A stretch of 64,000 bases of DNA, taken from positions 864,001 to 928,000 of the forward strand of contig CAXXHB010000003.1 in the NCBI GenBank assembly GCA_963664815.2, in the 5' to 3' direction. The position numbers and the translations under genes were made by a program. Shown here in pieces: positions 1-64,000 of the stretch. The notes under the pieces were generated by a model. The model searched no databases and was not told the origin of the DNA. It was given only the letters and a program-made list of their open reading frames with translations. Numbering within the stretch: position 1 is the stretch's first letter; every line of letters begins with the position of its first letter. The stretch is from Spirochaetota bacterium. Its GTDB lineage: Bacteria; Spirochaetota; UBA4802; UBA5550.

Positions 1-2
1 TA

Positions 3-797
3 ACTACTGAACTAGTTTTAAAACAAAAAAGAGATGAATATGATAATCTCTTAAAAGAAAAGGTAACTAATGAAGATAAAAAAAATATTGGTTTACGAGA
101 TTTAGAAATTCATTCTGAGATTATTAAGGAAGCAAAAATATTATTAGAAGAAGTTGGTGCATATATTGATTCGATAGTTGAGGATAGAATTGAACCAATA
201 AAAGAAGTTATTACTAATGCTATGGATGATTTTCTTGATGATGGTATGAAGCTAAGTATATCATTCAAAGATGTGGAGTATGGAGAATCTATTTCTAAAA
301 AATTAGAAATTAAATTAAAATATAATAATACAGAAATTGATCCAAAAAAGTATTTCAATAATGCAAGATATAAAATGTTTGCTACTTCACTTGCTATAGG
401 GATTGCTCTTGCTTCAAGAAGAAATACTAATATTAACCTGCCTCTTGTTATGGATGACGAATTCTTTGATTGTGATATAATTAAACGATCAGAATTTGAA
501 ATATTTTTTTCAAAAATAATTGAATTATATTTTAAATTTTCACCTGATATGCCATTTCAATTTATAATATTTACCCACGACGAATTAATTTTCGAAAGTA
601 CAGCCAAAGCTGTTGAAAATGCAAGTTGTGAAATTCAAAGAATGATACATGATAAAAAGATTGAATCCCATGAATATTGGAAAAATAATTTAAGAGACAA
701 TACTATATTTGCTCGATTGTTTGATTACAAGGATAGTGATTCAACGGTTAAGATAGTAAATGATAATAAATACTGGGATCTTACAGTAGAATTATAA
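3..797 (+). CDS. ABC-type (AAA/RloC-like) ATPase, C-terminal part; 5' end outside window
   Basis: Frame is open from position 3. Coiled-coil-like start, Walker B-like LPLVMDD, H-loop FIIFTHD. Lies upstream of hsdS. Confidence 0.65.
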   Translation, partial: TTELVLKQKRDEYDNLLKEKVTNEDKKNIGLRDLEIHSEIIKEAKILLEEVGAYIDSIVEDRIEPIKEVITNAMDDFLDDGMKLSISFKDVEYGESISKKLEIKLKYNNTEIDPKKYFNNARYKMFATSLAIGIALASRRNTNINLPLVMDDEFFDCDIIKRSEFEIFFSKIIELYFKFSPDMPFQFIIFTHDELIFESTAKAVENASCEIQRMIHDKKIESHEYWKNNLRDNTIFARLFDYKDSDSTVKIVNDNKYWDLTVEL

Positions 798-806
798 GGA
801 GATAGT

Positions 807-1865
807 ATGAATCTTGCAAATACTGAAATTGAGCAATCAGATACAGCAATAAAAAAAGGTAGGGATTGGAAAATAATCGGATTCTGGTATCTTATCATAA
901 TTAATGCTATAATGCTATTAACTCTAGTTTTTTATTTTCAAATAAAAGTAAAAGATTGGGTCAGCGAAATCAAACCACAAATTAATGATCTTAATAATTC
1001 ATATATTGATTTATACTATAAATATTCACGTGTAGATGATATTGAAAAAAATCAACAGCAATTCTATGTGATGCAAAAAAAGGATTTAGAGGAGATTAAA
1101 TCGTTAATACTGTATATTAAAACTGATAATGATAAGATGTCTGAAAGAATTAGTCAAGAAACTTCAACCATAGTTGATAAGGTAAATTTATATGTTTCAA
1201 TAGCTGTAGTCTTATTAACACTTATAGGAATATTTATACCTCTTATAGTTCAAAATATGGGAAATCATCAGATTCAAGAGAAATATGATGAACTTAAAAA
1301 AGATTTTGGTGAAAAAAATAACAAAATTTCAAAGTTAGACAAACAATTAGTGAATTTATCTAAAAGTTATAAAGAGATTGATGCAAAGACGGAACATGTA
1401 GATGAACTTAATGAAAAAATAAAAGTGCAGGAAGTCACTGTAAGTGATATAGAAAACAATTTGAAACAACTTCCTCCTGTACGTATTATGTTTTACCTGC
1501 ATAAGGTTTTAGACCTCAATGATATTAGGTATTATTCACAATCAATGAAAACTACATACGAATATTTTTTAACAATTATTAATAGTATTAAGTGTGATAT
1601 TGAAAAATGTAAAGAAACTAAAGTTGCGAGTGATGATAGCGTTTTGTTGCAAAGTTTGAATTCTTTTATTATTGATTGTAAGTCAATCAAAGTTTATGGT
1701 TATACACGTTCTGCAATTACAATATTAAAATCATTGGAAGAAGCTTTTAGTATTTTTATTCAAAATGAGATAGTTGAAGATGAACAAAAATACAACTTAC
1801 TAATATTGTCTCTTGAAAATACTATTTCAAAATTAAATGAAGTCGTGTTTGATGATCTTTTATAA
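807..1865 (+). CDS. Hypothetical membrane protein with two TM helices and coiled coils
   Basis: 352-aa ORF; GGAGA RBS; hydrophobic stretches IIGFWYLIIINAIMLLTLVFYF and LYVSIAVVLLTLIGIFIPLIV. Confidence 0.7.
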   Translation: MNLANTEIEQSDTAIKKGRDWKIIGFWYLIIINAIMLLTLVFYFQIKVKDWVSEIKPQINDLNNSYIDLYYKYSRVDDIEKNQQQFYVMQKKDLEEIKSLILYIKTDNDKMSERISQETSTIVDKVNLYVSIAVVLLTLIGIFIPLIVQNMGNHQIQEKYDELKKDFGEKNNKISKLDKQLVNLSKSYKEIDAKTEHVDELNEKIKVQEVTVSDIENNLKQLPPVRIMFYLHKVLDLNDIRYYSQSMKTTYEYFLTIINSIKCDIEKCKETKVASDDSVLLQSLNSFIIDCKSIKVYGYTRSAITILKSLEEAFSIFIQNEIVEDEQKYNLLILSLENTISKLNEVVFDDLL

Positions 1866-1989
1866 AATCAAGTTGTGATTAATAAAAGTTTAATTGGAGT
1901 TAATATGTTATTAAGATGTTGTAATATAATAGAAAAAGATAAATATATATAAAAAGCAAGTTGATTGAAATTGATTAAGGACTAAATTT

Positions 1990-2862
1990 ATGGATACAAT
2001 GTTAACACATGGAAATTATGGTTTCGCAAAAATGTATATATCAAATCTCCAGGGTGAAAACGGATTAGGTTTTTACAGGCTTATTATAAAAACAAAAATC
2101 TTTTGGAATGAACGACTTGATGAGATGCTTGTAAGACTTTCTGATTTAAATGGTGAATTATTTATAACATTTCCAAATGGTGATCGTAAATATGTAGGTC
2201 GTGTTCATTACCAATTATCTCAATCTGAACTAAAAAGTAAGACAAATTCATATGACGATTATTTAAATTTTGAAATAGAATTTGATAGAACTAGAATTGA
2301 AGCAATAGAAGATGGTCGAAAAGGATCTGATTTCAATTTCGAATTTAAAATGAAGGCAAGAGGTTTAATTCAAAATGACTCCAGATTAATTGAAGCAACA
2401 CTAAACTATCAAGTTAATCAAAGCGCATGGATTCAAGTACTAAGAGAGATGAATTATAAAAAAATGTTGTTACTTGAAATCCCTTTAGAAATGGATGATA
2501 ATTCAGAAACAATGAAGGATGTTGTTGGATATTTAAAAGAGGCTCAGAATTTTTTTGTAAATGGAAAGTATAGGGATTCTATTGGTTCATGCCGTGATGT
2601 ATTAGAATCATTAACTAATGTCATTGGTGATGAGAAACTACAATTGCCAGATGAAATTAAAACATTTTTTAATCATTCAAAAGATATGGATAAGTCTGAA
2701 CGAATTAAGATCTTACATCGGGCAATAAAAACGTTAACACATCCAGCACGTCATGTTGATGAGGTTTCTAAGAGCTTTGATTGGAATATGACTGATTCGA
2801 GATCAATTCTGGCTATGACTGCTTCTTTGATACAGATGAGTTTAGAAGATAATGTTAAATAA
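1990..2862 (+). CDS. Hypothetical protein with HEPN/Abi_C-like C-terminal helical domain
   Basis: 290 aa; AQNFFVNGKYRDSIGSCRDVLESL ... LTHPARH ... DSRSILAM pattern; overlaps the hsdS start. Confidence 0.5.
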   Translation: MDTMLTHGNYGFAKMYISNLQGENGLGFYRLIIKTKIFWNERLDEMLVRLSDLNGELFITFPNGDRKYVGRVHYQLSQSELKSKTNSYDDYLNFEIEFDRTRIEAIEDGRKGSDFNFEFKMKARGLIQNDSRLIEATLNYQVNQSAWIQVLREMNYKKMLLLEIPLEMDDNSETMKDVVGYLKEAQNFFVNGKYRDSIGSCRDVLESLTNVIGDEKLQLPDEIKTFFNHSKDMDKSERIKILHRAIKTLTHPARHVDEVSKSFDWNMTDSRSILAMTASLIQMSLEDNVK

Positions 2863-4294
2863 AGATATGAATTGGAAAGAAATTGAACTAGATGAAGTTG
2901 GTGATATCGTAACAGGAAAAACACCATCCACAGGAGATATTGATAATTTTGGTAGGATTTATCCTTTCATAACACCAAAAGACATGACTGGCCAGAAATA
3001 CATCTTTGAAACTGAAAGATATCTTTCAGAGAAAGGGATGAAAGCGGTTAAGAATTGTTTAATAAATAAAAATGCAGTTTGTGTATCATGTATTGGTTCA
3101 GATATGGGTAAAGTTGTGATGGCAACAAAACCGAGTGTTACTAATCAACAATTAAATTCAATTAAGGTTAATAATAAATATAATCCAGATTTCATTTATT
3201 ACTCATTATATCAAATAAGTAAAGATTTAAGGAATGCCGCATTTCATTCGACAGCATTACCTATTTTAAATAAAACGCAATTCTCGAAATTTAGGATAAT
3301 GGAACCCCCTCTCCCTGAACAACGCGCAATAGCAGAAATCCTGTCATCCATTGACGACAAAATAAAATTGAACAACCAGATGAACCGAACCCTCGAAGCA
3401 ACAGCACAGGCCATATTCAAACAGTGGTTTGTAGACTTCGAGTTTCCCTTCGACTTCGCTCAGGGCAAGCTCTTCGACTTCGCTAGGGAGGACAAGCCAG
3501 TAACCCAGACTTCGGCTCCACGGTTGGTGAGCTTGTCGAACCACAGCCAACGTAGTGACACAAAAAAGAAGAGTTCAGATACACAACGCTCATTGAGCGG
3601 AGTCGAAATGAGCGAGTTCATGGCCGGCTACAAATCCTCCGGCGGTAAAATGATCGACAGCGAACTTGGACCGATACCGGAAGGGTGGAGAATAAAAACA
3701 TTATATGAATTTGGTGAATACATAAATGGGCTTGCATTTAAAACAGATGATTTTTGTGAACCAATTGAAGGGTTGGCAATAATAAAAATTGCTGAATTAA
3801 AAAATGGAATACAGTCAAGTACTCAATTTACAAAAAGAGTAGTGGATGAAAAGTATTATCTATATGATAAAGATATTCTGTTTAGCTGGTCAGGTAGTCC
3901 TAATACATCGATAGATATATTTATCTGGAGTTTGAATAAAGCAATCTTGAATCAGCATATTTTTAAAGTAGTACCAAACTCATCGGATGAGTATTCATTC
4001 TTGTTTTTATTACTAAAATATTTTAAACCAATATTTATTCAAATTGCCAGTCAAAAGCAAACTACAGGCTTAGGTCATGTTACTATTACTGATTTGAAAA
4101 GATTAAAATTTGTTTATCCGAATGAAGAGCTAATTAAATTTTTTAATGAAAGTGTTAATAATATATTATCCAAAATTTTTTATAACAATAAAGAGATCCA
4201 AACCCTCTCCACCCTCCGTGACTCTCTCCTCCCAAAACTGATGTCAGGGGAACTGCGTGTACCGGAAGAGATAGTAGCAGGATTTACAAAATAA
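2852..4294 (+). CDS. hsdS: Type I restriction-modification specificity subunit with in-frame repeat insertion
   Basis: TGKTPS, PPLPEQRAIAEILSSIDDKIKLN, FKQWFVDF, ELGPIPEGW, LRDSLLPKLMSGELRV; two TRDs. Confidence 0.95.
   Translation: MLNKDMNWKEIELDEVGDIVTGKTPSTGDIDNFGRIYPFITPKDMTGQKYIFETERYLSEKGMKAVKNCLINKNAVCVSCIGSDMGKVVMATKPSVTNQQLNSIKVNNKYNPDFIYYSLYQISKDLRNAAFHSTALPILNKTQFSKFRIMEPPLPEQRAIAEILSSIDDKIKLNNQMNRTLEATAQAIFKQWFVDFEFPFDFAQGKLFDFAREDKPVTQTSAPRLVSLSNHSQRSDTKKKSSDTQRSLSGVEMSEFMAGYKSSGGKMIDSELGPIPEGWRIKTLYEFGEYINGLAFKTDDFCEPIEGLAIIKIAELKNGIQSSTQFTKRVVDEKYYLYDKDILFSWSGSPNTSIDIFIWSLNKAILNQHIFKVVPNSSDEYSFLFLLLKYFKPIFIQIASQKQTTGLGHVTITDLKRLKFVYPNEELIKFFNESVNNILSKIFYNNKEIQTLSTLRDSLLPKLMSGELRVPEEIVAGFTK
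3446..3620. repeat. REP-like palindromic element inserted in frame within hsdS
   Basis: CTTCGACTTCGCT occurs twice; GGTTGGTGAGCTTGTCGAACC; hairpin CGCTCATT-GAGCGGAGTCGA-AATGAGCG; homologous to intergenic 10086-10240. Confidence 0.8.
4198..4285 (+). repeat. 88-bp direct repeat, copy 1 (hsdS 3' end)
   Basis: Matches 5027-5114 with one mismatch. Confidence 0.95.
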
Positions 4295-4475
4295 GAATGG
4301 ATTTTGATCATGAAAAAAATCCTTGAAATATAAAAAAAATTGTTTAATATGATTCCCGTGAACATATTTATAAATAACAAACTATAAAGATACCCGGAGC
4401 TTCTGCTGATACCGAGTGTATTCCGAGGTTAATAAAAAGTGTTTTATTAAATTTAAATATCCCGGTGAAGTGAAT

Positions 4476-4745
4476 ATGCCAATTATCTCTATGTTTTACG
4501 GAATCATTGTACGTATGTTTAATCTCGACAACAGAAGACATCATCTTCCGCACATACATGTTGAGTATCAGGATTATCAGGCTGTTTTCAGCATTGATAA
4601 TGGTGAAATTCCTGAAGGGACTTTTCCGAATAAGCAGACTAAATTGGTTCAGGCATGGATAGAAATTCATAAAGATGAGTTAACAGCAGACTGGAAACTT
4701 GCAATTTCAGGTGAAAAGGTCTTTAAAATCAAACCGCTGGATTAG
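4476..4745 (+). CDS. DUF4160 family protein (DhiT-like toxin of a TA pair)
   Basis: MPIISMFYGIIVRM...HHLPHIHVEY...AWIEIHKDELTADW...KIKPL; ATG 4476 preferred over the ORF-track start 4416. Confidence 0.85.
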   Translation: MPIISMFYGIIVRMFNLDNRRHHLPHIHVEYQDYQAVFSIDNGEIPEGTFPNKQTKLVQAWIEIHKDELTADWKLAISGEKVFKIKPLD

Positions 4746-4755
4746 GTGAATAAAA

Positions 4756-4977
4756 ATGGTAAAAGTTAAAAGTGTTAAACCGATGGAAAACTATAGATTG
4801 TATGTTGTGTTTGAAAATAATACAGAGAAAGTATGTGACATCAGACAGTTTTTGGATACAGGTTCCTTTAATGAGTTAAAGGACACTCAACTATTCAACC
4901 AGGTTAAAAATGCAGGTTATTCTGTTGAGTGGCCCAATGAACTTGATTTAAGCTCTGACACATTGTTGAGCCTTTGA
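4756..4977 (+). CDS. DUF2442 family protein (antitoxin partner)
   Basis: VKSVKPMENYRLYVVFEN...LFNQVK...VEWPNELDLSSDTL; directly follows DUF4160. Confidence 0.85.
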   Translation: MVKVKSVKPMENYRLYVVFENNTEKVCDIRQFLDTGSFNELKDTQLFNQVKNAGYSVEWPNELDLSSDTLLSL

Positions 4978-5026
4978 TAAAGTTAACAGTTGCATAATAC
5001 AATTTCGTAAATAATATTTTTCAATC

Positions 5027-5123
5027 CCAAACCCTCTCCACCCTCCGTGACTCTCTCCTCCCCAAACTGATGTCAGGGGAACTGCGTGTACCGGAAGAGA
5101 TAGTAGCAGGATTTGAGGATTAA
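5027..5123 (+). pseudogene. hsdS: Second copy of the hsdS 3' end (88-bp direct repeat copy 2 plus stop)
   Basis: Encodes QTLSTLRDSLLPKLMSGELRVPEEIVAGFED*; no start codon or intact TRD upstream. Confidence 0.9.
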
Positions 5124-5245
5124 ATGATTTTCAGGATATGAATTGATGAAGAGATGTAACCAGGAAAAGTTTTATTGAATGAAGTAAAATTTCAGGATAC
5201 ACATCCAGCTAATCCGAACATCATGTAAATCCTGATTCAGACGAT
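5116..5245. repeat. 130-bp direct repeat copy A (palindromic, REP-like) upstream of GxxExxY
   Basis: 125/130 identical to 5670-5799 by manual alignment; AGGAT units on the left arm, ATCC units on the right arm. Confidence 0.9.
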
Positions 5246-5256
5246 GTGAAAATTAT

Positions 5257-5646
5257 ATGAACTTAAACGATATAACATATAAAATAATCGGGTGTGCAAT
5301 GAAAGTTCATAATACGCTCGGTAACGGATTTCAGGAAGTAATATACCAGAGGTGTCTGGCAATTGAACTTGAGAAGGCCGGGTTATCTTTTGAAAGAGAG
5401 AAAGATCAGGCGATATTTTATGAAGCTGTCCATGTAGGTACGCGCAGAGCAGATTTTATTGTTGAAGATAAAATTGTTGTAGAACTTAAAGCGCTGGTTA
5501 ATCTGGAAGATGTTCATCTGGCCCAGGCAAAAAACTATGTAGTTGCATATAATTTTAATGTCGGATTGCTTATAAATTTCGGAGCAGTAAGTTTGCAGTA
5601 TAAGAAAGTATTTAATAACTGTCCGAATCAGGATTTTCAGGATTAA
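5257..5646 (+). CDS. GxxExxY protein (PD-(D/E)xK nuclease-like family)
   Basis: LGNGFQEVIYQRCL motif; RADFIVEDKIVVELKA; GLLINFG. Confidence 0.95.
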   Translation: MNLNDITYKIIGCAMKVHNTLGNGFQEVIYQRCLAIELEKAGLSFEREKDQAIFYEAVHVGTRRADFIVEDKIVVELKALVNLEDVHLAQAKNYVVAYNFNVGLLINFGAVSLQYKKVFNNCPNQDFQD

Positions 5647-5799
5647 AGGATGTTCAGGATCAGTATTAAAGGATTAAAGGATGTTCAGGATAAGAATTGA
5701 TGAAGAGATGTAACCAGGAAAAGTTTTATTGAATGAAGTAAAATTTCAGGATACACATCCTGCTAATCCGAACATCCTGTAAATCCTGATTCAGACGAT
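5620..5799. repeat. Palindromic element containing direct repeat copy B, downstream of GxxExxY
   Basis: Terminal inverted repeat GTCCGAATCAGGATTT ... AAATCCTGATTCAGAC; internal duplication of AGGATTAAAGGATGTTCAGGAT. Confidence 0.9.
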
Positions 5800-5841
5800 A
5801 TTAAGAGTGTATTAAACTCAAAGTAACATGGAGAAAACACT

Positions 5842-6810
5842 ATGATAAAAACATTAAAAATAAATAACTTCAAATCGATCCGGTCACTTTCTCTCGATTG
5901 TAAAAGAGTAAACCTTTTTATTGGCGAACCGAATACAGGTAAATCAAATATTCTTGAAGCATTTGGCTTGATAAACTATTTTAGTGATACAAATTTCAGA
6001 GAGCTAAAAGATTATGTAAGATTTGAGAATATACATAATCTCTTTTATGACAGCATTGTAGATGAACCTATTCAAGTTGTTATAGCGGATGATAAAGAAT
6101 ATGAAGTTAAGATAAAAAATTATGAAAATAGGTTTGATGTGTTTTTAACTGATTCAGCAAATGCTGTTTGCTCATTTGAAAGTAAGGGCAATTTTACAGG
6201 AAGTAGAACATATGGGAATAGAAAAGATATTTTATATTATAAATATAATAAAAATGCAGTTATAAGTCAGGGATTTTCTAATAAACTTGCAACACCTTCT
6301 GGTGATAATTTATTCATGACAGCTTATTCAACTAAAGAAAATCGTGAAATGATTTCAAATCTATTTAAATCATACGGGTTAAAAGCAATCTTTAAACCTC
6401 AGGATAACACAATTGAAATTCAGAAACAACAGGATGATGTTGCAGTATCATATCCTTACAGTATGACATCCGATACACTCCTTCGAATTATATTCTACAT
6501 GCTTGCAATAAAGTCAAATAAAGATGCAACCCTAGTATTTGAAGAGCCCGAAGCTCACGCATTCCCGTATTATACAAAACATCTCGGTGAAGTGATCGCT
6601 GCTGATACATCAAATCAGTATTTTATAGCGACACATAATCCATATCTACTTAATGCGATAGTTGAAAAAGCAAAAATCGAAGATGTCAATGTTGTAGCTG
6701 TTTACTATGAGGATTACCAGACAAAAATTAAACAGCTCTCTGAGATAGATATTGCAGACCTTCTTGAACAGGACCCGTTCCTTGCAATAGATCATTTTAC
6801 AGGCAAGTAG
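5842..6810 (+). CDS. AAA_15/AAA_21-type ABC ATPase
   Basis: IKTLKINNFKSI, Walker A GEPNTGKS, signature SDTLLR, Walker B FEEPEAHAFP, H-loop ATHNP. Confidence 0.9.
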   Translation: MIKTLKINNFKSIRSLSLDCKRVNLFIGEPNTGKSNILEAFGLINYFSDTNFRELKDYVRFENIHNLFYDSIVDEPIQVVIADDKEYEVKIKNYENRFDVFLTDSANAVCSFESKGNFTGSRTYGNRKDILYYKYNKNAVISQGFSNKLATPSGDNLFMTAYSTKENREMISNLFKSYGLKAIFKPQDNTIEIQKQQDDVAVSYPYSMTSDTLLRIIFYMLAIKSNKDATLVFEEPEAHAFPYYTKHLGEVIAADTSNQYFIATHNPYLLNAIVEKAKIEDVNVVAVYYEDYQTKIKQLSEIDIADLLEQDPFLAIDHFTGK

Positions 6811-6813
6811 ATT

Positions 6814-7296
6814 ATGGCCATATCTGTTGAATGTAATGCCGATGAAAAGCTGGTAAAACTGCTTCTTTCAGAAGAAGTTGAAACCCTGCATCAGAATGGC
6901 AGGGGAAATATTCTGAATCATCTAAGAAAGAAATCTACCATGTCTGGTATAGGGTTAATTGATGAAGATCCCGGCAGCGCGCATACCAGGGATTTTGTCA
7001 GTTCTTATGTAGAAGTTGAAAGCGTTGGTAATGTTAAAAGGTTTTCCCGTAAAGACAATAATAATATTACCATAGTAATGCTTTCTCCACGACTTGAAGA
7101 GTGGATTATATCCCGTGCTTCAGATTCCGGGATTAAAATGTCCGATTATTCATTGCCTGATGACGGTATTAAGCTCCATGACAGATATCATTATGAAAAA
7201 GAAGATAATTTCACTTCCCTGATAAACAAACTCATCGAACTGAAAGATAAAGAAATCCTAACTGTAAAAAAATGGCTCTCTGGAGACAATCCATGA
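6814..7296 (+). CDS. TOPRIM-like partner of the ATPase
   Basis: N-terminal VECNAD, central GLIDEDP (DxD), PRLEEWI; 3 nt after the ATPase stop. Confidence 0.6.
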   Translation: MAISVECNADEKLVKLLLSEEVETLHQNGRGNILNHLRKKSTMSGIGLIDEDPGSAHTRDFVSSYVEVESVGNVKRFSRKDNNNITIVMLSPRLEEWIISRASDSGIKMSDYSLPDDGIKLHDRYHYEKEDNFTSLINKLIELKDKEILTVKKWLSGDNP

Positions 7297-7727
7297 ACCT
7301 CTTCACCGAAGCCACACTCGAACAGGCAGCCCTTTCATGGTTTGAATCCCTTGGGTATAGTATAATATTCGGTCCAGATATCGCCTGTGACGGTGATTCT
7401 CCTGAAAGGTCAAACTACGGTGAGGTTGTAATCGAAGGCCGTTTAAGGGACGCTCTATCCCGGATAAATAAAAAAGTTCCAGCCTCTGCAGTTGACGATG
7501 CGATACGAAAAATACTTATAACAGAAAGCCCGTCGTTAATAATTAATAACAGAAACTTTCAGAAAATGATAACTGACGGTATTGATGTTCAGTTCAACAG
7601 ACCCGATGGAAGTGTTAAGACGGATAAGGTTTATCTCTTCGACTTTTAAAATGCGGATAACAACGACTGGGCTACTGTAAACCAGCTCGTTTCAAAGTCA
7701 ATAATATCCGAAGAGGTCATTGACATT
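7293..7727 (+). pseudogene. hsdR: Type I restriction endonuclease subunit R, premature stop and large internal deletion
   Basis: HsdR N-terminus (FTEATLEQAALSWFESLGY...RLRDALSRIN); TAA at 7647-7649; continues in frame NADNNDWATVNQ then LVSKSIISEEVIDI, which resembles the HsdR C-terminal region. Confidence 0.85.
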
Positions 7728-7842
7728 TTACGGAGCCATAAAAGCGAAGCCCCTTAAAAAAGCCGGATCAGGGCTTCCTGAACGCTGCAGACGGCTGTCT
7801 GTAAGCAGCTTTATTGAATAATAAAAGTCGGGGGGAATTATT

Positions 7843-9963
7843 ATGCGTAACAGAAGGATTGTAGTCTATATGTTAATTATTGTTGTTGTTCTTATCGGTT
7901 TTAATGGGACAAAAGAAATAATTTTAGGGAATGAAGCCACAGATACAAAATTGACAGAATTACTTGGAAAGTATACAGAATTAACAAAGGAAAGAGATGC
8001 CATTGCCAAGCAATCAAATAACATTATCATCAGTGAAGCTATATCTGAAAATGATAAACATACGCCTATTTATAAAAAAACAATAGATAAATCAGATAAA
8101 AAATATTTATATAGATCTTTAGCTTCTATCGGTGATACAGATGCAATGATAAATGAACTGTTCGGCATAATGGCGGAAGTTGCTGTTGATAAAGCAAAGA
8201 GTAATACACTGAATATAGTTATAAAAAAGATTCAAAAAGCCTTTAATCAGAAAGAATTAGGTTCAAATTTCCCGGCGACAAAAAGAATCGTCGATTCTCT
8301 TACCGTATCCACCCTTTCATCTTCAAGTCAGTCACTTGTTAACGCACTGGTTATAGATTGTGGTTCTATAATGGAAAAATACATTTCAGTTAATAACACG
8401 TATGGAGCAGTTAGTTCCAGGGATATAGAATTGCTTTTTAAATTATTTTATTCAACCATAATGGATGGGAAGAATGACCCTGTAGATTTAATGAACAGCT
8501 TTGCAATGATTAAATGGAGCAATGATAAAATAAATATAATTCTAATTGCAGTAAGAACATTTGAAAAGATGCCTGATGTCTCACCAGAAGAGATGATTGG
8601 TTATATAGATGATATTATAGATAATTATAATTCTTATTGTATTAAAAATGGTAAAGTAACAGTTAGTACAAATATAATAAATAGATCTGAGTTGCTGATG
8701 ATACTTAGAAGCTATGATAAAGCTGTCAGGAATGGGGCAGTGTACACAAGTTCATCCGGGGAGAAATTAAGGTTAAAAGAGCTTTCTGATCTGTACTTTT
8801 CAATGCTGAGAATAATTATGAATGATGAAGATAAATGCAATATTTACATCAACACCATGGAGAGATTGATAAACGCAAGAATTCAAAATAACAATCAGGA
8901 GTTTGTCACGGCAATATTTGATATTATTGAACTGACACTTAAAGACAAAGGTTATTTTGGTTTTAAACAAAGCTTAAAACAGATAAATGATCAACTGGAT
9001 GACATTAATGAACGGATTTTGGGATGTAAAAGCGAAAATGATAAAAAAGCTGTTATCGAAGTACTTAAGAATTGCAAGGGAAATTTAAAGGACATTGAGG
9101 AGAATGCCGAATCAGCATATAAAGATTATAATAAAAGTGATCTGAATAATTATAAGGAGCTTTATGGTTCATATAGTAAAAAATATGAAAGCATACAAAA
9201 AAACATCAAAACATTAAAAGATAATATTATAATTCTTAAAGGTGTTCTTAATATAGACCATTGTTTGGACTCAGAAGAAAATATTAAAATTGGTTTATTG
9301 ATAGATTCGATCGATGGTAAAATTACGGAGTGGGATAATAAGTTAGAGAAATATATAGCTTTTTATAATTCAGAGATTGGTATGGTTATAAAGAGATTTA
9401 AAAGAATAAAACCTCTGGTCAACGCTGCAGTTGCCTATACGGCAACTTACTCAAGCGATCAAACAGATGAAAAGGATTTGAAAGAATCCAGAAAACAGAT
9501 TGTTGAAAATCTTATAACCGAGACAGCGAACAGGTACGAGAGATATGATGAATGGATATTCTCAATAGGTATTAATACAGGTTTTATGTTCCCCGGACAT
9601 ACAAAAGATGGCTGGAATTTTTATCCACCGCAGGTAAGTCTTCCTCTTGGTTTTTACTTGCAGTCTATGCCTGAAGAAAATTCAGGATTTTCGTTAGGTC
9701 ATATCGGTTTGTATTTTTTTGATCTTGGGCAATATGTTTTTTATGACAAGAACAGTGATGTTAAAGAGGCATCATGGAAAAATGCTTTTACGCTGGGAAT
9801 GCAATTGGGTTTTTTCATTTTCAGTTCACCCGATATGTTATTTAACGCAGGAATTGATGTCAGGTATTCACCTGCTCTTCATACTGAGGGGGAAAAGAGA
9901 CGGGATGATATCTGGGCTGGCGTCTATTGTTCTTACTATGTGCCGTTTTTTGATTTTAATTAA
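7843..9963 (+). CDS. Large exported hypothetical protein with helical body and beta-strand-rich C-terminus
   Basis: 706 aa; signal-like N-terminus; GGGGG RBS; C-terminal amphipathic strands ending YYVPFFDFN. Confidence 0.75.
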   Translation: MRNRRIVVYMLIIVVVLIGFNGTKEIILGNEATDTKLTELLGKYTELTKERDAIAKQSNNIIISEAISENDKHTPIYKKTIDKSDKKYLYRSLASIGDTDAMINELFGIMAEVAVDKAKSNTLNIVIKKIQKAFNQKELGSNFPATKRIVDSLTVSTLSSSSQSLVNALVIDCGSIMEKYISVNNTYGAVSSRDIELLFKLFYSTIMDGKNDPVDLMNSFAMIKWSNDKINIILIAVRTFEKMPDVSPEEMIGYIDDIIDNYNSYCIKNGKVTVSTNIINRSELLMILRSYDKAVRNGAVYTSSSGEKLRLKELSDLYFSMLRIIMNDEDKCNIYINTMERLINARIQNNNQEFVTAIFDIIELTLKDKGYFGFKQSLKQINDQLDDINERILGCKSENDKKAVIEVLKNCKGNLKDIEENAESAYKDYNKSDLNNYKELYGSYSKKYESIQKNIKTLKDNIIILKGVLNIDHCLDSEENIKIGLLIDSIDGKITEWDNKLEKYIAFYNSEIGMVIKRFKRIKPLVNAAVAYTATYSSDQTDEKDLKESRKQIVENLITETANRYERYDEWIFSIGINTGFMFPGHTKDGWNFYPPQVSLPLGFYLQSMPEENSGFSLGHIGLYFFDLGQYVFYDKNSDVKEASWKNAFTLGMQLGFFIFSSPDMLFNAGIDVRYSPALHTEGEKRRDDIWAGVYCSYYVPFFDFN

Positions 9964-10085
9964 TTTGTAAGTTATTCTGCTGTTCCGGTATTCACGGGAT
10001 CAATGTTAAAAAAATTTTTAAAATGTGTAAAACTAAATCAGCTCTCTGCTTCATTTGAGCCTGCCGAATTACATGAACAGCACCA

Positions 10086-10240
10086 TTCGACTCCGCGGTT
10101 GGTGAGCCTGTCGAACTACAGGGAGCGTGGTGTACATAAATTTTAGATAGTTCACTCAAGCACCGCTCGTTGAGCGGAGTCGAAACGGGAAAGCTCTTTC
10201 GTGCACCGCTCGTTGAGCGGAGTCGAAACGAGCATGTTCA
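10086..10240. repeat. Intergenic REP-like palindromic element
   Basis: 28-bp GCACCGCTCGTTGAGCGGAGTCGAAACG at 10160-10187 and 10203-10230; 10086-10121 matches 3511-3546 at 32/36. Confidence 0.85.
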
Positions 10241-10530
10241 CTCAAACACTTCATTCCTGTAGCATAAATCACCACATGTATGTAGCAACAGACACCATTA
10301 AAAATTGCCCGTGTGGTAATTTTTAGACTTGCCTTTATTTTAATTTAGATACTTATTCTATAATAGCGAAGTTTTATTTTAAACAGAGAATCCCCGTTAT
10401 CGGTTATATGTAGTTACGCTGATTATCGGGAGTTGGCCGGTTTTTTCTTATAATCTGCTGTATGCACCGGGGAGATGTATTCTTCTGTTTAAACTGAATT
10501 CACTAAAAATAAAAAAATGAGGTAAAAAAT

Positions 10531-11310
10531 ATGGATTTTAAAAGTCTGCTTTTTGAAAAAGAGAACGGTATAGCCATTATAACCCTTAACCGTCCGAAAG
10601 CCTTCAACGCGATAAATGATGAACTGATAAGGGAACTTGCAGTGGCTGTAGACCAGATCGCCTCTGATGATTCAGTAGGCGCTGTTATCATTACCGGCGG
10701 CAGCAAGGTGTTTGCTGCGGGGGGAGATATAACATATATGCAGACAGCCGATCCTCTTAAAGCAGAGGCGTTTATTGCCGAATGTCATGCAACAATGGAT
10801 AAAATAGAAAACCTGGACAAGCCGGTAATCGCTGCAATTGCAGGTATGGCTCTTGGCGGCGGATGTGAGCTTGCACTGTCATGTGATATACGTATAGCGG
10901 CAGAGGATGCAGCATTCGGTCAGCCGGAGATCAATCTTGGAATTATGCCCGGCGCAGGGGGGACGCAGCGTCTTGCCAAGACTGTCGGTGTAGGCTGGGC
11001 AAAACAGCTTATCTACACGGGGGATAACCTGAAAGCGGCCGATGCGTTCCGTATAGGCCTTGTAACAAAGGTTGTGCCGGGAGAGACATTGATGGATGAG
11101 GCTAAAAAGCTTGCCGGCAAACTTGCGTCCAAAGGGGCCATAGCAATGAGAATGTCTAAAAAATGCATCAACTACGGAATGAATGTAGACCTCAGATCCG
11201 GCCTGATATTTGAACAGAAAATCTGGGCGTTTCTTTTTGCTACTGAAGATCAGAAAGAGGGGATGAAGGCCTTTATAGAAAAACGTAAACCGCAGTTTAA
11301 AAACAGGTAA
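10531..11310 (+). CDS. Enoyl-CoA hydratase (crotonase family)
   Basis: FAAGGDI, ALGGGCELALSCDIR, FGQPEINLGIMPGAGGTQRL. Confidence 0.95.
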   Translation: MDFKSLLFEKENGIAIITLNRPKAFNAINDELIRELAVAVDQIASDDSVGAVIITGGSKVFAAGGDITYMQTADPLKAEAFIAECHATMDKIENLDKPVIAAIAGMALGGGCELALSCDIRIAAEDAAFGQPEINLGIMPGAGGTQRLAKTVGVGWAKQLIYTGDNLKAADAFRIGLVTKVVPGETLMDEAKKLAGKLASKGAIAMRMSKKCINYGMNVDLRSGLIFEQKIWAFLFATEDQKEGMKAFIEKRKPQFKNR

Positions 11311-11331
11311 TAACCTCTGATAAATTGTTCT

Positions 11332-11370
11332 GATAACCCGGAGTATTGTTAATGATATTTCGGGTTATTA
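11332..11370 (+). terminator. Hairpin after the crotonase gene
   Basis: ATAACCCGGAGTAT ... ATATTTCGGGTTAT inverted repeat. Confidence 0.5.
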
Positions 11371-11658
11371 AAAACACTGTATTAAGCTCTTCAACCCGGT
11401 TTAAACCACACAAAAGTGTCAATCTTGCGACCTGTAGATTATTACAGGATATAATATTACTTCTGATATAAAATTTTAGATTATTTCAAATTATTTCATT
11501 GAAATATTCAAATTTCCCTGATTTAAATCAGGAAATTACATCAAAAATAACGTCAGACTCTATGTGCTCCTTTAGTGCCGGATTGCCCGATTAATATCTG
11601 TAATCGGGAGCTGTTTTATAAAAACATAAAGAATGTTTGCTGAAAAAAGGGGGATATT

Positions 11659-13230
11659 ATGAAAGAAAAATATACTGCCAGTGAAGCTTTGCAGATAAGA
11701 ACCACCTTCGCATATTTAATGGCACTGACAATGACATTAACAATCGCCACTGGTTTTTTGATTTACGCAAGAATGCCAATCAGGGAGCTTCTCCCATCAG
11801 TTTCAATATGTTTTGTATGTATTGTCCTGGCCTTCATTCAGTACAGGTTAAAGGTTAACAGGAGGGATTCGCTTGTTATCCCCTGGGTTATCTCTTCCAT
11901 TACTATTATTATACCATTTTTTGTTAAAATAAAATATGCCATGACTCATGGATGGACTTTTGCCCTTGAATCATACAATTCATCGATGATGATAGTTATA
12001 ATGATCCTTATTACCTGCCTCTTTTTAAGGGAGAAACTTTTCGTGACAATATCCCTGATCGCTATTATCTGTTGGAGTATACTGCTCTATATCGCGCTGA
12101 CCCATGGTGCCGAATATTCATGGAATGCTGTAGTCAACGGAAAGATATTTCATGGAATAATCCCCGGGAGGGAGATCTTTTTAATAATAGGAACGGGTAT
12201 TGTGGCTTATGTTGCCTTCAGGCTGATAAGGATAATAAACAAATTTGAAAAAACATCTTCGGGACAGAAGATTGAGATTGAAAAAAGAATCGAGCAGATG
12301 CACAATATGAATGTGGAGATCAGGGATAAGGTGAATCTTCTCTTCAGTGAAGTAGACTCACAGAACGGCCTTGTGATGAAGTTCAACGACAGAATGCAGA
12401 GTCAGGCTGCTACTTTTGAAGAGATATCTGCAACCCTTGAAGAGCTCAGAGGGTCGTCTGAGAGTATACACACCTCAACCATTGAGCAGATAAATGGTAA
12501 TGTTAAAATGGATGAAATCATAGTTGACTTCCGCCATATAAAGAGTGAGACAAAGGAGAACCTTAACCAGACATATGCGCAGATCCAGGGTATCGCCAGC
12601 AGAACTAATGAAGCCAATGCAAAAATCATCGATGTTGAAAATACCATGAATACCATAGCAAATCAGAGCAGTAAAATTTCGGAAACCGTAAACATTATAG
12701 TTGATATAGCAGACAAGATTAACCTTCTTTCGCTGAATGCAAGCATCGAGGCTGCACGTGCAGGCGATCAGGGGAAGGGATTTGCTGTTGTTGCCGATGA
12801 AATAGGGAAGCTGGCTTTCCTTACGACTGAGAGTATAAAGGATATTGAAAAGGTTCTCAGTTTTAATAACTCGGTTACCAAAAAAGGGGTTGATGTCATA
12901 AAGGTATCCTCTGCGACGATAAAGGAGATGATAAACTCCATAGCGGGTAGCAATCAGAATATCCAGATCCTCCAGGATAGCCTTCTGATAGAGGAGAAGT
13001 ATATCAACTCTATTTTAAAACAGATGGAGGAGAATATAAGGCTTGCGAGATTTATTGGTACGGGAACCGATGAACAGAAGAATGCGCTGGAAAATACCGG
13101 CAACGCCATTGAAGACCTTAACATGACTGTGGCGGAGATGGTAAGGGAGATAAATGAGCTGGCAGACTCCTCGAAAATTATTCTTGAAAGTGCAAGGTTT
13201 CTTCTGGGGAAGGCGGATGAAACTGTCTGA
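11659..13230 (+). CDS. Methyl-accepting chemotaxis protein
   Basis: Multi-TM N-terminus; INLLSLNASIEAARAGDQGKGFAVVADEIGKLA. Confidence 0.95.
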   Translation: MKEKYTASEALQIRTTFAYLMALTMTLTIATGFLIYARMPIRELLPSVSICFVCIVLAFIQYRLKVNRRDSLVIPWVISSITIIIPFFVKIKYAMTHGWTFALESYNSSMMIVIMILITCLFLREKLFVTISLIAIICWSILLYIALTHGAEYSWNAVVNGKIFHGIIPGREIFLIIGTGIVAYVAFRLIRIINKFEKTSSGQKIEIEKRIEQMHNMNVEIRDKVNLLFSEVDSQNGLVMKFNDRMQSQAATFEEISATLEELRGSSESIHTSTIEQINGNVKMDEIIVDFRHIKSETKENLNQTYAQIQGIASRTNEANAKIIDVENTMNTIANQSSKISETVNIIVDIADKINLLSLNASIEAARAGDQGKGFAVVADEIGKLAFLTTESIKDIEKVLSFNNSVTKKGVDVIKVSSATIKEMINSIAGSNQNIQILQDSLLIEEKYINSILKQMEENIRLARFIGTGTDEQKNALENTGNAIEDLNMTVAEMVREINELADSSKIILESARFLLGKADETV

Positions 13231-13327
13231 AGGATTGCCCGCGGTTTTTTAAAACTATTCAGTAATTCACTAAAGATCTGCTCATCCTGAAGCGATTAAT
13301 ATGTAAGTTGTTCAGGATAAATCACCA

Positions 13328-14041
13328 ATGTTATGGAATAAAATAAAGTTTACAACAAGCAGATTAAGCTATAAACATATGTTGTTTCTTTTCCTGCTGC
13401 TGCCGTATATTACTGATTATCTGGAGGGTGGTCATTTCCCTGAAAAGGCTACTGAATGGATTACGGAAATTGTTATGACAATAGTTATCAGTTATACTAT
13501 TTTCATAATATATCGTCAGTATGCAAAGCTCGAAAAGCTTTCTCTGAGCGATCATCTCACCGGTATCGGAAACAGGCGTCTGTTCGAAATGGACCTTAAC
13601 CGTGAAATACTGAGAACTAAACGGAAAGGGAGCGGGCTTATTCTGTTATTTTTTGACCTTGATGGTTTTAAACAGATAAATGATATTTATGGTCATCAGC
13701 ATGGCGATCAGGTGCTTATTGATTTTGCCTGCGGGTTATCTGATTTTATCAGAAAAGGTTCAGATTCATGCTATAGATTCGGCGGTGATGAATTTGCACT
13801 TTTAATGACAGATATAAAGGGACAGGAATTAATAAACATTGAAAGAAAAATTGATAAACGTTTAACAAAAATAGTTTACAACAGATTACCAGATGGAGTT
13901 TCGGCATCAAGAGGTCTTGTTATACTGAAAGATAATGAAGATTTTAATGAATTTCTGAAGAGAGCGGATGAGGCGATGTACCGGGCTAAAAGTGAAAGAA
14001 AATCATTCAGAAATAAATCTGCAAAGAGAAAAGTTCATTAG
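13328..14041 (+). CDS. Membrane-anchored diguanylate cyclase (GGDEF)
   Basis: DHLTGIGNRR, DLDGFKQIND, RFGGDEF; two TM helices. Confidence 0.93.
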   Translation: MLWNKIKFTTSRLSYKHMLFLFLLLPYITDYLEGGHFPEKATEWITEIVMTIVISYTIFIIYRQYAKLEKLSLSDHLTGIGNRRLFEMDLNREILRTKRKGSGLILLFFDLDGFKQINDIYGHQHGDQVLIDFACGLSDFIRKGSDSCYRFGGDEFALLMTDIKGQELINIERKIDKRLTKIVYNRLPDGVSASRGLVILKDNEDFNEFLKRADEAMYRAKSERKSFRNKSAKRKVH

Positions 14042-14143
14042 CCATGTCCGGAAAAATATTGTTTACTTTAAATAATATTCAGTGGGGGTTACAATTTCTC
14101 CTGATTATCTGTATTTTAAATATAAAAAGCAAGGAGCATTAAT

Positions 14144-14839
14144 ATGAAAAAATATGGCGCAGAGTTTTTCGGCACATTCTGGCTTGTTCTCGGGGGTTGC
14201 GGCAGCGCGGTAATTGCAGCATCGTTCCCCTGTGTAGGGATAGGGCTTCTGGGGGTTTCCATTGCCTTTGGTCTTACGGTTCTTACAATGGCCTATGCAA
14301 TAGGTCATATATCGGGATGCCATCTTAATCCTGCGGTCTCAATAGGACTCTGGGCGGGCGGCCGTTTTGAAGCGAAGGAGTTATTGCCATACATTATTGC
14401 CCAGGTGGCCGGAGCAATCGCCGCAGGCGGCGTGTTGTATTTTATAGCAGGCGGGAGGCCGGGCTTCGATCTGGCTGCGGGGTTTGCTTCAAACGGTTAT
14501 GGTGCACATTCGCCGGGCGGGTACTCCCTTGCTGCTGCTCTTGTAACTGAGGTTGTGATGACAATGATGTTCCTTGTTATTATTCTCGGCGCAACAGACA
14601 AACGCGCGCCCCAGGGTTTTGCCCCTGTTGCAATCGGTCTGGGCCTTACTTTGATACATCTTATCAGTATACCCGTTACCAATACATCGGTAAACCCTGC
14701 CCGCAGTACAGGTGTAGCCATATTTGCCGGCGACTGGGCGCTGGCACAGCTCTGGCTCTTCTGGCTTGCGCCAATCATCGGCGCGTTGTTCGGGGCTCTT
14801 GTCTACAGATTCATTATAGGTTCAGACGACAGTAATTAA
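14144..14839 (+). CDS. aqpZ: Aquaporin Z
   Basis: [17 protein letters not shown]; two NPA motifs (HLNPAV, SVNPAR). Confidence 0.97.
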
Positions 14840-14847
14840 AACGGGAT

Positions 14848-15315
14848 CTACTCGGGCGGAGTGCCGAAATCGTATCTCCGCTTGATGTACTTCATTATAA
14901 CCGAGGTTTCAACCTGCTCGATACCGTCAATCTGGCTTATGCGGTTGTAGACAAGGGTATGCAGTTCTTCAAGGTTTTTCACTATAAACTCGGCGTTTAT
15001 GTTGTATCGTCCGGTGGTTGCAACTATATACCAGAGCTCCCTGAAGTTGCCCAGTTCCCTGATTACATTGTCCATCTTTTTCATATCAACGGAGATATTG
15101 AGGTCGCCGGTGATCTCGAATCCCAGTTTAAGCGGATTCGAGACCGCAACTATCTGGATAATCTCGTCTTCAGTAAGGCGCTTTATTCTTCCCCTCACTG
15201 TAGCCTCCGATACATCTAGCATCTTTGCAATATCGGTATTGCTTGTGCGTCCGTCTTTCTGAAGTATCGATATTATTCCCGAATCGAGTTCATCTATGTA
15301 ACGTTTTTCATTCAT
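14848..15315 (-). CDS. Lrp/AsnC family transcriptional regulator
   Basis: IDELDSGIISILQKDGRTSNTDIAKMLDVSEATVRGRIKRL. Confidence 0.95.
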   Translation of the reverse strand: MNEKRYIDELDSGIISILQKDGRTSNTDIAKMLDVSEATVRGRIKRLTEDEIIQIVAVSNPLKLGFEITGDLNISVDMKKMDNVIRELGNFRELWYIVATTGRYNINAEFIVKNLEELHTLVYNRISQIDGIEQVETSVIMKYIKRRYDFGTPPE

Positions 15316-15324
15316 AATCTTTTT

Positions 15325-16149
15325 CTATTCGTATGAATGTTCCTTTGCCGGAAAGCTTCTCTCTTTTACCTCCCTGTCATATGCATCAAGGGCGTTCTTT
15401 GACTGTGTATAAAGGTCGGCATATTTCTTTACAAATTTGGGATGGAAGTCGGGATCAAGGCCGAGAAGATCGTTTATTACAAGGACCTGTCCGTCACAGC
15501 CGTTTCCTGCTCCTATTCCTATTGTCGGGATATCGAGTTTTTCAGATATCTCCTTTGCAAGAGGCGCCGGAACTTTTTCCAGTACAATTGAAAATGCGCC
15601 GGCCTCCTGGAGAATGATGGCGTCCTCGATAAGCCTCCTTCTCTTGTCCTCTTCACGCCCCTGGACAGAGTATCCTCCAAGCTTGTGTACAGACTGCGGC
15701 GTCAAACCGAGGTGCCCCATTACAGGGATTGACGCTGCTGTGAGGGCCTCAACTACGGCGCGGAACTCTCTCCCCCCCTCCAGTTTTACAGCGTTGACGT
15801 TTGTCTCCTTCATCATGCGTCCCGCGTTACGCAGGGAATCCTCAGTGGAGATATGGTAACTCATAAAGGGCATGTCAATAATTACAAACTTTGATGGCGC
15901 GCCGCGTTTAACAATTTCAGCGTGATATATCATCTGGTCAACGGTTACCGGTATGGTTGTCTCGTATCCGGCAACGGCATTTCCGAGTGAATCCCCTACA
16001 AGTATAACATCCATCCCGGTGCCGTCGATAATGCGGGCAAATGCATGTTCGTAACAGGTTACCATTGAAATGGGTATTCCTGACTCTTTTCGTTTTCTGA
16101 AATCATTGATTGTAAAAGCCTGTGTTTTAGTGTTAACCATGGTGCTCAT
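15325..16149 (-). CDS. panB: 3-methyl-2-oxobutanoate hydroxymethyltransferase
   Basis: ILVGDSLG, VKLEGG, GHLGLTPQS, IGIGAG..CDGQVLV; ATG 16149 follows GGAGG. Confidence 0.96.
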   Translation of the reverse strand: MSTMVNTKTQAFTINDFRKRKESGIPISMVTCYEHAFARIIDGTGMDVILVGDSLGNAVAGYETTIPVTVDQMIYHAEIVKRGAPSKFVIIDMPFMSYHISTEDSLRNAGRMMKETNVNAVKLEGGREFRAVVEALTAASIPVMGHLGLTPQSVHKLGGYSVQGREEDKRRRLIEDAIILQEAGAFSIVLEKVPAPLAKEISEKLDIPTIGIGAGNGCDGQVLVINDLLGLDPDFHPKFVKKYADLYTQSKNALDAYDREVKERSFPAKEHSYE

Positions 16150-16577
16150 GCTGAAAACCTCCACAAGAGTAGTTGTCAGTTTCAATAACCCGATTTTTAA
16201 AAGGTTCTGAGGCTGATTTTAACTATTTTAAAAATCTGATCCTGAAACAGTCATAATGTAATAAATATGCGATATATATAAAAAATGTCAATAAAATATA
16301 CGAATAAAACATAAAAAAATAAAAAATATTGCGAAATACAGGAGATATTGTTTAAAAGAGAAAAAACAATATAATTTTGCACTAAAATATATATTAAGGA
16401 ATCATTCCTTATGTTTTAAATTATATTACTGTATCAGCAGAGATTTTAAAATACCGAAATGTGGTTGAATTTTTTTATTAATATGTTAAAATTTAAATGG
16501 GGCTGGTATATGATTTTAGTCAGTCCTTCTTAAAAGTGTTAATATCTGACAGAAAAGTGATTCAAAGGAGATTTTTT

Positions 16578-17183
16578 ATGAAACGGGTTATTGCTTTTTC
16601 AGTTTTGATTTTATCAACATATATATTTTATGATAACAGTCAGGGGGGAGTTGCATTTTATACAATCCCTTCGCTTTCTGTCGCAGCTGAAAGGTTTGAT
16701 ACCCCTCCGTTGAACAGGTTTTTTTTCATAAAATCGGCACAGTCGGGGACTCAGAATGCGGGGTACTGGGATCAGCAGGGAACCCCCGTAAAATTCAGGG
16801 ATGGTGAAAATCTTGCTCTTAATGTGAAAGACAGCAAACCGGATCAGCAGTTCAGGTTCATAAACGCAGGTGCCGGTTTCTGCTATATAGAAACAAAAAT
16901 CGGTGGACTTGTTGATGTTTCAGGGAACAGGAGGGATAACGGCACCAGTGTCCAGATATGGAAAGGGCATGGAGGGAGCAACCAGCTGTTCAGGTTTAAA
17001 CATGTGGGGGAGGGTCGCTGGAAGATATATGCTGGTAACGGAACTGTGGTATCTGCGCCGCAGGATTACAGTAACGGTTCCTTTGTACATGTATGGGAGG
17101 ACAGGGAGGGGCCCTGGATGGAGTGGTATTTTGAAGACGCTGCAACAGGGAAGGTTTACAAGCCGCAGTCGAAGAATAAATGA
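16578..17183 (+). CDS. Exported RICIN (beta-trefoil) domain protein
   Basis: Signal-like N-terminus; QxF/QxW repeats (DQQFRF, VQIW, NQLFRF); AAGGAG RBS. Confidence 0.8.
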   Translation: MKRVIAFSVLILSTYIFYDNSQGGVAFYTIPSLSVAAERFDTPPLNRFFFIKSAQSGTQNAGYWDQQGTPVKFRDGENLALNVKDSKPDQQFRFINAGAGFCYIETKIGGLVDVSGNRRDNGTSVQIWKGHGGSNQLFRFKHVGEGRWKIYAGNGTVVSAPQDYSNGSFVHVWEDREGPWMEWYFEDAATGKVYKPQSKNK

Positions 17184-17189
17184 AGATTG

Positions 17190-17216
17190 AAAAGCCCGCC
17201 GTAAGGCGGGCTTTTG
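17190..17216. terminator. Bidirectional rho-independent terminator
   Basis: AAAAGCCCGCC-GTAA-GGCGGGCTTTT between convergent genes. Confidence 0.9.
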
Positions 17217-17326
17217 ATTATGAGGTATATTTTGTTATTGATTCTTCCGGCTGCTGATATATCCTGATATTGATATTCTCTGCTGTTGGTACTTTCCGTA
17301 ATTCTTTCTGTCGATGATATATATTT

Positions 17327-18652
17327 TCAATTATATGTTTCAGAGCCGAGAGATGTTACAGGGGGCTCATTTTTAAGCCACCTGAGCGTGTTTTTAAACC
17401 GCATAATCTGAACAAAAAGGTCATGCTCCGGTTCTTCATCAGGTCTGTGCATGGGGCTTTTCCAGTAGAATGAGAGCCACTCCTGATTTCCTGAAAGTCC
17501 TGCCCTCTGCGAAAGGTCGAGAAACATTATAAGGTCAAGGACAATCGGCGCCGCAAGTATTGAATCGCGGCAGAGAAAGTTTACCTTTATCTGCATCGGG
17601 TAGCAGAGCCATCCGAATATGTCGATATTGTCCCATCCCTCCTTGTTGTCACCCCTTGGAGGGTAATAGTTAATTGTAACCTTGTGATGAAAGTCGCCAT
17701 ACAGGTCCGGGTATATTTCAGGCTGGCAGATCTGGTGCAGAACCGACAGTTTGCTTACCTCTTTTGATTTAAAAGATTCAGGGTCATCGAGTACCTCTCC
17801 ATCCCTGTTGCCGAGTATGTTTGTTGAAAACCATCCTTTCATGCCGAGCATCCTGGCCTTCAGGCCGGGGGCAAGGAGTGTTTTCATGAATGTCTGTCCC
17901 GATTTGAAGTCTTTTCCCCCCATGGGGGCTTTTCTTTTCTCTGCAAGTTCCCAGAATGCCGGGATATCGTTGCAGAGATTCGGCGCGCCGTTTGCGTATG
18001 GAATGCCCAGATCGAGAGCGGCGTAACAGTATATCATGCTGGGCGCTATTGCCGGGTGATTCTCCCTGAGCGCTTTTTCAAAATTGGCCAGCGTATCATG
18101 GACGCCTGGAACCATAACCTGGTATATCTCTGTGCTTGCACACCATACCATAACCATTCTGGAGAGGTTTTTCTCGTCTTTAAACCTGAGTATATCATCC
18201 TTGACCATCTGTGCGAGATCCCAGTGAGTTGCCCCCTGCTTTACATTTTTACCATCGAGGTTTTTAACAAAGTGCCTGTTGAAAACCGCTTTCCATGGTT
18301 TGATCTTTGCAAGCTCATCTTTCACAAGGTTAAGGTCATCTCTTGTAAGTACCTGGGCGTTAAGGGCTGATTCATAAACTGTATCCTCGAAAATATCCCA
18401 CCCGCCGAACTCCAGATCTTTAAGCTCTGCAAGTGGTATAAAGTCTTTAATGTTAACCTCTCTGGCCTGGTCGCCGGTGCCGACTCTCAGTTTTCCCATC
18501 TGTGACAGGGAGCCTATAGGTTTATTGAGGCCCTTTCTTATCATCATTACACCGGCAATAAATGTTGTGCTTACAGCTCCGAGGCCGGGTATAAGTACAC
18601 CGAGTTTCCCTTCGGGTTTATTAATTTCAATTTTATCAGATGCCACAATCAA
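17327..18652 (-). CDS. ino1: Myo-inositol-1-phosphate synthase
   Basis: GLGAVSTT, GGWDI, GKDFKSGQT, NILGNRDG, RDSILAAPIVLDL. Confidence 0.93.
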   Translation of the reverse strand: MIVASDKIEINKPEGKLGVLIPGLGAVSTTFIAGVMMIRKGLNKPIGSLSQMGKLRVGTGDQAREVNIKDFIPLAELKDLEFGGWDIFEDTVYESALNAQVLTRDDLNLVKDELAKIKPWKAVFNRHFVKNLDGKNVKQGATHWDLAQMVKDDILRFKDEKNLSRMVMVWCASTEIYQVMVPGVHDTLANFEKALRENHPAIAPSMIYCYAALDLGIPYANGAPNLCNDIPAFWELAEKRKAPMGGKDFKSGQTFMKTLLAPGLKARMLGMKGWFSTNILGNRDGEVLDDPESFKSKEVSKLSVLHQICQPEIYPDLYGDFHHKVTINYYPPRGDNKEGWDNIDIFGWLCYPMQIKVNFLCRDSILAAPIVLDLIMFLDLSQRAGLSGNQEWLSFYWKSPMHRPDEEPEHDLFVQIMRFKNTLRWLKNEPPVTSLGSETYN

Positions 18653-19163
18653 ACTCCTTTTATTCAGTAATTTATAAAATACCCGGTATCAATTCCTTAA
18701 CCTATCTTTAAGCAAAATACCTTAATAATTCAACCCCGCATATGATTGATATTGAATTATCTGTTTTTTATACTGATATATATGTTAAAAATATTACCGG
18801 TATATGTCTATGATATTAATTAAACTGCATATTTTCCAGAATATTGAGGGAAATATAACTCATTTTTAATAAATAAACAAAATTATATTACGCAATAGTT
18901 GTGCCATAAATATTTTTTAATAAAAAAACGGTTAACTTTGATTTAATCAGCATCTTCGACGATTTAACATAATAATGAAAAGTGATGGCAGGTTAACTTT
19001 TGAGTTCTGTATCAATTTTACAACATATGTATAATTAATTGATACAGAATTAATACACTATTCCTTTATATCATTTACAGGAATAATCCAGGCAGGCTCC
19101 TGTTAAAGGTAAAAGCCGGCATAATTGGCAGTAAATATATCATGCAGGCCTTTTTGTTTATGC

Positions 19164-19526
19164 TTACCGGCCGAAACCCTGGTGCATCTTTCTTGATAAT
19201 CTCTGCTGATACTCCTGTTCCTGCTGGGGAGTCATGGTTTCCCATGCGTCTTTTTTTCTGGTGAACTTCATTCTCTCTTTTTCCAGGTTATGTTCATTAT
19301 GCCAGTTTTTCATTCTTTCAGATGTGAGTTCTGTCATGCAGTCTTTGGCAAGTTCATCGAGTATATCCTTGGCCCTGCGGATTTTATCTCTCATCTGCCT
19401 GCTGAAAGAGGCATGATATGTCGACTCCAGTTCGAGTATGGTTTGTCCTACTTCCATAATCTGCATTGATAACTGGTGTGAGAGTTTCTGTTCGGTTGTC
19501 TGAGTTAAATCCTGCTTTGTTGACAT
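19164..19526 (-). CDS. Hypothetical helical protein
   Basis: 120-aa ORF with GGAG RBS; no recognisable motif. Confidence 0.6.
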   Translation of the reverse strand: MSTKQDLTQTTEQKLSHQLSMQIMEVGQTILELESTYHASFSRQMRDKIRRAKDILDELAKDCMTELTSERMKNWHNEHNLEKERMKFTRKKDAWETMTPQQEQEYQQRLSRKMHQGFGR

Positions 19527-20102
19527 GGTATATTTCTCCAGGTGATTAGTTTTAATACTGCTTCAATATATTCATCTTTGTTTTTATGTTGTTATTTATT
19601 TACCATACTTTAGTTTATTATCTTTTTTCCATCAATTTTATAAAAAAAATACATGTTTTATGTGAATTTTTTATTTTTTTATGAAAGACCTGTTTTATGC
19701 AGATATGCAATTTCCTGCCATGTTCTATTACAACTATTATTTGTACATTCGGAAAATTTAATTTTTAAATTACTGGAATATCTGAGTATTTAACTTAATA
19801 TTATGTTACCATGTTTTTGTATATGGCGGTATGTAAAAGATGAAGAGAGTGCATAATAATTTAAATCTGCCCCGATGACAATACATCGATGATACCATAT
19901 GTGTGACTACGGTGAGTTTATTTCTGCGGGATTGCGCCATGAAGATGTAAAACATCAGTACAAATAATACAGTTTTTTATAAAAAATAAAACTGATTCTG
20001 GAACCGGTTTACAATTGAGATTTTACAGCTGATGTCTGTATCTGTAATAAATCTGGAATGACAGATGAAATACTTCAGAGATACAACACCACACTTTGCT
20101 GT

Positions 20103-20360
20103 TTAAAGAGTGAACGAAAAGGCATCAGATATACATTTTATCGGCCTTATTTTACCCGGATCGTATCCTGTTAAGTTGGTACATCCGACGTGACATCCCA
20201 TGATTACAATAATGATATCAAAATCAGATTTTTTATATGATACGAATTCAGCCCGGTCTTTTAATCTGTTCATTATAATTTTAGCGGCAGAAGCCCTGTC
20301 GTAAAGTTTGTAATTGCAGCCTCCGCAGAATTTAAATCCTATTTTAGCAACAGTTTCCAT
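20103..20360 (-). CDS. Small Cys-motif hypothetical protein
   Basis: GFKFCGGCN ... GCHVGC; ATG 20360 follows GAGG. Confidence 0.7.
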   Translation of the reverse strand: METVAKIGFKFCGGCNYKLYDRASAAKIIMNRLKDRAEFVSYKKSDFDIIIVIMGCHVGCTNLTGYDPGKIRPIKCISDAFSFTL

Positions 20361-20630
20361 TTCCTCACCTGCATTTTTATATTTTCTTTCATACCACGGA
20401 TACCTGTCTGGACTGTTTTTAAACGGAGAAGAGCAGCAGGAAGCCGTAAATTGATTCAACTGACCGGATCTGACTGTAAAATATGCCGTCTAAAAGTCAA
20501 TTACTTCATATTTCGATGACTGACCTGGACTGGTGCTAAATTTTTATTGACTTTCTCTTTTTTTTAGTATGCTGTTCGGGAATAGCTGTTATTGCTGATG
20601 CAGCTGATAAAATATTGAGGGTTATTGCCG

Positions 20631-21353
20631 ATGAAAATTCATTCTGCTATCTGCAGTATTGTCATGATTGCTGTTGTTGCCGGTTGCGGCGGGCAGGTCA
20701 GGTATGATCAATATGCGACAAAAGGCTGGATTGATAACAATACTTACTACATTACTGCTGCCGGTGTTCCCAACTCGAAACTGGTAACAAAAATTGAAAG
20801 AAGGGATTCCGCGAAGCGGGCGTCAATATTAAATGCCCAATACCAGATTTCTGAGGAGTTCAGGGGGGAAACAATTGCCGGGAATAGTGTTGATTTCTCC
20901 CGGGTTGATGCGATTCTTACCGGGTCTGTTATGTCGGCAACCTACGATGAAGAGGATAACTGTGAAATAAATTATCAGATACAATGTACTGGTTTCAGGG
21001 GGGATGTAAAGGCGGGCAGCGGAAAGTGTCTTAAAATGAGAGATTCTACAGTTGTCGCGAATACTCCGATTAATCAGTCAAAGATTGTTTCTTCAGGCGG
21101 ATTTGATACCGCAAATTTAAAAAAAATCGGTGTGGTCGGCGCAGTCAGCCGGAGTAGTAAGGAGATTACTGTCAATTCAGCCTCTGCCGGTAAGGATATA
21201 CATATGGGAGATAAACTCTTCCTGTTAATCGATAATCAGAAGATTGAAATGACTGTTGTATTCCCGATGTTGACAGTGGCAAAATGCCGTATTGATAAGC
21301 AATTTTATGATCAGTTGAATAAAATCAAAAAAGAGATGCCGGTTTATAAATAG
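20631..21353 (+). CDS. Lipoprotein, LPP20/LipL21-like N-terminal domain
   Basis: Lipobox VVAGC; GWIDNNTYYITAAG...RRDSAKRASILNAQ. Confidence 0.6.
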   Translation: MKIHSAICSIVMIAVVAGCGGQVRYDQYATKGWIDNNTYYITAAGVPNSKLVTKIERRDSAKRASILNAQYQISEEFRGETIAGNSVDFSRVDAILTGSVMSATYDEEDNCEINYQIQCTGFRGDVKAGSGKCLKMRDSTVVANTPINQSKIVSSGGFDTANLKKIGVVGAVSRSSKEITVNSASAGKDIHMGDKLFLLIDNQKIEMTVVFPMLTVAKCRIDKQFYDQLNKIKKEMPVYK

Positions 21354-21462
21354 TTATCAGATACCTTAACGGCTGGAAAGATTTTTAACGGGATGCTGAA
21401 GCTCCGGTGAAAACAGCCGGAGTATGGTTATGTAAATACTTTTCTGATAACTCTTAAAAATC

Positions 21463-23361
21463 CTACATCTCTACTCTGGTAATAATTCCGTGAAGCTTTG
21501 TTACCGGAAGCCTGTAGAACTGAACAAAGTGAGGCGTCAGTTTTTTTATCAGTGAATAAATTTTCCAGAAAACATTTCCTGTGGTAATCTCTTCGGTGCC
21601 ATAAAAAATTACCTTCGGTTTAATCCCGGCTTTGGCAATCTCGCTTGTAATATCAACCTCCTCTTTGTAGCCGGCGCGTATTTCGAATGCATGAAGTCCC
21701 GGGCCGAGGTCGTGAATAAAGCGGGTCTGTATTCCCACGGGGTCATCGGTAATGTTTACTATTATAAAAATATTATTTTCGTATATTATATTTGCGCTTA
21801 CTATGCAGTGAGTGATATATGGGGATATTACATTATAGTTTCCTACGAAGAAGAGGCATGTCCCCGGGATTATTCTGCTTTTATTATAAATCTGTTCATA
21901 GCTGACAATGAATGTCTCAAAATCTGTAGGCATAAGCTGTTTATAGATTCTTTCATTGCCTTTCTGCCAGATTATCATGACTGTAAAGGGTATAGACGCA
22001 AGCAGTATTGACCAGTATCCCCCATGAGAGAACTTGCTGAAGTTTGCCATGAGAAAGGTGAGGTTTATAAAAAGGATAACCGATGCAGCAACCCAGCTTA
22101 TTGTCTCCTTTCTGATGCGGTAAATCATTATCATCATGGTGGCTGTAATGCACATTGTTCCGGTTACGGCAAGGCCGTAGGCTGCGGCGAGTTTTTCAGA
22201 TTTCTGAAACAGCAGCATTATAAATATTACGGCTGCCATGAGGGCCCAGTTTATACCCCCTATATAAATCTGCGATTTAAGTTTAGTCGATGTAAAATCA
22301 ACTTTCACACGCGGGAATATGCGTGTCGTTACCCCCTGGTAAATGACCGAGAATACTCCGCTGATCAGCGCCTGGGATGCAATAATAGTGGCCAGTATAG
22401 CCGTTACAAGAAAGGGGATGTATACAAATGATGATTCGTTCTGCACCATTGAAAACAGAACATTTTTAACCGGTCCGTGTGACAGTATAAATGCCCCCTG
22501 CCCGAGGTAAGTCAGAACAAGGGCGAAAAAGATTATCCGCCAGGCCCTGATAATAGGTTTTTTTCCGAGGTGCCCCATGTCGGCGTACAGAGCCTCGGCC
22601 CCTGTGGCGCAGAGTATCACCTCCGACAGAATAAGGAACCCGGCGAAACCGTTATTTTTAAAAAATGAAATAAAGTAAAGAGGGTTCACCGCCCTGAAAA
22701 CCTGCGGATAGCCGCAGATAGAAGCCGCTCCGCTGAATGCCAGTGCCAGGAACCATATTACCATAACGGGGCCGAAAATGGAGGATACCTTATCTGTTCC
22801 CCTGGGCTGAAAGAAGAATAGCCCTATTGTTATAACAACTGATATTATAATAATATTAGACTGGTGTATATTGGTAAAAGCAGGTATAAGCGCAAGGCCC
22901 TCAACGGCCGAGAGAATACTGATCGCAGGAGTTATTACTCCATCTCCAAGCAGCAGGGAAACACCGGCATAGGCGAGAATGGTCACAATTGCGGCCTTTC
23001 TCCCTTTCTTCATGTTTTTTTCGAGTATCTTCTTCAGTATTATGGTGCCGCCTTCCCCATGATCTTCAAGACGCATGGCGAGCCAGGCATACTCAACGCT
23101 GACAAGTATAATAAGAGTCCAGATTATCAGTGAGATAATACCGAGTATATTTGCTTCAGTCGGTTTAATGAAAAGTATTACCACGGAGAGCGTGTATATG
23201 GGGCTTGTTCCGATATCGCCGAATACAAGACCCATTGCCTTGACTATCTCTTTCCAGTCATCTCCGGTATAGATTATTTTCTTACTTTGCAGGTGAGGGG
23301 TCTTTTCTTTCCACGTAAACAAACGCTTCACCCTGATAAAGAATGAAACCTTTTCTGCCAT
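21463..23361 (-). CDS. kup: KUP/HAK/KT potassium transporter
   Basis: GLVFGDIGTSPIY, GEGGT, GDGVITPAISILSAVEG, TGAEALYADMGH. Confidence 0.97.
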   Translation of the reverse strand: MAEKVSFFIRVKRLFTWKEKTPHLQSKKIIYTGDDWKEIVKAMGLVFGDIGTSPIYTLSVVILFIKPTEANILGIISLIIWTLIILVSVEYAWLAMRLEDHGEGGTIILKKILEKNMKKGRKAAIVTILAYAGVSLLLGDGVITPAISILSAVEGLALIPAFTNIHQSNIIIISVVITIGLFFFQPRGTDKVSSIFGPVMVIWFLALAFSGAASICGYPQVFRAVNPLYFISFFKNNGFAGFLILSEVILCATGAEALYADMGHLGKKPIIRAWRIIFFALVLTYLGQGAFILSHGPVKNVLFSMVQNESSFVYIPFLVTAILATIIASQALISGVFSVIYQGVTTRIFPRVKVDFTSTKLKSQIYIGGINWALMAAVIFIMLLFQKSEKLAAAYGLAVTGTMCITATMMIMIYRIRKETISWVAASVILFINLTFLMANFSKFSHGGYWSILLASIPFTVMIIWQKGNERIYKQLMPTDFETFIVSYEQIYNKSRIIPGTCLFFVGNYNVISPYITHCIVSANIIYENNIFIIVNITDDPVGIQTRFIHDLGPGLHAFEIRAGYKEEVDITSEIAKAGIKPKVIFYGTEEITTGNVFWKIYSLIKKLTPHFVQFYRLPVTKLHGIITRVEM

Positions 23362-23428
23362 TTTTCAATCCCCCTGAAGAGAGCAGGGAAACAGAAAAAC
23401 CGCACAGGGGGTTTTCTTTTTCACTTTT

Positions 23429-23552
23429 GCCCTTCCATATGCCTGCGAGGTTAGCTGACGGGCTCGGGTATGGAAGTACCCTATTCTCTGAAGAAATACG
23501 CCCCGAAAAAACGGTTCCCCCGCATCCATACTTTGTATGAATCTCGGCGATA
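23429..23552 (-). ncRNA. c-di-AMP (ydaO/yuaA) riboswitch
   Basis: Minus strand reads CGCCGAGAUUC...GCGGGGGAACCG-U6-CGGGGCG...UAGGGUACUUCC..CCCGAGCCCGUCAGCUAACCUCGCAGGC, matching the ydaO consensus; located in the kup leader. Confidence 0.9.
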
Positions 23553-23803
23553 ATTTAATAAAGGGAATATATTTTTTAAACCGGTTATGAGTCAAGCTTT
23601 TTGAGATAAAAAGTAGTACAACAAAATGTAATGACGATTAAATATATGTAAAAAATGTATTATTTTCAATAAAATGCTCAAATTATTAAAAAAAAATATC
23701 ACTAAACCTCTGGTACTTTTTTTTTTATTTACATATAATTGAAAAAGTTCTTAAATTATTGAACTGGAAAGTCAGTACAATATATATCAAAAAGGAATAC
23801 TGG

Positions 23804-25216
23804 ATGAAGAGAATGTCGACCGCAATAGTGTGGTTTATTTTTATGATGAGTATCCACAATGCCGGTTATGGAGAATATATATTCAGGAAGGATGGGGCAA
23901 TAATAAAGGGTTCAATAGTGAGGGATGATGTTGCCACCATTTCAGTAAGGAGAGAAGACAAGGCTGTAATTAACATCAACCGGAATGATGTATTGAGGAT
24001 AATCTATACAGATATATACCTGGGGAAGGTATTCGTCAGGCTTACAAGCGGAGAGATTTTTGAAGGGTTCCAGATTGATGAAGACAGGGATAACTATTAT
24101 TTCAGGAGGGATATCTCAAAACCTGAAGAAATTGTGCTTCCGAGGCAGAAGGTCATGTTTATCTCAAGAACCAACCCCACCGATGTCAAGGGCGCACCTT
24201 CAACAGTAAGTATTGAAGTATCGTGGAGCCCCCCGTTTAAACCGGCCAAAAAGTACAAGGTATATGTTCGCGATGTAATGGGTAAACAGGAAAAGTTCAG
24301 GATGGAGGGTGAAACGGGTGATGTAAGCTACAGTTTAAATAACCTTCAGAAAAGCTGGACTTACGAGATCTACGCCACAGCAATTGCCTCTACCGGGGAG
24401 GAGTCGCTGCCGAGCGAGAAGATTACAGTTAATACCCTTCCCGATCCACCCGAAAAATTAACCATAACAGATATCCCTGCGCCAGGCGGGAAGACGGCGA
24501 CTCTGATCTTTAACTGGGTTACTGTAAGCGACCCGTCGAGCAGGGTGAAATCATATGCAATATACGAGACAGTCGGCGGCAGGAGGGTTAAAAAGGGGAC
24601 ATCCCTTAATGGTGAATTTGTAATAAAGGACTTCCCTGCCGAGGGGAGACACAGGTTCTCAGTTGTATCTGTAAATGATATCAATACGGAATCGGATGAA
24701 GCCAGGGGGATCTATGATGCCGGGTATAAGATATATTTAAGAGGAATGTTCTCATATATCAAACCTCTGGGCGTCATGGGAGAGATGGCCACATCGGGTT
24801 ACGGCATGGTTTTTGATGCGGGGCTTTCAGCGAAGAGGTTTTCTCTTGGTGTTGAGATCGGGTATAGCCTGTTTAATTATACCGAGGATATCAGCAGCAT
24901 GACGATGATACCTCTTCTGCTGGAGTTTGACTGCCGGATACCTCTTACTCTCAGTTTTTCCCTGAGACCGGTTATAAAAGCCGGGTGGAGTTCAGATACG
25001 ATAGAATATGTGGTTCATGATGTCACAGATCCGCTTATTACAGCGACCAGCAGTAAGTCAAATTTTGATCCCATGGCTGCTGCCGGGGCATATATTCAGT
25101 ATGAGATAATAGACCGAGTGGATGTCTTTACCGGAGCGGAGTACTCAATGATCTTCCAGGAGAAGGGGAGAATGAATTTTATAAGCATCTCTTTCGGGGG
25201 AAGCTATACGTTTTAA
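23804..25216 (+). CDS. Exported protein with two FN3 domains and a C-terminal outer-membrane beta-barrel
   Basis: Signal peptide; EYIFRKDGAIIKG N-domain; FN3 motifs (VSWSPP, TYEIYATAI...GEESLPS); terminal strands ending GGSYTF. Confidence 0.75.
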   Translation: MKRMSTAIVWFIFMMSIHNAGYGEYIFRKDGAIIKGSIVRDDVATISVRREDKAVININRNDVLRIIYTDIYLGKVFVRLTSGEIFEGFQIDEDRDNYYFRRDISKPEEIVLPRQKVMFISRTNPTDVKGAPSTVSIEVSWSPPFKPAKKYKVYVRDVMGKQEKFRMEGETGDVSYSLNNLQKSWTYEIYATAIASTGEESLPSEKITVNTLPDPPEKLTITDIPAPGGKTATLIFNWVTVSDPSSRVKSYAIYETVGGRRVKKGTSLNGEFVIKDFPAEGRHRFSVVSVNDINTESDEARGIYDAGYKIYLRGMFSYIKPLGVMGEMATSGYGMVFDAGLSAKRFSLGVEIGYSLFNYTEDISSMTMIPLLLEFDCRIPLTLSFSLRPVIKAGWSSDTIEYVVHDVTDPLITATSSKSNFDPMAAAGAYIQYEIIDRVDVFTGAEYSMIFQEKGRMNFISISFGGSYTF

Positions 25217-25322
25217 AGTAACAGTCTCCAGTTGGGGTTCGAAATGACAGTATATATTTTAAAATTTAAATGGATGATTGTATAAAAGTCAATAAACTGT
25301 GAATGGTGTGAAACTATCACTT

Positions 25323-27950
25323 ATGAGAGTAATAAATAAAATTATTTATATGGTTATGCTGCTTGCGGTATTCGGCTGCGGTAACTCCTTTTACGAGGCG
25401 CAGGATTACCTGACCGGCCCTGTAAGCGGCGTGGGACTTAAGAAGAGCACGACTATAGCGAGCGGCGGAACGGAGCAGCTTTCTGCGGTGGTTGTCCCCT
25501 CAAAGACATCGAATAAGGGTGTAACATGGACAAGCAGCGATAACTCGATAGTATCGGTGGATGCAAACGGCCTTGTTTCTGCGGTTGTTGTTGTGGCGCA
25601 TGGCTATACAAAGCAGGCAGTGATAACAGTAACTACGTCTGAGGGGGGTTACAGCACGCAGTGCACTGTAACGGTGGTCGAGAAGCCTGTTGCAGTAACA
25701 GGGGTTACGCTTAACAGGAGTTCGGCATACCTCTATTACCAGTCAGGGAGTATCTATTCAACGGATCAGCTTGCGGCAACAATTACACCATCTGCGGCTA
25801 CAAACCAGGCAATAACATGGTCCAGCGATGATCCCACAATAGCTTCGGTAAACAACGGCCTTGTGACTCCGAACAGAACCGGATCAACTGTAATAAGAGT
25901 GACAACAGCCGACGGAGGTTACAGCGCGTCGTGTACATATACGGTAACAGCTTCGCCGGTACTGGTGACCGGGATAAGCCTGAATAAATCAGCATTAACT
26001 CTGGCTGCGGGGTATTCCGAGACGCTGTTTGCAAGTATAGTCCCCACGACTGCGACAAACCAGACACTGACATGGACAAGCAGTACATCTGCAGCGACAG
26101 TGGATGCCCTCGGTAGTGTTACAGGAGTGTCGGCGGGAACATCTGTGATCAGGGCGACGGTGACTGAAAATATTGCATTATATGCCGAGGCGACAGTGAC
26201 GGTGGTATCCACGCCTGTTTCTGTGACGGGTGTAACAGTATCCCCGAAGACAGCCACGGTTGCGGTTGGCAGCCAGCAGACGCTTGCTGCGACGATAACG
26301 CCGTCAGGTGCAACAAACCAGAACCTTGAGTGGAACAGCAACAACAGCGGAATAGTATCTGTGAGCAGCAGCGGCATAATAACGGGAATAGCCGCGGGGA
26401 ACGCGAAGGTTACGGTAACAACGATCGACGGGAGTTACACAGCGACAAGCTATATTACAGTGTCATCGGAGCCTACATATGCGGTAACCTACTACCCGAA
26501 CAATCCTGCAACGGGTACAACAAGCGGATCGGTACCTGCGGATACAAACGGCTACATATCGGGGTCGACCGTGACGGTGAGGAACAACGGAACGATTGCG
26601 AATACATTGAATACGTTTACGGGTTGGAATACCCAGGCAGGGGGCGGAGGAACACCGTATTCCCCCGGCTCGACATTTACGATGGGGAGCGCGGATGTTT
26701 CGCTTTACGCCCAGTGGTCAACAGCTGCAACATATACGGTTACATACGACGGGAATTTCAATACAGGGGGCAGCGTACCGGCTGATTCAAGCTATACATC
26801 CGGCACAACGGTGACAGTGGCATCCAATTCCGGTTCGCTTGTAAGAAGTGGTTTTGTATTCGGCGGGTGGTATATAAGTTCCGGAACCATTCTCACCGCC
26901 GGGAGCGGAACATTCACCATGCCGGCTCATAACACTACACTGTATGCATACTGGATACCGGTATATACGGTGACATATATAGCCAACGGCAGTACTTCGG
27001 GAACAGTTCCCGTTGACAGTACTTCATATACTTCAGCTTCAACTGTTACTGTAAAAACCAATACAGGAACTCTGGCAAAGACAGGATACAGCCTTGCAGG
27101 TTGGTATACCGGTTCCGGTACATATTACTATCCTGGACAGACATTTACCATGGGGAGTTCAAATATTATTTTATATGCAAACTGGGGTGTAAAAACTGTC
27201 TATATTACATCAACTGATGTAACACTGACCAATAATTGTCTTGTTATAGTAAAAGCCTGGGGAGCAGGTGGACAGGGGTCAAGCAGTAACGGTTATGGAG
27301 GGAGCGGAGGATACTCCTATTCGGTATTTACAGCTTCTGCAAATGATGTACTGTATATAGTTGTCGGAGTAGGTGGGGGGAATACCCGTGATACAACAAT
27401 GCCGGCCCTTGGCGGGATAAATGGCCATGCAGGCGGAGGCGGGTCACTGGCTGCAATACTAAGCGGAGGTGTATATACGCTTAAATGCTGTGCCGGAGGA
27501 GGCGGCGGCGGAGGTGCCGGCGCTTATGTCGGCGGTAGCGGCGGAGGAGCATCAGGACAGGCGGGTATTTACAGTCCGACAGGAGGAAGTGGCGGCACAG
27601 GCGGCAGCGGAACTATCAGCAGCGGAAGTAATATGTTGTTAACATCTGCAACGCTTCTGGGACTCGGAGGAAATGGAGGTAATGCCGGCGGATTAAATGG
27701 GGGAGCAGGCGGTGGAGGATTCGGCGGCGGAGGGACTAATGGATATAGCACATTAAATCACGGCGGAAGCGGCGGAGGAGGATACGCTGTCGGGGATGCG
27801 GGTGTTACTATTACCGGGAATACTACCGGTTCTTCAACTACGCCGGGGAACAGTACGGATTCTGATATTCCTGACGGGTTTGCACAGGGTGGGTTTAATG
27901 CATCCGCCGGAGAGAATGGTTACGTTGTTGTATATATTATAAATCAGTAG
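25323..27950 (+). CDS. Surface lipoprotein: 4 Ig-like (Big_2) domains, 3 Listeria-Bacteroides repeats, glycine-rich C-terminal domain
   Basis: Lipobox VFGC; VTGVTL..ATNQ.xTWxS repeats; YTVTYDGN...FxGW...LYAxW repeats; KAWGAGGQG...GGGGGG tip. Confidence 0.9.
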   Translation: MRVINKIIYMVMLLAVFGCGNSFYEAQDYLTGPVSGVGLKKSTTIASGGTEQLSAVVVPSKTSNKGVTWTSSDNSIVSVDANGLVSAVVVVAHGYTKQAVITVTTSEGGYSTQCTVTVVEKPVAVTGVTLNRSSAYLYYQSGSIYSTDQLAATITPSAATNQAITWSSDDPTIASVNNGLVTPNRTGSTVIRVTTADGGYSASCTYTVTASPVLVTGISLNKSALTLAAGYSETLFASIVPTTATNQTLTWTSSTSAATVDALGSVTGVSAGTSVIRATVTENIALYAEATVTVVSTPVSVTGVTVSPKTATVAVGSQQTLAATITPSGATNQNLEWNSNNSGIVSVSSSGIITGIAAGNAKVTVTTIDGSYTATSYITVSSEPTYAVTYYPNNPATGTTSGSVPADTNGYISGSTVTVRNNGTIANTLNTFTGWNTQAGGGGTPYSPGSTFTMGSADVSLYAQWSTAATYTVTYDGNFNTGGSVPADSSYTSGTTVTVASNSGSLVRSGFVFGGWYISSGTILTAGSGTFTMPAHNTTLYAYWIPVYTVTYIANGSTSGTVPVDSTSYTSASTVTVKTNTGTLAKTGYSLAGWYTGSGTYYYPGQTFTMGSSNIILYANWGVKTVYITSTDVTLTNNCLVIVKAWGAGGQGSSSNGYGGSGGYSYSVFTASANDVLYIVVGVGGGNTRDTTMPALGGINGHAGGGGSLAAILSGGVYTLKCCAGGGGGGGAGAYVGGSGGGASGQAGIYSPTGGSGGTGGSGTISSGSNMLLTSATLLGLGGNGGNAGGLNGGAGGGGFGGGGTNGYSTLNHGGSGGGGYAVGDAGVTITGNTTGSSTTPGNSTDSDIPDGFAQGGFNASAGENGYVVVYIINQ

Positions 27951-29630
27951 ATGAGATATTATAAGTATTAATTTATGAATAAACTGAAAAAAACAGTACT
28001 GATGGTTATGCTGCTTGCAGTATTCGGCTGCGGCAACTCCTTTTACGAGGCGCAGGATTACCTGACCGGCCCTGTAAGCGGCGTGGGACTTAAGAAGAGC
28101 ACGACTATAGCGAGCGGCGGTACTGAGCAGCTTTCTGCGGTGGTTGTCCCCTCAAAGACATCGAATAAGGGTGTAACATGGACAAGCAGCGACAGCTCGA
28201 TAGTATCGGTGGATGCAAACGGCCTTGTTTCTGCGGTTGTTGTTGTGGCACATGGGCAGACAAAACAGGCAGTGATAACAGTAACTACGTCTGAGGGGGG
28301 TTACAGCACGCAGTGCACTGTAACGGTGGTTGAGAAGCCTGTTGCAGTAACAGGGGTTACGCTTAACAGGAGTTCGGCATACCTCTATTACCAGTCAGGG
28401 AGTATCTATTCAACGGATCAGCTTGCGGCAACAATTACACCATCTGCGGCTACAAACCAGGCAATAACATGGTCCAGCGATGATCCCACAATAGCTTCGG
28501 TAAATAACGGCCTTGTGACTCCGAACAGAACCGGATCAACTGTAATAAGGGTGACAACAGCCGACGGCGGCTACAGCGCGTCGTGTACATATACGGTAAC
28601 AGCTTCACCGGTACTGGTGACCGGAATAAGCCTCAATAAATCAGCATTAACTCTGGCTGCGGGGTATTCCGAGACGCTGTTTGCAAGTATAGTCCCCACG
28701 ACTGCGACAAACCAGACACTGACATGGACAAGCAGTACATCTGCAGCGACAGTGGATGCCCTCGGGAATGTTACAGGAGTGTCAGCGGGTAGTTCAACTA
28801 TAAGGGCGACTACAACTGACGGTTCTGCCAAATATGCCGAGGCGACAGTGACGGTGGTATCCACGCCTGTTTCTGTGACGGGTGTAACAGTATCTCCGAA
28901 GACAGCCACGGTGGCGATGGGGAGCCAGCAGACGTTGACTGCGACGATAACGCCGTCAGGTGCAACAAACCAGAACCTTGAGTGGAACAGCAACAACAGC
29001 GGAATAGTATCTGTGAGCAGCAGCGGCATAATAACGGGAATAGCCGCGGGGAACGCGAAGGTTACGGTAACCACGATCGACGGGAGTTACACAGCGACAA
29101 GCTATATTACAGTGTCATCGGAGCCTGCATATGCGGTAACCTACTACCCGAACAATCCTGCAACCGGTACAACAAGCGGATCGGTACCTGCGGATGCAAA
29201 CGGCTACATGTCGGGGGCGACCGTGACGGTGAGGAACAACGGAACGATTGTGAATACATTGAATACGTTTACGGGTTGGAATACCCAGGCAGGGGGGGGA
29301 GGAACAACGTATTCCCCCGGCTCGACATTTACGATGGGGAGCGCGGATGTTTCGCTTTACGCCCAGTGGACAACAGCTGCAACATATACGGTGACATACG
29401 ACGGTAATTTCAATACAGGGGGGAGTGTTCCGGCCGATGGGAACACATATACATCCGGGACAGCAGTGACTGTACTTGGCAATGTAAACAGTCTGGTGAG
29501 AACCGGTTTTGTTTTCGGCGGTTGGTATATGAGTTCCGGAACCATTCTCACCGCCGGGAGCGGAACATTCACCATGCCGGCATATAACGTGACACTGATG
29601 GCATACTGGATACCTGTTCATACCGTGACC
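25350..29630 (+). repeat. Large direct repeat: 25350-~26975 and 28002-~29630
   Basis: Constant offset 2652 (2655 after a codon indel); long identical nucleotide runs with short divergent patches. Confidence 0.9.
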
Positions 29631-30431
29631 TATATAGGTAACGGGAATACTTCGGGGAGTGTCCCCGTTGACAGCGTTTCATATACTGAGGGGGTTGATA
29701 CGGTAACTATATCGGCAAACACTGGAAGTCTTGCCGGTGAAATTATAACCGGTTCCGTGGCGACAAACAACCAGATATGCCAGCGATTTACCGGGTGGAA
29801 TACATCGCCTGACGGCAACGGTACATCATATTCAGCCGGATCAACTTTGACTATGGGTAAGGCAAATATGATATTGTACGCAGTTTATACAACAGATACA
29901 GCTGTAATAGGTAAAGTCGGCCCGGGGGGCGGATGGGTATTTTATGATGCAGGTTCAACTCAAACTGATGCCTATGGGAGCTGGCGGTATATGGAGTGTG
30001 CTGTTTCAAATGTTGCTGGATTTGGTTCTGTGGCCTATCCACCTTTTGAGTGGAGCACTATAGCGAATGCTTATGCAAATGGATCTACACCATTACCTGC
30101 TACATTAGGAACAGGGCGGGCGAATACATATACGATAGTTGCGCAAAACAGCTCTGCGGACAGTGCAGCGAAATTGTGTCAGGATTACCGGGGTGGGGGG
30201 CTCAGTGACTGGTTTCTGCCATCGCTTGATGAATTTAATGCTATCGCTGCAGCAACATCGACATCAGGACTTGGAAGCCTCTCCTGGGATCACTGGACTT
30301 CTAGTGAAATTTCCGAGACTGTTGCCTATGTAGTATGGGTGTCTTTTGATACAGATCATAAAACTTATTCAACAAAATTTGATTATATTAAAAGCAGTTT
30401 AAGGGGTGTGCGCCCTGTAAGGGCATTCTGA
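27975..30431 (+). CDS. Paralogous surface lipoprotein: same stalk with a DUF1566/Lcl-type (CLec-like) C-terminal domain
   Basis: Near-identical to the preceding gene over about 1.6 kb; tip IGKVGPGGGWVFYD...DWFLPSLDE...HWTSSE...VRPVRAF. Confidence 0.9.
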   Translation: MNKLKKTVLMVMLLAVFGCGNSFYEAQDYLTGPVSGVGLKKSTTIASGGTEQLSAVVVPSKTSNKGVTWTSSDSSIVSVDANGLVSAVVVVAHGQTKQAVITVTTSEGGYSTQCTVTVVEKPVAVTGVTLNRSSAYLYYQSGSIYSTDQLAATITPSAATNQAITWSSDDPTIASVNNGLVTPNRTGSTVIRVTTADGGYSASCTYTVTASPVLVTGISLNKSALTLAAGYSETLFASIVPTTATNQTLTWTSSTSAATVDALGNVTGVSAGSSTIRATTTDGSAKYAEATVTVVSTPVSVTGVTVSPKTATVAMGSQQTLTATITPSGATNQNLEWNSNNSGIVSVSSSGIITGIAAGNAKVTVTTIDGSYTATSYITVSSEPAYAVTYYPNNPATGTTSGSVPADANGYMSGATVTVRNNGTIVNTLNTFTGWNTQAGGGGTTYSPGSTFTMGSADVSLYAQWTTAATYTVTYDGNFNTGGSVPADGNTYTSGTAVTVLGNVNSLVRTGFVFGGWYMSSGTILTAGSGTFTMPAYNVTLMAYWIPVHTVTYIGNGNTSGSVPVDSVSYTEGVDTVTISANTGSLAGEIITGSVATNNQICQRFTGWNTSPDGNGTSYSAGSTLTMGKANMILYAVYTTDTAVIGKVGPGGGWVFYDAGSTQTDAYGSWRYMECAVSNVAGFGSVAYPPFEWSTIANAYANGSTPLPATLGTGRANTYTIVAQNSSADSAAKLCQDYRGGGLSDWFLPSLDEFNAIAAATSTSGLGSLSWDHWTSSEISETVAYVVWVSFDTDHKTYSTKFDYIKSSLRGVRPVRAF

Positions 30432-30531
30432 TATGTAATGGACCGATAGATTGCAGGGAAACAGGTTCCGGTGTTAAATACTTGTATTTAAAATTAATAC
30501 AACCCCGGATATTTCAGTTGCCGGCCGGAAA

Positions 30532-31194
30532 TTATATCTTTTCATTATTTATATTACATATTGTAAAGAATTCATATGTGTCTTTGTTATTATATGGATC
30601 CATTATTACAAGAGTGGTTTTTATTCCGGCCGGGAGTCTCTTTTTTTCTCTTGTATCCCATGTGTTAACCCAATCGCTTTCATATTTAAAATCAAACCTG
30701 ATTGATTCAACATTTTTTAAAATTATTTCTTCAGCCCCTGCATCAGCAGGGGAAAGAGGACCACTGCGATAATGAATTTCACTTCTTCTGATTAAATTAT
30801 TTTTACCGCTTTTACTGTCCATTTTAAGATAATAACCCACTGCATGAATATCTGAGGATGGAAAACTCTCTTTTATTGAAAAAATGAATTTATTGCTTTT
30901 ATATTCAACAGTAATAAATTCGAGTCTGCTGGAGTTACCTTCAATTGTAGAGATAAAATTTAAATATTTTGAATCAGCCTGCCAGAATGTATTTTGCAGA
31001 TCTGAATCTATTTTTCGTAGTACCAGGTTTACCTCTTCATAGTATTGAGATGCAACCTTTCCCTGATTGACGCTTCTTATAATGGATGAATATGCTGTGT
31101 AGACCATTACAAGTATAATCGAAGAAACGGCTGTAGCAACAAGCATTTCAATAAGCGTAAAGCCATCATTTTTATATATGAAATTCATTCTCAT
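30532..31194 (-). CDS. Prepilin-type protein, GspJ/PulJ-like
   Basis: GFTLIEMLVA N-methylation motif; WVNTWD...LPAGIK C-terminal motif. Confidence 0.85.
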   Translation of the reverse strand: MRMNFIYKNDGFTLIEMLVATAVSSIILVMVYTAYSSIIRSVNQGKVASQYYEEVNLVLRKIDSDLQNTFWQADSKYLNFISTIEGNSSRLEFITVEYKSNKFIFSIKESFPSSDIHAVGYYLKMDSKSGKNNLIRRSEIHYRSGPLSPADAGAEEIILKNVESIRFDFKYESDWVNTWDTREKKRLPAGIKTTLVIMDPYNNKDTYEFFTICNINNEKI

Positions 31195-31432
31195 AATGCC
31201 GTTATTGTGATCTTACCCCTTTATTTCAATACTACATCGAATTTAAAAATTTGAAGATTGAGAGATGTATTCAATACAAATGGTATTGTTTTAAATTTTT
31301 GAATACTATTAATTCTCGTTTTTATAAATGGAATCTATCTTTTAAAAATCTTTTTAATCTTATTTTTAATAGCATCCTCTTTAGAGTTTATCTGTTTATC
31401 TATTTTATCTCATAAAAACCGTTAATCTGAGA

Positions 31433-31960
31433 TTATTTTAAAATCTCGTAATCGGAACAAAAATCCTTTCGCCTGCATTTTTTGCATTGTAATCCCATCC
31501 AGATATTATCGAACTGATTCATAACCTGTTTCACTAATTCTGTATCTTCAGAGATAATTCCGGATTCAAAATTTCTTCTTGTTGAGCTTTTTGCCCCCAT
31601 GCCTGCTCCGGTAAGATTTGCACTTCCGGTATAGATAAAGGTTCCATCAATAATGACTGATTTGAAATGAACACGGGGGCAAAGAATTCGTTCTAATCCG
31701 CTTATAATATTCGGGTAGCGGTCGAAATCTTTACGGAAATTTGGCCCAGGTTCTTTTGCGTGAATAAGCCTTACAAAAATGTTTTTATCTATAAGATCAG
31801 ATAAAATTTCAAGAAATGGAACCATTAATCTTCCCTTTTTTACATGGAGATCCTTAATGTCAGATGTGGCTATCCATAAAAATTTCTTTGCGGATGGAAT
31901 TTTTTCAAGAATAACTCTGGTATAAATTTCTTCATCTGTAATAAATTCTGTTTTTTCCAT
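31433..31960 (-). CDS. Phospholipase D superfamily protein (single HKD) with Cys-rich tail
   Basis: VHFKSVIIDG, YTGSANLT, NFESGI; CKKCRRKDFC; ATG 31960 preferred. Confidence 0.88.
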   Translation of the reverse strand: MEKTEFITDEEIYTRVILEKIPSAKKFLWIATSDIKDLHVKKGRLMVPFLEILSDLIDKNIFVRLIHAKEPGPNFRKDFDRYPNIISGLERILCPRVHFKSVIIDGTFIYTGSANLTGAGMGAKSSTRRNFESGIISEDTELVKQVMNQFDNIWMGLQCKKCRRKDFCSDYEILK

Positions 31961-32068
31961 CTGTACAATTTTTAAGGATAATCTCAATATGCAACATCTT
32001 TTCAATCGTAAAATGCGATAATTGTGTAAATATCCGTAGTAGTGTACATCTTTTATGCAGGGATGTCG

Positions 32069-32123
32069 AAGGGTGTACGGAGGATATACGGAGGGTATAT
32101 TGAGGGTATATTGAGGATATATT
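32069..32123. repeat. Five degenerate 11-bp tandem repeats
   Basis: AAGGGTGTACG GAGGATATACG GAGGGTATATT GAGGGTATATT GAGGATATATT. Confidence 0.75.
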
Positions 32124-32138
32124 GAAATATGGTAATTA

Positions 32139-32642
32139 TTAATGTGGTGGCCCCCCCGGCCCGGATTTTCCCCCCTGTTCACGTCTGCCGCCACCCATAC
32201 CACCGCCGGCAGGCTTTTTCATCGAATCGCCATCGGTACATTCCCATAGAGGATCGCCGTTGTAATTTCTCAGGTAGATATTAATTTCATCTTTTTTAAT
32301 CAGCTTTGCAAGAACTATCTTCGTATTATTTTTTTTTACTACTGAACCTGTTACGGCAATTTGATCCCCGCACTTCAGGAGATTACAGTTTTTTGAAAAC
32401 CAGCTGGGCCCTGCAAATATCAGAAGCTTACTGTTTTTTGTTTCTTTTATTGATATATAAAGGAAGGGTGAAATGCCGCTTCCGTCTTTTTCATCTTTTT
32501 CTGTAATTTCTATAATTGTGCCGGTTGCTGTTAACGGTTTTCCCTTTCTGTAAATATCTCCATCTCCAATATTTTTATGGGGCGGCAGATCCATCGGATA
32601 AGCACCCACGAAAGCCATTATGCAGACAGCGACTATTCCCAT
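32139..32642 (-). CDS. Exported OB-fold-like protein (MamS/MamX-like domain) with Gly-rich tail
   Basis: TGTIIEI...GPSWF...GDQIAVTGS...LRNYNGDPLW. Confidence 0.6.
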   Translation of the reverse strand: MGIVAVCIMAFVGAYPMDLPPHKNIGDGDIYRKGKPLTATGTIIEITEKDEKDGSGISPFLYISIKETKNSKLLIFAGPSWFSKNCNLLKCGDQIAVTGSVVKKNNTKIVLAKLIKKDEINIYLRNYNGDPLWECTDGDSMKKPAGGGMGGGRREQGGKSGPGGPPH

Positions 32643-32899
32643 TTGGTAAACCTGTTAATTTAAAATTCAGATAGATTATTATGATGAGTGTAACTGATCT
32701 ATAATATATAATTAGACCTTATTTTAAAAACGAAAGTTCCATCGCGGGAAAATTATAATCAGACAGTACTGGTGAGGCCTTCAAATCTGGTGTGATAAAT
32801 GATAAAGAAGCTTTACCATCAAGAATATGCTGCGAAGCCGGATGAAGGGTATTTTTTAATATATCGTGAGCAAAAATAACGGCATTGAATTGGCTGCAG

Positions 32900-33226
32900 T
32901 TAAACAACCTCTGCGGTTATAGTATTCTTTTCATAACCAACCTGTACTTTGATACATGAATTACCTGACACCATGGATTCGGCACACGCTGTCTTTATTG
33001 CATCACATAGTTCAGTTATCTGCCGGCTGTCAAGCAATTGATTATATGAAGATATCATAATATCCTCTGCTGATGGTTCCGGCAGATTGGTTACCTTTAC
33101 TATATATGTTTTATAATAGCATGACCCTTCATATTTCCAGAAGGCTTCCCTGTTTTCAGCTACCCAGTCCCTGATTATTTTCAATAGTTTGCTCTTTTTT
33201 AAATACTCCTGTCCGGCATTTTTCAT
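32900..33226 (-). CDS. Hypothetical protein
   Basis: 108-aa ORF with GGAGG RBS. Confidence 0.65.
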   Translation of the reverse strand: MKNAGQEYLKKSKLLKIIRDWVAENREAFWKYEGSCYYKTYIVKVTNLPEPSAEDIMISSYNQLLDSRQITELCDAIKTACAESMVSGNSCIKVQVGYEKNTITAEVV

Positions 33227-33532
33227 TCTTTACCTCCGGTATTACCCGCATGTTTTCCATACAGTATAGTTGTTGTAAATACAACAGGTGTAATTACAAC
33301 AATTCTTGAAGGGAGTAGAATTTTGTCAATAAAATAGTAAAAATAATTTTGCTTAAAATACGGAAAGGATAATGCCTGTCAGAATTGCAATATAGTGAAA
33401 ACAGTATTGTTTAGTTGCGTAACTGCAGATATAAAATAAAAGTTAAGATTTAACAGGAATGGTAAAATGCAAATAAATGATAAACAGAGTTTCATCGCCT
33501 CCACGTTTTTTAGTTTCCTTATGCTGATTGTA

Positions 33533-33600
33533 TTAACCGGAGGTAACCGGAAGAAAAAATATTAACAGTCATCTGATTACTTCCGGTTAATCCCGGTTAA
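33533..33600. terminator. Long inverted repeat downstream of the CoA-transferase gene
   Basis: TTAACCGG..AACCGGAAG ... CTTCCGGTT..CCGGTTAA. Confidence 0.55.
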
Positions 33601-33622
33601 TTAGATATTCATTAGAATATCA

Positions 33623-35002
33623 TTACGCGATTTTATTTGTTCTTCTCCAGATCTTTTGTTCCTCTGCAGCCTTGATCAGGTCATCCCGGAAGTCAGTGTC
33701 AGCAATTGATATAAGTTTTTCGGTGCGAGACCATGTTGAATCTCCTTTCAGAGATACCCATCCGTTCTCGGTGACAATTATATTCACCATCTGACGTGTT
33801 ACAGTTGTAACTGTTCCATGGGCAAAGTAAGGGACTATTCGTGATTTTTTATTGCCGTCTTTACCTGTGAAGGTTGAGGGAAGGCATATTATACTCCGTC
33901 CTCCGTCTGACCAGAAAGAACCGCTTACATAATCAGACATACCGCCGTTTCCTGAAATCTGCTTGAAGCCTGAGCTTTCCGCGCTGATCTGGCTGTATAA
34001 GTCCACCTCAAGGGCCTGGTTGATTGAAACAAGGTTATCTATCTGTGCCAGAACACGCGGCGAGTTTGCATACTCCACATTATATGAGGACAGAGCCGGA
34101 TTGTTATGCATAAAATCATATAATTTTTTGGTGCCGAGTGCGAAGGTGTATACAATTTTACCGCGGTCAATATTCTTTTTGCTTCCATTCATTTTTCCTG
34201 ATAGCCACATGTTCATATATGAATCAGAAATCATTTCCGTGTGACCACCCAGATCTTTGAGATCAGTATCATTAATCATCTCGCCAAGTGCATTGGGCAT
34301 CGCTCCGATTCCAAGCTGGATGCAGCATCCGTCATGAAGGTGGTCTATAACGTGAGATGCAATTTTTCTGTCAATATCTGTCGGTATTGAAGCAGGAAGT
34401 TCTGCCATGTCAGGCGCGTCTCCCTCGACAATATGGGTAACCTGTGATATGTGAATCGACTCCCTCGCTCCCCCCAGGCATACAGGCATCTTGGGATTGA
34501 CTTCAACTATAACAATTTTTGATCTCGATGCCTGTATATGGCTGATAGCATTGTTCATCCCTACATTAAAATATCCATATTCATCCATCGGTGCGGTCTG
34601 TACAATAAACACTTCTCTATATCTGGTTCCGATCTTCCGCGGATTATCAGCTTTAATTTCAAAATAAGATTCGCACTCCCCAAATAGTATAGGATTATAA
34701 AACACATTCGGCCTCTTTTCCTGCATGATTCTGGAAACAGGACTAAAATGCCAGTCACAATAAGTAAACACCTCTCCATTGGGATCCTTCAGAACGACCT
34801 CCGGGACTGGAGGCAGTGTTACTGCCGAGATAATAATGATATCACGAAGCTCATCCTTTCTTGCCGCAAGCGCCCTGTCACATGCTACAGGTTTGCCATT
34901 GAAAAATCCATAATCAACCCAATCACCGTTTTTAATCTCTTTAACGGCTTCTTCCGCAGTAGTCAGTTTTTCACGATAGATGCTCATGAACGCGTTATTC
35001 AT
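33623..35002 (-). CDS. Acetyl-CoA hydrolase/transferase family (butyryl-/4-hydroxybutyryl-CoA transferase-like)
   Basis: YREKLTTAEEAV, IQLGIGAMPN, GGHTEM, ISGNGG, IIVTENG. Confidence 0.93.
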   Translation of the reverse strand: MNNAFMSIYREKLTTAEEAVKEIKNGDWVDYGFFNGKPVACDRALAARKDELRDIIIISAVTLPPVPEVVLKDPNGEVFTYCDWHFSPVSRIMQEKRPNVFYNPILFGECESYFEIKADNPRKIGTRYREVFIVQTAPMDEYGYFNVGMNNAISHIQASRSKIVIVEVNPKMPVCLGGARESIHISQVTHIVEGDAPDMAELPASIPTDIDRKIASHVIDHLHDGCCIQLGIGAMPNALGEMINDTDLKDLGGHTEMISDSYMNMWLSGKMNGSKKNIDRGKIVYTFALGTKKLYDFMHNNPALSSYNVEYANSPRVLAQIDNLVSINQALEVDLYSQISAESSGFKQISGNGGMSDYVSGSFWSDGGRSIICLPSTFTGKDGNKKSRIVPYFAHGTVTTVTRQMVNIIVTENGWVSLKGDSTWSRTEKLISIADTDFRDDLIKAAEEQKIWRRTNKIA

Positions 35003-35321
35003 TAAAAAGCTCTCCTGATCATATATAAATTTTTAAATACATTTTGCATTAAAAAGTTTATTGTTTTTATAATATTCTATAAACAAGGTTCGAGTGAAAT
35101 ATGTTGCAAAATTATTTTAAAAAATTGGATGCATTGAGTTTGCTCATCCTGACGGAAATCAGGAATATAAAATATGTCAGTCTGAAAGGAATGTTCCTTT
35201 CGGTTTTGCCGGCAGAAATATAGTATTATATTTATTATTTATACTAAACAAAAAAATAGTTAAACATATATTAAGTATATCCGATATATTAATATGTAAA
35301 TTAAATAAATCATAATAATAT

Positions 35322-35705
35322 ATGGAGGAACTGATGAAGATATATCAGATGCACAAAAACAGAGACCACAGAGCAGAACGACAAATTATCCCCTCGGCAG
35401 TATCAAGACTGAAAACAGCGGCAGGGGGTGAGGATATTGTTATACTCACAGATGAAGCTCTAAACAGCTTCAAAAGGGAGAATTCTGCTAAAAACCGGGA
35501 GCAGGAGCTTGTAAAACTGGCACTTCAGCACATCAATGATCACAATCCGGAACTTGAAAATCCTGAAGATGATTCTGAATTCATGATGGCCGAAAAACTT
35601 GTTCTTCTTGCTGAACTGGTTATCCGCGTAGCATTGCCCGGAAAAGTGAACAACGTCTATGGACGCATAACTGATTTCGTCGTTGAACAGCTGACAAAGC
35701 AGTAA
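35322..35705 (+). CDS. Hypothetical protein
   Basis: 127-aa ORF; GGAGG precedes a likely start at the internal Met. Confidence 0.55.
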   Translation: MEELMKIYQMHKNRDHRAERQIIPSAVSRLKTAAGGEDIVILTDEALNSFKRENSAKNREQELVKLALQHINDHNPELENPEDDSEFMMAEKLVLLAELVIRVALPGKVNNVYGRITDFVVEQLTKQ

Positions 35706-35797
35706 TAATATAAATGATAAATATTGTATCAATATATTCCGAAATTATTCAATGAATGGTACGTATTGCATTAGTAATCATATGGAGCGGATCAATT

Positions 35798-37057
35798 ATG
35801 ACAGAATTTAATATAAAACCGGGAAGCCTGGAGGGTGTGACTGTTATCGATTTTACCTGGGTGCTTGCAGGTCCTCATGCGACAAAACTTCTGGCAGATA
35901 TGGGGGCAACGGTAATCAAGATAGAGCCTTACGAAACAGGGGCCAACGAACGTCACCTTGCCCTGCAGAAAAGCCATGATGGAGTTAACCAGAGCTCCTA
36001 TTCCATAAACGTGAACCGCGGTAAAAAGAGTGTCTGTGTCAATCTGAAAACCCCTCAGGGGATGGAGCTGGTTGGAAAATTAATCCGGAAGGGGGATATA
36101 CTGGTGGAAAACTACGCACCAGGTGTCATGGATCGCCTGGGTCTGGATTATGAGTCAGTTAAAAAGATCAGAGAGAATATTATTTATTGTTCAATATCAT
36201 GCTTTGGTCACTGGGGTCCATACAGTCACAAACCGGGATACGATATGATTGCACAGCTGGCAAGCGGCTGGACCAACCAGAACGAAATGTTTCAGTTAGC
36301 TCCTGTATCAATTGGCGATACTGTTACCGGTATTCATGCAGCCCTGGCTGTCGTATCGGCTCTGCATGCAAGAGATAAGAATGGTATCGGGCAGAATATT
36401 GATATATCCATGATGGACTGTCTCTTCTCCCTTCATGAAAATACTGTTCCATGGTATACCATGGGGCAGGCAGTGGGAGAACCCGTTGATCCGCCGAAGA
36501 TAGGGCGTCTTCATGGAGGTTATGCCCCTTATGGTATATACCAGGGAAAGGACGGGGTGATAGGAATTGCTGTGTTGTCCGAAAACCGCTGGGTACCGCT
36601 GGTAAAACTGATGGGGGAGAAATATGTGTGGCTTCTCAGTGATCCCAGGTTTAAGGATACCGGTATGCGGTGTAAAAACGCGGCAGCAGTTCATCAGGTT
36701 ATGGATGAGTGGATAATGTCTTTTGATTCGGTTAAGGATGCGGAGAGACTGCTTGACCGGGAGGGAGTGCCCTGTATGAGAGCGCTCTCTATCGAGGAAC
36801 TGGTTGATTCTGATCCTCAGATTCTCGCCCGTGATATGATGCCTGTGGTGGAACAGCCTTTTATCGGTCCGATGAAGATGTTCGGAAGCCCGATAAAGAT
36901 GTCGGAAACGCCCTCGTGTATACGGGGATATGGCCCGTTGCTGGGTGAACATAACAACATTGTGCTGGCTGAAGTTCTGGGTTACAGCCAGGAACAGGTG
37001 AAGGAGTTATATGATAATAAGGTTATATATCATGAGCCGGCTGTTGAAAGGTTATGA
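35798..37057 (+). CDS. Family III CoA-transferase (CaiB/BaiF)
   Basis: LEGVTVIDFTWVLAGP, ADMGATVIKIE, NRGKKS, PGYDMIAQ, PLLGEHN. Confidence 0.95.
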   Translation: MTEFNIKPGSLEGVTVIDFTWVLAGPHATKLLADMGATVIKIEPYETGANERHLALQKSHDGVNQSSYSINVNRGKKSVCVNLKTPQGMELVGKLIRKGDILVENYAPGVMDRLGLDYESVKKIRENIIYCSISCFGHWGPYSHKPGYDMIAQLASGWTNQNEMFQLAPVSIGDTVTGIHAALAVVSALHARDKNGIGQNIDISMMDCLFSLHENTVPWYTMGQAVGEPVDPPKIGRLHGGYAPYGIYQGKDGVIGIAVLSENRWVPLVKLMGEKYVWLLSDPRFKDTGMRCKNAAAVHQVMDEWIMSFDSVKDAERLLDREGVPCMRALSIEELVDSDPQILARDMMPVVEQPFIGPMKMFGSPIKMSETPSCIRGYGPLLGEHNNIVLAEVLGYSQEQVKELYDNKVIYHEPAVERL

Positions 37058-37080
37058 TAGACAGTTGTTCAACAGCCGGC
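37036..37080. terminator. Hairpin between convergent genes
   Basis: GCCGGCTGTTGAA ... TTCAACAGCCGGC. Confidence 0.65.
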
Positions 37081-37090
37081 TGTAAATGAA

Positions 37091-38701
37091 TTATTTTTTA
37101 ACGGCATATACTCCATATTTAGAACCATTCCATGTTGTATAACCGGAGCATAAATTATCGTCCCTTGTATGATACAACAGAGTAAAATCCTGCGCCTCAT
37201 TACCGAAAGCGATATTAATGATGGCTTTATATTCAGCATTTTTATTTATATAACCTTTTACAGCTGAGGTCTTTCCATCTTCTCCTGTATATGATCCCTC
37301 AATCTGCCATTTATCAGAATTGCCGGTGAAGGAATTTTTTATCAGAAGTGTTCCGTTCCAGCCGTCATGATTCATCTTCCAGGTTCCTGACCAGCTTGTT
37401 TTATTCTTGAATCCCCCGGCATTTCCCGGAATTTCATTACGGCTTAATAATACTCCATATTGATTTTTATCCAGCGTTGTAAAACCGGCAGCATGAGTAT
37501 CATCCTGAGAAAAAACATCAACATTAAAAACCTGCCCGGACATTTTTCCAGACTTGGTATACTGACTGTCTGCAATTGTAAATGTAATGCCGTGATTATC
37601 ATCAATATTATAACCGTTAACAGCTTTATAATTTCCTGATGAATCTATAAAATGCCCTAATCTGGCAGGAGAATTTTCCGGATCAGTTGCTCTCCTGATA
37701 ACAAGAGTTCCTTTGATCCCGTCATAATCCATATTGTATACACCTATGAATCTCCCTTTTGCAGTTTCAGTTGCCGGATTTCTTACTTTTGTAATATAGG
37801 TTGCGCAATCAGATGTTTTTTCGAAAACTTCATAACTTACACGAATTGTTGATTTTTCACCCCAGGAGTTTTTAACTATAAACACTCTGTTTGGCCGGTC
37901 GTATCCTACAATAAGAATTATATGTTCACCCCCCTTTGCATCTTCAGAATATTGATAAATGCCGTTTCTGTCTTTTTTCCATTTATCTTCAATTCCAATA
38001 ATAACATCATATCCCTGGGCTACTACCTGTTCAATATTTGTACTTTCTTTGGGAGATTTAACTATTTCAAAGCTTTCAACTCCGTATTTATTGGCAGCGC
38101 GTATTGCGCTATAGGGTATATAATATGGGGAATACTCAAAAGCGTCTACCTGGGACTGTGTAACATCACAGTCTTCGCCGGACTTATTCCATGAAAGGTC
38201 GCCGCAGGCGTTATTTGTTTTTGAATTGATATATTGTTTAAGTTTATTCATCTCCTTCTGACTTAAATATCCTTTGTTTAATCCTATTGTTGATTTATAG
38301 TTAATGTCTTTCTCTGTACAAATACAATATTCTTTCGCAACAGCTACGGTTTTTGCATTACCGCCGCCCCAGTATGACGATCCGTTTTCAAACTTGTATT
38401 TTGATGTAAAACCTGGTTGTGATGTATCGAGTTTTGTTGATTTTGCAAGATGGCTGAAATACTGTTCTGATAAATCAAGAGTGAGATTATAATCGCGGAT
38501 ATATCGTGCTTCTATAGCAGCCACGATAGCAAAGGCAAAACATGTTCTTCTGCCCATCTGATTCTTTATACTGGACTGCTTCCCTGACCAATCCACTACT
38601 TCAGGCGTTTCTGCTTTCAGTGGAAAAACTGTTATTGTTAAATACAAAAGAATCAGACCAGCAAAAAGATTTATTTTTTTTCCTTTAACAGAATTTTTCA
38701 T
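37091..38701 (-). CDS. Secreted papain-like (C1) cysteine peptidase with two repeated C-terminal beta domains
   Basis: IKNQMGRRTCFAFA (Gln, Cys), GGEHIILIVGYD (His), VKNSWG (Asn); repeats GVYNMDYDGIKGTL and GTWKMNHDGWNGTL. Confidence 0.88.
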   Translation of the reverse strand: MKNSVKGKKINLFAGLILLYLTITVFPLKAETPEVVDWSGKQSSIKNQMGRRTCFAFAIVAAIEARYIRDYNLTLDLSEQYFSHLAKSTKLDTSQPGFTSKYKFENGSSYWGGGNAKTVAVAKEYCICTEKDINYKSTIGLNKGYLSQKEMNKLKQYINSKTNNACGDLSWNKSGEDCDVTQSQVDAFEYSPYYIPYSAIRAANKYGVESFEIVKSPKESTNIEQVVAQGYDVIIGIEDKWKKDRNGIYQYSEDAKGGEHIILIVGYDRPNRVFIVKNSWGEKSTIRVSYEVFEKTSDCATYITKVRNPATETAKGRFIGVYNMDYDGIKGTLVIRRATDPENSPARLGHFIDSSGNYKAVNGYNIDDNHGITFTIADSQYTKSGKMSGQVFNVDVFSQDDTHAAGFTTLDKNQYGVLLSRNEIPGNAGGFKNKTSWSGTWKMNHDGWNGTLLIKNSFTGNSDKWQIEGSYTGEDGKTSAVKGYINKNAEYKAIINIAFGNEAQDFTLLYHTRDDNLCSGYTTWNGSKYGVYAVKK

Positions 38702-38951
38702 TGCTTTGTCTCCTTTACATTTTTTATTGCCACAGTGATTTTCAGTTAAAAATTTAATATTCCATACTAAAAAATCGACGAAATCGGCTGGCAGATATTT
38801 ACTATATTTAAAATTTTTTATTTAACAGTAATTCATAGTTTACTCCGTTTCAAATTAATTTATAAATCTGGAAAATATTCATTTAAGAAAAAAGAAAAAA
38901 AGTACAATAAATACCTTGAAAAATCCGGCGATATTTCGTGATTGTCTATCT

Positions 38952-39563
38952 ATGTTGGATCCATCTAAAAAAACTCTCTCCTTGCGAAAGCAGAAGGCAA
39001 ACGTGACGCGGGAGCGTATCTATACTATGGCCATTGAGCTTATCAAACAGTACGGTTTTGATAATGTCACCGTTGATGAGATATGTCGTCAGTCAGGTGT
39101 CAGAAAAGGGGCTTTCTATCATCATTTCAAATCCAAGGACGATATTGTTATTGAAGCGTACAAAATTGTTGATAAGGATTTTCTCCAGGAGGTCAGTAAT
39201 CTGTCTGCTGATACCGGATACACCGGGAAGATCTTTTTTGCGGTACTCTATCAGGCGCGACGCGTTGTTACCGAAGGGGTTGTTTTAGTCCGCCAGATTT
39301 ACAAGAGTCAGATAGATACAGGTACGTCGTTTTTTGTCTCCTCCGAAAGGCCGTTTTACCGGATGATCCATGACGCCATCGAAGAAGGACAGTCCAGGGG
39401 GGAATACATGACTGAAATGACCCCGGATGAACTGACGAGGCTGGTGTTGAGCATTTCCCGCGGCATTATTTACGACTGGTGCATGGAGGATGGCATATTT
39501 GATATTGTAGCATTTATGGAGCACTCTTTCAGAATTTTTCTGAAGGGACTAAAGATACAATAA
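38952..39563 (+). CDS. TetR/AcrR family regulator
   Basis: TRERIY..A.ELI...GFDNVTVDEIC...GAFYHHFKSKDD; start could be 38916. Confidence 0.93.
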   Translation: MLDPSKKTLSLRKQKANVTRERIYTMAIELIKQYGFDNVTVDEICRQSGVRKGAFYHHFKSKDDIVIEAYKIVDKDFLQEVSNLSADTGYTGKIFFAVLYQARRVVTEGVVLVRQIYKSQIDTGTSFFVSSERPFYRMIHDAIEEGQSRGEYMTEMTPDELTRLVLSISRGIIYDWCMEDGIFDIVAFMEHSFRIFLKGLKIQ

Positions 39564-39709
39564 ATACTTATTACCCTGGCTTTCACCCTCTCCCTGATGC
39601 ATCAATGCTGCTTTTTATCTATTTTTTAAATTTCATAAATTATGCGGCTTTTTTTTATTCAGCTACAGCTGGTTTACAGGTATTATAAGTTTATTAATTG
39701 AATTTTCGA

Positions 39710-39760
39710 TTGACAAACTATAAAAATAACAGACTATAGTCTCCGACCACGGTCTGTTAT
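39710..39760 (+). promoter_or_regulatory. Promoter with nested palindromic operator (probably TetR)
   Basis: TTGACA at 39710; AGACTATAGTCT palindrome inside ATAACAGAC...GTCTGTTAT. Confidence 0.6.
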
Positions 39761-39784
39761 AAAATACATCTGCTGGAGGCCTAT

Positions 39785-41368
39785 ATGGATTTTGGAAGAA
39801 AGCCGGGAATGAAGAGCTATTCAGATGACTCAACCAGTACTCTAAGAATGAATGTTGTCAAAAATCCGGAGAAACCCGCGGTAATATGCGAGGATGTAAC
39901 ACTTACCTGGAGGCAGGTTTGGGAGCGCAGCAACAGGCTTGCCAACGCCTATATCCAGCTCGGATTGAAGAAAGGGGACAGAGTGCTGATTTTTCTGCCC
40001 AACTGCCTTGAATACATGGAGACTTACATAGGGGGGAACAAGATTGGACTTGTCAGCACGGCCGGAAATTTCAGGCTCACCGGGCTGGAGGTTGCCTACC
40101 AACTCAACGATTCCGGTGCAAGGGCTATCGTCCTGAAAACAAGAGAACAGTACGACAATATCATGGCAGTGAGGGACAAGGTACCGGCTCTTGAGTATAT
40201 CATTATGATCGATGACAGCGCACCTGAAGGGGTTCTGTCATATTATGCTCTGCTGGATAAGGCGAGTCCGGATGATCCCGATTCAGATGTAAGACCTGAG
40301 GATATTCACCTGCTTATGTATACCAGCGGAACCACCGGAAACCCCAAGGCAGCCGCGAGAACTCTTAAGAGCGATTACCATAATTCCAACGCGACTTGCC
40401 ATGAACTGGGGCTGAGTTATGATAATGTGTATCTGGCTGTGGCACCGCTATATGCAGCCGCATCAATTGGATTTGCGTATGCTGCGATGTTCTCGGGGGG
40501 TACAGTCTGCATAGTTCCGTCATTTGTTCCGGAGAAGGTTTTTTACTACATTGAAAAATACCGTGCTACCTGGATGTTCATGGTGCCGATCATGTATGAC
40601 TGGATGTTCCTGACTCCCGAGGATGTACGGGTTAAATATGACACTTCATCTCTGCGTCACGTGGTCTCATGCGGCGCACCGCTGCACAACACCACTGCTG
40701 CAAAAATGATAAATTACTTCAAATCCGCCGAGATTTCAAACTGGCTGGGATCATCAGAGTTCGGGTTCATCACCCGATACAGCTATCGAGACGGGTTAAA
40801 GGAAGATGGATGTATAGGGAAAGCGATATTCGATCTTGAGCTGAAGCTTTTCGATGATAAAGGCGCTCCGGTTAAAGATGGCGAAAGCGGAATTCTCTAC
40901 GGAAGGGGATACAGTATGTGGGAAGGTTATCTCAATAAGCCAGAGGCCACTCTTGAGGCATATTTGGATCATGAATGGGGTACTGTCGGAGATATAGCCC
41001 GGCTGGGGACTGACGGAAATTATTATATTGTTGACCGTAAAAACGATATGATAATCTCGGGCGGGATAAACATCTATCCCACAGAAGTGGAGAATGTTCT
41101 CAAAAAGCATGAGGGTATCGCTGATCTGGCGGTGATCGGTGTTCCGGATGAAAAATGGGGTGAATCCGTAAAGGCAGTTGTGGTGAGAAAACAGGGAAGC
41201 TCCGTCACTGAAGAAGAACTGATTGAATTCTGCAGAAAGGAACTCGCAGGATTCAAGGTGCCGAAATCTGTCGATTTTACCGACCAGATTCCCCGATCGT
41301 TTATAGGAAAGGCACTGAAAAAAGAGATACGGAAAAAATACTGGGAAGGGAAGAATACGGTCATCTGA
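39785..41368 (+). CDS. Acyl-CoA synthetase (AMP-binding)
   Basis: YTSGTTGNPK, TVGDIA, VDRKNDMIISGG, GVPDEKWGE. Confidence 0.95.
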   Translation: MDFGRKPGMKSYSDDSTSTLRMNVVKNPEKPAVICEDVTLTWRQVWERSNRLANAYIQLGLKKGDRVLIFLPNCLEYMETYIGGNKIGLVSTAGNFRLTGLEVAYQLNDSGARAIVLKTREQYDNIMAVRDKVPALEYIIMIDDSAPEGVLSYYALLDKASPDDPDSDVRPEDIHLLMYTSGTTGNPKAAARTLKSDYHNSNATCHELGLSYDNVYLAVAPLYAAASIGFAYAAMFSGGTVCIVPSFVPEKVFYYIEKYRATWMFMVPIMYDWMFLTPEDVRVKYDTSSLRHVVSCGAPLHNTTAAKMINYFKSAEISNWLGSSEFGFITRYSYRDGLKEDGCIGKAIFDLELKLFDDKGAPVKDGESGILYGRGYSMWEGYLNKPEATLEAYLDHEWGTVGDIARLGTDGNYYIVDRKNDMIISGGINIYPTEVENVLKKHEGIADLAVIGVPDEKWGESVKAVVVRKQGSSVTEEELIEFCRKELAGFKVPKSVDFTDQIPRSFIGKALKKEIRKKYWEGKNTVI

Positions 41369-41427
41369 TCCAGTATTGATTTTAATCTGTTGCAACGCAA
41401 CATACTTTATTATTTGATATAATCAAC

Positions 41428-41472
41428 ATGAGGGATATGATTCTTTTACATTCATATCCCTCTTTTATTTTT
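41428..41472 (+). terminator. Rho-independent terminator
   Basis: GAGGGATATGA...TCATATCCCTC followed by T-tract. Confidence 0.75.
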
Positions 41473-41600
41473 GTAGTATAACAGTTAAATTATCAGTAAA
41501 AAACGTCTGACTCAAGTCAGGTTATTTACTAATTCGATCTTTTTATATATATTTTAGATGATCTATCAATAGCAGTTAACGATTGAATCAGTACACTCAT

Positions 41601-41740
41601 TGTCATTCCCGCGAAGGCGGGAATCCCATAGGACAAGTGTTATGAGATTACGACAGTGCAGCCACGATGGCTGCCTGCAAGCACGAAACAGGATGTTTTT
41701 ATAATGCCTGCTTTTCGTTGGTACTATGGCCGGAATGACA
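41601..41740. repeat. REP/dRS3-like palindromic element
   Basis: TGTCATTCCCGCGAAGGCGGGAATCC ... CGGAATGACA; ATTCCC-N8-GGGAAT core. Confidence 0.75.
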
Positions 41741-41829
41741 TGGAGCTAATCATATTGTGAAATGCTATAAACAAAATTTGGACTAAAAGATTCTGGGTAA
41801 ATTAGTTAAGAATAAGGGAGTGTTTGTTT

Positions 41830-42570
41830 ATGAATGAAACAATAAGAATTATGAAAAACCACAGATCAATAAGAAGTTATCTTGATAAGGATGTTCCGGA
41901 TAATATAATTGATGAGCTCATTGCAGCAGCTCAATGGGCGCCGACTTCCGCAAACGGGCAGCAGATAAGCATAATAGTTGTTCGCGATAAAGATACCAGA
42001 TCAAAAATTGCTGTCATGGCAGGAGGGCAGTCATGGATCGCGAAGGCTCCTCTTTTCTTCCTGTTTGTTATGGATTATTATAAGGCTTCTATCGCGGCGG
42101 AAATGACAGGGAGAGAACTTGTAAATGTTGAAAGCATAGAGTCAACGATTGTAGCAGCTATTGATACAGGTCTTGCCATGCAGAGTATAATAACAGCTGC
42201 CGAATCTCTTGGACTCGGAATTGTACCGATAGGTGGCATCAGAAATGATCCGCAGGATATGATAGATCTCCTGGGGCTTCCGGAATATACCTTCCCGATT
42301 AACGGGCTGGTTATAGGTTACCCGTCTGATTTGTCGAAGCAGAAACCACGAATGCCTCAAAAGGCATTCAGACATGAAGGACAATATGATAAAGAAGCCG
42401 TGAAGACGGCCATCGCTGAATATGACGAGTTGATGGTACCATATCTGAAAAGCGTCGGACGCGAGTCTGAAGGGAATTGGACCAGGCAAGTCATGAATTA
42501 TTATGATCATATCGTATATCCGAAGACATTACCCGTTATGAGTAAACAGGGGTTTAAGAATCACAAGTAA
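41830..42570 (+). CDS. NADPH-dependent nitroreductase/flavin reductase (NfsA/NfrA family)
   Basis: NHRSIRSY, APTSANGQ, AESLGLGIVPIGGIRN, KPRMP. Confidence 0.93.
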   Translation: MNETIRIMKNHRSIRSYLDKDVPDNIIDELIAAAQWAPTSANGQQISIIVVRDKDTRSKIAVMAGGQSWIAKAPLFFLFVMDYYKASIAAEMTGRELVNVESIESTIVAAIDTGLAMQSIITAAESLGLGIVPIGGIRNDPQDMIDLLGLPEYTFPINGLVIGYPSDLSKQKPRMPQKAFRHEGQYDKEAVKTAIAEYDELMVPYLKSVGRESEGNWTRQVMNYYDHIVYPKTLPVMSKQGFKNHK

Positions 42571-42690
42571 CAGTCCAGGATAAGTTTTAGAGTTATCAGG
42601 GGATGCAATTAATCCGCACGGAACCGGAGTCAGGATCTAAAAAGGAGAAGAGCAGAAACAAAATAGAATAATTTATTAGTAAGTCTTTTA

Positions 42691-42735
42691 TTAAAAAGAG
42701 GATGCGATTAATCATGATATCACATCCTCTTTTAA
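42691..42735. terminator. Bidirectional terminator
   Basis: AAAAGAGGATG...CATCCTCTTTT. Confidence 0.7.
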
Positions 42736-42759
42736 CAAACATATGAACATATAAAAGTA

Positions 42760-43707
42760 TTATGCATTCAGAGATTTTACAGCCTTCAGCATTTTTATTA
42801 TTTTTATATTTCTCTTTTGCTGCAGTTCAGAAATATCGACATTGCTGTAATCTTTAATTCCACGGCCAGATTTAATCCCCAGAAATCCTTTTGCTACAAA
42901 ATCATCGGCCACCGGATTCCCACCCGTGCTGTTGCATAACTGAGGGTGTATAAAAGAAGCTACTGCTTTTGCAACATCCCATCCTACATGATCAAGCAAT
43001 TCCATATGACCTTCGAAGGGATAACGGGGCCCGAAGGTTGATATTATAGCCGCGTCAATATCTTCAGCGGTTGTCCATCCCTGGTCTATCATGTGGCACG
43101 CTTCACGTGCTATTGCAACTGATAGACGGTTAATTATAAAACCGGGGATATATTGTTTGATGATAGCCGGGATTTTACCTATCTGGAGGAGTATGTTTTT
43201 TACTTTGTCAACAGTTTCGGGAGAAGTTTCAGATCCTATAACAACTTCCACTAAAGGCATAATATGCGGCGGATTAAACCAGTGAGCAATTATTAAACGT
43301 TCGGGATGTGAAATTTCTTTTGCAATTTCAAAAATATTTAAAGCTGATGTATTGCTGGTAAAAATACAGTCAGGTTTGCATAATTTATCCAACGTATTGT
43401 AAAGAGCTCGTTTGGCATCCGGATTTTCAATAATAGTCTCTACAACTAAATCTGCATCGGGTGCAGTTTTATCAAATCCGGTTTCGTATATGATCATTTT
43501 TTCAGCCTTGTCAGCTTCGGCTTTAGTTATCTCTGACAGATCAACAAGAGTGGCAAGATTGTTCGTTATCATTTTTTTTGCCAGTTTCAGCTGATCCTCA
43601 CTCTGATCTGTTAAAGTGGTTTCAAATCCATTTACAGCAAATTTCTGAGCAATAGAATGTCCCATAGTCCCTGCACCGATTACAAGTATCTTCCAGTTTT
43701 TAAACAT
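42760..43707 (-). CDS. 3-hydroxyacyl-CoA dehydrogenase family protein
   Basis: VIGAGTMG, TSNTS, HWFNPPHIMPLVEV, PGFIINRL; AGGAGG RBS. Confidence 0.93.
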   Translation of the reverse strand: MFKNWKILVIGAGTMGHSIAQKFAVNGFETTLTDQSEDQLKLAKKMITNNLATLVDLSEITKAEADKAEKMIIYETGFDKTAPDADLVVETIIENPDAKRALYNTLDKLCKPDCIFTSNTSALNIFEIAKEISHPERLIIAHWFNPPHIMPLVEVVIGSETSPETVDKVKNILLQIGKIPAIIKQYIPGFIINRLSVAIAREACHMIDQGWTTAEDIDAAIISTFGPRYPFEGHMELLDHVGWDVAKAVASFIHPQLCNSTGGNPVADDFVAKGFLGIKSGRGIKDYSNVDISELQQKRNIKIIKMLKAVKSLNA

Positions 43708-43769
43708 ATTAAACCTCCTGTTCATAAATTTAAATGTCAGTATAGTTCCTGCCTGTTTGTTATATTTCC

Positions 43770-44747
43770 TCAGAAGTCAAAGAAATTCTTAGGATTTTCA
43801 ATCAGTATTGTGTTGATCTGCTGATCTGTTATACCTGCATGTTTTAAAGCAGGTATAATATCTTTTGCAATATGGGCCGGATGCCAGCTGGATACTAATG
43901 GCAATACCTGTTCAGGAAGAACAAGCGGCCTGCCTAGCCAGTGAGAGATTGAATCATGTGAAAGCATAATCTGTTCAGAGTAACCCATACCAATCAGCCC
44001 TATAATACAGGCTAATCTATGTTTATCCAGAGGAGCACCTCCAATAACCTGCAGGCCGAGCCTGTCGAAACCAATGTAGACACCTTTATCAAGGACAGTT
44101 GCAAGATATGCTATATCGGTATTGCCGCATATATGTCCTATCATGATATGTTTTGTATCAGCACCTTCAGCAATAAGGAAATCCGCCTGTTCAGGTCCTA
44201 ACTTGCCGGATTCAGTATGTGTTATTATTGGAATTTTTTTTTCTTTTGAAACACGTGCCGCTGCCCTGAAAAATAATGATTCGTATTTGCTTATTTCATC
44301 CATTCCGGATGCAAGTTTGAATACACCTGCTTTTATACCGGTACCGGCAATTCCATCAGAAGCCTCCTTGTCGAACATTTCAAGAATTTCAGATCCGGCA
44401 TCACAAAGGGAGCTTCTGAATTTAAAATAAACAGGAGCGCCTTCTTCTTCAAAATAAAAGCCGGATGAGCATACGATGTTAAGTCCGGATCTTTCTGAAA
44501 CCTCCTTTAAAAATTCCGGATCCCTGCCGCAATCGTTTGGTGTGGCATCCACTACAGTTTTTACGCCGCAGGATTTTACAAGTTCAGCTGTGCCAAGACA
44601 GGTTTTCATTGCCTGTTCACGGTTAAAACTGCCTAATGTCGAGTCACCATACCATCCCGGATAACCGAATAAAAAATGTTCATGCATAAGGGTATTGCCG
44701 ATTTCAGATGAAGGAACAGAACCTTTAACTGTATTTACTTTTCCCAT
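43770..44747 (-). CDS. Phosphotriesterase-like lactonase family protein
   Basis: TLMHEH, VVDATP..CGRD, VFKLA, THTE, IGH, LSHD, NPKNFF. Confidence 0.92.
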   Translation of the reverse strand: MGKVNTVKGSVPSSEIGNTLMHEHFLFGYPGWYGDSTLGSFNREQAMKTCLGTAELVKSCGVKTVVDATPNDCGRDPEFLKEVSERSGLNIVCSSGFYFEEEGAPVYFKFRSSLCDAGSEILEMFDKEASDGIAGTGIKAGVFKLASGMDEISKYESLFFRAAARVSKEKKIPIITHTESGKLGPEQADFLIAEGADTKHIMIGHICGNTDIAYLATVLDKGVYIGFDRLGLQVIGGAPLDKHRLACIIGLIGMGYSEQIMLSHDSISHWLGRPLVLPEQVLPLVSSWHPAHIAKDIIPALKHAGITDQQINTILIENPKNFFDF

Positions 44748-44761
44748 AAATGGTCTCCTCT

Positions 44762-46432
44762 CTATTTTTTTAATTCATCTTTTAATATCTTCCGCATAAT
44801 TTTTCCAGTTGCACTTTTGGGAAGAGTGTCGCGGAATTCAATATGCCGTGGATATTTGTAAACTGACATCTGATCTTTTGCCCAGTCAATAATCTCTGAA
44901 GCGGTGATTTTACCTTTCCATTCTTCTTTTAATATTATGTATGCTTTTACATCTTCCCCCCGGTATTCATCCGGTATCCCTATTACGCAGCATTCCGAAA
45001 TGGCCTGGTGCTGGTATAGATATTTTTCAACTTCGGCAGGGAAAACACTGTAGCCGGAGGCTTTTATCATCTCCTTTGTCCTTCCGACTATAAAGATATA
45101 GCCGTCTTCATCCATTACAATAACATCTCCCGTGGCAAGCCATCCTTCCTCTCTGAAACTTTCAGCCTGTGCCTCCGGTCCCTGCCTCCAGTATTCCCGG
45201 GCGATTGATGGACCTCTCATCCACATTTCACCTTCCTGTCCGCGCGGAACATTCTTTGTAGGGTCCTCCATATCGGCAACACGGACGTCAAATCCGCGTA
45301 CCACAATTCCGCAGCTTCCGGGTTTTACATGTCCGACAGGACTTACCAATGGAGCGGAAGCTGTTTCACTCATACCCCATCCGTCTATGAGGTCCAGACC
45401 GAATACATCCTTGTAGCGTTTAATCAGTTCGGCGGGAACCGGAGCGCCCCCTGTTGCGATGGCCTCATATGAAGACAGGTCGTATTTTTTCAGGTTTGGA
45501 TGGTTGATTACAGCAATATTCATTGTGGTGATGGCAACCCAACACGTTATTTTGTAGAGTTCGGAAGCTTTGAAAAAAACTTCTGTATCAAAACGGGTAA
45601 AAAGAACTATTGTCGCGCCGAGAAAAATCGGCCCGTTCATGTTATTCTGCATACCGGTGATATGGAAAATCGGGACAACAGCTCCATACACACTGTCGGC
45701 ATGTCCTCCAAGGAGTTTGGGGAGCTGGATGGCATTTACCAGCATATTGCGGTGAGTAAGCATAGCACCTTTAGGAACTCCGGTTGTGCCTGAAGTGTAT
45801 TGCAGACAGGCCAGATCTTTATCAATATCTAAGGTTTCATACTTTTCTATGGGTGTACTTTTTATAAACTCCTTCCAGTTAATAGATCCGCTGTAATCCA
45901 GGTTCTCAACTGTCATTCCTGAGGGTACCGGAATTTCCGGAGATGCAGGGAGATACTCTGCCAGTGACGTTACAATTATCGTATCTACTTTGACCTGGCT
46001 CCGTATGCTTTGAAATACCGGATAGTTATCCTCCTCCAGTATCGCAACTTTTGCACCGCAGTCGTTAAGTATGTAGCTGAGCTCACCTTTTTTAAACATG
46101 GGGCTTCCGCCGATGATAACTCCACCTACAGCCATTGTAGCGTAGTATGATATTATAAACTGGGGGCAGTTCTGCATGCCCAGATACACTCTGTCACCTT
46201 TCTGCACTCCGAGTTTTTTTAAACCTCCGGCGGTATTAAGAACCAGTTTCTCAAGATCCCTGTAACTTATCCTTGTACCATAAAAGATAACAGCAGTTTT
46301 ATCGGGATGGCGGAGTGCATTCACATGGAGATGCCATACTATTGGCATATTGCCATGTTCAAAATATTCAGGCCAGGTATCAGGCCATACACCTCCCCTG
46401 TCCCAATTTCTTACTTCCGGCTGGTATTTCAT
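44762..46432 (-). CDS. Long-chain-fatty-acid--CoA ligase family
   Basis: YTSGTTGVPKG, GWGMSET, ATGD, GRTKEMIKASG, LPKSATGKI. Confidence 0.95.
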   Translation of the reverse strand: MKYQPEVRNWDRGGVWPDTWPEYFEHGNMPIVWHLHVNALRHPDKTAVIFYGTRISYRDLEKLVLNTAGGLKKLGVQKGDRVYLGMQNCPQFIISYYATMAVGGVIIGGSPMFKKGELSYILNDCGAKVAILEEDNYPVFQSIRSQVKVDTIIVTSLAEYLPASPEIPVPSGMTVENLDYSGSINWKEFIKSTPIEKYETLDIDKDLACLQYTSGTTGVPKGAMLTHRNMLVNAIQLPKLLGGHADSVYGAVVPIFHITGMQNNMNGPIFLGATIVLFTRFDTEVFFKASELYKITCWVAITTMNIAVINHPNLKKYDLSSYEAIATGGAPVPAELIKRYKDVFGLDLIDGWGMSETASAPLVSPVGHVKPGSCGIVVRGFDVRVADMEDPTKNVPRGQEGEMWMRGPSIAREYWRQGPEAQAESFREEGWLATGDVIVMDEDGYIFIVGRTKEMIKASGYSVFPAEVEKYLYQHQAISECCVIGIPDEYRGEDVKAYIILKEEWKGKITASEIIDWAKDQMSVYKYPRHIEFRDTLPKSATGKIMRKILKDELKK

Positions 46433-46644
46433 TTTGCACCTCTTGATATAAATTTTTAGATTTGCGGATACTGACATTTAAAGCGATACTACATCAGACA
46501 GCCGGTATTGTCTTATGAATATATATGTTTTAAATGGATGGATGTTATGAATATATATATCTTAAAACTTAATTTTTTAGTTGAACTTTTGTATTCATCA
46601 TTTAAAATTGAAGAGTTAAGACTATTTCATCTGAAGCGGGATAA

Positions 46645-47790
46645 ATGCAAATTATTCATCAGCACATGATGTTTCTTGGAGCCTACTTTTCAATAATACT
46701 CGGGATTGGCCAGTTCGTACAGAAGGATAAGCCCTTCGCAGGTTATATTTATGGTATATCTTTTATCAGTATGGGCTTATGGATTTTTCATGTATGTTCC
46801 TATTCGACAGGAATTTTTAATAATGTTTATATTATTAATTTATTACTGATTCCATTTGGTTTTATATCAGCACCGATAATGACGTTGAGATATCAGTGGC
46901 TTATAAATCAGACTAAAATAACAGAAAGAAGGTTAATAATATACCTGATTCCTGCTGTAATTTCATTTTGTGTAATGTTATATCCTGTTTTTGACAGAAC
47001 AATTATTATAAGGGCGGAATACCTTCAGGGCATTCCGATTCTTTCTGCGGATTATCTGAAACTGCCTGTTTATTTCAGGATAGTACACCTTTTTTATTTA
47101 CTCCCTAAAGTATACCTTGTTGCATTTATGCTTTTTAAATTGAAATTTCTTGCAGGTTTCTGGAAGGTCAGGAAAGGATCTAAGAATGTAGTAATGCGGG
47201 CCGGTTATATTTTTGCATTTGATTCAATATTTTCAACATTTTTAACGGCAATTGGTGATTTGTATTCTACCAGTATAATAACTTGGGCTATTCTTTACTG
47301 TAATGTAAACTTTTATGTACTATTTATATTTGGTCAGCGAAATCCTGAATATAACAGGGTAATTAAAACTGAAATTGTAAAAAGTCGTTATGAGAAATCT
47401 AAAATTAAATATCTTGATATTGAATCGATTTTATCAAATCTTCATGATATAATGGAGAATCAGAAAGCTTTCGCATCGGAGGATATAACAATTAAAATTA
47501 TTGCTGATGAACTTGGTATTACTGTTCATCAACTGTCTGAAATTTTAAATGAAAAGATTAAGAAGAATTTCAATTCTTTCATCAATGATTATAGAATTGA
47601 TGAAGCAAAAAAGTTGTTAATTGCAGAACCAGGGAGGACTATAACGTCTGTTGCATTGGCTGTAGGATTCAATAGTAATACTGCATTCAGCACAATCTTT
47701 TCCAGAACGACCGGAATTACTCCAAAGGAATACAGGATAAAGATGAGCAAGTGCGGAAAAACAGCATTTCCGGTGAAGGATGAATCCTGA
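46645..47790 (+). CDS. Membrane-anchored AraC-family regulator
   Basis: About 6-7 TM helices, then HQLSEILN...FNSFINDYRIDEAK...VGFNSNTAF...TGITPKEYR. Confidence 0.92.
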   Translation: MQIIHQHMMFLGAYFSIILGIGQFVQKDKPFAGYIYGISFISMGLWIFHVCSYSTGIFNNVYIINLLLIPFGFISAPIMTLRYQWLINQTKITERRLIIYLIPAVISFCVMLYPVFDRTIIIRAEYLQGIPILSADYLKLPVYFRIVHLFYLLPKVYLVAFMLFKLKFLAGFWKVRKGSKNVVMRAGYIFAFDSIFSTFLTAIGDLYSTSIITWAILYCNVNFYVLFIFGQRNPEYNRVIKTEIVKSRYEKSKIKYLDIESILSNLHDIMENQKAFASEDITIKIIADELGITVHQLSEILNEKIKKNFNSFINDYRIDEAKKLLIAEPGRTITSVALAVGFNSNTAFSTIFSRTTGITPKEYRIKMSKCGKTAFPVKDES

Positions 47791-47947
47791 TCCTGGTTTA
47801 AAAAATGTAAGGCCCTCAAACTATCACCTGTTAATATCAATTTATTAAGACAACGAATCATCAAGTGTATATCTTTTTTCAGTGACCTCTATTTCAGTTG
47901 AATTGATATGTTGAGAATCCGGATTCTGTATAAAAAATTATAAAGGG

Positions 47948-47991
47948 TTGACATTTTTTATATATCAGGTATTTTAGAGACCGATCGGTCT
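47948..47991 (+). promoter_or_regulatory. Promoter and TetR operator
   Basis: TTGACA at 47948; perfect palindrome AGACCGATCGGTCT at 47978-47991 just upstream of tetR. Confidence 0.75.
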
Positions 47992-47998
47992 GTATAAT

Positions 47999-48601
47999 AT
48001 GAATAATACTCCTGCATTGAAAGAAAAGATAATTGAAGAGTCCCTTAAACTTTTTTCTGTTAAGGGATACATGAGTACATCAACCATGGATATAATTCAG
48101 GCTGCAGGTACTTCCAAAGGGGGGTTTTATAATTACTTCGGGTCCAAGGAACAACTTTTTCATGAAACACTGAGTGCCGCGAGAAAGATCTGGCGTGAAA
48201 GAAATCTTTATGGGCTTGATAATATAGAACGGCCTCTTGTAAAAATTCAGAAATTGCTGGAGAACTACCGTGACCGTTATCTTGCTGATTCACATAATTT
48301 TCCGGGAGGGTGTATCTTTGTGAATCTTTCTGTTGAATTGAACGACCAGTCCCCGACTCTTGCAAAAGAAGTGAATGATGGATTCCTCCGCCTGAGAAAA
48401 ATGATTAAACGTCTTCTTGATGAAGAGAAAAAAACCGGAGGAATCAATCCCTCAGTAAATACCGGTGAAGCATCGGATCTTCTTCTTTCCGGTCTTCTCG
48501 GAACCTGTGTAGTGTATACCTCTGATAAATCGAAGAAGAGGCTGGATTCAACTATCGGTTCACTTATATCATATTTAAAAAACATGGAAATCAGAAAATA
48601 G
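47999..48601 (+). CDS. TetR/AcrR family regulator
   Basis: LFSVKGY..TST.DI...GTSKGGFYNYFGSKE; GGCIFVN. Confidence 0.93.
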   Translation: MNNTPALKEKIIEESLKLFSVKGYMSTSTMDIIQAAGTSKGGFYNYFGSKEQLFHETLSAARKIWRERNLYGLDNIERPLVKIQKLLENYRDRYLADSHNFPGGCIFVNLSVELNDQSPTLAKEVNDGFLRLRKMIKRLLDEEKKTGGINPSVNTGEASDLLLSGLLGTCVVYTSDKSKKRLDSTIGSLISYLKNMEIRK

Positions 48602-48684
48602 TTAACAACGGTTTAATATGTTATTGTCTGTTAAAATTATATCAGCATAGATTCTGCAATTAAATTTCATATGAGGTTGTGATT

Positions 48685-49680
48685 ATGAATAAAAATTACC
48701 GCGCAATTGTTGTAAAGGAATCCGATGAAAAACAATTTAAATCCGGAGTTGAAGAGCTATCAGTCGATAATCTTCCTGATGGAGATGTTCTTGTGAGAGT
48801 TCACTATTCATCTTTAAATTACAAGGATATGCTTTCTGCATCAGGGAACAGAGGCGTAACAAAAAAATATCCTCACACCCCGGGAATTGATGCTGCAGGA
48901 GTTGTTGCAGAGAGCAGATCATCAGAATTTAAAACCGGCGATGAAGTAATTGTAACCAGCTATGATCTCGGTATGAATACATCCGGCGGGCTGGGTGAAT
49001 ATATCAGAGTTCCTGAATCATGGGTAGTCCGAAAGCCGGCAAATCTCTCATTGCGTGAAAGCATGATATTCGGAACAGCAGGTTTTACGGCAGCACTTTC
49101 GATCCTGCGTCTGGAGGATTTTGGAATTGATAAAAATGCAGCAGTTTTAGTTACAGGTGCAAGCGGCGGAGTCGGCAGTGTTGCTGTATCTATTTTATCC
49201 TATTGCGGTTATACAGTTAATTCACTTAACGGCCTTTATGATAAGAGCACTTTTCTTAAAAGCATAGGTTCATCAGAAGTGATAGAGCCTGCTGATTTTA
49301 ATGACACAAGCGGAAGACCGCTTCTGAAAGAGAGGTGGGGCGCTTGCGTAGATACTGTCGGCGGTAATATACTTACTGCTGCGATACGTTCAATACATGC
49401 AAATGGTGCAGTTACCTGCTGCGGTAATGCGGTTTCCGCTGATATCCCGTTGACGGTTTACCCGTTTATTTTAAGGGGAGTATCTCTATTCGGGATTGAT
49501 TCGCAGAACTGCCCGATGAAGCTCCGTACCAGGGCATGGGATATGATTGCTGAAAAATGGAAATTTCCATGGCTCGAGTCTCTTGCATCTGAGGTTACGC
49601 TGGAAGGAGCAGTGGCCGGAATAGAAAAGATAAAATCGGGACAGAACAGTGGAAGAATAATTGTGAATCTTCTGCATTGA
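48685..49680 (+). CDS. acuI: YhdH/AcuI family NADPH oxidoreductase (acrylyl-CoA reductase-like)
   Basis: YSSLNYKD, PGIDAAG, GTAGFTAA, VTGASGGVGS, PFILRGVSLFGIDS. Confidence 0.85.
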   Translation: MNKNYRAIVVKESDEKQFKSGVEELSVDNLPDGDVLVRVHYSSLNYKDMLSASGNRGVTKKYPHTPGIDAAGVVAESRSSEFKTGDEVIVTSYDLGMNTSGGLGEYIRVPESWVVRKPANLSLRESMIFGTAGFTAALSILRLEDFGIDKNAAVLVTGASGGVGSVAVSILSYCGYTVNSLNGLYDKSTFLKSIGSSEVIEPADFNDTSGRPLLKERWGACVDTVGGNILTAAIRSIHANGAVTCCGNAVSADIPLTVYPFILRGVSLFGIDSQNCPMKLRTRAWDMIAEKWKFPWLESLASEVTLEGAVAGIEKIKSGQNSGRIIVNLLH

Positions 49681-49721
49681 AATAGATTGAATTTAATGTT
49701 ATAAAATTTCCGGAGGAAAGT

Positions 49722-50537
49722 ATGGAAAAGAAGAATATGAGCATTGAAAGGAATGGGAATATTGCCATTGTAACAATTAACCGGCCGGAAAGAATGAATG
49801 CATTTGATGAATCTCTTTTCAGTAAGCTTGAAAAAGTGACTGAAGAACTGAAGCTCGATCTTCCTCGTGCTGTTGTGATTACCGGTGCAGGAGATAAATC
49901 TTTCAGTGCCGGATTTGATGTAAACCCTGATAACCCCATGGTGAAACGGATTATTGAGGCTGCGTCAAAAAAAGATCCAAAACCGGCAAGGGAACTTATT
50001 GAGTCAATAAGAAGAGCTGTTAATGGATTTGTTACTCTTCCTGTGCCGATAATAGCGGCACTGAACGGCAGTGCATACGGTGGAGGGGCAGAGCTGGCAA
50101 TGCAATGCGACATGAGGATTATTGATCCGGACTCTGTTATCTGTTTTTCAGAAACAAAACTTGGGCTTATGCCGGACTGGGGAGGCTGTGCCGCGCTGGC
50201 GCGGATAGCCGGATCATCCCTTGCATCGGAATTGATACTCACTGCAAGAAAAGTAAGTGCTGATGAATCACTCAGGACGGGTATAGTAAACAGGATAAGT
50301 GCAAAGGGGGATGTTCTTGGTGAAGCATTATCAATAGCCCGGACCATAGCAGCAAATGGTCCGCGTGCCGTGAGACATGCATTGGCTGTAATCAGAGAGT
50401 CACGGAACCTTACATTCCGGCAATCACTTGAGATGGAGTCTGAGCAGGCTGTATTGCTGATATCATCAGGTGAGTGCTTTCATGGTGTGGGAGCATTTCT
50501 GAATAAACAGGAACCTGTTTTTCCCGAAATAAATTAA
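49722..50537 (+). CDS. Enoyl-CoA hydratase/isomerase family
   Basis: FSAGFD, AYGGGAELA, ETKLGLMPDWGG. Confidence 0.92.
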   Translation: MEKKNMSIERNGNIAIVTINRPERMNAFDESLFSKLEKVTEELKLDLPRAVVITGAGDKSFSAGFDVNPDNPMVKRIIEAASKKDPKPARELIESIRRAVNGFVTLPVPIIAALNGSAYGGGAELAMQCDMRIIDPDSVICFSETKLGLMPDWGGCAALARIAGSSLASELILTARKVSADESLRTGIVNRISAKGDVLGEALSIARTIAANGPRAVRHALAVIRESRNLTFRQSLEMESEQAVLLISSGECFHGVGAFLNKQEPVFPEIN

Positions 50538-51027
50538 TGAAATCAGGGAAAAGTTGATCCTGCACTTCTTTTCTTTGAAGCACACCAGTCAACAGAGTCC
50601 ATCCCAGATGAACTGCTGAACTTCATCCTGCTGCATTTACAGCTGCATTTCCCGGCTCCGAATATTATGACCATAACATCTGCCATTTTATAGTATTACA
50701 TCTAAAACCATTTCTGTATGGTGATTAATATTTCTGTATAAAGGATTTTCTATCGAATTGTTCATTTATATTCTTTCCTGTTAAATGTATTATTTTATCA
50801 TATATCTGATCTGTTTTTTAGTATGGTTTCATATTTGCATTCAGATTTTATGTCATCCGTTAAGATACTTGACAAAATTCATTATTTATATAATTAAGTC
50901 GATTAAATTAGTAGTATATCAATCTTCTGAGTTTAAACTATAATCAATTTCTTTCAGAGCAATGTTTTTTACAGTCTAAAGTATTAAATGAGTTATTTTT
51001 ATAAAAAATTTTTTTTCTTATTTTTTA

Positions 51028-51074
51028 TTGACAAAATAATACGGCAATTAAATTACTACTAAAACAATAGTAAT
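51028..51074 (+). promoter_or_regulatory. Promoter with palindrome, candidate Rrf2 (CymR-like) operator
   Basis: TTGACA at 51028; ATTACTA-N9-TAGTAAT at 51052-51074. Confidence 0.45.
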
Positions 51075-51101
51075 GATAGTGATTAGAATAGGGGGTATAA
51101 A

Positions 51102-52400
51102 ATGAGTAAAATAGATGCGCAATTAAGAAGGGAGTCATTAGTACTTCATGCAGGTCAGGAACCGGATCCTGTTACCGGCTCAAGAGCAGTTCCAATTTAT
51201 CAGACTACATCATATCAGTTCAATAATACTGATCATGCTGCGGCACTTTTCGGTTTAACGGAATTTGGAAATATCTATACACGTCTGATGAATCCCACAA
51301 CAGATGTTCTTGAGAAGAGAATAGCAGCGCTTGAGGGTGGTATCGGAGCGCTTGCTACAGCAAGCGGCCAGGCGGCCATATCGCTTTCATTGCTGAACAT
51401 TGCCAGATCAGGAGATGAAATAGTCTCTGCGGATAATCTTTATGGCGGAACATATAACCTTTTCCATAACACATTTGCTAAATTTGGTATTAAAGTAAAT
51501 TTTGTTAAATCAAATGACCTTGATGCAATTGAAAAGGCAATTACTTCCAAAACAAAGGCTGTTTATGCGGAGTCAATTGGTAATCCAAAACTCGATGTGG
51601 CAAATCTGGAGGGCATATCGGCGATTGCACATAAACATGGTATCCCATTTGTCCTGGATAATACTGTTTCTCCATATTTACTGAGACCTTTTGATTATGG
51701 CGTTGATATCATAGTATATTCTGCAACGAAGTTTATAGGTGGACATGGAACAACAATGGGTGGAGTAATTGTAGATTCCGGCAAGTTCAATTGGGATAGC
51801 GGGAAATTCCCATTAATCTCAGATCCGGAGCCGAGTTACCATGGGCTTAAGTTTATTGAAGCGCTGGCGCCTATTGGTAATATTGCGTATATACTGAAAG
51901 CAAGAGTAACCCTGCTCAGGGACCTTGGCCCGGCAATATCTCCTATAAGTTCATTCCTGCTGCTTCAGGGACTTGAAACATTACATCTTAGAATGCCCAG
52001 GCATGCGGAAAATGCCCTTGCTGTTGCTAAACACCTTGAAAACCATAAGTCAGTCGCATGGGTTGCCTATCCTGGTCTTGATAAAAGTCCTGATAAAAAG
52101 CTTGCAGATAAATATCTGAAAGGCGGTGCTGGCGCGATAATAGGTTTTGGTATAAAAGGCGGGATTGAAGCGGGTAAGAAATTTATAAATTCACTTGAAC
52201 TCATATCACATCTTGCGAACGTGGGGGATGCGAAAACTCTTGCTATACATCCGGCGAGTACTACTCACCAGCAGCTTTCACCTGATGAACAGGCTGCAAC
52301 AGGTGTAACTCCGGATTTTATCAGGCTTTCAATCGGGATTGAGCATATTGATGATATACTGGCTGATATAAACCAGGCACTGGAAAAAGCAGTTAAATAG
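51102..52400 (+). CDS. metY: O-acetylhomoserine/O-acetylserine sulfhydrylase
   Basis: [50 protein letters not shown]. Confidence 0.95.
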
Positions 52401-52469
52401 ATTAATTTATTTTATATGTGGGTATAATGCAATCTCCCATGAAGAGTTTAAAACAAATGAGGTAACAGT

Positions 52470-53399
52470 ATGGCAAGAATATTTGATGACATAACAAAAA
52501 CAATTGGGAATACACCGCTTGTAAGGATTAATAAACTGAATACGGCTAAAGATGTGACAATTCTTGCGAAATTGGAGTCGTTTAATCCATTATCGAGTGT
52601 TAAAGACAGGCTTGGTGCAGCCCTTATAGAAGCTGCCGAAAAGAACGGACTTATTAAAGAGGGAACAACCATTATAGAACCTACCAGTGGTAATACCGGT
52701 ATCGCGCTTGCATTTGTCAGCGCCGCAAAAGGGTACAGGCTTATACTTACAATGCCTGAAACAATGAGCATCGAAAGGAGGCAGCTTCTTAAAATATTTG
52801 GTGCTGAACTTGTTCTTACTGACGGGAAACTGGGGATGAAAGGCGCTATAGCTAAAGCTGTAGAGCTTCAAAAGGAGATTCCGAACTCATTTATACCGCA
52901 ACAGTTTGACAACCCTGCAAATCCGGAAATTCACAGAAAAACAACAGCAGAGGAGATCTGGAATGATACAGATGGAGCGGTTGATATTGTAATAGGTGGA
53001 GTTGGTACCGGTGGTACAATTACAGGGGTTGGAGAGGTTCTTAAGAAAAGAAAATCTTCAGTAAAAATAATAGCTGTAGAACCGGTAGATTCACCTGTCC
53101 TTTCCGGAGGAACACCCGGCCCGCATAAAATCCAGGGTATTGGAGCGGGTTTTATCCCTCAGGTTTATAATAAGGATATTGTCGATGAAATAATACAGGT
53201 AGCACATACTGATGCAGGCGACACCTCAAGAAGACTTGCAAAAGAGGAGGGTGTTCTTGTGGGAATTTCAAGTGGTGCAGCGCTTTTTGCGGCTTTATCT
53301 GTTGCCAAAAGAAAAGAATCATCCGGAAAAACAATTGTTGTGGTACTTCCTGATACTGGAGAAAGATATCTTTCGACATGGCTCTTTGATTTACAATAA
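52470..53399 (+). CDS. cysK: Cysteine synthase A
   Basis: [49 protein letters not shown]. Confidence 0.97.
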
Positions 53400-53588
53400 T
53401 CTGATCAGGATATAAAAAAATCTTATGATAAACAAATGCTAGAAGGCGGTCACGCCGGCCGTCTTGATGGCTCCCGCTTAGATCCTGTTATAAAGTGTAA
53501 AATGTTGTAACATTTTATAAAGAGTTATTGACGAATACACTACCATTTTAATTATAAAGATAGTAATTTAAATTTAAGGAGTTGTATA

Positions 53589-54038
53589 ATGCGCCTTTCA
53601 ACACGTTCAAGATACGGAGTTCGATTAATGCTTGCTCTTGCTGCAAATAAACAGAAAAAACCGGTTTTTCTGAAAGATATAGCAAATTCTGAAGAGATAT
53701 CAGAAAAGTATTTAAGTCAGATTATAATTCCATTAAAGGGAAAAGGTCTTGTAACTACATTCAGGGGCGCTCATGGGGGTTATCTTTTAAGCAGGCCGGC
53801 ATCTGAAATTTCTTTAAGAGAAATTATCGAACCGTTAGAAGGTGATCTAAGTTTAGTAGATTGCGTTAATAATCCGGGAGTTTGCGACAGGGCAAATGCA
53901 TGTGCTTCAAGGGAAGTCTGGGATGAGTTAAGTTCTCTATTGCTGAATTTTCTCGATACATTTACGCTTGAGGATCTTATTAAGAAATCGAGTAAAATCA
54001 CTAATCACAACAGTTTTAAAACAGATTATTCAATTTAA
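53589..54038 (+). CDS. Rrf2 family regulator (CymR/IscR-like)
   Basis: MRLSTRSRYG, ISEKYLSQI, RGAHGGY, three Cys. Confidence 0.93.
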   Translation: MRLSTRSRYGVRLMLALAANKQKKPVFLKDIANSEEISEKYLSQIIIPLKGKGLVTTFRGAHGGYLLSRPASEISLREIIEPLEGDLSLVDCVNNPGVCDRANACASREVWDELSSLLLNFLDTFTLEDLIKKSSKITNHNSFKTDYSI

Positions 54039-54073
54039 TAAAATGGATATTCAGAAATGAACATAACAGCGTC

Positions 54074-54483
54074 GGCGTAAAAAAGCCCTCTCATGGAGTG
54101 TGGATTTTCAAAAGAGGAGATAAGAAATATTTCAAAAGATATGCCCCCCTTCATGGGACAGACCATCAAATCCATGTTTGGCCAGCGGAATCCCATATTG
54201 AAACCGTATTATCATGGAAAAGCTTAAGATGATTGCTGAAGCAGAAAACTTTATGCGAGAATTAGGATTCAATGTAGTAAGAGTGAGACATCATGATCTG
54301 ATGGCAAAAATTGAAGTGCCAGTCGCGGATATAAAAAAATTATTCTCGGATGATTTAAATGATAAAGTAAGTAACAGGTTGAAAGAGCTTGGATTTAAAT
54401 GGGTTTCTATAGATATCCAGGGGTACAAGCAGGGTAATCTGAACAAGGCACTTGATATTAAAAAAATTAAAACGGATAGTTAG
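54074..54483 (+). pseudogene. larE: LarE-like ATP-dependent sulfur transferase, C-terminal remnant
   Basis: SPLMECGFSKEEIR, frameshift, PSWDRPSNPCLASGIPY, TGA, then ...VRVRHH...IEV...GYKQGNLN; N-terminal PP-loop half is absent. Confidence 0.8.
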
Positions 54484-54484
54484 A

Positions 54485-55564
54485 ATGAAAATAGCAGTAG
54501 GTATGAGCGGTGGTGTGGATTCTTCAACAGCCGCGCTTATTCTAAAGCAGCAGGGGCATGAGGTAATAGGAATTACAATGTCTATATGGGACGGGACATT
54601 TGCGTTTTCGCATTCCGGAAAGAATGCATGCTATGGCCCTGATGAAAAGGTTGATATTGCGGAAGCTGAAAAGGTTTGTGAGCAGATTGATATTCCTTTT
54701 CATGTTATTGACTGTTCTAAGGACTATAAACAAACAGTGATTGAATATTTCAGGAATGAGTACATCAACGCAAGAACTCCAAATCCATGTATAGTTTGTA
54801 ACCAAAAAATAAAATTCGGAAATCTACTTACAAAAGCAAAAGCTTCAGGTATAGATTTTGATAAATTTGCAACCGGGCATTATGCAAAAATAGTACATGA
54901 TGAAGAAACAGACCGTTTTCTGCTGAAAAAAGGGGCAGATAAGAATAAAGATCAGTCGTATTTTCTATATAAACTCTCTCAACAGCAGTTTGCAGGGACT
55001 ATTTTACCACTGGGGGGGATGACCAAGGATGAAGTCAGGAGTATTGCCAGATCAGCCGGTCTGACAGTATCTGATAAGGAAGAGAGCCAGGATTTTTACA
55101 GTGGAGATTACAGGAAACTTCTTAATGTCACAGACACTGAAGGTGAAATCGTTGATATGAACGGTCATGTAATAGGCAAGCACAAAGGTATATGGAATTA
55201 TACTCCCGGGCAAAGACGTGGACTTGGAATTGCAAACAGCGAACCGTTATATGTTGCAAGGATTGAGAGGGGCTCTAACAGAGTTATTGCTGGTACAAAA
55301 AATGATATCTTCAGATCTTCGTTTCAGGTTAATAATGTCAACTGGATTGCTCTTCATAAAGTATCTAAGATATTTTATGCTTCAGTAAAAACAAGGTCAA
55401 CCCAGTCCGGTGATGATGCGAAAATTGAACTTATAAATTCATTTAATGTAAAGGTGAATCTTGCAAATAATAGTACTTCTATTTCTCCGGGTCAATCAGC
55501 TGTTTTTTATGACGGTGATATTGTTATCGGTGGAGGAATAATCGAGCAGGATAACGGAAAATGA
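54485..55564 (+). CDS. mnmA: tRNA 2-thiouridine(34) synthase
   Basis: GMSGGVDSS, TPNPCIVCN, ATGHYA, KDQSYFL, YTPGQRRGLGI, PGQSAVFY. Confidence 0.95.
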   Translation: MKIAVGMSGGVDSSTAALILKQQGHEVIGITMSIWDGTFAFSHSGKNACYGPDEKVDIAEAEKVCEQIDIPFHVIDCSKDYKQTVIEYFRNEYINARTPNPCIVCNQKIKFGNLLTKAKASGIDFDKFATGHYAKIVHDEETDRFLLKKGADKNKDQSYFLYKLSQQQFAGTILPLGGMTKDEVRSIARSAGLTVSDKEESQDFYSGDYRKLLNVTDTEGEIVDMNGHVIGKHKGIWNYTPGQRRGLGIANSEPLYVARIERGSNRVIAGTKNDIFRSSFQVNNVNWIALHKVSKIFYASVKTRSTQSGDDAKIELINSFNVKVNLANNSTSISPGQSAVFYDGDIVIGGGIIEQDNGK

Positions 55565-55887
55565 TAAGCACTCAAAATGATAGATATTATAAGCAGATTC
55601 TTATCCCTCAGATTGGTGCGGATAGTCAGGGAAAACTTGGTAAATCGACGGTTGTAATTGCGGGATGTGGCGCGCTTGGAACATAATTTGCAAGCATAAT
55701 GGTTAGATCGGGAGTTGGCAATGTTGTTATTATAGATCGTGATTAAATTGATTACGATAACCTCCCGAGGCAAATACAATTTGATGAAGATGATATCAGA
55801 AAAGGGCTCCCAAAATCGGTTGCTGCAGCTGATAAATTCAGGCTGGTTAATTCAGCAGTAAAAATTATTCCGGTTGTTGAGGATTTA
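55561..55887 (+). pseudogene. ThiF/MoeB family adenylyltransferase pseudogene (not in ORF track)
   Basis: DRYYKQILIPQIG..SQGKL...IAGCGALGT*...IIDRD*IDYDNLPRQ; in-frame TAA at 55684 and 55744; 3' half missing. Confidence 0.88.
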
Positions 55888-56134
55888 CATATTCAACTCT
55901 TTCCGGATTCATGCGGTTTTGGAGCCTTTGAAAACAGATTTAATATCTTTTTAAAATTAAATTGCTGAATTATCTTTGAAATTCATTATTTGTAATAAGA
56001 GTTTATATCTGTTCAGTAAATACATTAAATCTTAAATATTAAACAAAAATAGCATTTTTTATTTTATTATTGAAATTTTAAATTTAAATAATTCTATTCT
56101 GTACAATTTAAAATTATTCAGGCGGAGTAAGACA

Positions 56135-58069
56135 TTGGAATACTGGAAAGAACATATAGAACATATGGCTCAGGGAATCAGGGTCAGGGTACTTGAGCAT
56201 ACAATTGAAAATAATGGCGGGTATCTGAGTCAGGCCTGCTCTTCGGCTGAGATTTTGGCGTGCCTTTATGGCAGAATACTCAAACTCGGTAATGTGGTTA
56301 TACCGAAACTTCCTGAAAAATTTAGCGGAGTTCCAGGACCGGAGAATAAAAACTACCGGAATGGATCATCATTTCATGGTGAGAAATCTTCATATTACGA
56401 CAGGTTTTTTTTATCTCCTTCTCAATATTCTCTCGTACTATATGCTGCTTTGATTGAAGCGGGGCGTATGGACAAAAATGGTTTGGCTGAATTTAATATA
56501 GACGGCAGTACAGTAGAAATGATAGGTGCGGAACATTCTCCGGGAATGGAGATAATGTCCGGTTCATTAGGCCAGGGTATTAGTCAGGCTTTCGGAATTG
56601 CAATGGCAAGAAAACTGAAAAATGAAACCGGCAGAGTGGTTATTTTCATGTCTGACGGCGAGTTCCAGATCGGTCAGACATGGGAAGCATTACAGGCAGC
56701 ATCATTTCATAAACTGAATAATGTAATCATTTTTGTTGATGTTAATGGGTTCCAATGTGACGGACGGATGGCAGATGTAATGAATATTGAACCGCTGGAT
56801 AAACGTCTTGAAGCGTTCGGCATCAGAACTTTTAGAATTAACGGTCACGATATAGATGCACTTGTCACTCACGGGATGATGGAGCCGGACAGCAGCAGGC
56901 CAACATGTATACTTTGCGATACTATCCCATATCGTGGAATTGAAGTATTGAAGAAACGGGAACCCAAATTTCACTATGTCAGATTTGCAGGAGCTGAAGA
57001 GAAAAGAGAACTTCTGGAATATTATAAAACTGTAGTAAAACCAACTGAAGAAAAAGAGAATGATTTAATTTTAAGCAGGGTGCATGCGAAGAATCTTGTA
57101 ACCTGGGCTAAGGATAAGCCGGAGGTCGTAGTCCTCTCGGCTGATCTGACTGGCTCGACGGAGATTGATAACTTCAGGGACATGTATCCCGACAGGTTTT
57201 TTTCAATGGGTATAGCTGAACAGAATATGCTTTCATTTGCAGGGGGACTTGCGAGAGAGGGATATATACCATTTATACATACTTTTGCTGTGTTTATATA
57301 CAGAAGGGCATTTGATCAGATAGCCATGTCTGTAGCTTATCCTAATTTGCCTGTGAAGATGTTCGGGTTTCTCCCCGGAATAATGACACCTGGGGGAGCA
57401 ACTCACCAGGCAATTGAAGACGTTTCTGTAATGCGCTCTCTTCCTAATATGACAATACTTGATTGTGGTGACGCAACAGATGTTGAATCAGTGCTTGATG
57501 CCGCATTGAGTGTAAATGGCCCTGTTTATATAAGAATGTTACGCGGTGAAATACCGCGATTATTTGATAAATCCCAGCCGATGATCATCGGAAAATCGAG
57601 AAGATTATCGTATGGAGATGATATCGTGCTGGTTACTTCCGGAATATGCACGGAGGAAGCGCTTCGTGCAATTGTGGCGCTCAGAAGATATAATATCGGA
57701 ATAAGTCATTTCCATTTAATAACGTTAAAACCATTTAATGATCAGGAAATCATTCAGGCCATTGAACAATCGAAGTATGGTGTAATAACTATGGAAAACC
57801 ATACAATCGTTGGTGGAATTGGTACTATTATTGCGGAGAAGATGGCAGAACTGGGAATAAATAAGAAACTGTTTCGTATAGGACTTAATGATACATTTGT
57901 TCATGGAGCGAGTAAGGACTATCTGATGAAAAAGTATGGTCTTGATGCGATGAAACTTGTACGAACAATTGAATCGATTATAAAACAGAGACCGCTGATA
58001 ACAGAGGATGATCTTGGTGCTATAAGAACCATGGCCGTTCATTCTATTGCAAAACCTGAGGCGCTTTAG
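56135..58069 (+). CDS. Transketolase-family ThDP enzyme, fused N- and C-subunits
   Basis: GSLGQG, SDGEFQIGQTWEA...VDVNG, SADLTGS, MGIAEQN, GGATHQA. Confidence 0.9.
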   Translation: MEYWKEHIEHMAQGIRVRVLEHTIENNGGYLSQACSSAEILACLYGRILKLGNVVIPKLPEKFSGVPGPENKNYRNGSSFHGEKSSYYDRFFLSPSQYSLVLYAALIEAGRMDKNGLAEFNIDGSTVEMIGAEHSPGMEIMSGSLGQGISQAFGIAMARKLKNETGRVVIFMSDGEFQIGQTWEALQAASFHKLNNVIIFVDVNGFQCDGRMADVMNIEPLDKRLEAFGIRTFRINGHDIDALVTHGMMEPDSSRPTCILCDTIPYRGIEVLKKREPKFHYVRFAGAEEKRELLEYYKTVVKPTEEKENDLILSRVHAKNLVTWAKDKPEVVVLSADLTGSTEIDNFRDMYPDRFFSMGIAEQNMLSFAGGLAREGYIPFIHTFAVFIYRRAFDQIAMSVAYPNLPVKMFGFLPGIMTPGGATHQAIEDVSVMRSLPNMTILDCGDATDVESVLDAALSVNGPVYIRMLRGEIPRLFDKSQPMIIGKSRRLSYGDDIVLVTSGICTEEALRAIVALRRYNIGISHFHLITLKPFNDQEIIQAIEQSKYGVITMENHTIVGGIGTIIAEKMAELGINKKLFRIGLNDTFVHGASKDYLMKKYGLDAMKLVRTIESIIKQRPLITEDDLGAIRTMAVHSIAKPEAL

Positions 58070-58079
58070 TAAAAAATAT

Positions 58080-59198
58080 ATGGAAAGAAGAATTTCTGGT
58101 GAAAGATTTATTGTCTCATATAATCTCTCCGGGCGTGAGACTGATGCACTTGCTGCCGCAAAAGATATATGCATAGAACAAACGGTGGAGTTTCCGGATG
58201 AACTTATAAATGATAAGTTTATCCGTGATAATATATTTGGCAGACTAGAATCTTTTAATCGAATTAAAGATGATCTTTTCAGCGCTGATATCAGTTTTGC
58301 TGTAGAAACTACAGCTTATGAATTTACACAGTTTTTGAATGTGATATTCGGTAATATCAGTCTTAAACCGGGGATTATCATAGAAAACATTATATTACCG
58401 GACAGTTTTTTAACAGATTTCAAAGGTCCTCGGTTTGGGATTTCCGGACTTCGTAATATACTTAATGTTTTTGACAGGCCATTTATTGCATCTGCAATAA
58501 AACCGATGGGTATGTCCTCTGTACAGTTTGCTGAGCTGACAGCTCTTTTCTCTAAGGGAGGAATTGATATAATCAAAGATGATCATGGACTTTCCAGTCA
58601 GCCATTTTCAACATTCAAAGAGAGAGTTAAGTTATGTTCAGATGTTCTTAATTCTACATGTGAGTGTAAGACTCTCTATTTCCCGAACATAACGGCCCCT
58701 TTTTCTGAGATCATTGATAGGGCATATTATGCAAAAGAACAGGGTGCTGGTGGAATACTGATAGCACCTGCAATAACAGGTTTTGACTGTATGAAATATC
58801 TGGCTGATGATGAGAATTTCGGTCTTCCGATAATGAGTCATCCAGCCTTCATTGGATCATACCTCTCCGGAACTTCAGGGTTTTCACATGGAGTACTGCT
58901 TGGAACTTTAATGAGGTTATCCGGAGCTGATATAGTCGTTTACCCGAATTTTGGAGGGAGATTTTCATTTTCGAAAGATGAATGCCTTGATATTTCTGTT
59001 AAATGCAGAAATGATATGAAACATATAAAAACTATATTGCCTTCACCAGGCGGAGGTATGAACTTTTCAAATATTCCGGAAATGACTTCATTCTACGGAA
59101 AAGATGTAATTTATCTTATGGGGGGAGGACTTTTTAAAAGAAGCCCTGACCTTGTGGAGAACTGCCGGGAACTCTCGCGTCTTGTCTACGGGGACTAA
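58080..59198 (+). CDS. RuBisCO-like protein (form IV), R. rubrum MTRu-1-P isomerase-like clade
   Basis: ICIEQTVEFP, FGNISL, SAIKPMG, GGIDIIKDDHGL, PNFGGRF, PSPGGGM; short (about 370 aa). Confidence 0.9.
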   Translation: MERRISGERFIVSYNLSGRETDALAAAKDICIEQTVEFPDELINDKFIRDNIFGRLESFNRIKDDLFSADISFAVETTAYEFTQFLNVIFGNISLKPGIIIENIILPDSFLTDFKGPRFGISGLRNILNVFDRPFIASAIKPMGMSSVQFAELTALFSKGGIDIIKDDHGLSSQPFSTFKERVKLCSDVLNSTCECKTLYFPNITAPFSEIIDRAYYAKEQGAGGILIAPAITGFDCMKYLADDENFGLPIMSHPAFIGSYLSGTSGFSHGVLLGTLMRLSGADIVVYPNFGGRFSFSKDECLDISVKCRNDMKHIKTILPSPGGGMNFSNIPEMTSFYGKDVIYLMGGGLFKRSPDLVENCRELSRLVYGD

Positions 59199-59595
59199 TT
59201 AACAAAATCTCAATTGGCAATTTCTATGTCTGCGGTTATTTTATAAAACTTTATAATGTTTATTTTTAAAAGTAAAAGGATTTTATTAAAGTTTCGTTTC
59301 GTTGCTTCATTTACAGATATTGAACTGATTTTCTACTTTTCCCGGGATTATGAGTACTGCCGAAATTATTAATATATGCGACATCTCAGTTTTTGTCGTA
59401 AAGGTAAGGCTCATCGCGTGAAAAATACTGAACAGAATTCTGACAGAAGGATGTTACTTCTACTACGATAAAAAACAGTAATATTAGTAGTATTTTTTAT
59501 ATTGTTTCAAAATTCTATGTTGCATCGATGATATTATATAAATAGACTATAATAGAAAATTATTTTTTATACACGAATATTTAAATACACTTTAA

Positions 59596-59636
59596 ATTTC
59601 AGTGCCTCATAAAAATAATTATTGAGTCACTGAAAC
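59596..59636. terminator. Hairpin downstream of the minus-strand operon
   Basis: TTTCAGTG.CTCA ... TGAG.CACTGAAA. Confidence 0.6.
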
Positions 59637-59662
59637 TTTAAATATAATCAGTACAGGATTAA

Positions 59663-60154
59663 CTACATATTCATCCCGCCATGTCCTGCTCCGGAGAAGA
59701 CTGCAGGTGACAACATACCGAAGATCATTGCAATATGAGCAACTACCAGGAATATTGCAACGAAAATGGCGTGAAGTTTAAGTCTTTCCATGTCATCTTT
59801 GTTTTTGCAGATAATTTTAAGTTCAATCAATGTCATACCAAATAAAGGAACAACACCCAGCAGGTATGAACCAACAGCAATAACGTCAATGAATGTTCTC
59901 CATTGTCCTGTGGCAGTAATTGGTATTACTGCGTTTTTAAACAGGTATATAAAAACACCGACAAAATATATACCAACAAAGATTCCGGCAACTTTACTTA
60001 TCTTTTTGGCAATACTGTTAAAGTCTTTAGTGTAAAGAATATAAAGCTCTGTTATTGCAATTGTCTCAGCAAGAATCACCGGAATAGCCATAAAAAGCAG
60101 CAGATTCCAGGGTTGATTTGAAGCAAGTAATTCCATATAATGTGTCATTTGCAT
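59663..60154 (-). CDS. Four-TM membrane protein (DUF6803-like permease)
   Basis: MTHYMELLASNQPWNLLLFMAIPVILAET...LVVAHIAMIFGM. Confidence 0.75.
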   Translation of the reverse strand: MQMTHYMELLASNQPWNLLLFMAIPVILAETIAITELYILYTKDFNSIAKKISKVAGIFVGIYFVGVFIYLFKNAVIPITATGQWRTFIDVIAVGSYLLGVVPLFGMTLIELKIICKNKDDMERLKLHAIFVAIFLVVAHIAMIFGMLSPAVFSGAGHGGMNM

Positions 60155-60332
60155 ATTGTTTCTCCAGTTATAATATTTTTAAGTATTAAGGATTTTTATA
60201 TAGTAAAATCACTTAATGATAAGTCCGTAATTGCTGATTGATCTCCATTATAAATCATAATGGTAATGTATCTGTTTCCACTCCCCTTTGCAAAAAAAAT
60301 AATTTTATCAGAATAAAACCTGTTACAAGGTT

Positions 60333-61016
60333 TCATTGAGAGTAAACCAGCTTTCCGTCTGAAAGTTTAATCAACCTGTCAGATGCACGGATGCACTCAG
60401 CACTGTGAGAAACCATAATGATTGTCATCCCGTCCGAATTAAGCTGCTTAAAAAGCGACATTATCTCACCGCTGGTTTTTGAATCGAGATTTCCTGTCGG
60501 TTCATCAGCAAGAAGAATCCTCGGATTGTTGACAACTGCCCGTGCTATAGCAACACGCTCCTTCTCTCCTCCTGAAAGTTCATCAGGGAGTCTTTTCCAC
60601 TTGTCGGACAGGCCTACGCTGCCGAGAGCTTCTGTTGCCATCTTATACTTATCCTTTTTACTGATATTTTTAACAGCAAGCGGGAGCATCACATTTTCGA
60701 CAGCTGTAAGGTATGGCATCAGATGGAAAGACTGAAATATAAAACCGAGATACTCACGTCTGAAATCAGATCTCTTTTCCTGCGAAAGGCTAAATACATT
60801 AATATCGTCAACAATATAATCTCCGCTGTCAGGCATAAGCATTGCTCCTGTTATTAAAAGGAGGGTGGATTTACCTGATCCCGACTCACCGGAAATCCCG
60901 ATGAAGTCCCCCCATGAGATATCTAATGTGAAATCGTTAAGAGCTCTTACTGTTGAATCACCAGTTATATAATTTTTTGAAATACTGTTTATTTTTATAT
61001 CACTCATAATAATCAC
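60333..61016 (-). CDS. ABC transporter ATP-binding protein (MacB/LolD-like)
   Basis: GESGSGKS, LSGGEKER, LLADEPTGNLD. Confidence 0.95.
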   Translation of the reverse strand: MIIMSDIKINSISKNYITGDSTVRALNDFTLDISWGDFIGISGESGSGKSTLLLITGAMLMPDSGDYIVDDINVFSLSQEKRSDFRREYLGFIFQSFHLMPYLTAVENVMLPLAVKNISKKDKYKMATEALGSVGLSDKWKRLPDELSGGEKERVAIARAVVNNPRILLADEPTGNLDSKTSGEIMSLFKQLNSDGMTIIMVSHSAECIRASDRLIKLSDGKLVYSQ

Positions 61017-62174
61017 CTACAGACTTCTTAAGGCTTCAGCCGGGTCAAGGTTGGAGGCAGCTAATGCCGGATAGAATCCGGCCAGCAGACCGGCAGCAAG
61101 TGCCAGCATTACAGCCGCAACAACTCCTGATGGGGAAGAGTGGATCATTAAAGGTTCGGGACCGGCAGCAATAGATGCAAATATTCGTGCCGATATTGAT
61201 CCAATAATATATCCCGCAATACCCCCTGTAAGAGAGAGAATCCCGGTTTCAATCATAATTATTGAAACAACATGACTCTTTCTATAACCTATTGCACGGA
61301 GTATACCTATTTCACTCCGTCTTTCCCTGACATTGCTCATCATTGTCACAAAAACAACGAGAATGCCGATAGCAAGAATAATTGCAGACAAAGTAATGGA
61401 TAAACTCTTAATCTGGCTGAGAGTGTTGAGTCTTCCTGCCACAATCTGCTGCAGCGCCATAACATTAGCTTCAGGAATCTTTTCACTTATCTGTGCCACC
61501 ATTTCATTAATAGGGCAGGCGTTACATAATGCTGCGACCTCAACCATAGTAATCTTTCCTTTTTTACCGAGGATTGACTGGGCTGTTTCAAGTTTCATGA
61601 ATATCATACTGTCATCCTGAGAGCCGGTTTCTTCCAGAATACCGGATACTTTCATTTGACGTTTATTAATCATTACCGAATCTCCGGTTTTTAATCCGAG
61701 AATCTTAGCGGCTTTTTTCCCTGAAATTATTTCTGAGCCGTCAGGGGGAGTCCCGGTTATTCTCCACCACGGTTTCAGTATCTTCCCGCGTGAAAAATCC
61801 AGGCCGGCGGCAAGTACATCTTTTCTGTTTAAAGTAACAGACCCGATTAAAACCGGTCCTGCTGCTGCGATATTTGCGGCATTTTTTATATGACTTATAT
61901 TTCTGAGTGAATCAATTGTTATTTCATTTTTCCCGAAAGAAACACCCCCTGCATTAAACCCGCCATATGAAAGAGTAAGTTCCTCGTTTTTCGGTGTAAT
62001 GATTATATTGGCGCCATATTTCTCCATCTTGTGATTGATTTGATCGGTCATAGCTGTTGTATACTTCATAACGGCAACAACTGATCCTGTACCGGCAATG
62101 ATACCGATCATAACAAGAGCTGCGCGGGACTTTCTCCTGAGAATATTTTTAAATGCAATGTCGTGCAGCTTCAT
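61017..62174 (-). CDS. ABC transporter permease (FtsX/MacB-like)
   Basis: AFKNILRRKSR, ERRSEIGILRAIG, LDPAEALR; periplasmic CNAC. Confidence 0.92.
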   Translation of the reverse strand: MKLHDIAFKNILRRKSRAALVMIGIIAGTGSVVAVMKYTTAMTDQINHKMEKYGANIIITPKNEELTLSYGGFNAGGVSFGKNEITIDSLRNISHIKNAANIAAAGPVLIGSVTLNRKDVLAAGLDFSRGKILKPWWRITGTPPDGSEIISGKKAAKILGLKTGDSVMINKRQMKVSGILEETGSQDDSMIFMKLETAQSILGKKGKITMVEVAALCNACPINEMVAQISEKIPEANVMALQQIVAGRLNTLSQIKSLSITLSAIILAIGILVVFVTMMSNVRERRSEIGILRAIGYRKSHVVSIIMIETGILSLTGGIAGYIIGSISARIFASIAAGPEPLMIHSSPSGVVAAVMLALAAGLLAGFYPALAASNLDPAEALRSL

Positions 62175-62737
62175 TATTTAACTCCATTATCTGTTTTGAA
62201 GTATTTCTCACCCTTTGCTATATCCTTAAATTTTACTGCTGCTTCACTTCCTGAAATCTTAATAACAAGAGGAGATGGATTACATCCGCCTGTAACAACA
62301 TTGATCATTGCTGAGGAGAATCTTCTTCCACAGTTATTGCAGACCATGGAGTCGCCATCCTGAGTATAGCCTTTATGCGCCTCCCAGCATACATCGCATG
62401 CGTCGAATGCGGCACGGATTACTCCGTCGGAACTTTTCAGTATAAAATATTTAATTTCTGTATCATGGAGTTTGTAACTGAAGAACCGGGCTTTACCGTC
62501 ATTGAAATCAGATACATTGAAGTGAACTTCATCATATGCATTTGAATCATCAGGTTTCGCTGTACTTGTTATAGCTTTTACATCACTGCTTACTGTTTTA
62601 ATAACATGGGTTGTATAAACATAGTATCCGGATAAAGAGAGAATAATAAGTACCAGTGCTGACAGTATGTATGCTTTATGGTCTTTCTTTTTATTAAGAA
62701 TTAAATCACGTTTATTATTACTATTGTTCTGCTTCAT
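62174..62737 (-). CDS. DUF2318 (FtrD-like) Fe-S-containing membrane protein
   Basis: AFDACDVC, GYTQDG..VCNNCG, GGCNPSP. Confidence 0.88.
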   Translation of the reverse strand: MKQNNSNNKRDLILNKKKDHKAYILSALVLIILSLSGYYVYTTHVIKTVSSDVKAITSTAKPDDSNAYDEVHFNVSDFNDGKARFFSYKLHDTEIKYFILKSSDGVIRAAFDACDVCWEAHKGYTQDGDSMVCNNCGRRFSSAMINVVTGGCNPSPLVIKISGSEAAVKFKDIAKGEKYFKTDNGVK

Positions 62738-62915
62738 AATATTTTCCTTTTTTTTAAATTTAGTAATGAATAATTAATAACTATTATTGGTATTCCGAAG
62801 CAATTTAAAGATCTGTATAATTATACATTTTTACTTTACTGCAGCAGAATATAAGAACACAATAAATTGCTCCGTTATTCCATGAAAACGGATAAAAAAG
62901 ATTTTAAGAGGAAGC

Positions 62916-63311
62916 TCAACAGAGAATTGAACAGTTGAGAAGATATGTGGGTGTTTTAGTGTAAATAAATTGCTTATCAGGGAAGGGCCCTTCTCTGTTG
63001 TGTTTAGATATGGGATTAATAAGAAATGAATAAAATGGCACACCTTCAGAATTATATTTAATAAAAACAGGTTCTATTTTTGTTGTACCGGATGGTGGTG
63101 TATTCAGGGTCAACTGCATTTTGCAGTTAACGGATTTAAATGAACAGCAGCATTCAGGTTTAAAGATTGCTCTGTCGCTTACTTTATGAGTAGAGCATTC
63201 AGTTACTTGTTTTGAAAACATTGCACAACAGCAATTGCATGCTGATAATTCATAACCTGCTGCCCCGGAGAATGCAATGGATGTAATTATTATCAGATTT
63301 ATTAATTTCAT
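62916..63311 (-). CDS. Exported Cys-rich hypothetical protein
   Basis: Signal-like N-terminus; ACNCCC and ECCC; ends YLLNCSILC. Confidence 0.6.
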   Translation of the reverse strand: MKLINLIIITSIAFSGAAGYELSACNCCCAMFSKQVTECSTHKVSDRAIFKPECCCSFKSVNCKMQLTLNTPPSGTTKIEPVFIKYNSEGVPFYSFLINPISKHNREGPFPDKQFIYTKTPTYLLNCSILC

Positions 63312-63423
63312 ATATTTATTGATTATTTTGTTCTTCTTATGTTACAATTGAATATAGCAAATTTATAAGTCACATCAAGGATCAGATGATCTGACGATAT
63401 ATAAATGCAATTATCATCTTAAA

Positions 63424-63762
63424 ATGCGGGTTGTTGATGAATCAGCTTGAGTAAAGTGATTGAAGAGTCTGCTCATTTGCGCTGCTTTAATTTCAATTGC
63501 AGTATAGGATATTCTGAAAAAATGCTGTTTTAGTTATCAATTGAATTTTAACACCATTCGGAAAGAGTGGTTTTCACGTTTTCTGTGAACTGGACTGCAT
63601 TGCTCAGTATATTAATAAGACATTGTCTGACCTTTGTCAGATCTGAATACATCATACCAACATCACCCCGGATATCAACATGCAAAGCGTTGGACTTAAC
63701 ATTTAAAATGGGACCCATAGGGGATGTAACATCGTTAACAATCTGTACGATGCTGAAAAGCT
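63424..63762 (-). pseudogene. Sensor histidine kinase HATPase fragment
   Basis: Minus-strand frames give SDLTKVRQCLINILSNAVQFT and QMSRLFNHFTQADSSTTR. Confidence 0.75.
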
Positions 63763-63764
63763 TC

Positions 63765-63862
63765 GGAAATGGCTATCATGTTGGTGATATATTGCTTGTG
63801 ATAGATGAGGGAGTAGAAACAACCGAACAGGCGGATTTTATGATTAAAAAAGGATGCAGCTT
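63765..63862 (+). pseudogene. GGDEF/EAL remnant
   Basis: GYHVGDILL joined directly to VIDEGVETTEQADFMIKKGC. Confidence 0.55.
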
Positions 63863-64000
63863 TTTGAAATTTTCACTCCTGTACATGAAAATATAAATAG
63901 ATCAGCTGGGTACTAAACACAACAACGATTTAAGTTATATCCACCCAAATACTCCTTGCAAAATAAACACAACTGTAGTAAAACTGTACATACAAAAAAG

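Follow-up and report, generated by a model that had tools for sequence, protein, structure and literature searches.

Within a stretch of 64,000 nucleotides from a Spirochaetota bacterium, analysed here at full length and referred to as the window, a gene encoding a transketolase-like ThDP enzyme is directly followed by a gene encoding a RuBisCO-like protein (RLP), which raises the question in which pathway the two proteins might act together. A preliminary description had proposed that they dispose of the SAM by-products 5'-methylthioadenosine (MTA) or 5'-deoxyadenosine, with the ThDP enzyme cleaving or transferring a C2 unit; this overall interpretation is partly supported by the analysis presented here. 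To our knowledge, the anaerobic salvage of both compounds is only partly mapped, the known routes being the MTA-isoprenoid shunt (RLP plus cupin) and the DHAP shunts. The module very probably belongs to the salvage of MTA and methylthioribose (MTR) or of 5-deoxypentoses.

The two-gene locus and its distribution

The two genes form an operon with a gap of 10 nt, as described before. Together with context genes and signals, they are located as follows.

51102-52400, plus strand: MetY, O-acetylhomoserine sulfhydrylase, context gene (TIGR01326, 662 bits with a cut-off of 495)
52470-53399, plus strand: CysK, cysteine synthase, context gene (TIGR01139, 467 bits with a cut-off of 351)
53589-54038, plus strand: Rrf2-family regulator, CymR/IscR-like, context gene (TIGR00738, 132 bits with a cut-off of 73; below the CymR equivalog cut-off)
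55928-55957, plus strand: best sigma-70-like site, TTGAAA-18-TAAAAT, in the AT-rich gap upstream of the operon (consensus match only, 10 of 12 positions)
56135-58069, plus strand: transketolase-like ThDP enzyme, fused, 644 aa (TTG start, TAG stop at 58067-58069)
58070-58079, plus strand: A-rich spacer of 10 nt, taaaaaatat, from the TAG stop to the ATG of the RLP gene (read directly from the sequence)
58080-59198, plus strand: form IV RLP of the short DeepYkr type, 372 aa, putative 5-methylthioribulose-1-P 1,3-isomerase (PF00016, match to 3qfw_A, motifs, tree)

The short spacer implies co-transcription of both genes, and their translation is possibly coupled. A GGAG was read 7 nt 5' of the TTG start of the transketolase-like gene, and the ATG of the RLP gene at 58080 is supported by its homologues, which are 371-376 aa long and align with a coverage of 99-100%. 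The sigma-70-like site is weak promoter evidence, since 23 such sites are present in the region with 16.1 expected. The 3' end of metY is located 3.7 kb upstream of the transketolase-like gene, in line with the approximately 4 kb given in the preliminary description, and the gene of the Rrf2-family regulator is found at the same position in two related loci (L001 and L002).

A pattern scan of contigs representing one genome per species confirmed 565 relatives of the ThDP enzyme, and the neighbourhood counts given here rest on the best 80 loci of these. An RLP is encoded on the same strand not more than 250 nt downstream in 51 of the 80 loci and 545-7902 nt downstream in six more, all of them from Nitrospirota. 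Nine loci end too soon to judge the presence of an RLP, and of the 71 loci that extend 1200 nt or more downstream, 14 had no RLP in view. The adjacency of the two genes is far beyond chance, and the RLP and the transketolase-like enzyme constitute a conserved module widespread in bacteria; the loci stem from more than eight phyla, including Spirochaetota, Nitrospirota, Bacillota, Chloroflexota, Planctomycetota, Actinomycetota, Elusimicrobiota and Pseudomonadota. The neighbourhood survey suggested in the preliminary description therefore found the pairing conserved. The fusion of the ThDP enzyme, previously regarded as atypical, is no distinguishing trait: it occurs in 23 of the 80 loci, whereas the commoner split form (two ORFs) is found in 49; one partial ORF only was matched in six and four pieces in two. 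Split and fused forms are thus found in this family as in transketolases. Most loci are bare pairs without mtn genes. Relatives of the ThDP enzyme are encoded in Clostridium ljungdahlii (an industrial acetogen), Hungatella hathewayi (a gut Lachnospiraceae member), Nitrospirota, Chloroflexota and on rhizobial plasmids, where they are annotated as "transketolase", "thiamine pyrophosphate-dependent enzyme" or "DXP synthase N-terminal domain-containing protein". Relatives of the RLP are listed as [quoted passage not shown] or miscalled MtnW enolase.

Identity of the two proteins

All motifs quoted for the two proteins in the preliminary description were recovered, namely EQTVEFP, KDDHG, PNFGGRF and PGGGM in the RLP and GGYLSQACS, FLSPSQYS, SDGE and THQ in the ThDP enzyme. 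The only Pfam match of the RLP is PF00016 (92 bits). Its best solved relative is 3qfw_A (231.7 bits, residues 8-362), which we take to be an R. palustris protein and which shows the same KP-xG deletion, KDDH and PNxGGRF motifs in the alignment. Compared to the form I enzyme of C. necator, the carboxylase residues (KPKxG, KDDE, HR, K334) are altered, with TKPKLG replaced by IKP-MG, KDDE by KDDH, HLHRAG by MSHPAF and VGKLEG by GGRFSF. The one-residue KP-xG deletion, KDDH and PNxGGRF are common to the window RLP and the RLP of Terrarubrum (L085), the gene of which is followed by a cupin gene, while MtnW, OiaX and form I lack this set and carry KDDE instead of KDDH. The length of 372 aa also lies within the range of approximately 350-380 aa typical of cupin-linked RLPs. 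In a tree of 63 rows, rooted with form I and obtained by a rapid tree search using a single reference for each outgroup, with long branches and the R. rubrum sequence not included, the window RLP is placed in a clade of 57 rows (SH-aLRT 92) comprising the cupin-linked RLP, with MtnW (96) and the OiaX group (99) outside. This agrees with the likeness to the short R. rubrum RLP noted earlier, and clustering with enolase- or apionate-type RLPs, which would have refuted the earlier proposal, was not seen.

Two other assignments of the RLP were rejected. For MtnW, the 2,3-diketo-5-methylthiopentyl-1-P enolase, the scores are far below the cut-offs (NF007095, 203 vs 409; TIGR03332, 155 vs 514), the motif is KDDH and not KDDE, and the protein branches outside MtnW. 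For the apionate-type RLP OiaX, NF042437 gives 66 vs 700, and the OiaX group is separate in the tree. No four-carbon acid sugar kinase, an OiaX neighbour, was found in the 64-kb window. RLP1 of R. palustris, a member of the same clade as the window RLP, is a proven MTRu-1P 1,3-isomerase according to PMC5893883.

The ThDP enzyme consists of an N-terminal PP domain, a variable linker (approximately residues 290-315), a Pyr domain, a C domain and a C-terminal tail, VHSxAKxEAL, which is extra compared to canonical transketolase and conserved across the family. Pfam identified Transketolase_N (residues 88-264 only), Transket_pyr and Transketolase_C. [quoted passage not shown] Candidate assignments to known families were not retained: all four transketolase equivalogs score below cut-off (NF004559, 357 vs 488; NF004556, 234 vs 575; NF004558, 114 vs 788; TIGR00232, 110 vs 682), as do those of DXP synthase (TIGR00204, 209 vs 466; NF003933, 180 vs 395), the conserved Asp of which before THQ is Gly in the window protein (PGGATHQ), and no phosphoketolase (XFP) family is among the Pfam matches at E ≤ 1e-3.

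Cofactor and catalytic residues are retained among the family members (Asp174 in 81/81, Glu362 in 77/77), together with Ser341 (76/77), Arg467 (74/75) and Arg or Lys at position 315 (70/76); Asn196 and Arg470 are invariant in a family alignment of 20 rows. In yeast numbering, with the window residue in brackets, His263 (H238), Arg359 (R315), Ser386 (S341), Arg528 (R470) and His481 (H424) are kept. Of the four phosphate ligands, three are thus retained, alongside the activating Glu and the ligands of the cofactor. PMC3352088 names His30, His263, Arg359, Ser386, His469, Asp477 and Arg528 as substrate-recognition residues of the yeast enzyme. Neither the five-histidine cluster nor this full set is present in the ThDP family, in which three of the seven residues are replaced throughout. 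His469 is changed to Phe or Leu, Asp477 to Gly in all 77 members, and the GHP(E) loop bearing His103 is deleted. The missing histidines pointed out in the preliminary description stand in the case of His30, which is Tyr30 in 81/81 members, but only in part for the His77-equivalent (position 97, canonical His69), which is Gln in 61/81, still His in 19/81 and Ser in 1/81. SDGE in place of GDGE had also been counted as a deviation; the transketolase of M. tuberculosis naturally contains SDG with undiminished activity (PMC3352088), and the change is harmless.

Judged by these residues, the ThDP enzyme looks competent but retargeted. The contacts to the C1-OH, C3-OH and C4-OH of a normal donor are remodelled, which is to be expected if C1 of the proposed donor bears SCH3 or H and not OH. 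From a xylulose-5-P-like substrate one would not predict, however, that the C4-OH ligand Asp477 and one phosphate ligand are lost. No published assay of any enzyme from this family was found. That the protein is an ordinary pentose-phosphate transketolase, located beside the RLP by chance, is extremely unlikely: it has the three transketolase domains, and relatives are named simply "transketolase" in the sources, but the equivalog scores, an identity of only 25% to canonical transketolase, the family-wide replacements and the frequent adjacency to an RLP gene argue against it.

Gene neighbourhoods and the predicted route

A link of the pair to mtnK and mtnA, genes the preliminary description had recommended looking for, was found in relatives. 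The cluster of C. ljungdahlii (L037) encodes an RbsB-like binding protein, an ABC ATPase and a permease, which form a ribose-type transporter, followed by MtnK (TIGR01767, 432.6 bits vs 275), MtnA (TIGR00512, 427 vs 279), TKT-N, TKT-C and the RLP, with both Mtn scores above the curated cut-offs. According to PGAP annotation, the order mtnK, mtnA, transketolase, transketolase C and RLP is also found on two alphaproteobacterial plasmids, one from Brucella (Ochrobactrum) anthropi and one from Rhizobium rosettiformans, and mtnA adjoins the pair on a Ponticoccus plasmid. In this gene order the ThDP enzyme precedes the RLP, which would speak against the proposed pathway if the order mirrored it. By BLAST, MtnA-like ORFs were detected in nine and MtnK-like ORFs in four of the 80 loci; a gene for a PpnP nucleoside phosphorylase is located just upstream in L027. 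In the 64-kb window, none of mtnP, mtnN, mtnK and mtnA was found.

The absence of a cupin reported in the preliminary description was borne out, as no Pfam cupin domain was detected among the scanned window ORFs of at least 89 aa and the RLP-linked cupin of L085, used as BLAST/tblastn query, had no match in the window or the 80 related loci. PLP enzymes of cysteine and methionine metabolism are encoded near the pair in the window and in eight of the 80 loci (L001, L013, L017, L022, L026, L029, L056, L070), and CysK in the window and five (L001, L002, L003, L005, L070). Leptospirales relatives retain cysK upstream, L001 also metY, and a corrinoid protein is encoded upstream in L070. Class II aldolase and SDR genes are located inside the operon in L042 and L077, the ThDP enzyme gene of L058 is followed by Fe-ADH and class II aldolase genes, and a class II aldolase plus SDR or Fe-ADH genes are found near L081 and L082. 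Such neighbours are no less compatible with the release of an aldehyde than with the elimination of methanethiol.

The cluster on a Vibrio nigripulchritudo plasmid, which encodes an ABC transporter, an SDR, the same kind of ThDP enzyme paired with a divergent RLP, and an FGGY sugar kinase and contains no mtn genes, indicates that the module is not tied to methylthio sugars everywhere. Together with the lack of nearby mtn genes in most loci, the window included, and with SorC or DeoR sugar regulators in L031, L058 and L059, it might suggest a general sugar-phosphate module, in which a ketose-phosphate isomerase and a C2-transferring transketolase act on different sugars in each cluster and are unrelated to SAM by-products in this organism. 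This is highly unlikely. With 31% identity and KEDD instead of KDDH, no RLP diverges further than that of Vibrio, which branches outside the main clade; mtnA and mtnK are the only pathway genes recurring directly beside the pair, the window RLP has the full KDDH/PNxGGRF signature of MTA-type RLPs, and cysK, in L001 also metY, is kept upstream in the Leptospirales relatives.

On balance, the operon is slightly favoured as a cupin-independent branch of MTA/MTR salvage, possibly also serving the salvage of 5'-deoxyadenosine. The RLP would move the carbonyl of 5-methylthioribulose-1-P to give 1-methylthioxylulose-5-P, as the DeepYkr RLPs of R. rubrum and R. palustris do, a role suggested by family membership and synteny. 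The transketolase-like enzyme would then hold this compound by its 5-phosphate, ThDP would attack C2, and breakage of the C2-C3 bond would release glyceraldehyde-3-P; such a cleavage into glyceraldehyde-3-P and a C2 unit is somewhat more probable than a different reaction. The third step is the most speculative. The ThDP-bound 2-methylthio-1-hydroxyethyl carbanion could lose methanethiolate by beta-elimination, leaving acetyl-ThDP, which would yield acetate or acetyl-phosphate, and MetY, the likely sink for methanethiol, would combine it with O-acetylhomoserine to methionine. By analogy with phosphoketolase, which loses water, and sulfoacetaldehyde acetyltransferase, which loses sulfite, this ending is tentatively put forward, although it is less likely than not and only marginally ahead of the release of an aldehyde. 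That the protein represents a novel type of ThDP enzyme, a "methylthio-phosphoketolase" producing glyceraldehyde-3-P, free methanethiol and an acetyl group in the form of acetyl-phosphate or acetate from 1-methylthioxylulose-5-P, is a rather doubtful proposal.

Alternatively, the C2 unit left by the same cleavage might be protonated and leave as an aldehyde, 2-methylthioacetaldehyde from MTA or acetaldehyde from 5'-deoxyadenosine via DXP, to be handled by a dehydrogenase with later recovery of the sulfur; the module would in this case parallel the DHAP shunt but yield glyceraldehyde-3-P. This ending, itself rather unlikely, would work for both SAM by-products and is in line with the aldolase, SDR and Fe-ADH genes of L042, L077 and L058 and the SDR beside the Vibrio cluster. 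The dehydrogenase is, however, missing from the operon in most loci and from the window, sulfur-amino-acid neighbours outnumber dehydrogenase neighbours, and a thioether beta to the ThDP carbanion should eliminate readily. Ready beta-elimination next to such a carbanion is established phosphoketolase chemistry. MetY would still be useful with an aldehyde product, since in R. palustris 2-methylthioethanol likewise leads on to methanethiol (PMC5893883).

It is quite unlikely that the module mainly disposes of 5'-deoxyadenosine or 5-deoxyribose, with the RLP converting 5-deoxyribulose-1-P to DXP and the ThDP enzyme running a DXP synthase-like reaction backwards to glyceraldehyde-3-P and a hydroxyethyl unit. 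The work of Beaudoin in 2018 and of North in 2020 is said to show that MtnK- and MtnA-type enzymes serve 5-deoxyribose as well, the ThDP enzyme also resembles DXP synthase, and one orthologue is a DXP synthase N-terminal domain protein according to PGAP. The DXP synthase score is nevertheless far below the cut-off, the Asp conserved in DXP synthase and transketolase is Gly, the neighbours MetY, CysK and the corrinoid protein point to sulfur metabolism, and DXP is useful in itself, which makes its disposal unnecessary.

If the cupin-independent branch of MTA/MTR salvage is true, the module would be a third solution to the anaerobic salvage of SAM by-products, using a branch of the transketolase family. 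If, in addition, the ThDP enzyme is a methylthio-phosphoketolase, RLP, ThDP enzyme and MetY would allow anaerobes to salvage methionine without oxygen or a thiol and possibly with a gain of ATP, several hundred bacterial species at least would encode this route, and the pair would be a module that can be reused for 1-substituted ketose phosphates. The proposal gives a candidate function to a large RLP subgroup annotated generically or as enolase and to generically annotated ThDP proteins.

Comparison with known systems

With DXP synthase, the ThDP enzyme has the same domain set and a partial HMM match in common, but it differs in the low score (209 vs 466 bits) and in the Gly before THQ. In phosphoketolase and sulfoacetaldehyde acetyltransferase, the ThDP carbanion expels a beta leaving group (water and sulfite) to give acetyl-ThDP; the likeness of both to the proposed methanethiol ending is chemical only, as the window protein is not a member of either by sequence. 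Canonical and split transketolases (human, 4kxu; Carboxydothermus hydrogenoformans, 6yaj/6yak) share the three-domain fold, the Mg/ThDP ligands, the activating Glu and the Arg/Ser/Arg phosphate site. In contrast to these, the window family has Tyr for His30 and Gln or His for His69, lacks the GHP loop, His469 and Asp477, and carries the additional C-terminal tail.

The DHAP shunt consists of MtnP or MtnN/MtnK, MtnA and the class II aldolase Ald2. Like the route proposed here, it proceeds by phosphorylation, isomerisation and cleavage of a 5-substituted pentulose, which yields a triose phosphate plus a C2 fragment bearing the methylthio or methyl group, and clusters of the ABC transporter-MtnK-MtnA type are found in relatives. 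The proposed split, however, would be ThDP-dependent, follow the carbonyl shift by the RLP and yield glyceraldehyde-3-P instead of DHAP; aldolase and pair are both present in some loci (L042, L077). The MTA-isoprenoid shunt of Rhodospirillum rubrum and Rhodopseudomonas palustris comprises a DeepYkr RLP, a cupin MTXu-5P methylsulfurylase and an O-acetylhomoserine sulfhydrylase. The window RLP matches this RLP type (KP-xG, KDDH, PNxGGRF, approximately 370 aa) and falls into one clade with a cupin-linked RLP, the enzymes that act before it correspond in relatives (MtnK or a phosphorylase, followed by MtnA), and the likely sink is MetY. Unlike in this shunt, the ThDP enzyme takes the place of the cupin next to the RLP, and since the predicted products are glyceraldehyde-3-P and a C2 unit and not DXP, the route would have no isoprenoid link and need no thiol co-substrate.

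Genes of the pair and their surroundings

The 644-residue protein encoded by the transketolase-like (TKT-like) gene, referred to here as the ThDP enzyme, contains three transketolase domains, the N-terminal one being matched by Pfam over residues 88-264 only. In the 372-residue RuBisCO-like protein (RLP) encoded downstream, Pfam matched the RuBisCO large-subunit catalytic domain alone. The features concerned are:

56135-58069, + strand: TKT-like gene, TTG start with GGAG 7 nt upstream, TAG stop, 644 aa
58080-59198, + strand: RLP gene, ATG start, 372 aa
55561-55968, + strand: ThiF/MoeB/HesA-like frame, immediately 3' of mnmA, ending after about 135 codons
54214-54483, + strand: LarE-like ORF (putative remnant), 89 aa, matching the NCBIfam model for the LarE sacrificial sulfur transferase in its terminal part only

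Both genes of the pair have the same orientation, and the stretch between the TKT-like gene and the ATG of the RLP gene comprises ten A-rich bases, a spacing implying that they would be co-transcribed. All motifs quoted in the preliminary description were found in the two protein sequences. Both proteins scored below all curated NCBIfam cut-offs (ThDP enzyme: 357 versus 488 for the best transketolase model and 209 versus 466 for dxs; RLP: 203 versus 409 for MtnW and 66 versus 700 for OiaX). Upstream of the pair, metY (O-acetylhomoserine sulfhydrylase), cysK, a gene for an Rrf2 regulator, the LarE fragment, mnmA and the ThiF-like frame are located, while a DUF6803 membrane protein (Pfam) is encoded downstream on the opposite strand. 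None of the upstream 5'-methylthioadenosine (MTA) salvage genes mtnP, mtnN, mtnK and mtnA was identified among the scanned ORFs of the 64-kb window. A cupin was likewise not found among these ORFs, as the preliminary description had stated.

The ThiF-like frame contains two in-frame TAA codons, one after GCGALGT and one after IIDRD, and is probably a decayed gene. Stop-codon reassignment was considered for these in-frame TAAs and rejected: the frame is truncated as well, and recoding is unlikely because the adjacent genes are normal under table 11. The 89-aa ORF matches the LarE model only at positions 186-259 of 259, a stretch of 74 residues, and shares its final 32 nt with the beginning of mnmA. 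It looks like a second gene remnant of a sulfur-transfer cluster.

No riboswitch or leader was detected 5' of the operon with Rfam at the gathering threshold over the whole window, and an E-value search for leader RNAs in 50400-56300 returned a single chance-level match. The only Rfam element is a distant c-di-AMP riboswitch (23425-23559, - strand, 94.8 bits versus 38), which immediately precedes the gene for a KUP-type potassium transporter (21463-23361, - strand). A perfect palindrome, ATTACTA-N9-TAGTAAT (51052-51074, + strand), is located approximately 30 nt 5' of the metY start, and the half-site TAGTAAT is also found ahead of the Rrf2 gene (approx. 53560-53567); the palindrome may be an operator of the Rrf2 regulator. 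An operator common to the metY, rrf2 and TKT promoters was rejected, since no palindrome-like site was seen by eye 5' of the TKT-like gene. The terminator scan was uninformative, yielding two sites, both within genes and fewer than in shuffled sequences. Elsewhere in the window (25299-30431, + strand), two neighboring paralogues of 883 and 818 aa with Big_2 and Listeria-Bacteroides repeat domains, likely surface proteins, are preceded by the gene for an fn3-domain protein.

Conservation of the pairing and of its neighbors

A scan of species genomes with an alignment of 20 homologues of the ThDP enzyme as query matched at least 596 stretches, at least 565 of which were confirmed as relatives. 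The closest loci among the matches listed belong to genome bins of Leptospirales and of other Spirochaetota, at 86-76% identity. All locus counts below rest on the best 80 of the at least 565 confirmed relatives (L001-L080). An RLP was encoded on the same strand in 57 of these 80 loci, in 51 of them not more than 250 nt downstream, and the pairing is thus conserved. In the six others, all from Nitrospirota, the distance is 545-7902 nt; four of these contain a gene of the CMD/AhpD family between both partners (L013, 11990-12451; L014, 12014-12490; L019, 12060-12518; L040, 13518-13871), the product of which weakly matched NCBIfam models for AhpD domains whose parent proteins carry names from methyl-selenium and arsenic metabolism. 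The inserted genes in L040 also include a transposase and a DNA methylase, those in L014 DNA-methylase, ParA-like and HEPN genes. No RLP was seen in 23 of the 80 loci. In nine of them the sequence downstream of the ThDP gene is shorter than 1200 nt, too short for a decision, whereas the other 14 have downstream room. The ThDP gene is partial or broken in five of the RLP-less loci (L056, L065, L073, L074 and the short-ending L075).

The fusion of the transketolase subunits had been described as an atypical trait. A single ORF was found in 23 of the 80 loci, yet two ORFs (approximately 300 and 335 aa) are commoner (49 loci), so that the fused form in the window represents the minority state. A single partial ORF was matched in six loci and four pieces in two. 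The linker is the sole poorly conserved part of the ThDP enzyme in the 20-row alignment.

When all neighboring ORFs of the 80 loci were clustered, no other family reached the frequency of the RLP, and in most loci the pair forms a stand-alone operon. Where further genes are present, several belong to MTA salvage. In L037 (C. ljungdahlii), genes for a ribose-type binding protein, an ABC ATPase and a permease, and then for MtnK (432.6 bits, cut-off 275) and MtnA (427 bits, cut-off 279), lie ahead of the pair. BLAST with the L037 proteins, the only ones checked against curated models, revealed MtnA-like ORFs in nine and MtnK-like ORFs in four of the 80 loci. With the RLP as tblastn query, 329 plasmid records were retrieved, about twenty of them at 43-46% identity. 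According to the PGAP annotation, the order mtnK-mtnA-transketolase-transketolase C-RLP is shared by the plasmid pOANT04 of Brucella (Ochrobactrum) anthropi and a plasmid of Rhizobium rosettiformans, and Ponticoccus harbors amidohydrolase-mtnA-molybdopterin oxidoreductase-ThDP enzyme-transketolase C-RLP. In L027, a PpnP nucleoside phosphorylase is encoded ahead of the pair. Cys/Met PLP enzymes are encoded close to the window pair and to those of L001, L013, L017, L022, L026, L029, L056 and L070, and CysK close to the window pair and to those of L001, L002, L003, L005 and L070; this enrichment of sulfur genes is modest and the loci are not independent, because the cases stem from about four separate lineages.

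RLP type and active-site residues of the ThDP enzyme

The best solved relative of the RLP is 3qfw (231.7 bits, residues 8-362), a Rhodopseudomonas palustris RLP, followed by 4nas (149.5 bits), 3fk4 (137) and the MtnW structure 2oek (131). Annotated plasmid genes served as references for a 63-row tree rooted with form I of C. necator: a Terrarubrum RLP (L085) followed by a cupin and cysE as in the R. rubrum arrangement, mtnW of Bacillus velezensis, OiaX of Rhizobium and two RLPs adjoining four-carbon acid kinases. The RLP of the window falls into a clade of 57 rows (SH-aLRT 92) comprising the cupin-linked RLP, three plasmid RLPs that accompany a ThDP enzyme, and 52 RLPs from the loci; the other five of the 57, with alignments of less than 300 aa, were omitted. 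The next branch is formed by the Vibrio RLP (SH-aLRT 92). MtnW (96) and the OiaX-type group (99) are placed outside. The tree resulted from a quick search with one or few members per outgroup and several long branches and is therefore trustworthy for coarse placement only. In line with it, a one-residue deletion in KP-xG, KDDH instead of KDDE and PNxGGRF are common to the window, ThDP-enzyme-linked and cupin-linked RLPs and are missing from MtnW, OiaX and form I in the alignment. The form IV phylogeny called for in the preliminary description thus groups the RLP with the cupin-linked protein, and these sequence comparisons show it to be, by prediction, of the isomerase type. According to PMC5893883, activity as a 5-methylthioribulose-1-P 1,3-isomerase is established for R. 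palustris RLP1 (DeepYkr clade; kcat 1.3 per s), whose cupin partner frees methanethiol from 1-methylthioxylulose-5-P.

An alignment of 81 family members and a second one with a canonical transketolase encoded on L073 show the ThDP enzymes as a sharply defined subfamily. Of the Mg/ThDP ligands, Asp174 is kept in 81/81 and Asn196 is invariant in the 20-row alignment; the activating Glu362 is kept in 77/77, His238 (yeast His263) in 81/81 and His424 (yeast His481) in 77/77. Phosphate ligands are retained as well (Arg/Lys315 in 70/76, Ser341 in 76/77; Arg470, aligned with the canonical Arg, is invariant in the 20-row alignment). In transketolase, His69 and His103 contact the C1 hydroxyl of the substrate, His30 and His263 the C3 hydroxyl. 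The canonical SGHPG is replaced by GGYLS in the family (Tyr30 in 81/81), LSxGH by LSP(S/A)(Q/H) with Gln in 61, His in 19 and Ser in one of 81, THDS by GFLP with loss of the phosphate-binding His, and EDGPTHQ by PGGATHQ, where the Asp reading the C4 hydroxyl is Gly in 77/77. The GHPE loop is deleted, and an invariant His134 follows right after the gap. The loss of substrate histidines proposed earlier therefore holds throughout for position 30, while the LSxGH histidine is kept in 19 of 81 sequences. Cys35 (56237-56239, GGYLSQACS) and Cys208 (56756-56758, NGFQCDG) are invariant in the 20-sequence alignment; canonical transketolase is not known to have a Cys at the equivalent positions.

The C-terminal tail VHSxAKxEAL (last 10 codons, 58040-58069) has no counterpart in canonical transketolase and is largely conserved across phyla (His636 in 62/72, Lys640 in 65/72); it may supply active-site residues replacing the lost His469 and Asp477. 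An AlphaFold2 model from the 20-row alignment (mean pLDDT 66.3, pTM 0.53) is too poor for the tail position to be read, with pLDDT below 50 both there (632-644) and in the Pyr domain. Altogether, the alignments show an enzyme predicted to be cofactor-competent with a remodelled donor site; an ordinary transketolase is the weaker explanation. The signature recurs in the enzymes of O. anthropi, Ponticoccus and Vibrio and is thus a property of the whole RLP-linked family, not just of its mtn-linked members. PMC3352088 lists His30, His263, Arg359, Ser386, His469, Asp477 and Arg528 as substrate residues of the yeast enzyme and describes the five-histidine cluster of transketolase. It also reports that SDG naturally stands for GDG in the transketolase of M. 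tuberculosis, the kinetics of which are normal; SDGE, previously regarded as distinctive, is therefore not diagnostic.

Proposed reaction and relation to known systems

The assignment to a salvage pathway, made in the preliminary description together with the idea that the ThDP enzyme replaces the cupin, has good support from synteny and from the predicted RLP type; the reaction of the ThDP enzyme itself is put forward as a hypothesis. The RLP would supply 1-methylthioxylulose-5-P, which the ThDP enzyme would hold by its phosphate and attack at C2, freeing glyceraldehyde-3-P. From the remaining C2 unit, methanethiolate would be lost by beta-elimination, giving acetyl-ThDP. This fate, modelled on phosphoketolase and sulfoacetaldehyde acetyltransferase, is favored because of the chemistry and the MetY/CysK context. 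Points against this scheme are the loss of Asp477 and His469, the position of the ThDP gene ahead of the RLP gene, the RLP-less loci and the lack of mtn genes in the window. As the main alternative, the C2 unit may leave as 2-methylthioacetaldehyde, which is favored by aldolase, SDR and ADH neighbors: genes for a class II aldolase and an SDR form part of the L042 and L077 operons and occur close to the cluster on two plasmids, and in L058 (alphaproteobacterial genome bin, 9989-13748) a ThDP enzyme with GCYLSQ, preceded by a SorC-type regulator, is followed by an Fe-ADH and a class II aldolase without an RLP.

Besides MTA, a role of the pair in 5'-deoxyadenosine salvage through 1-deoxyxylulose-5-P is possible. 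A Vibrio nigripulchritudo plasmid (L084, 4028-8647) combines a ThDP enzyme with the full signature (51% identity), a divergent RLP (31% identity, KEDD replacing KDDH) and an FGGY kinase; genes for an SDR and a sugar ABC transporter adjoin, and mtn genes are absent. This cluster probably represents a module variant serving another substrate; a general sugar module is a weaker rival to methylthio-sugar salvage.

NCBIfam release 20 was found to hold a specific model for neither protein, and the PGAP names of both are generic. Among the open-access articles searched in full text, none was found to connect a transketolase with an RLP or with MTA salvage, and "transketolase" occurs 0 times in the available part of a 2018 review of methionine salvage paralogues (PMC6302742). 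The TKT-RLP synteny may already be known to specialists. In L070, a Bacillota genome bin, DUF1638, a B12-binding corrinoid protein and DUF2325 are encoded upstream of the pair (8028-9893) and a Cys/Met PLP enzyme and CysK downstream (14890-17534), a cluster resembling the methyl-sulfur gene clusters treated in PMC10418091. The system as a whole was rated as the first half of the MTA-isoprenoid shunt combined with an uncharacterised ThDP enzyme.
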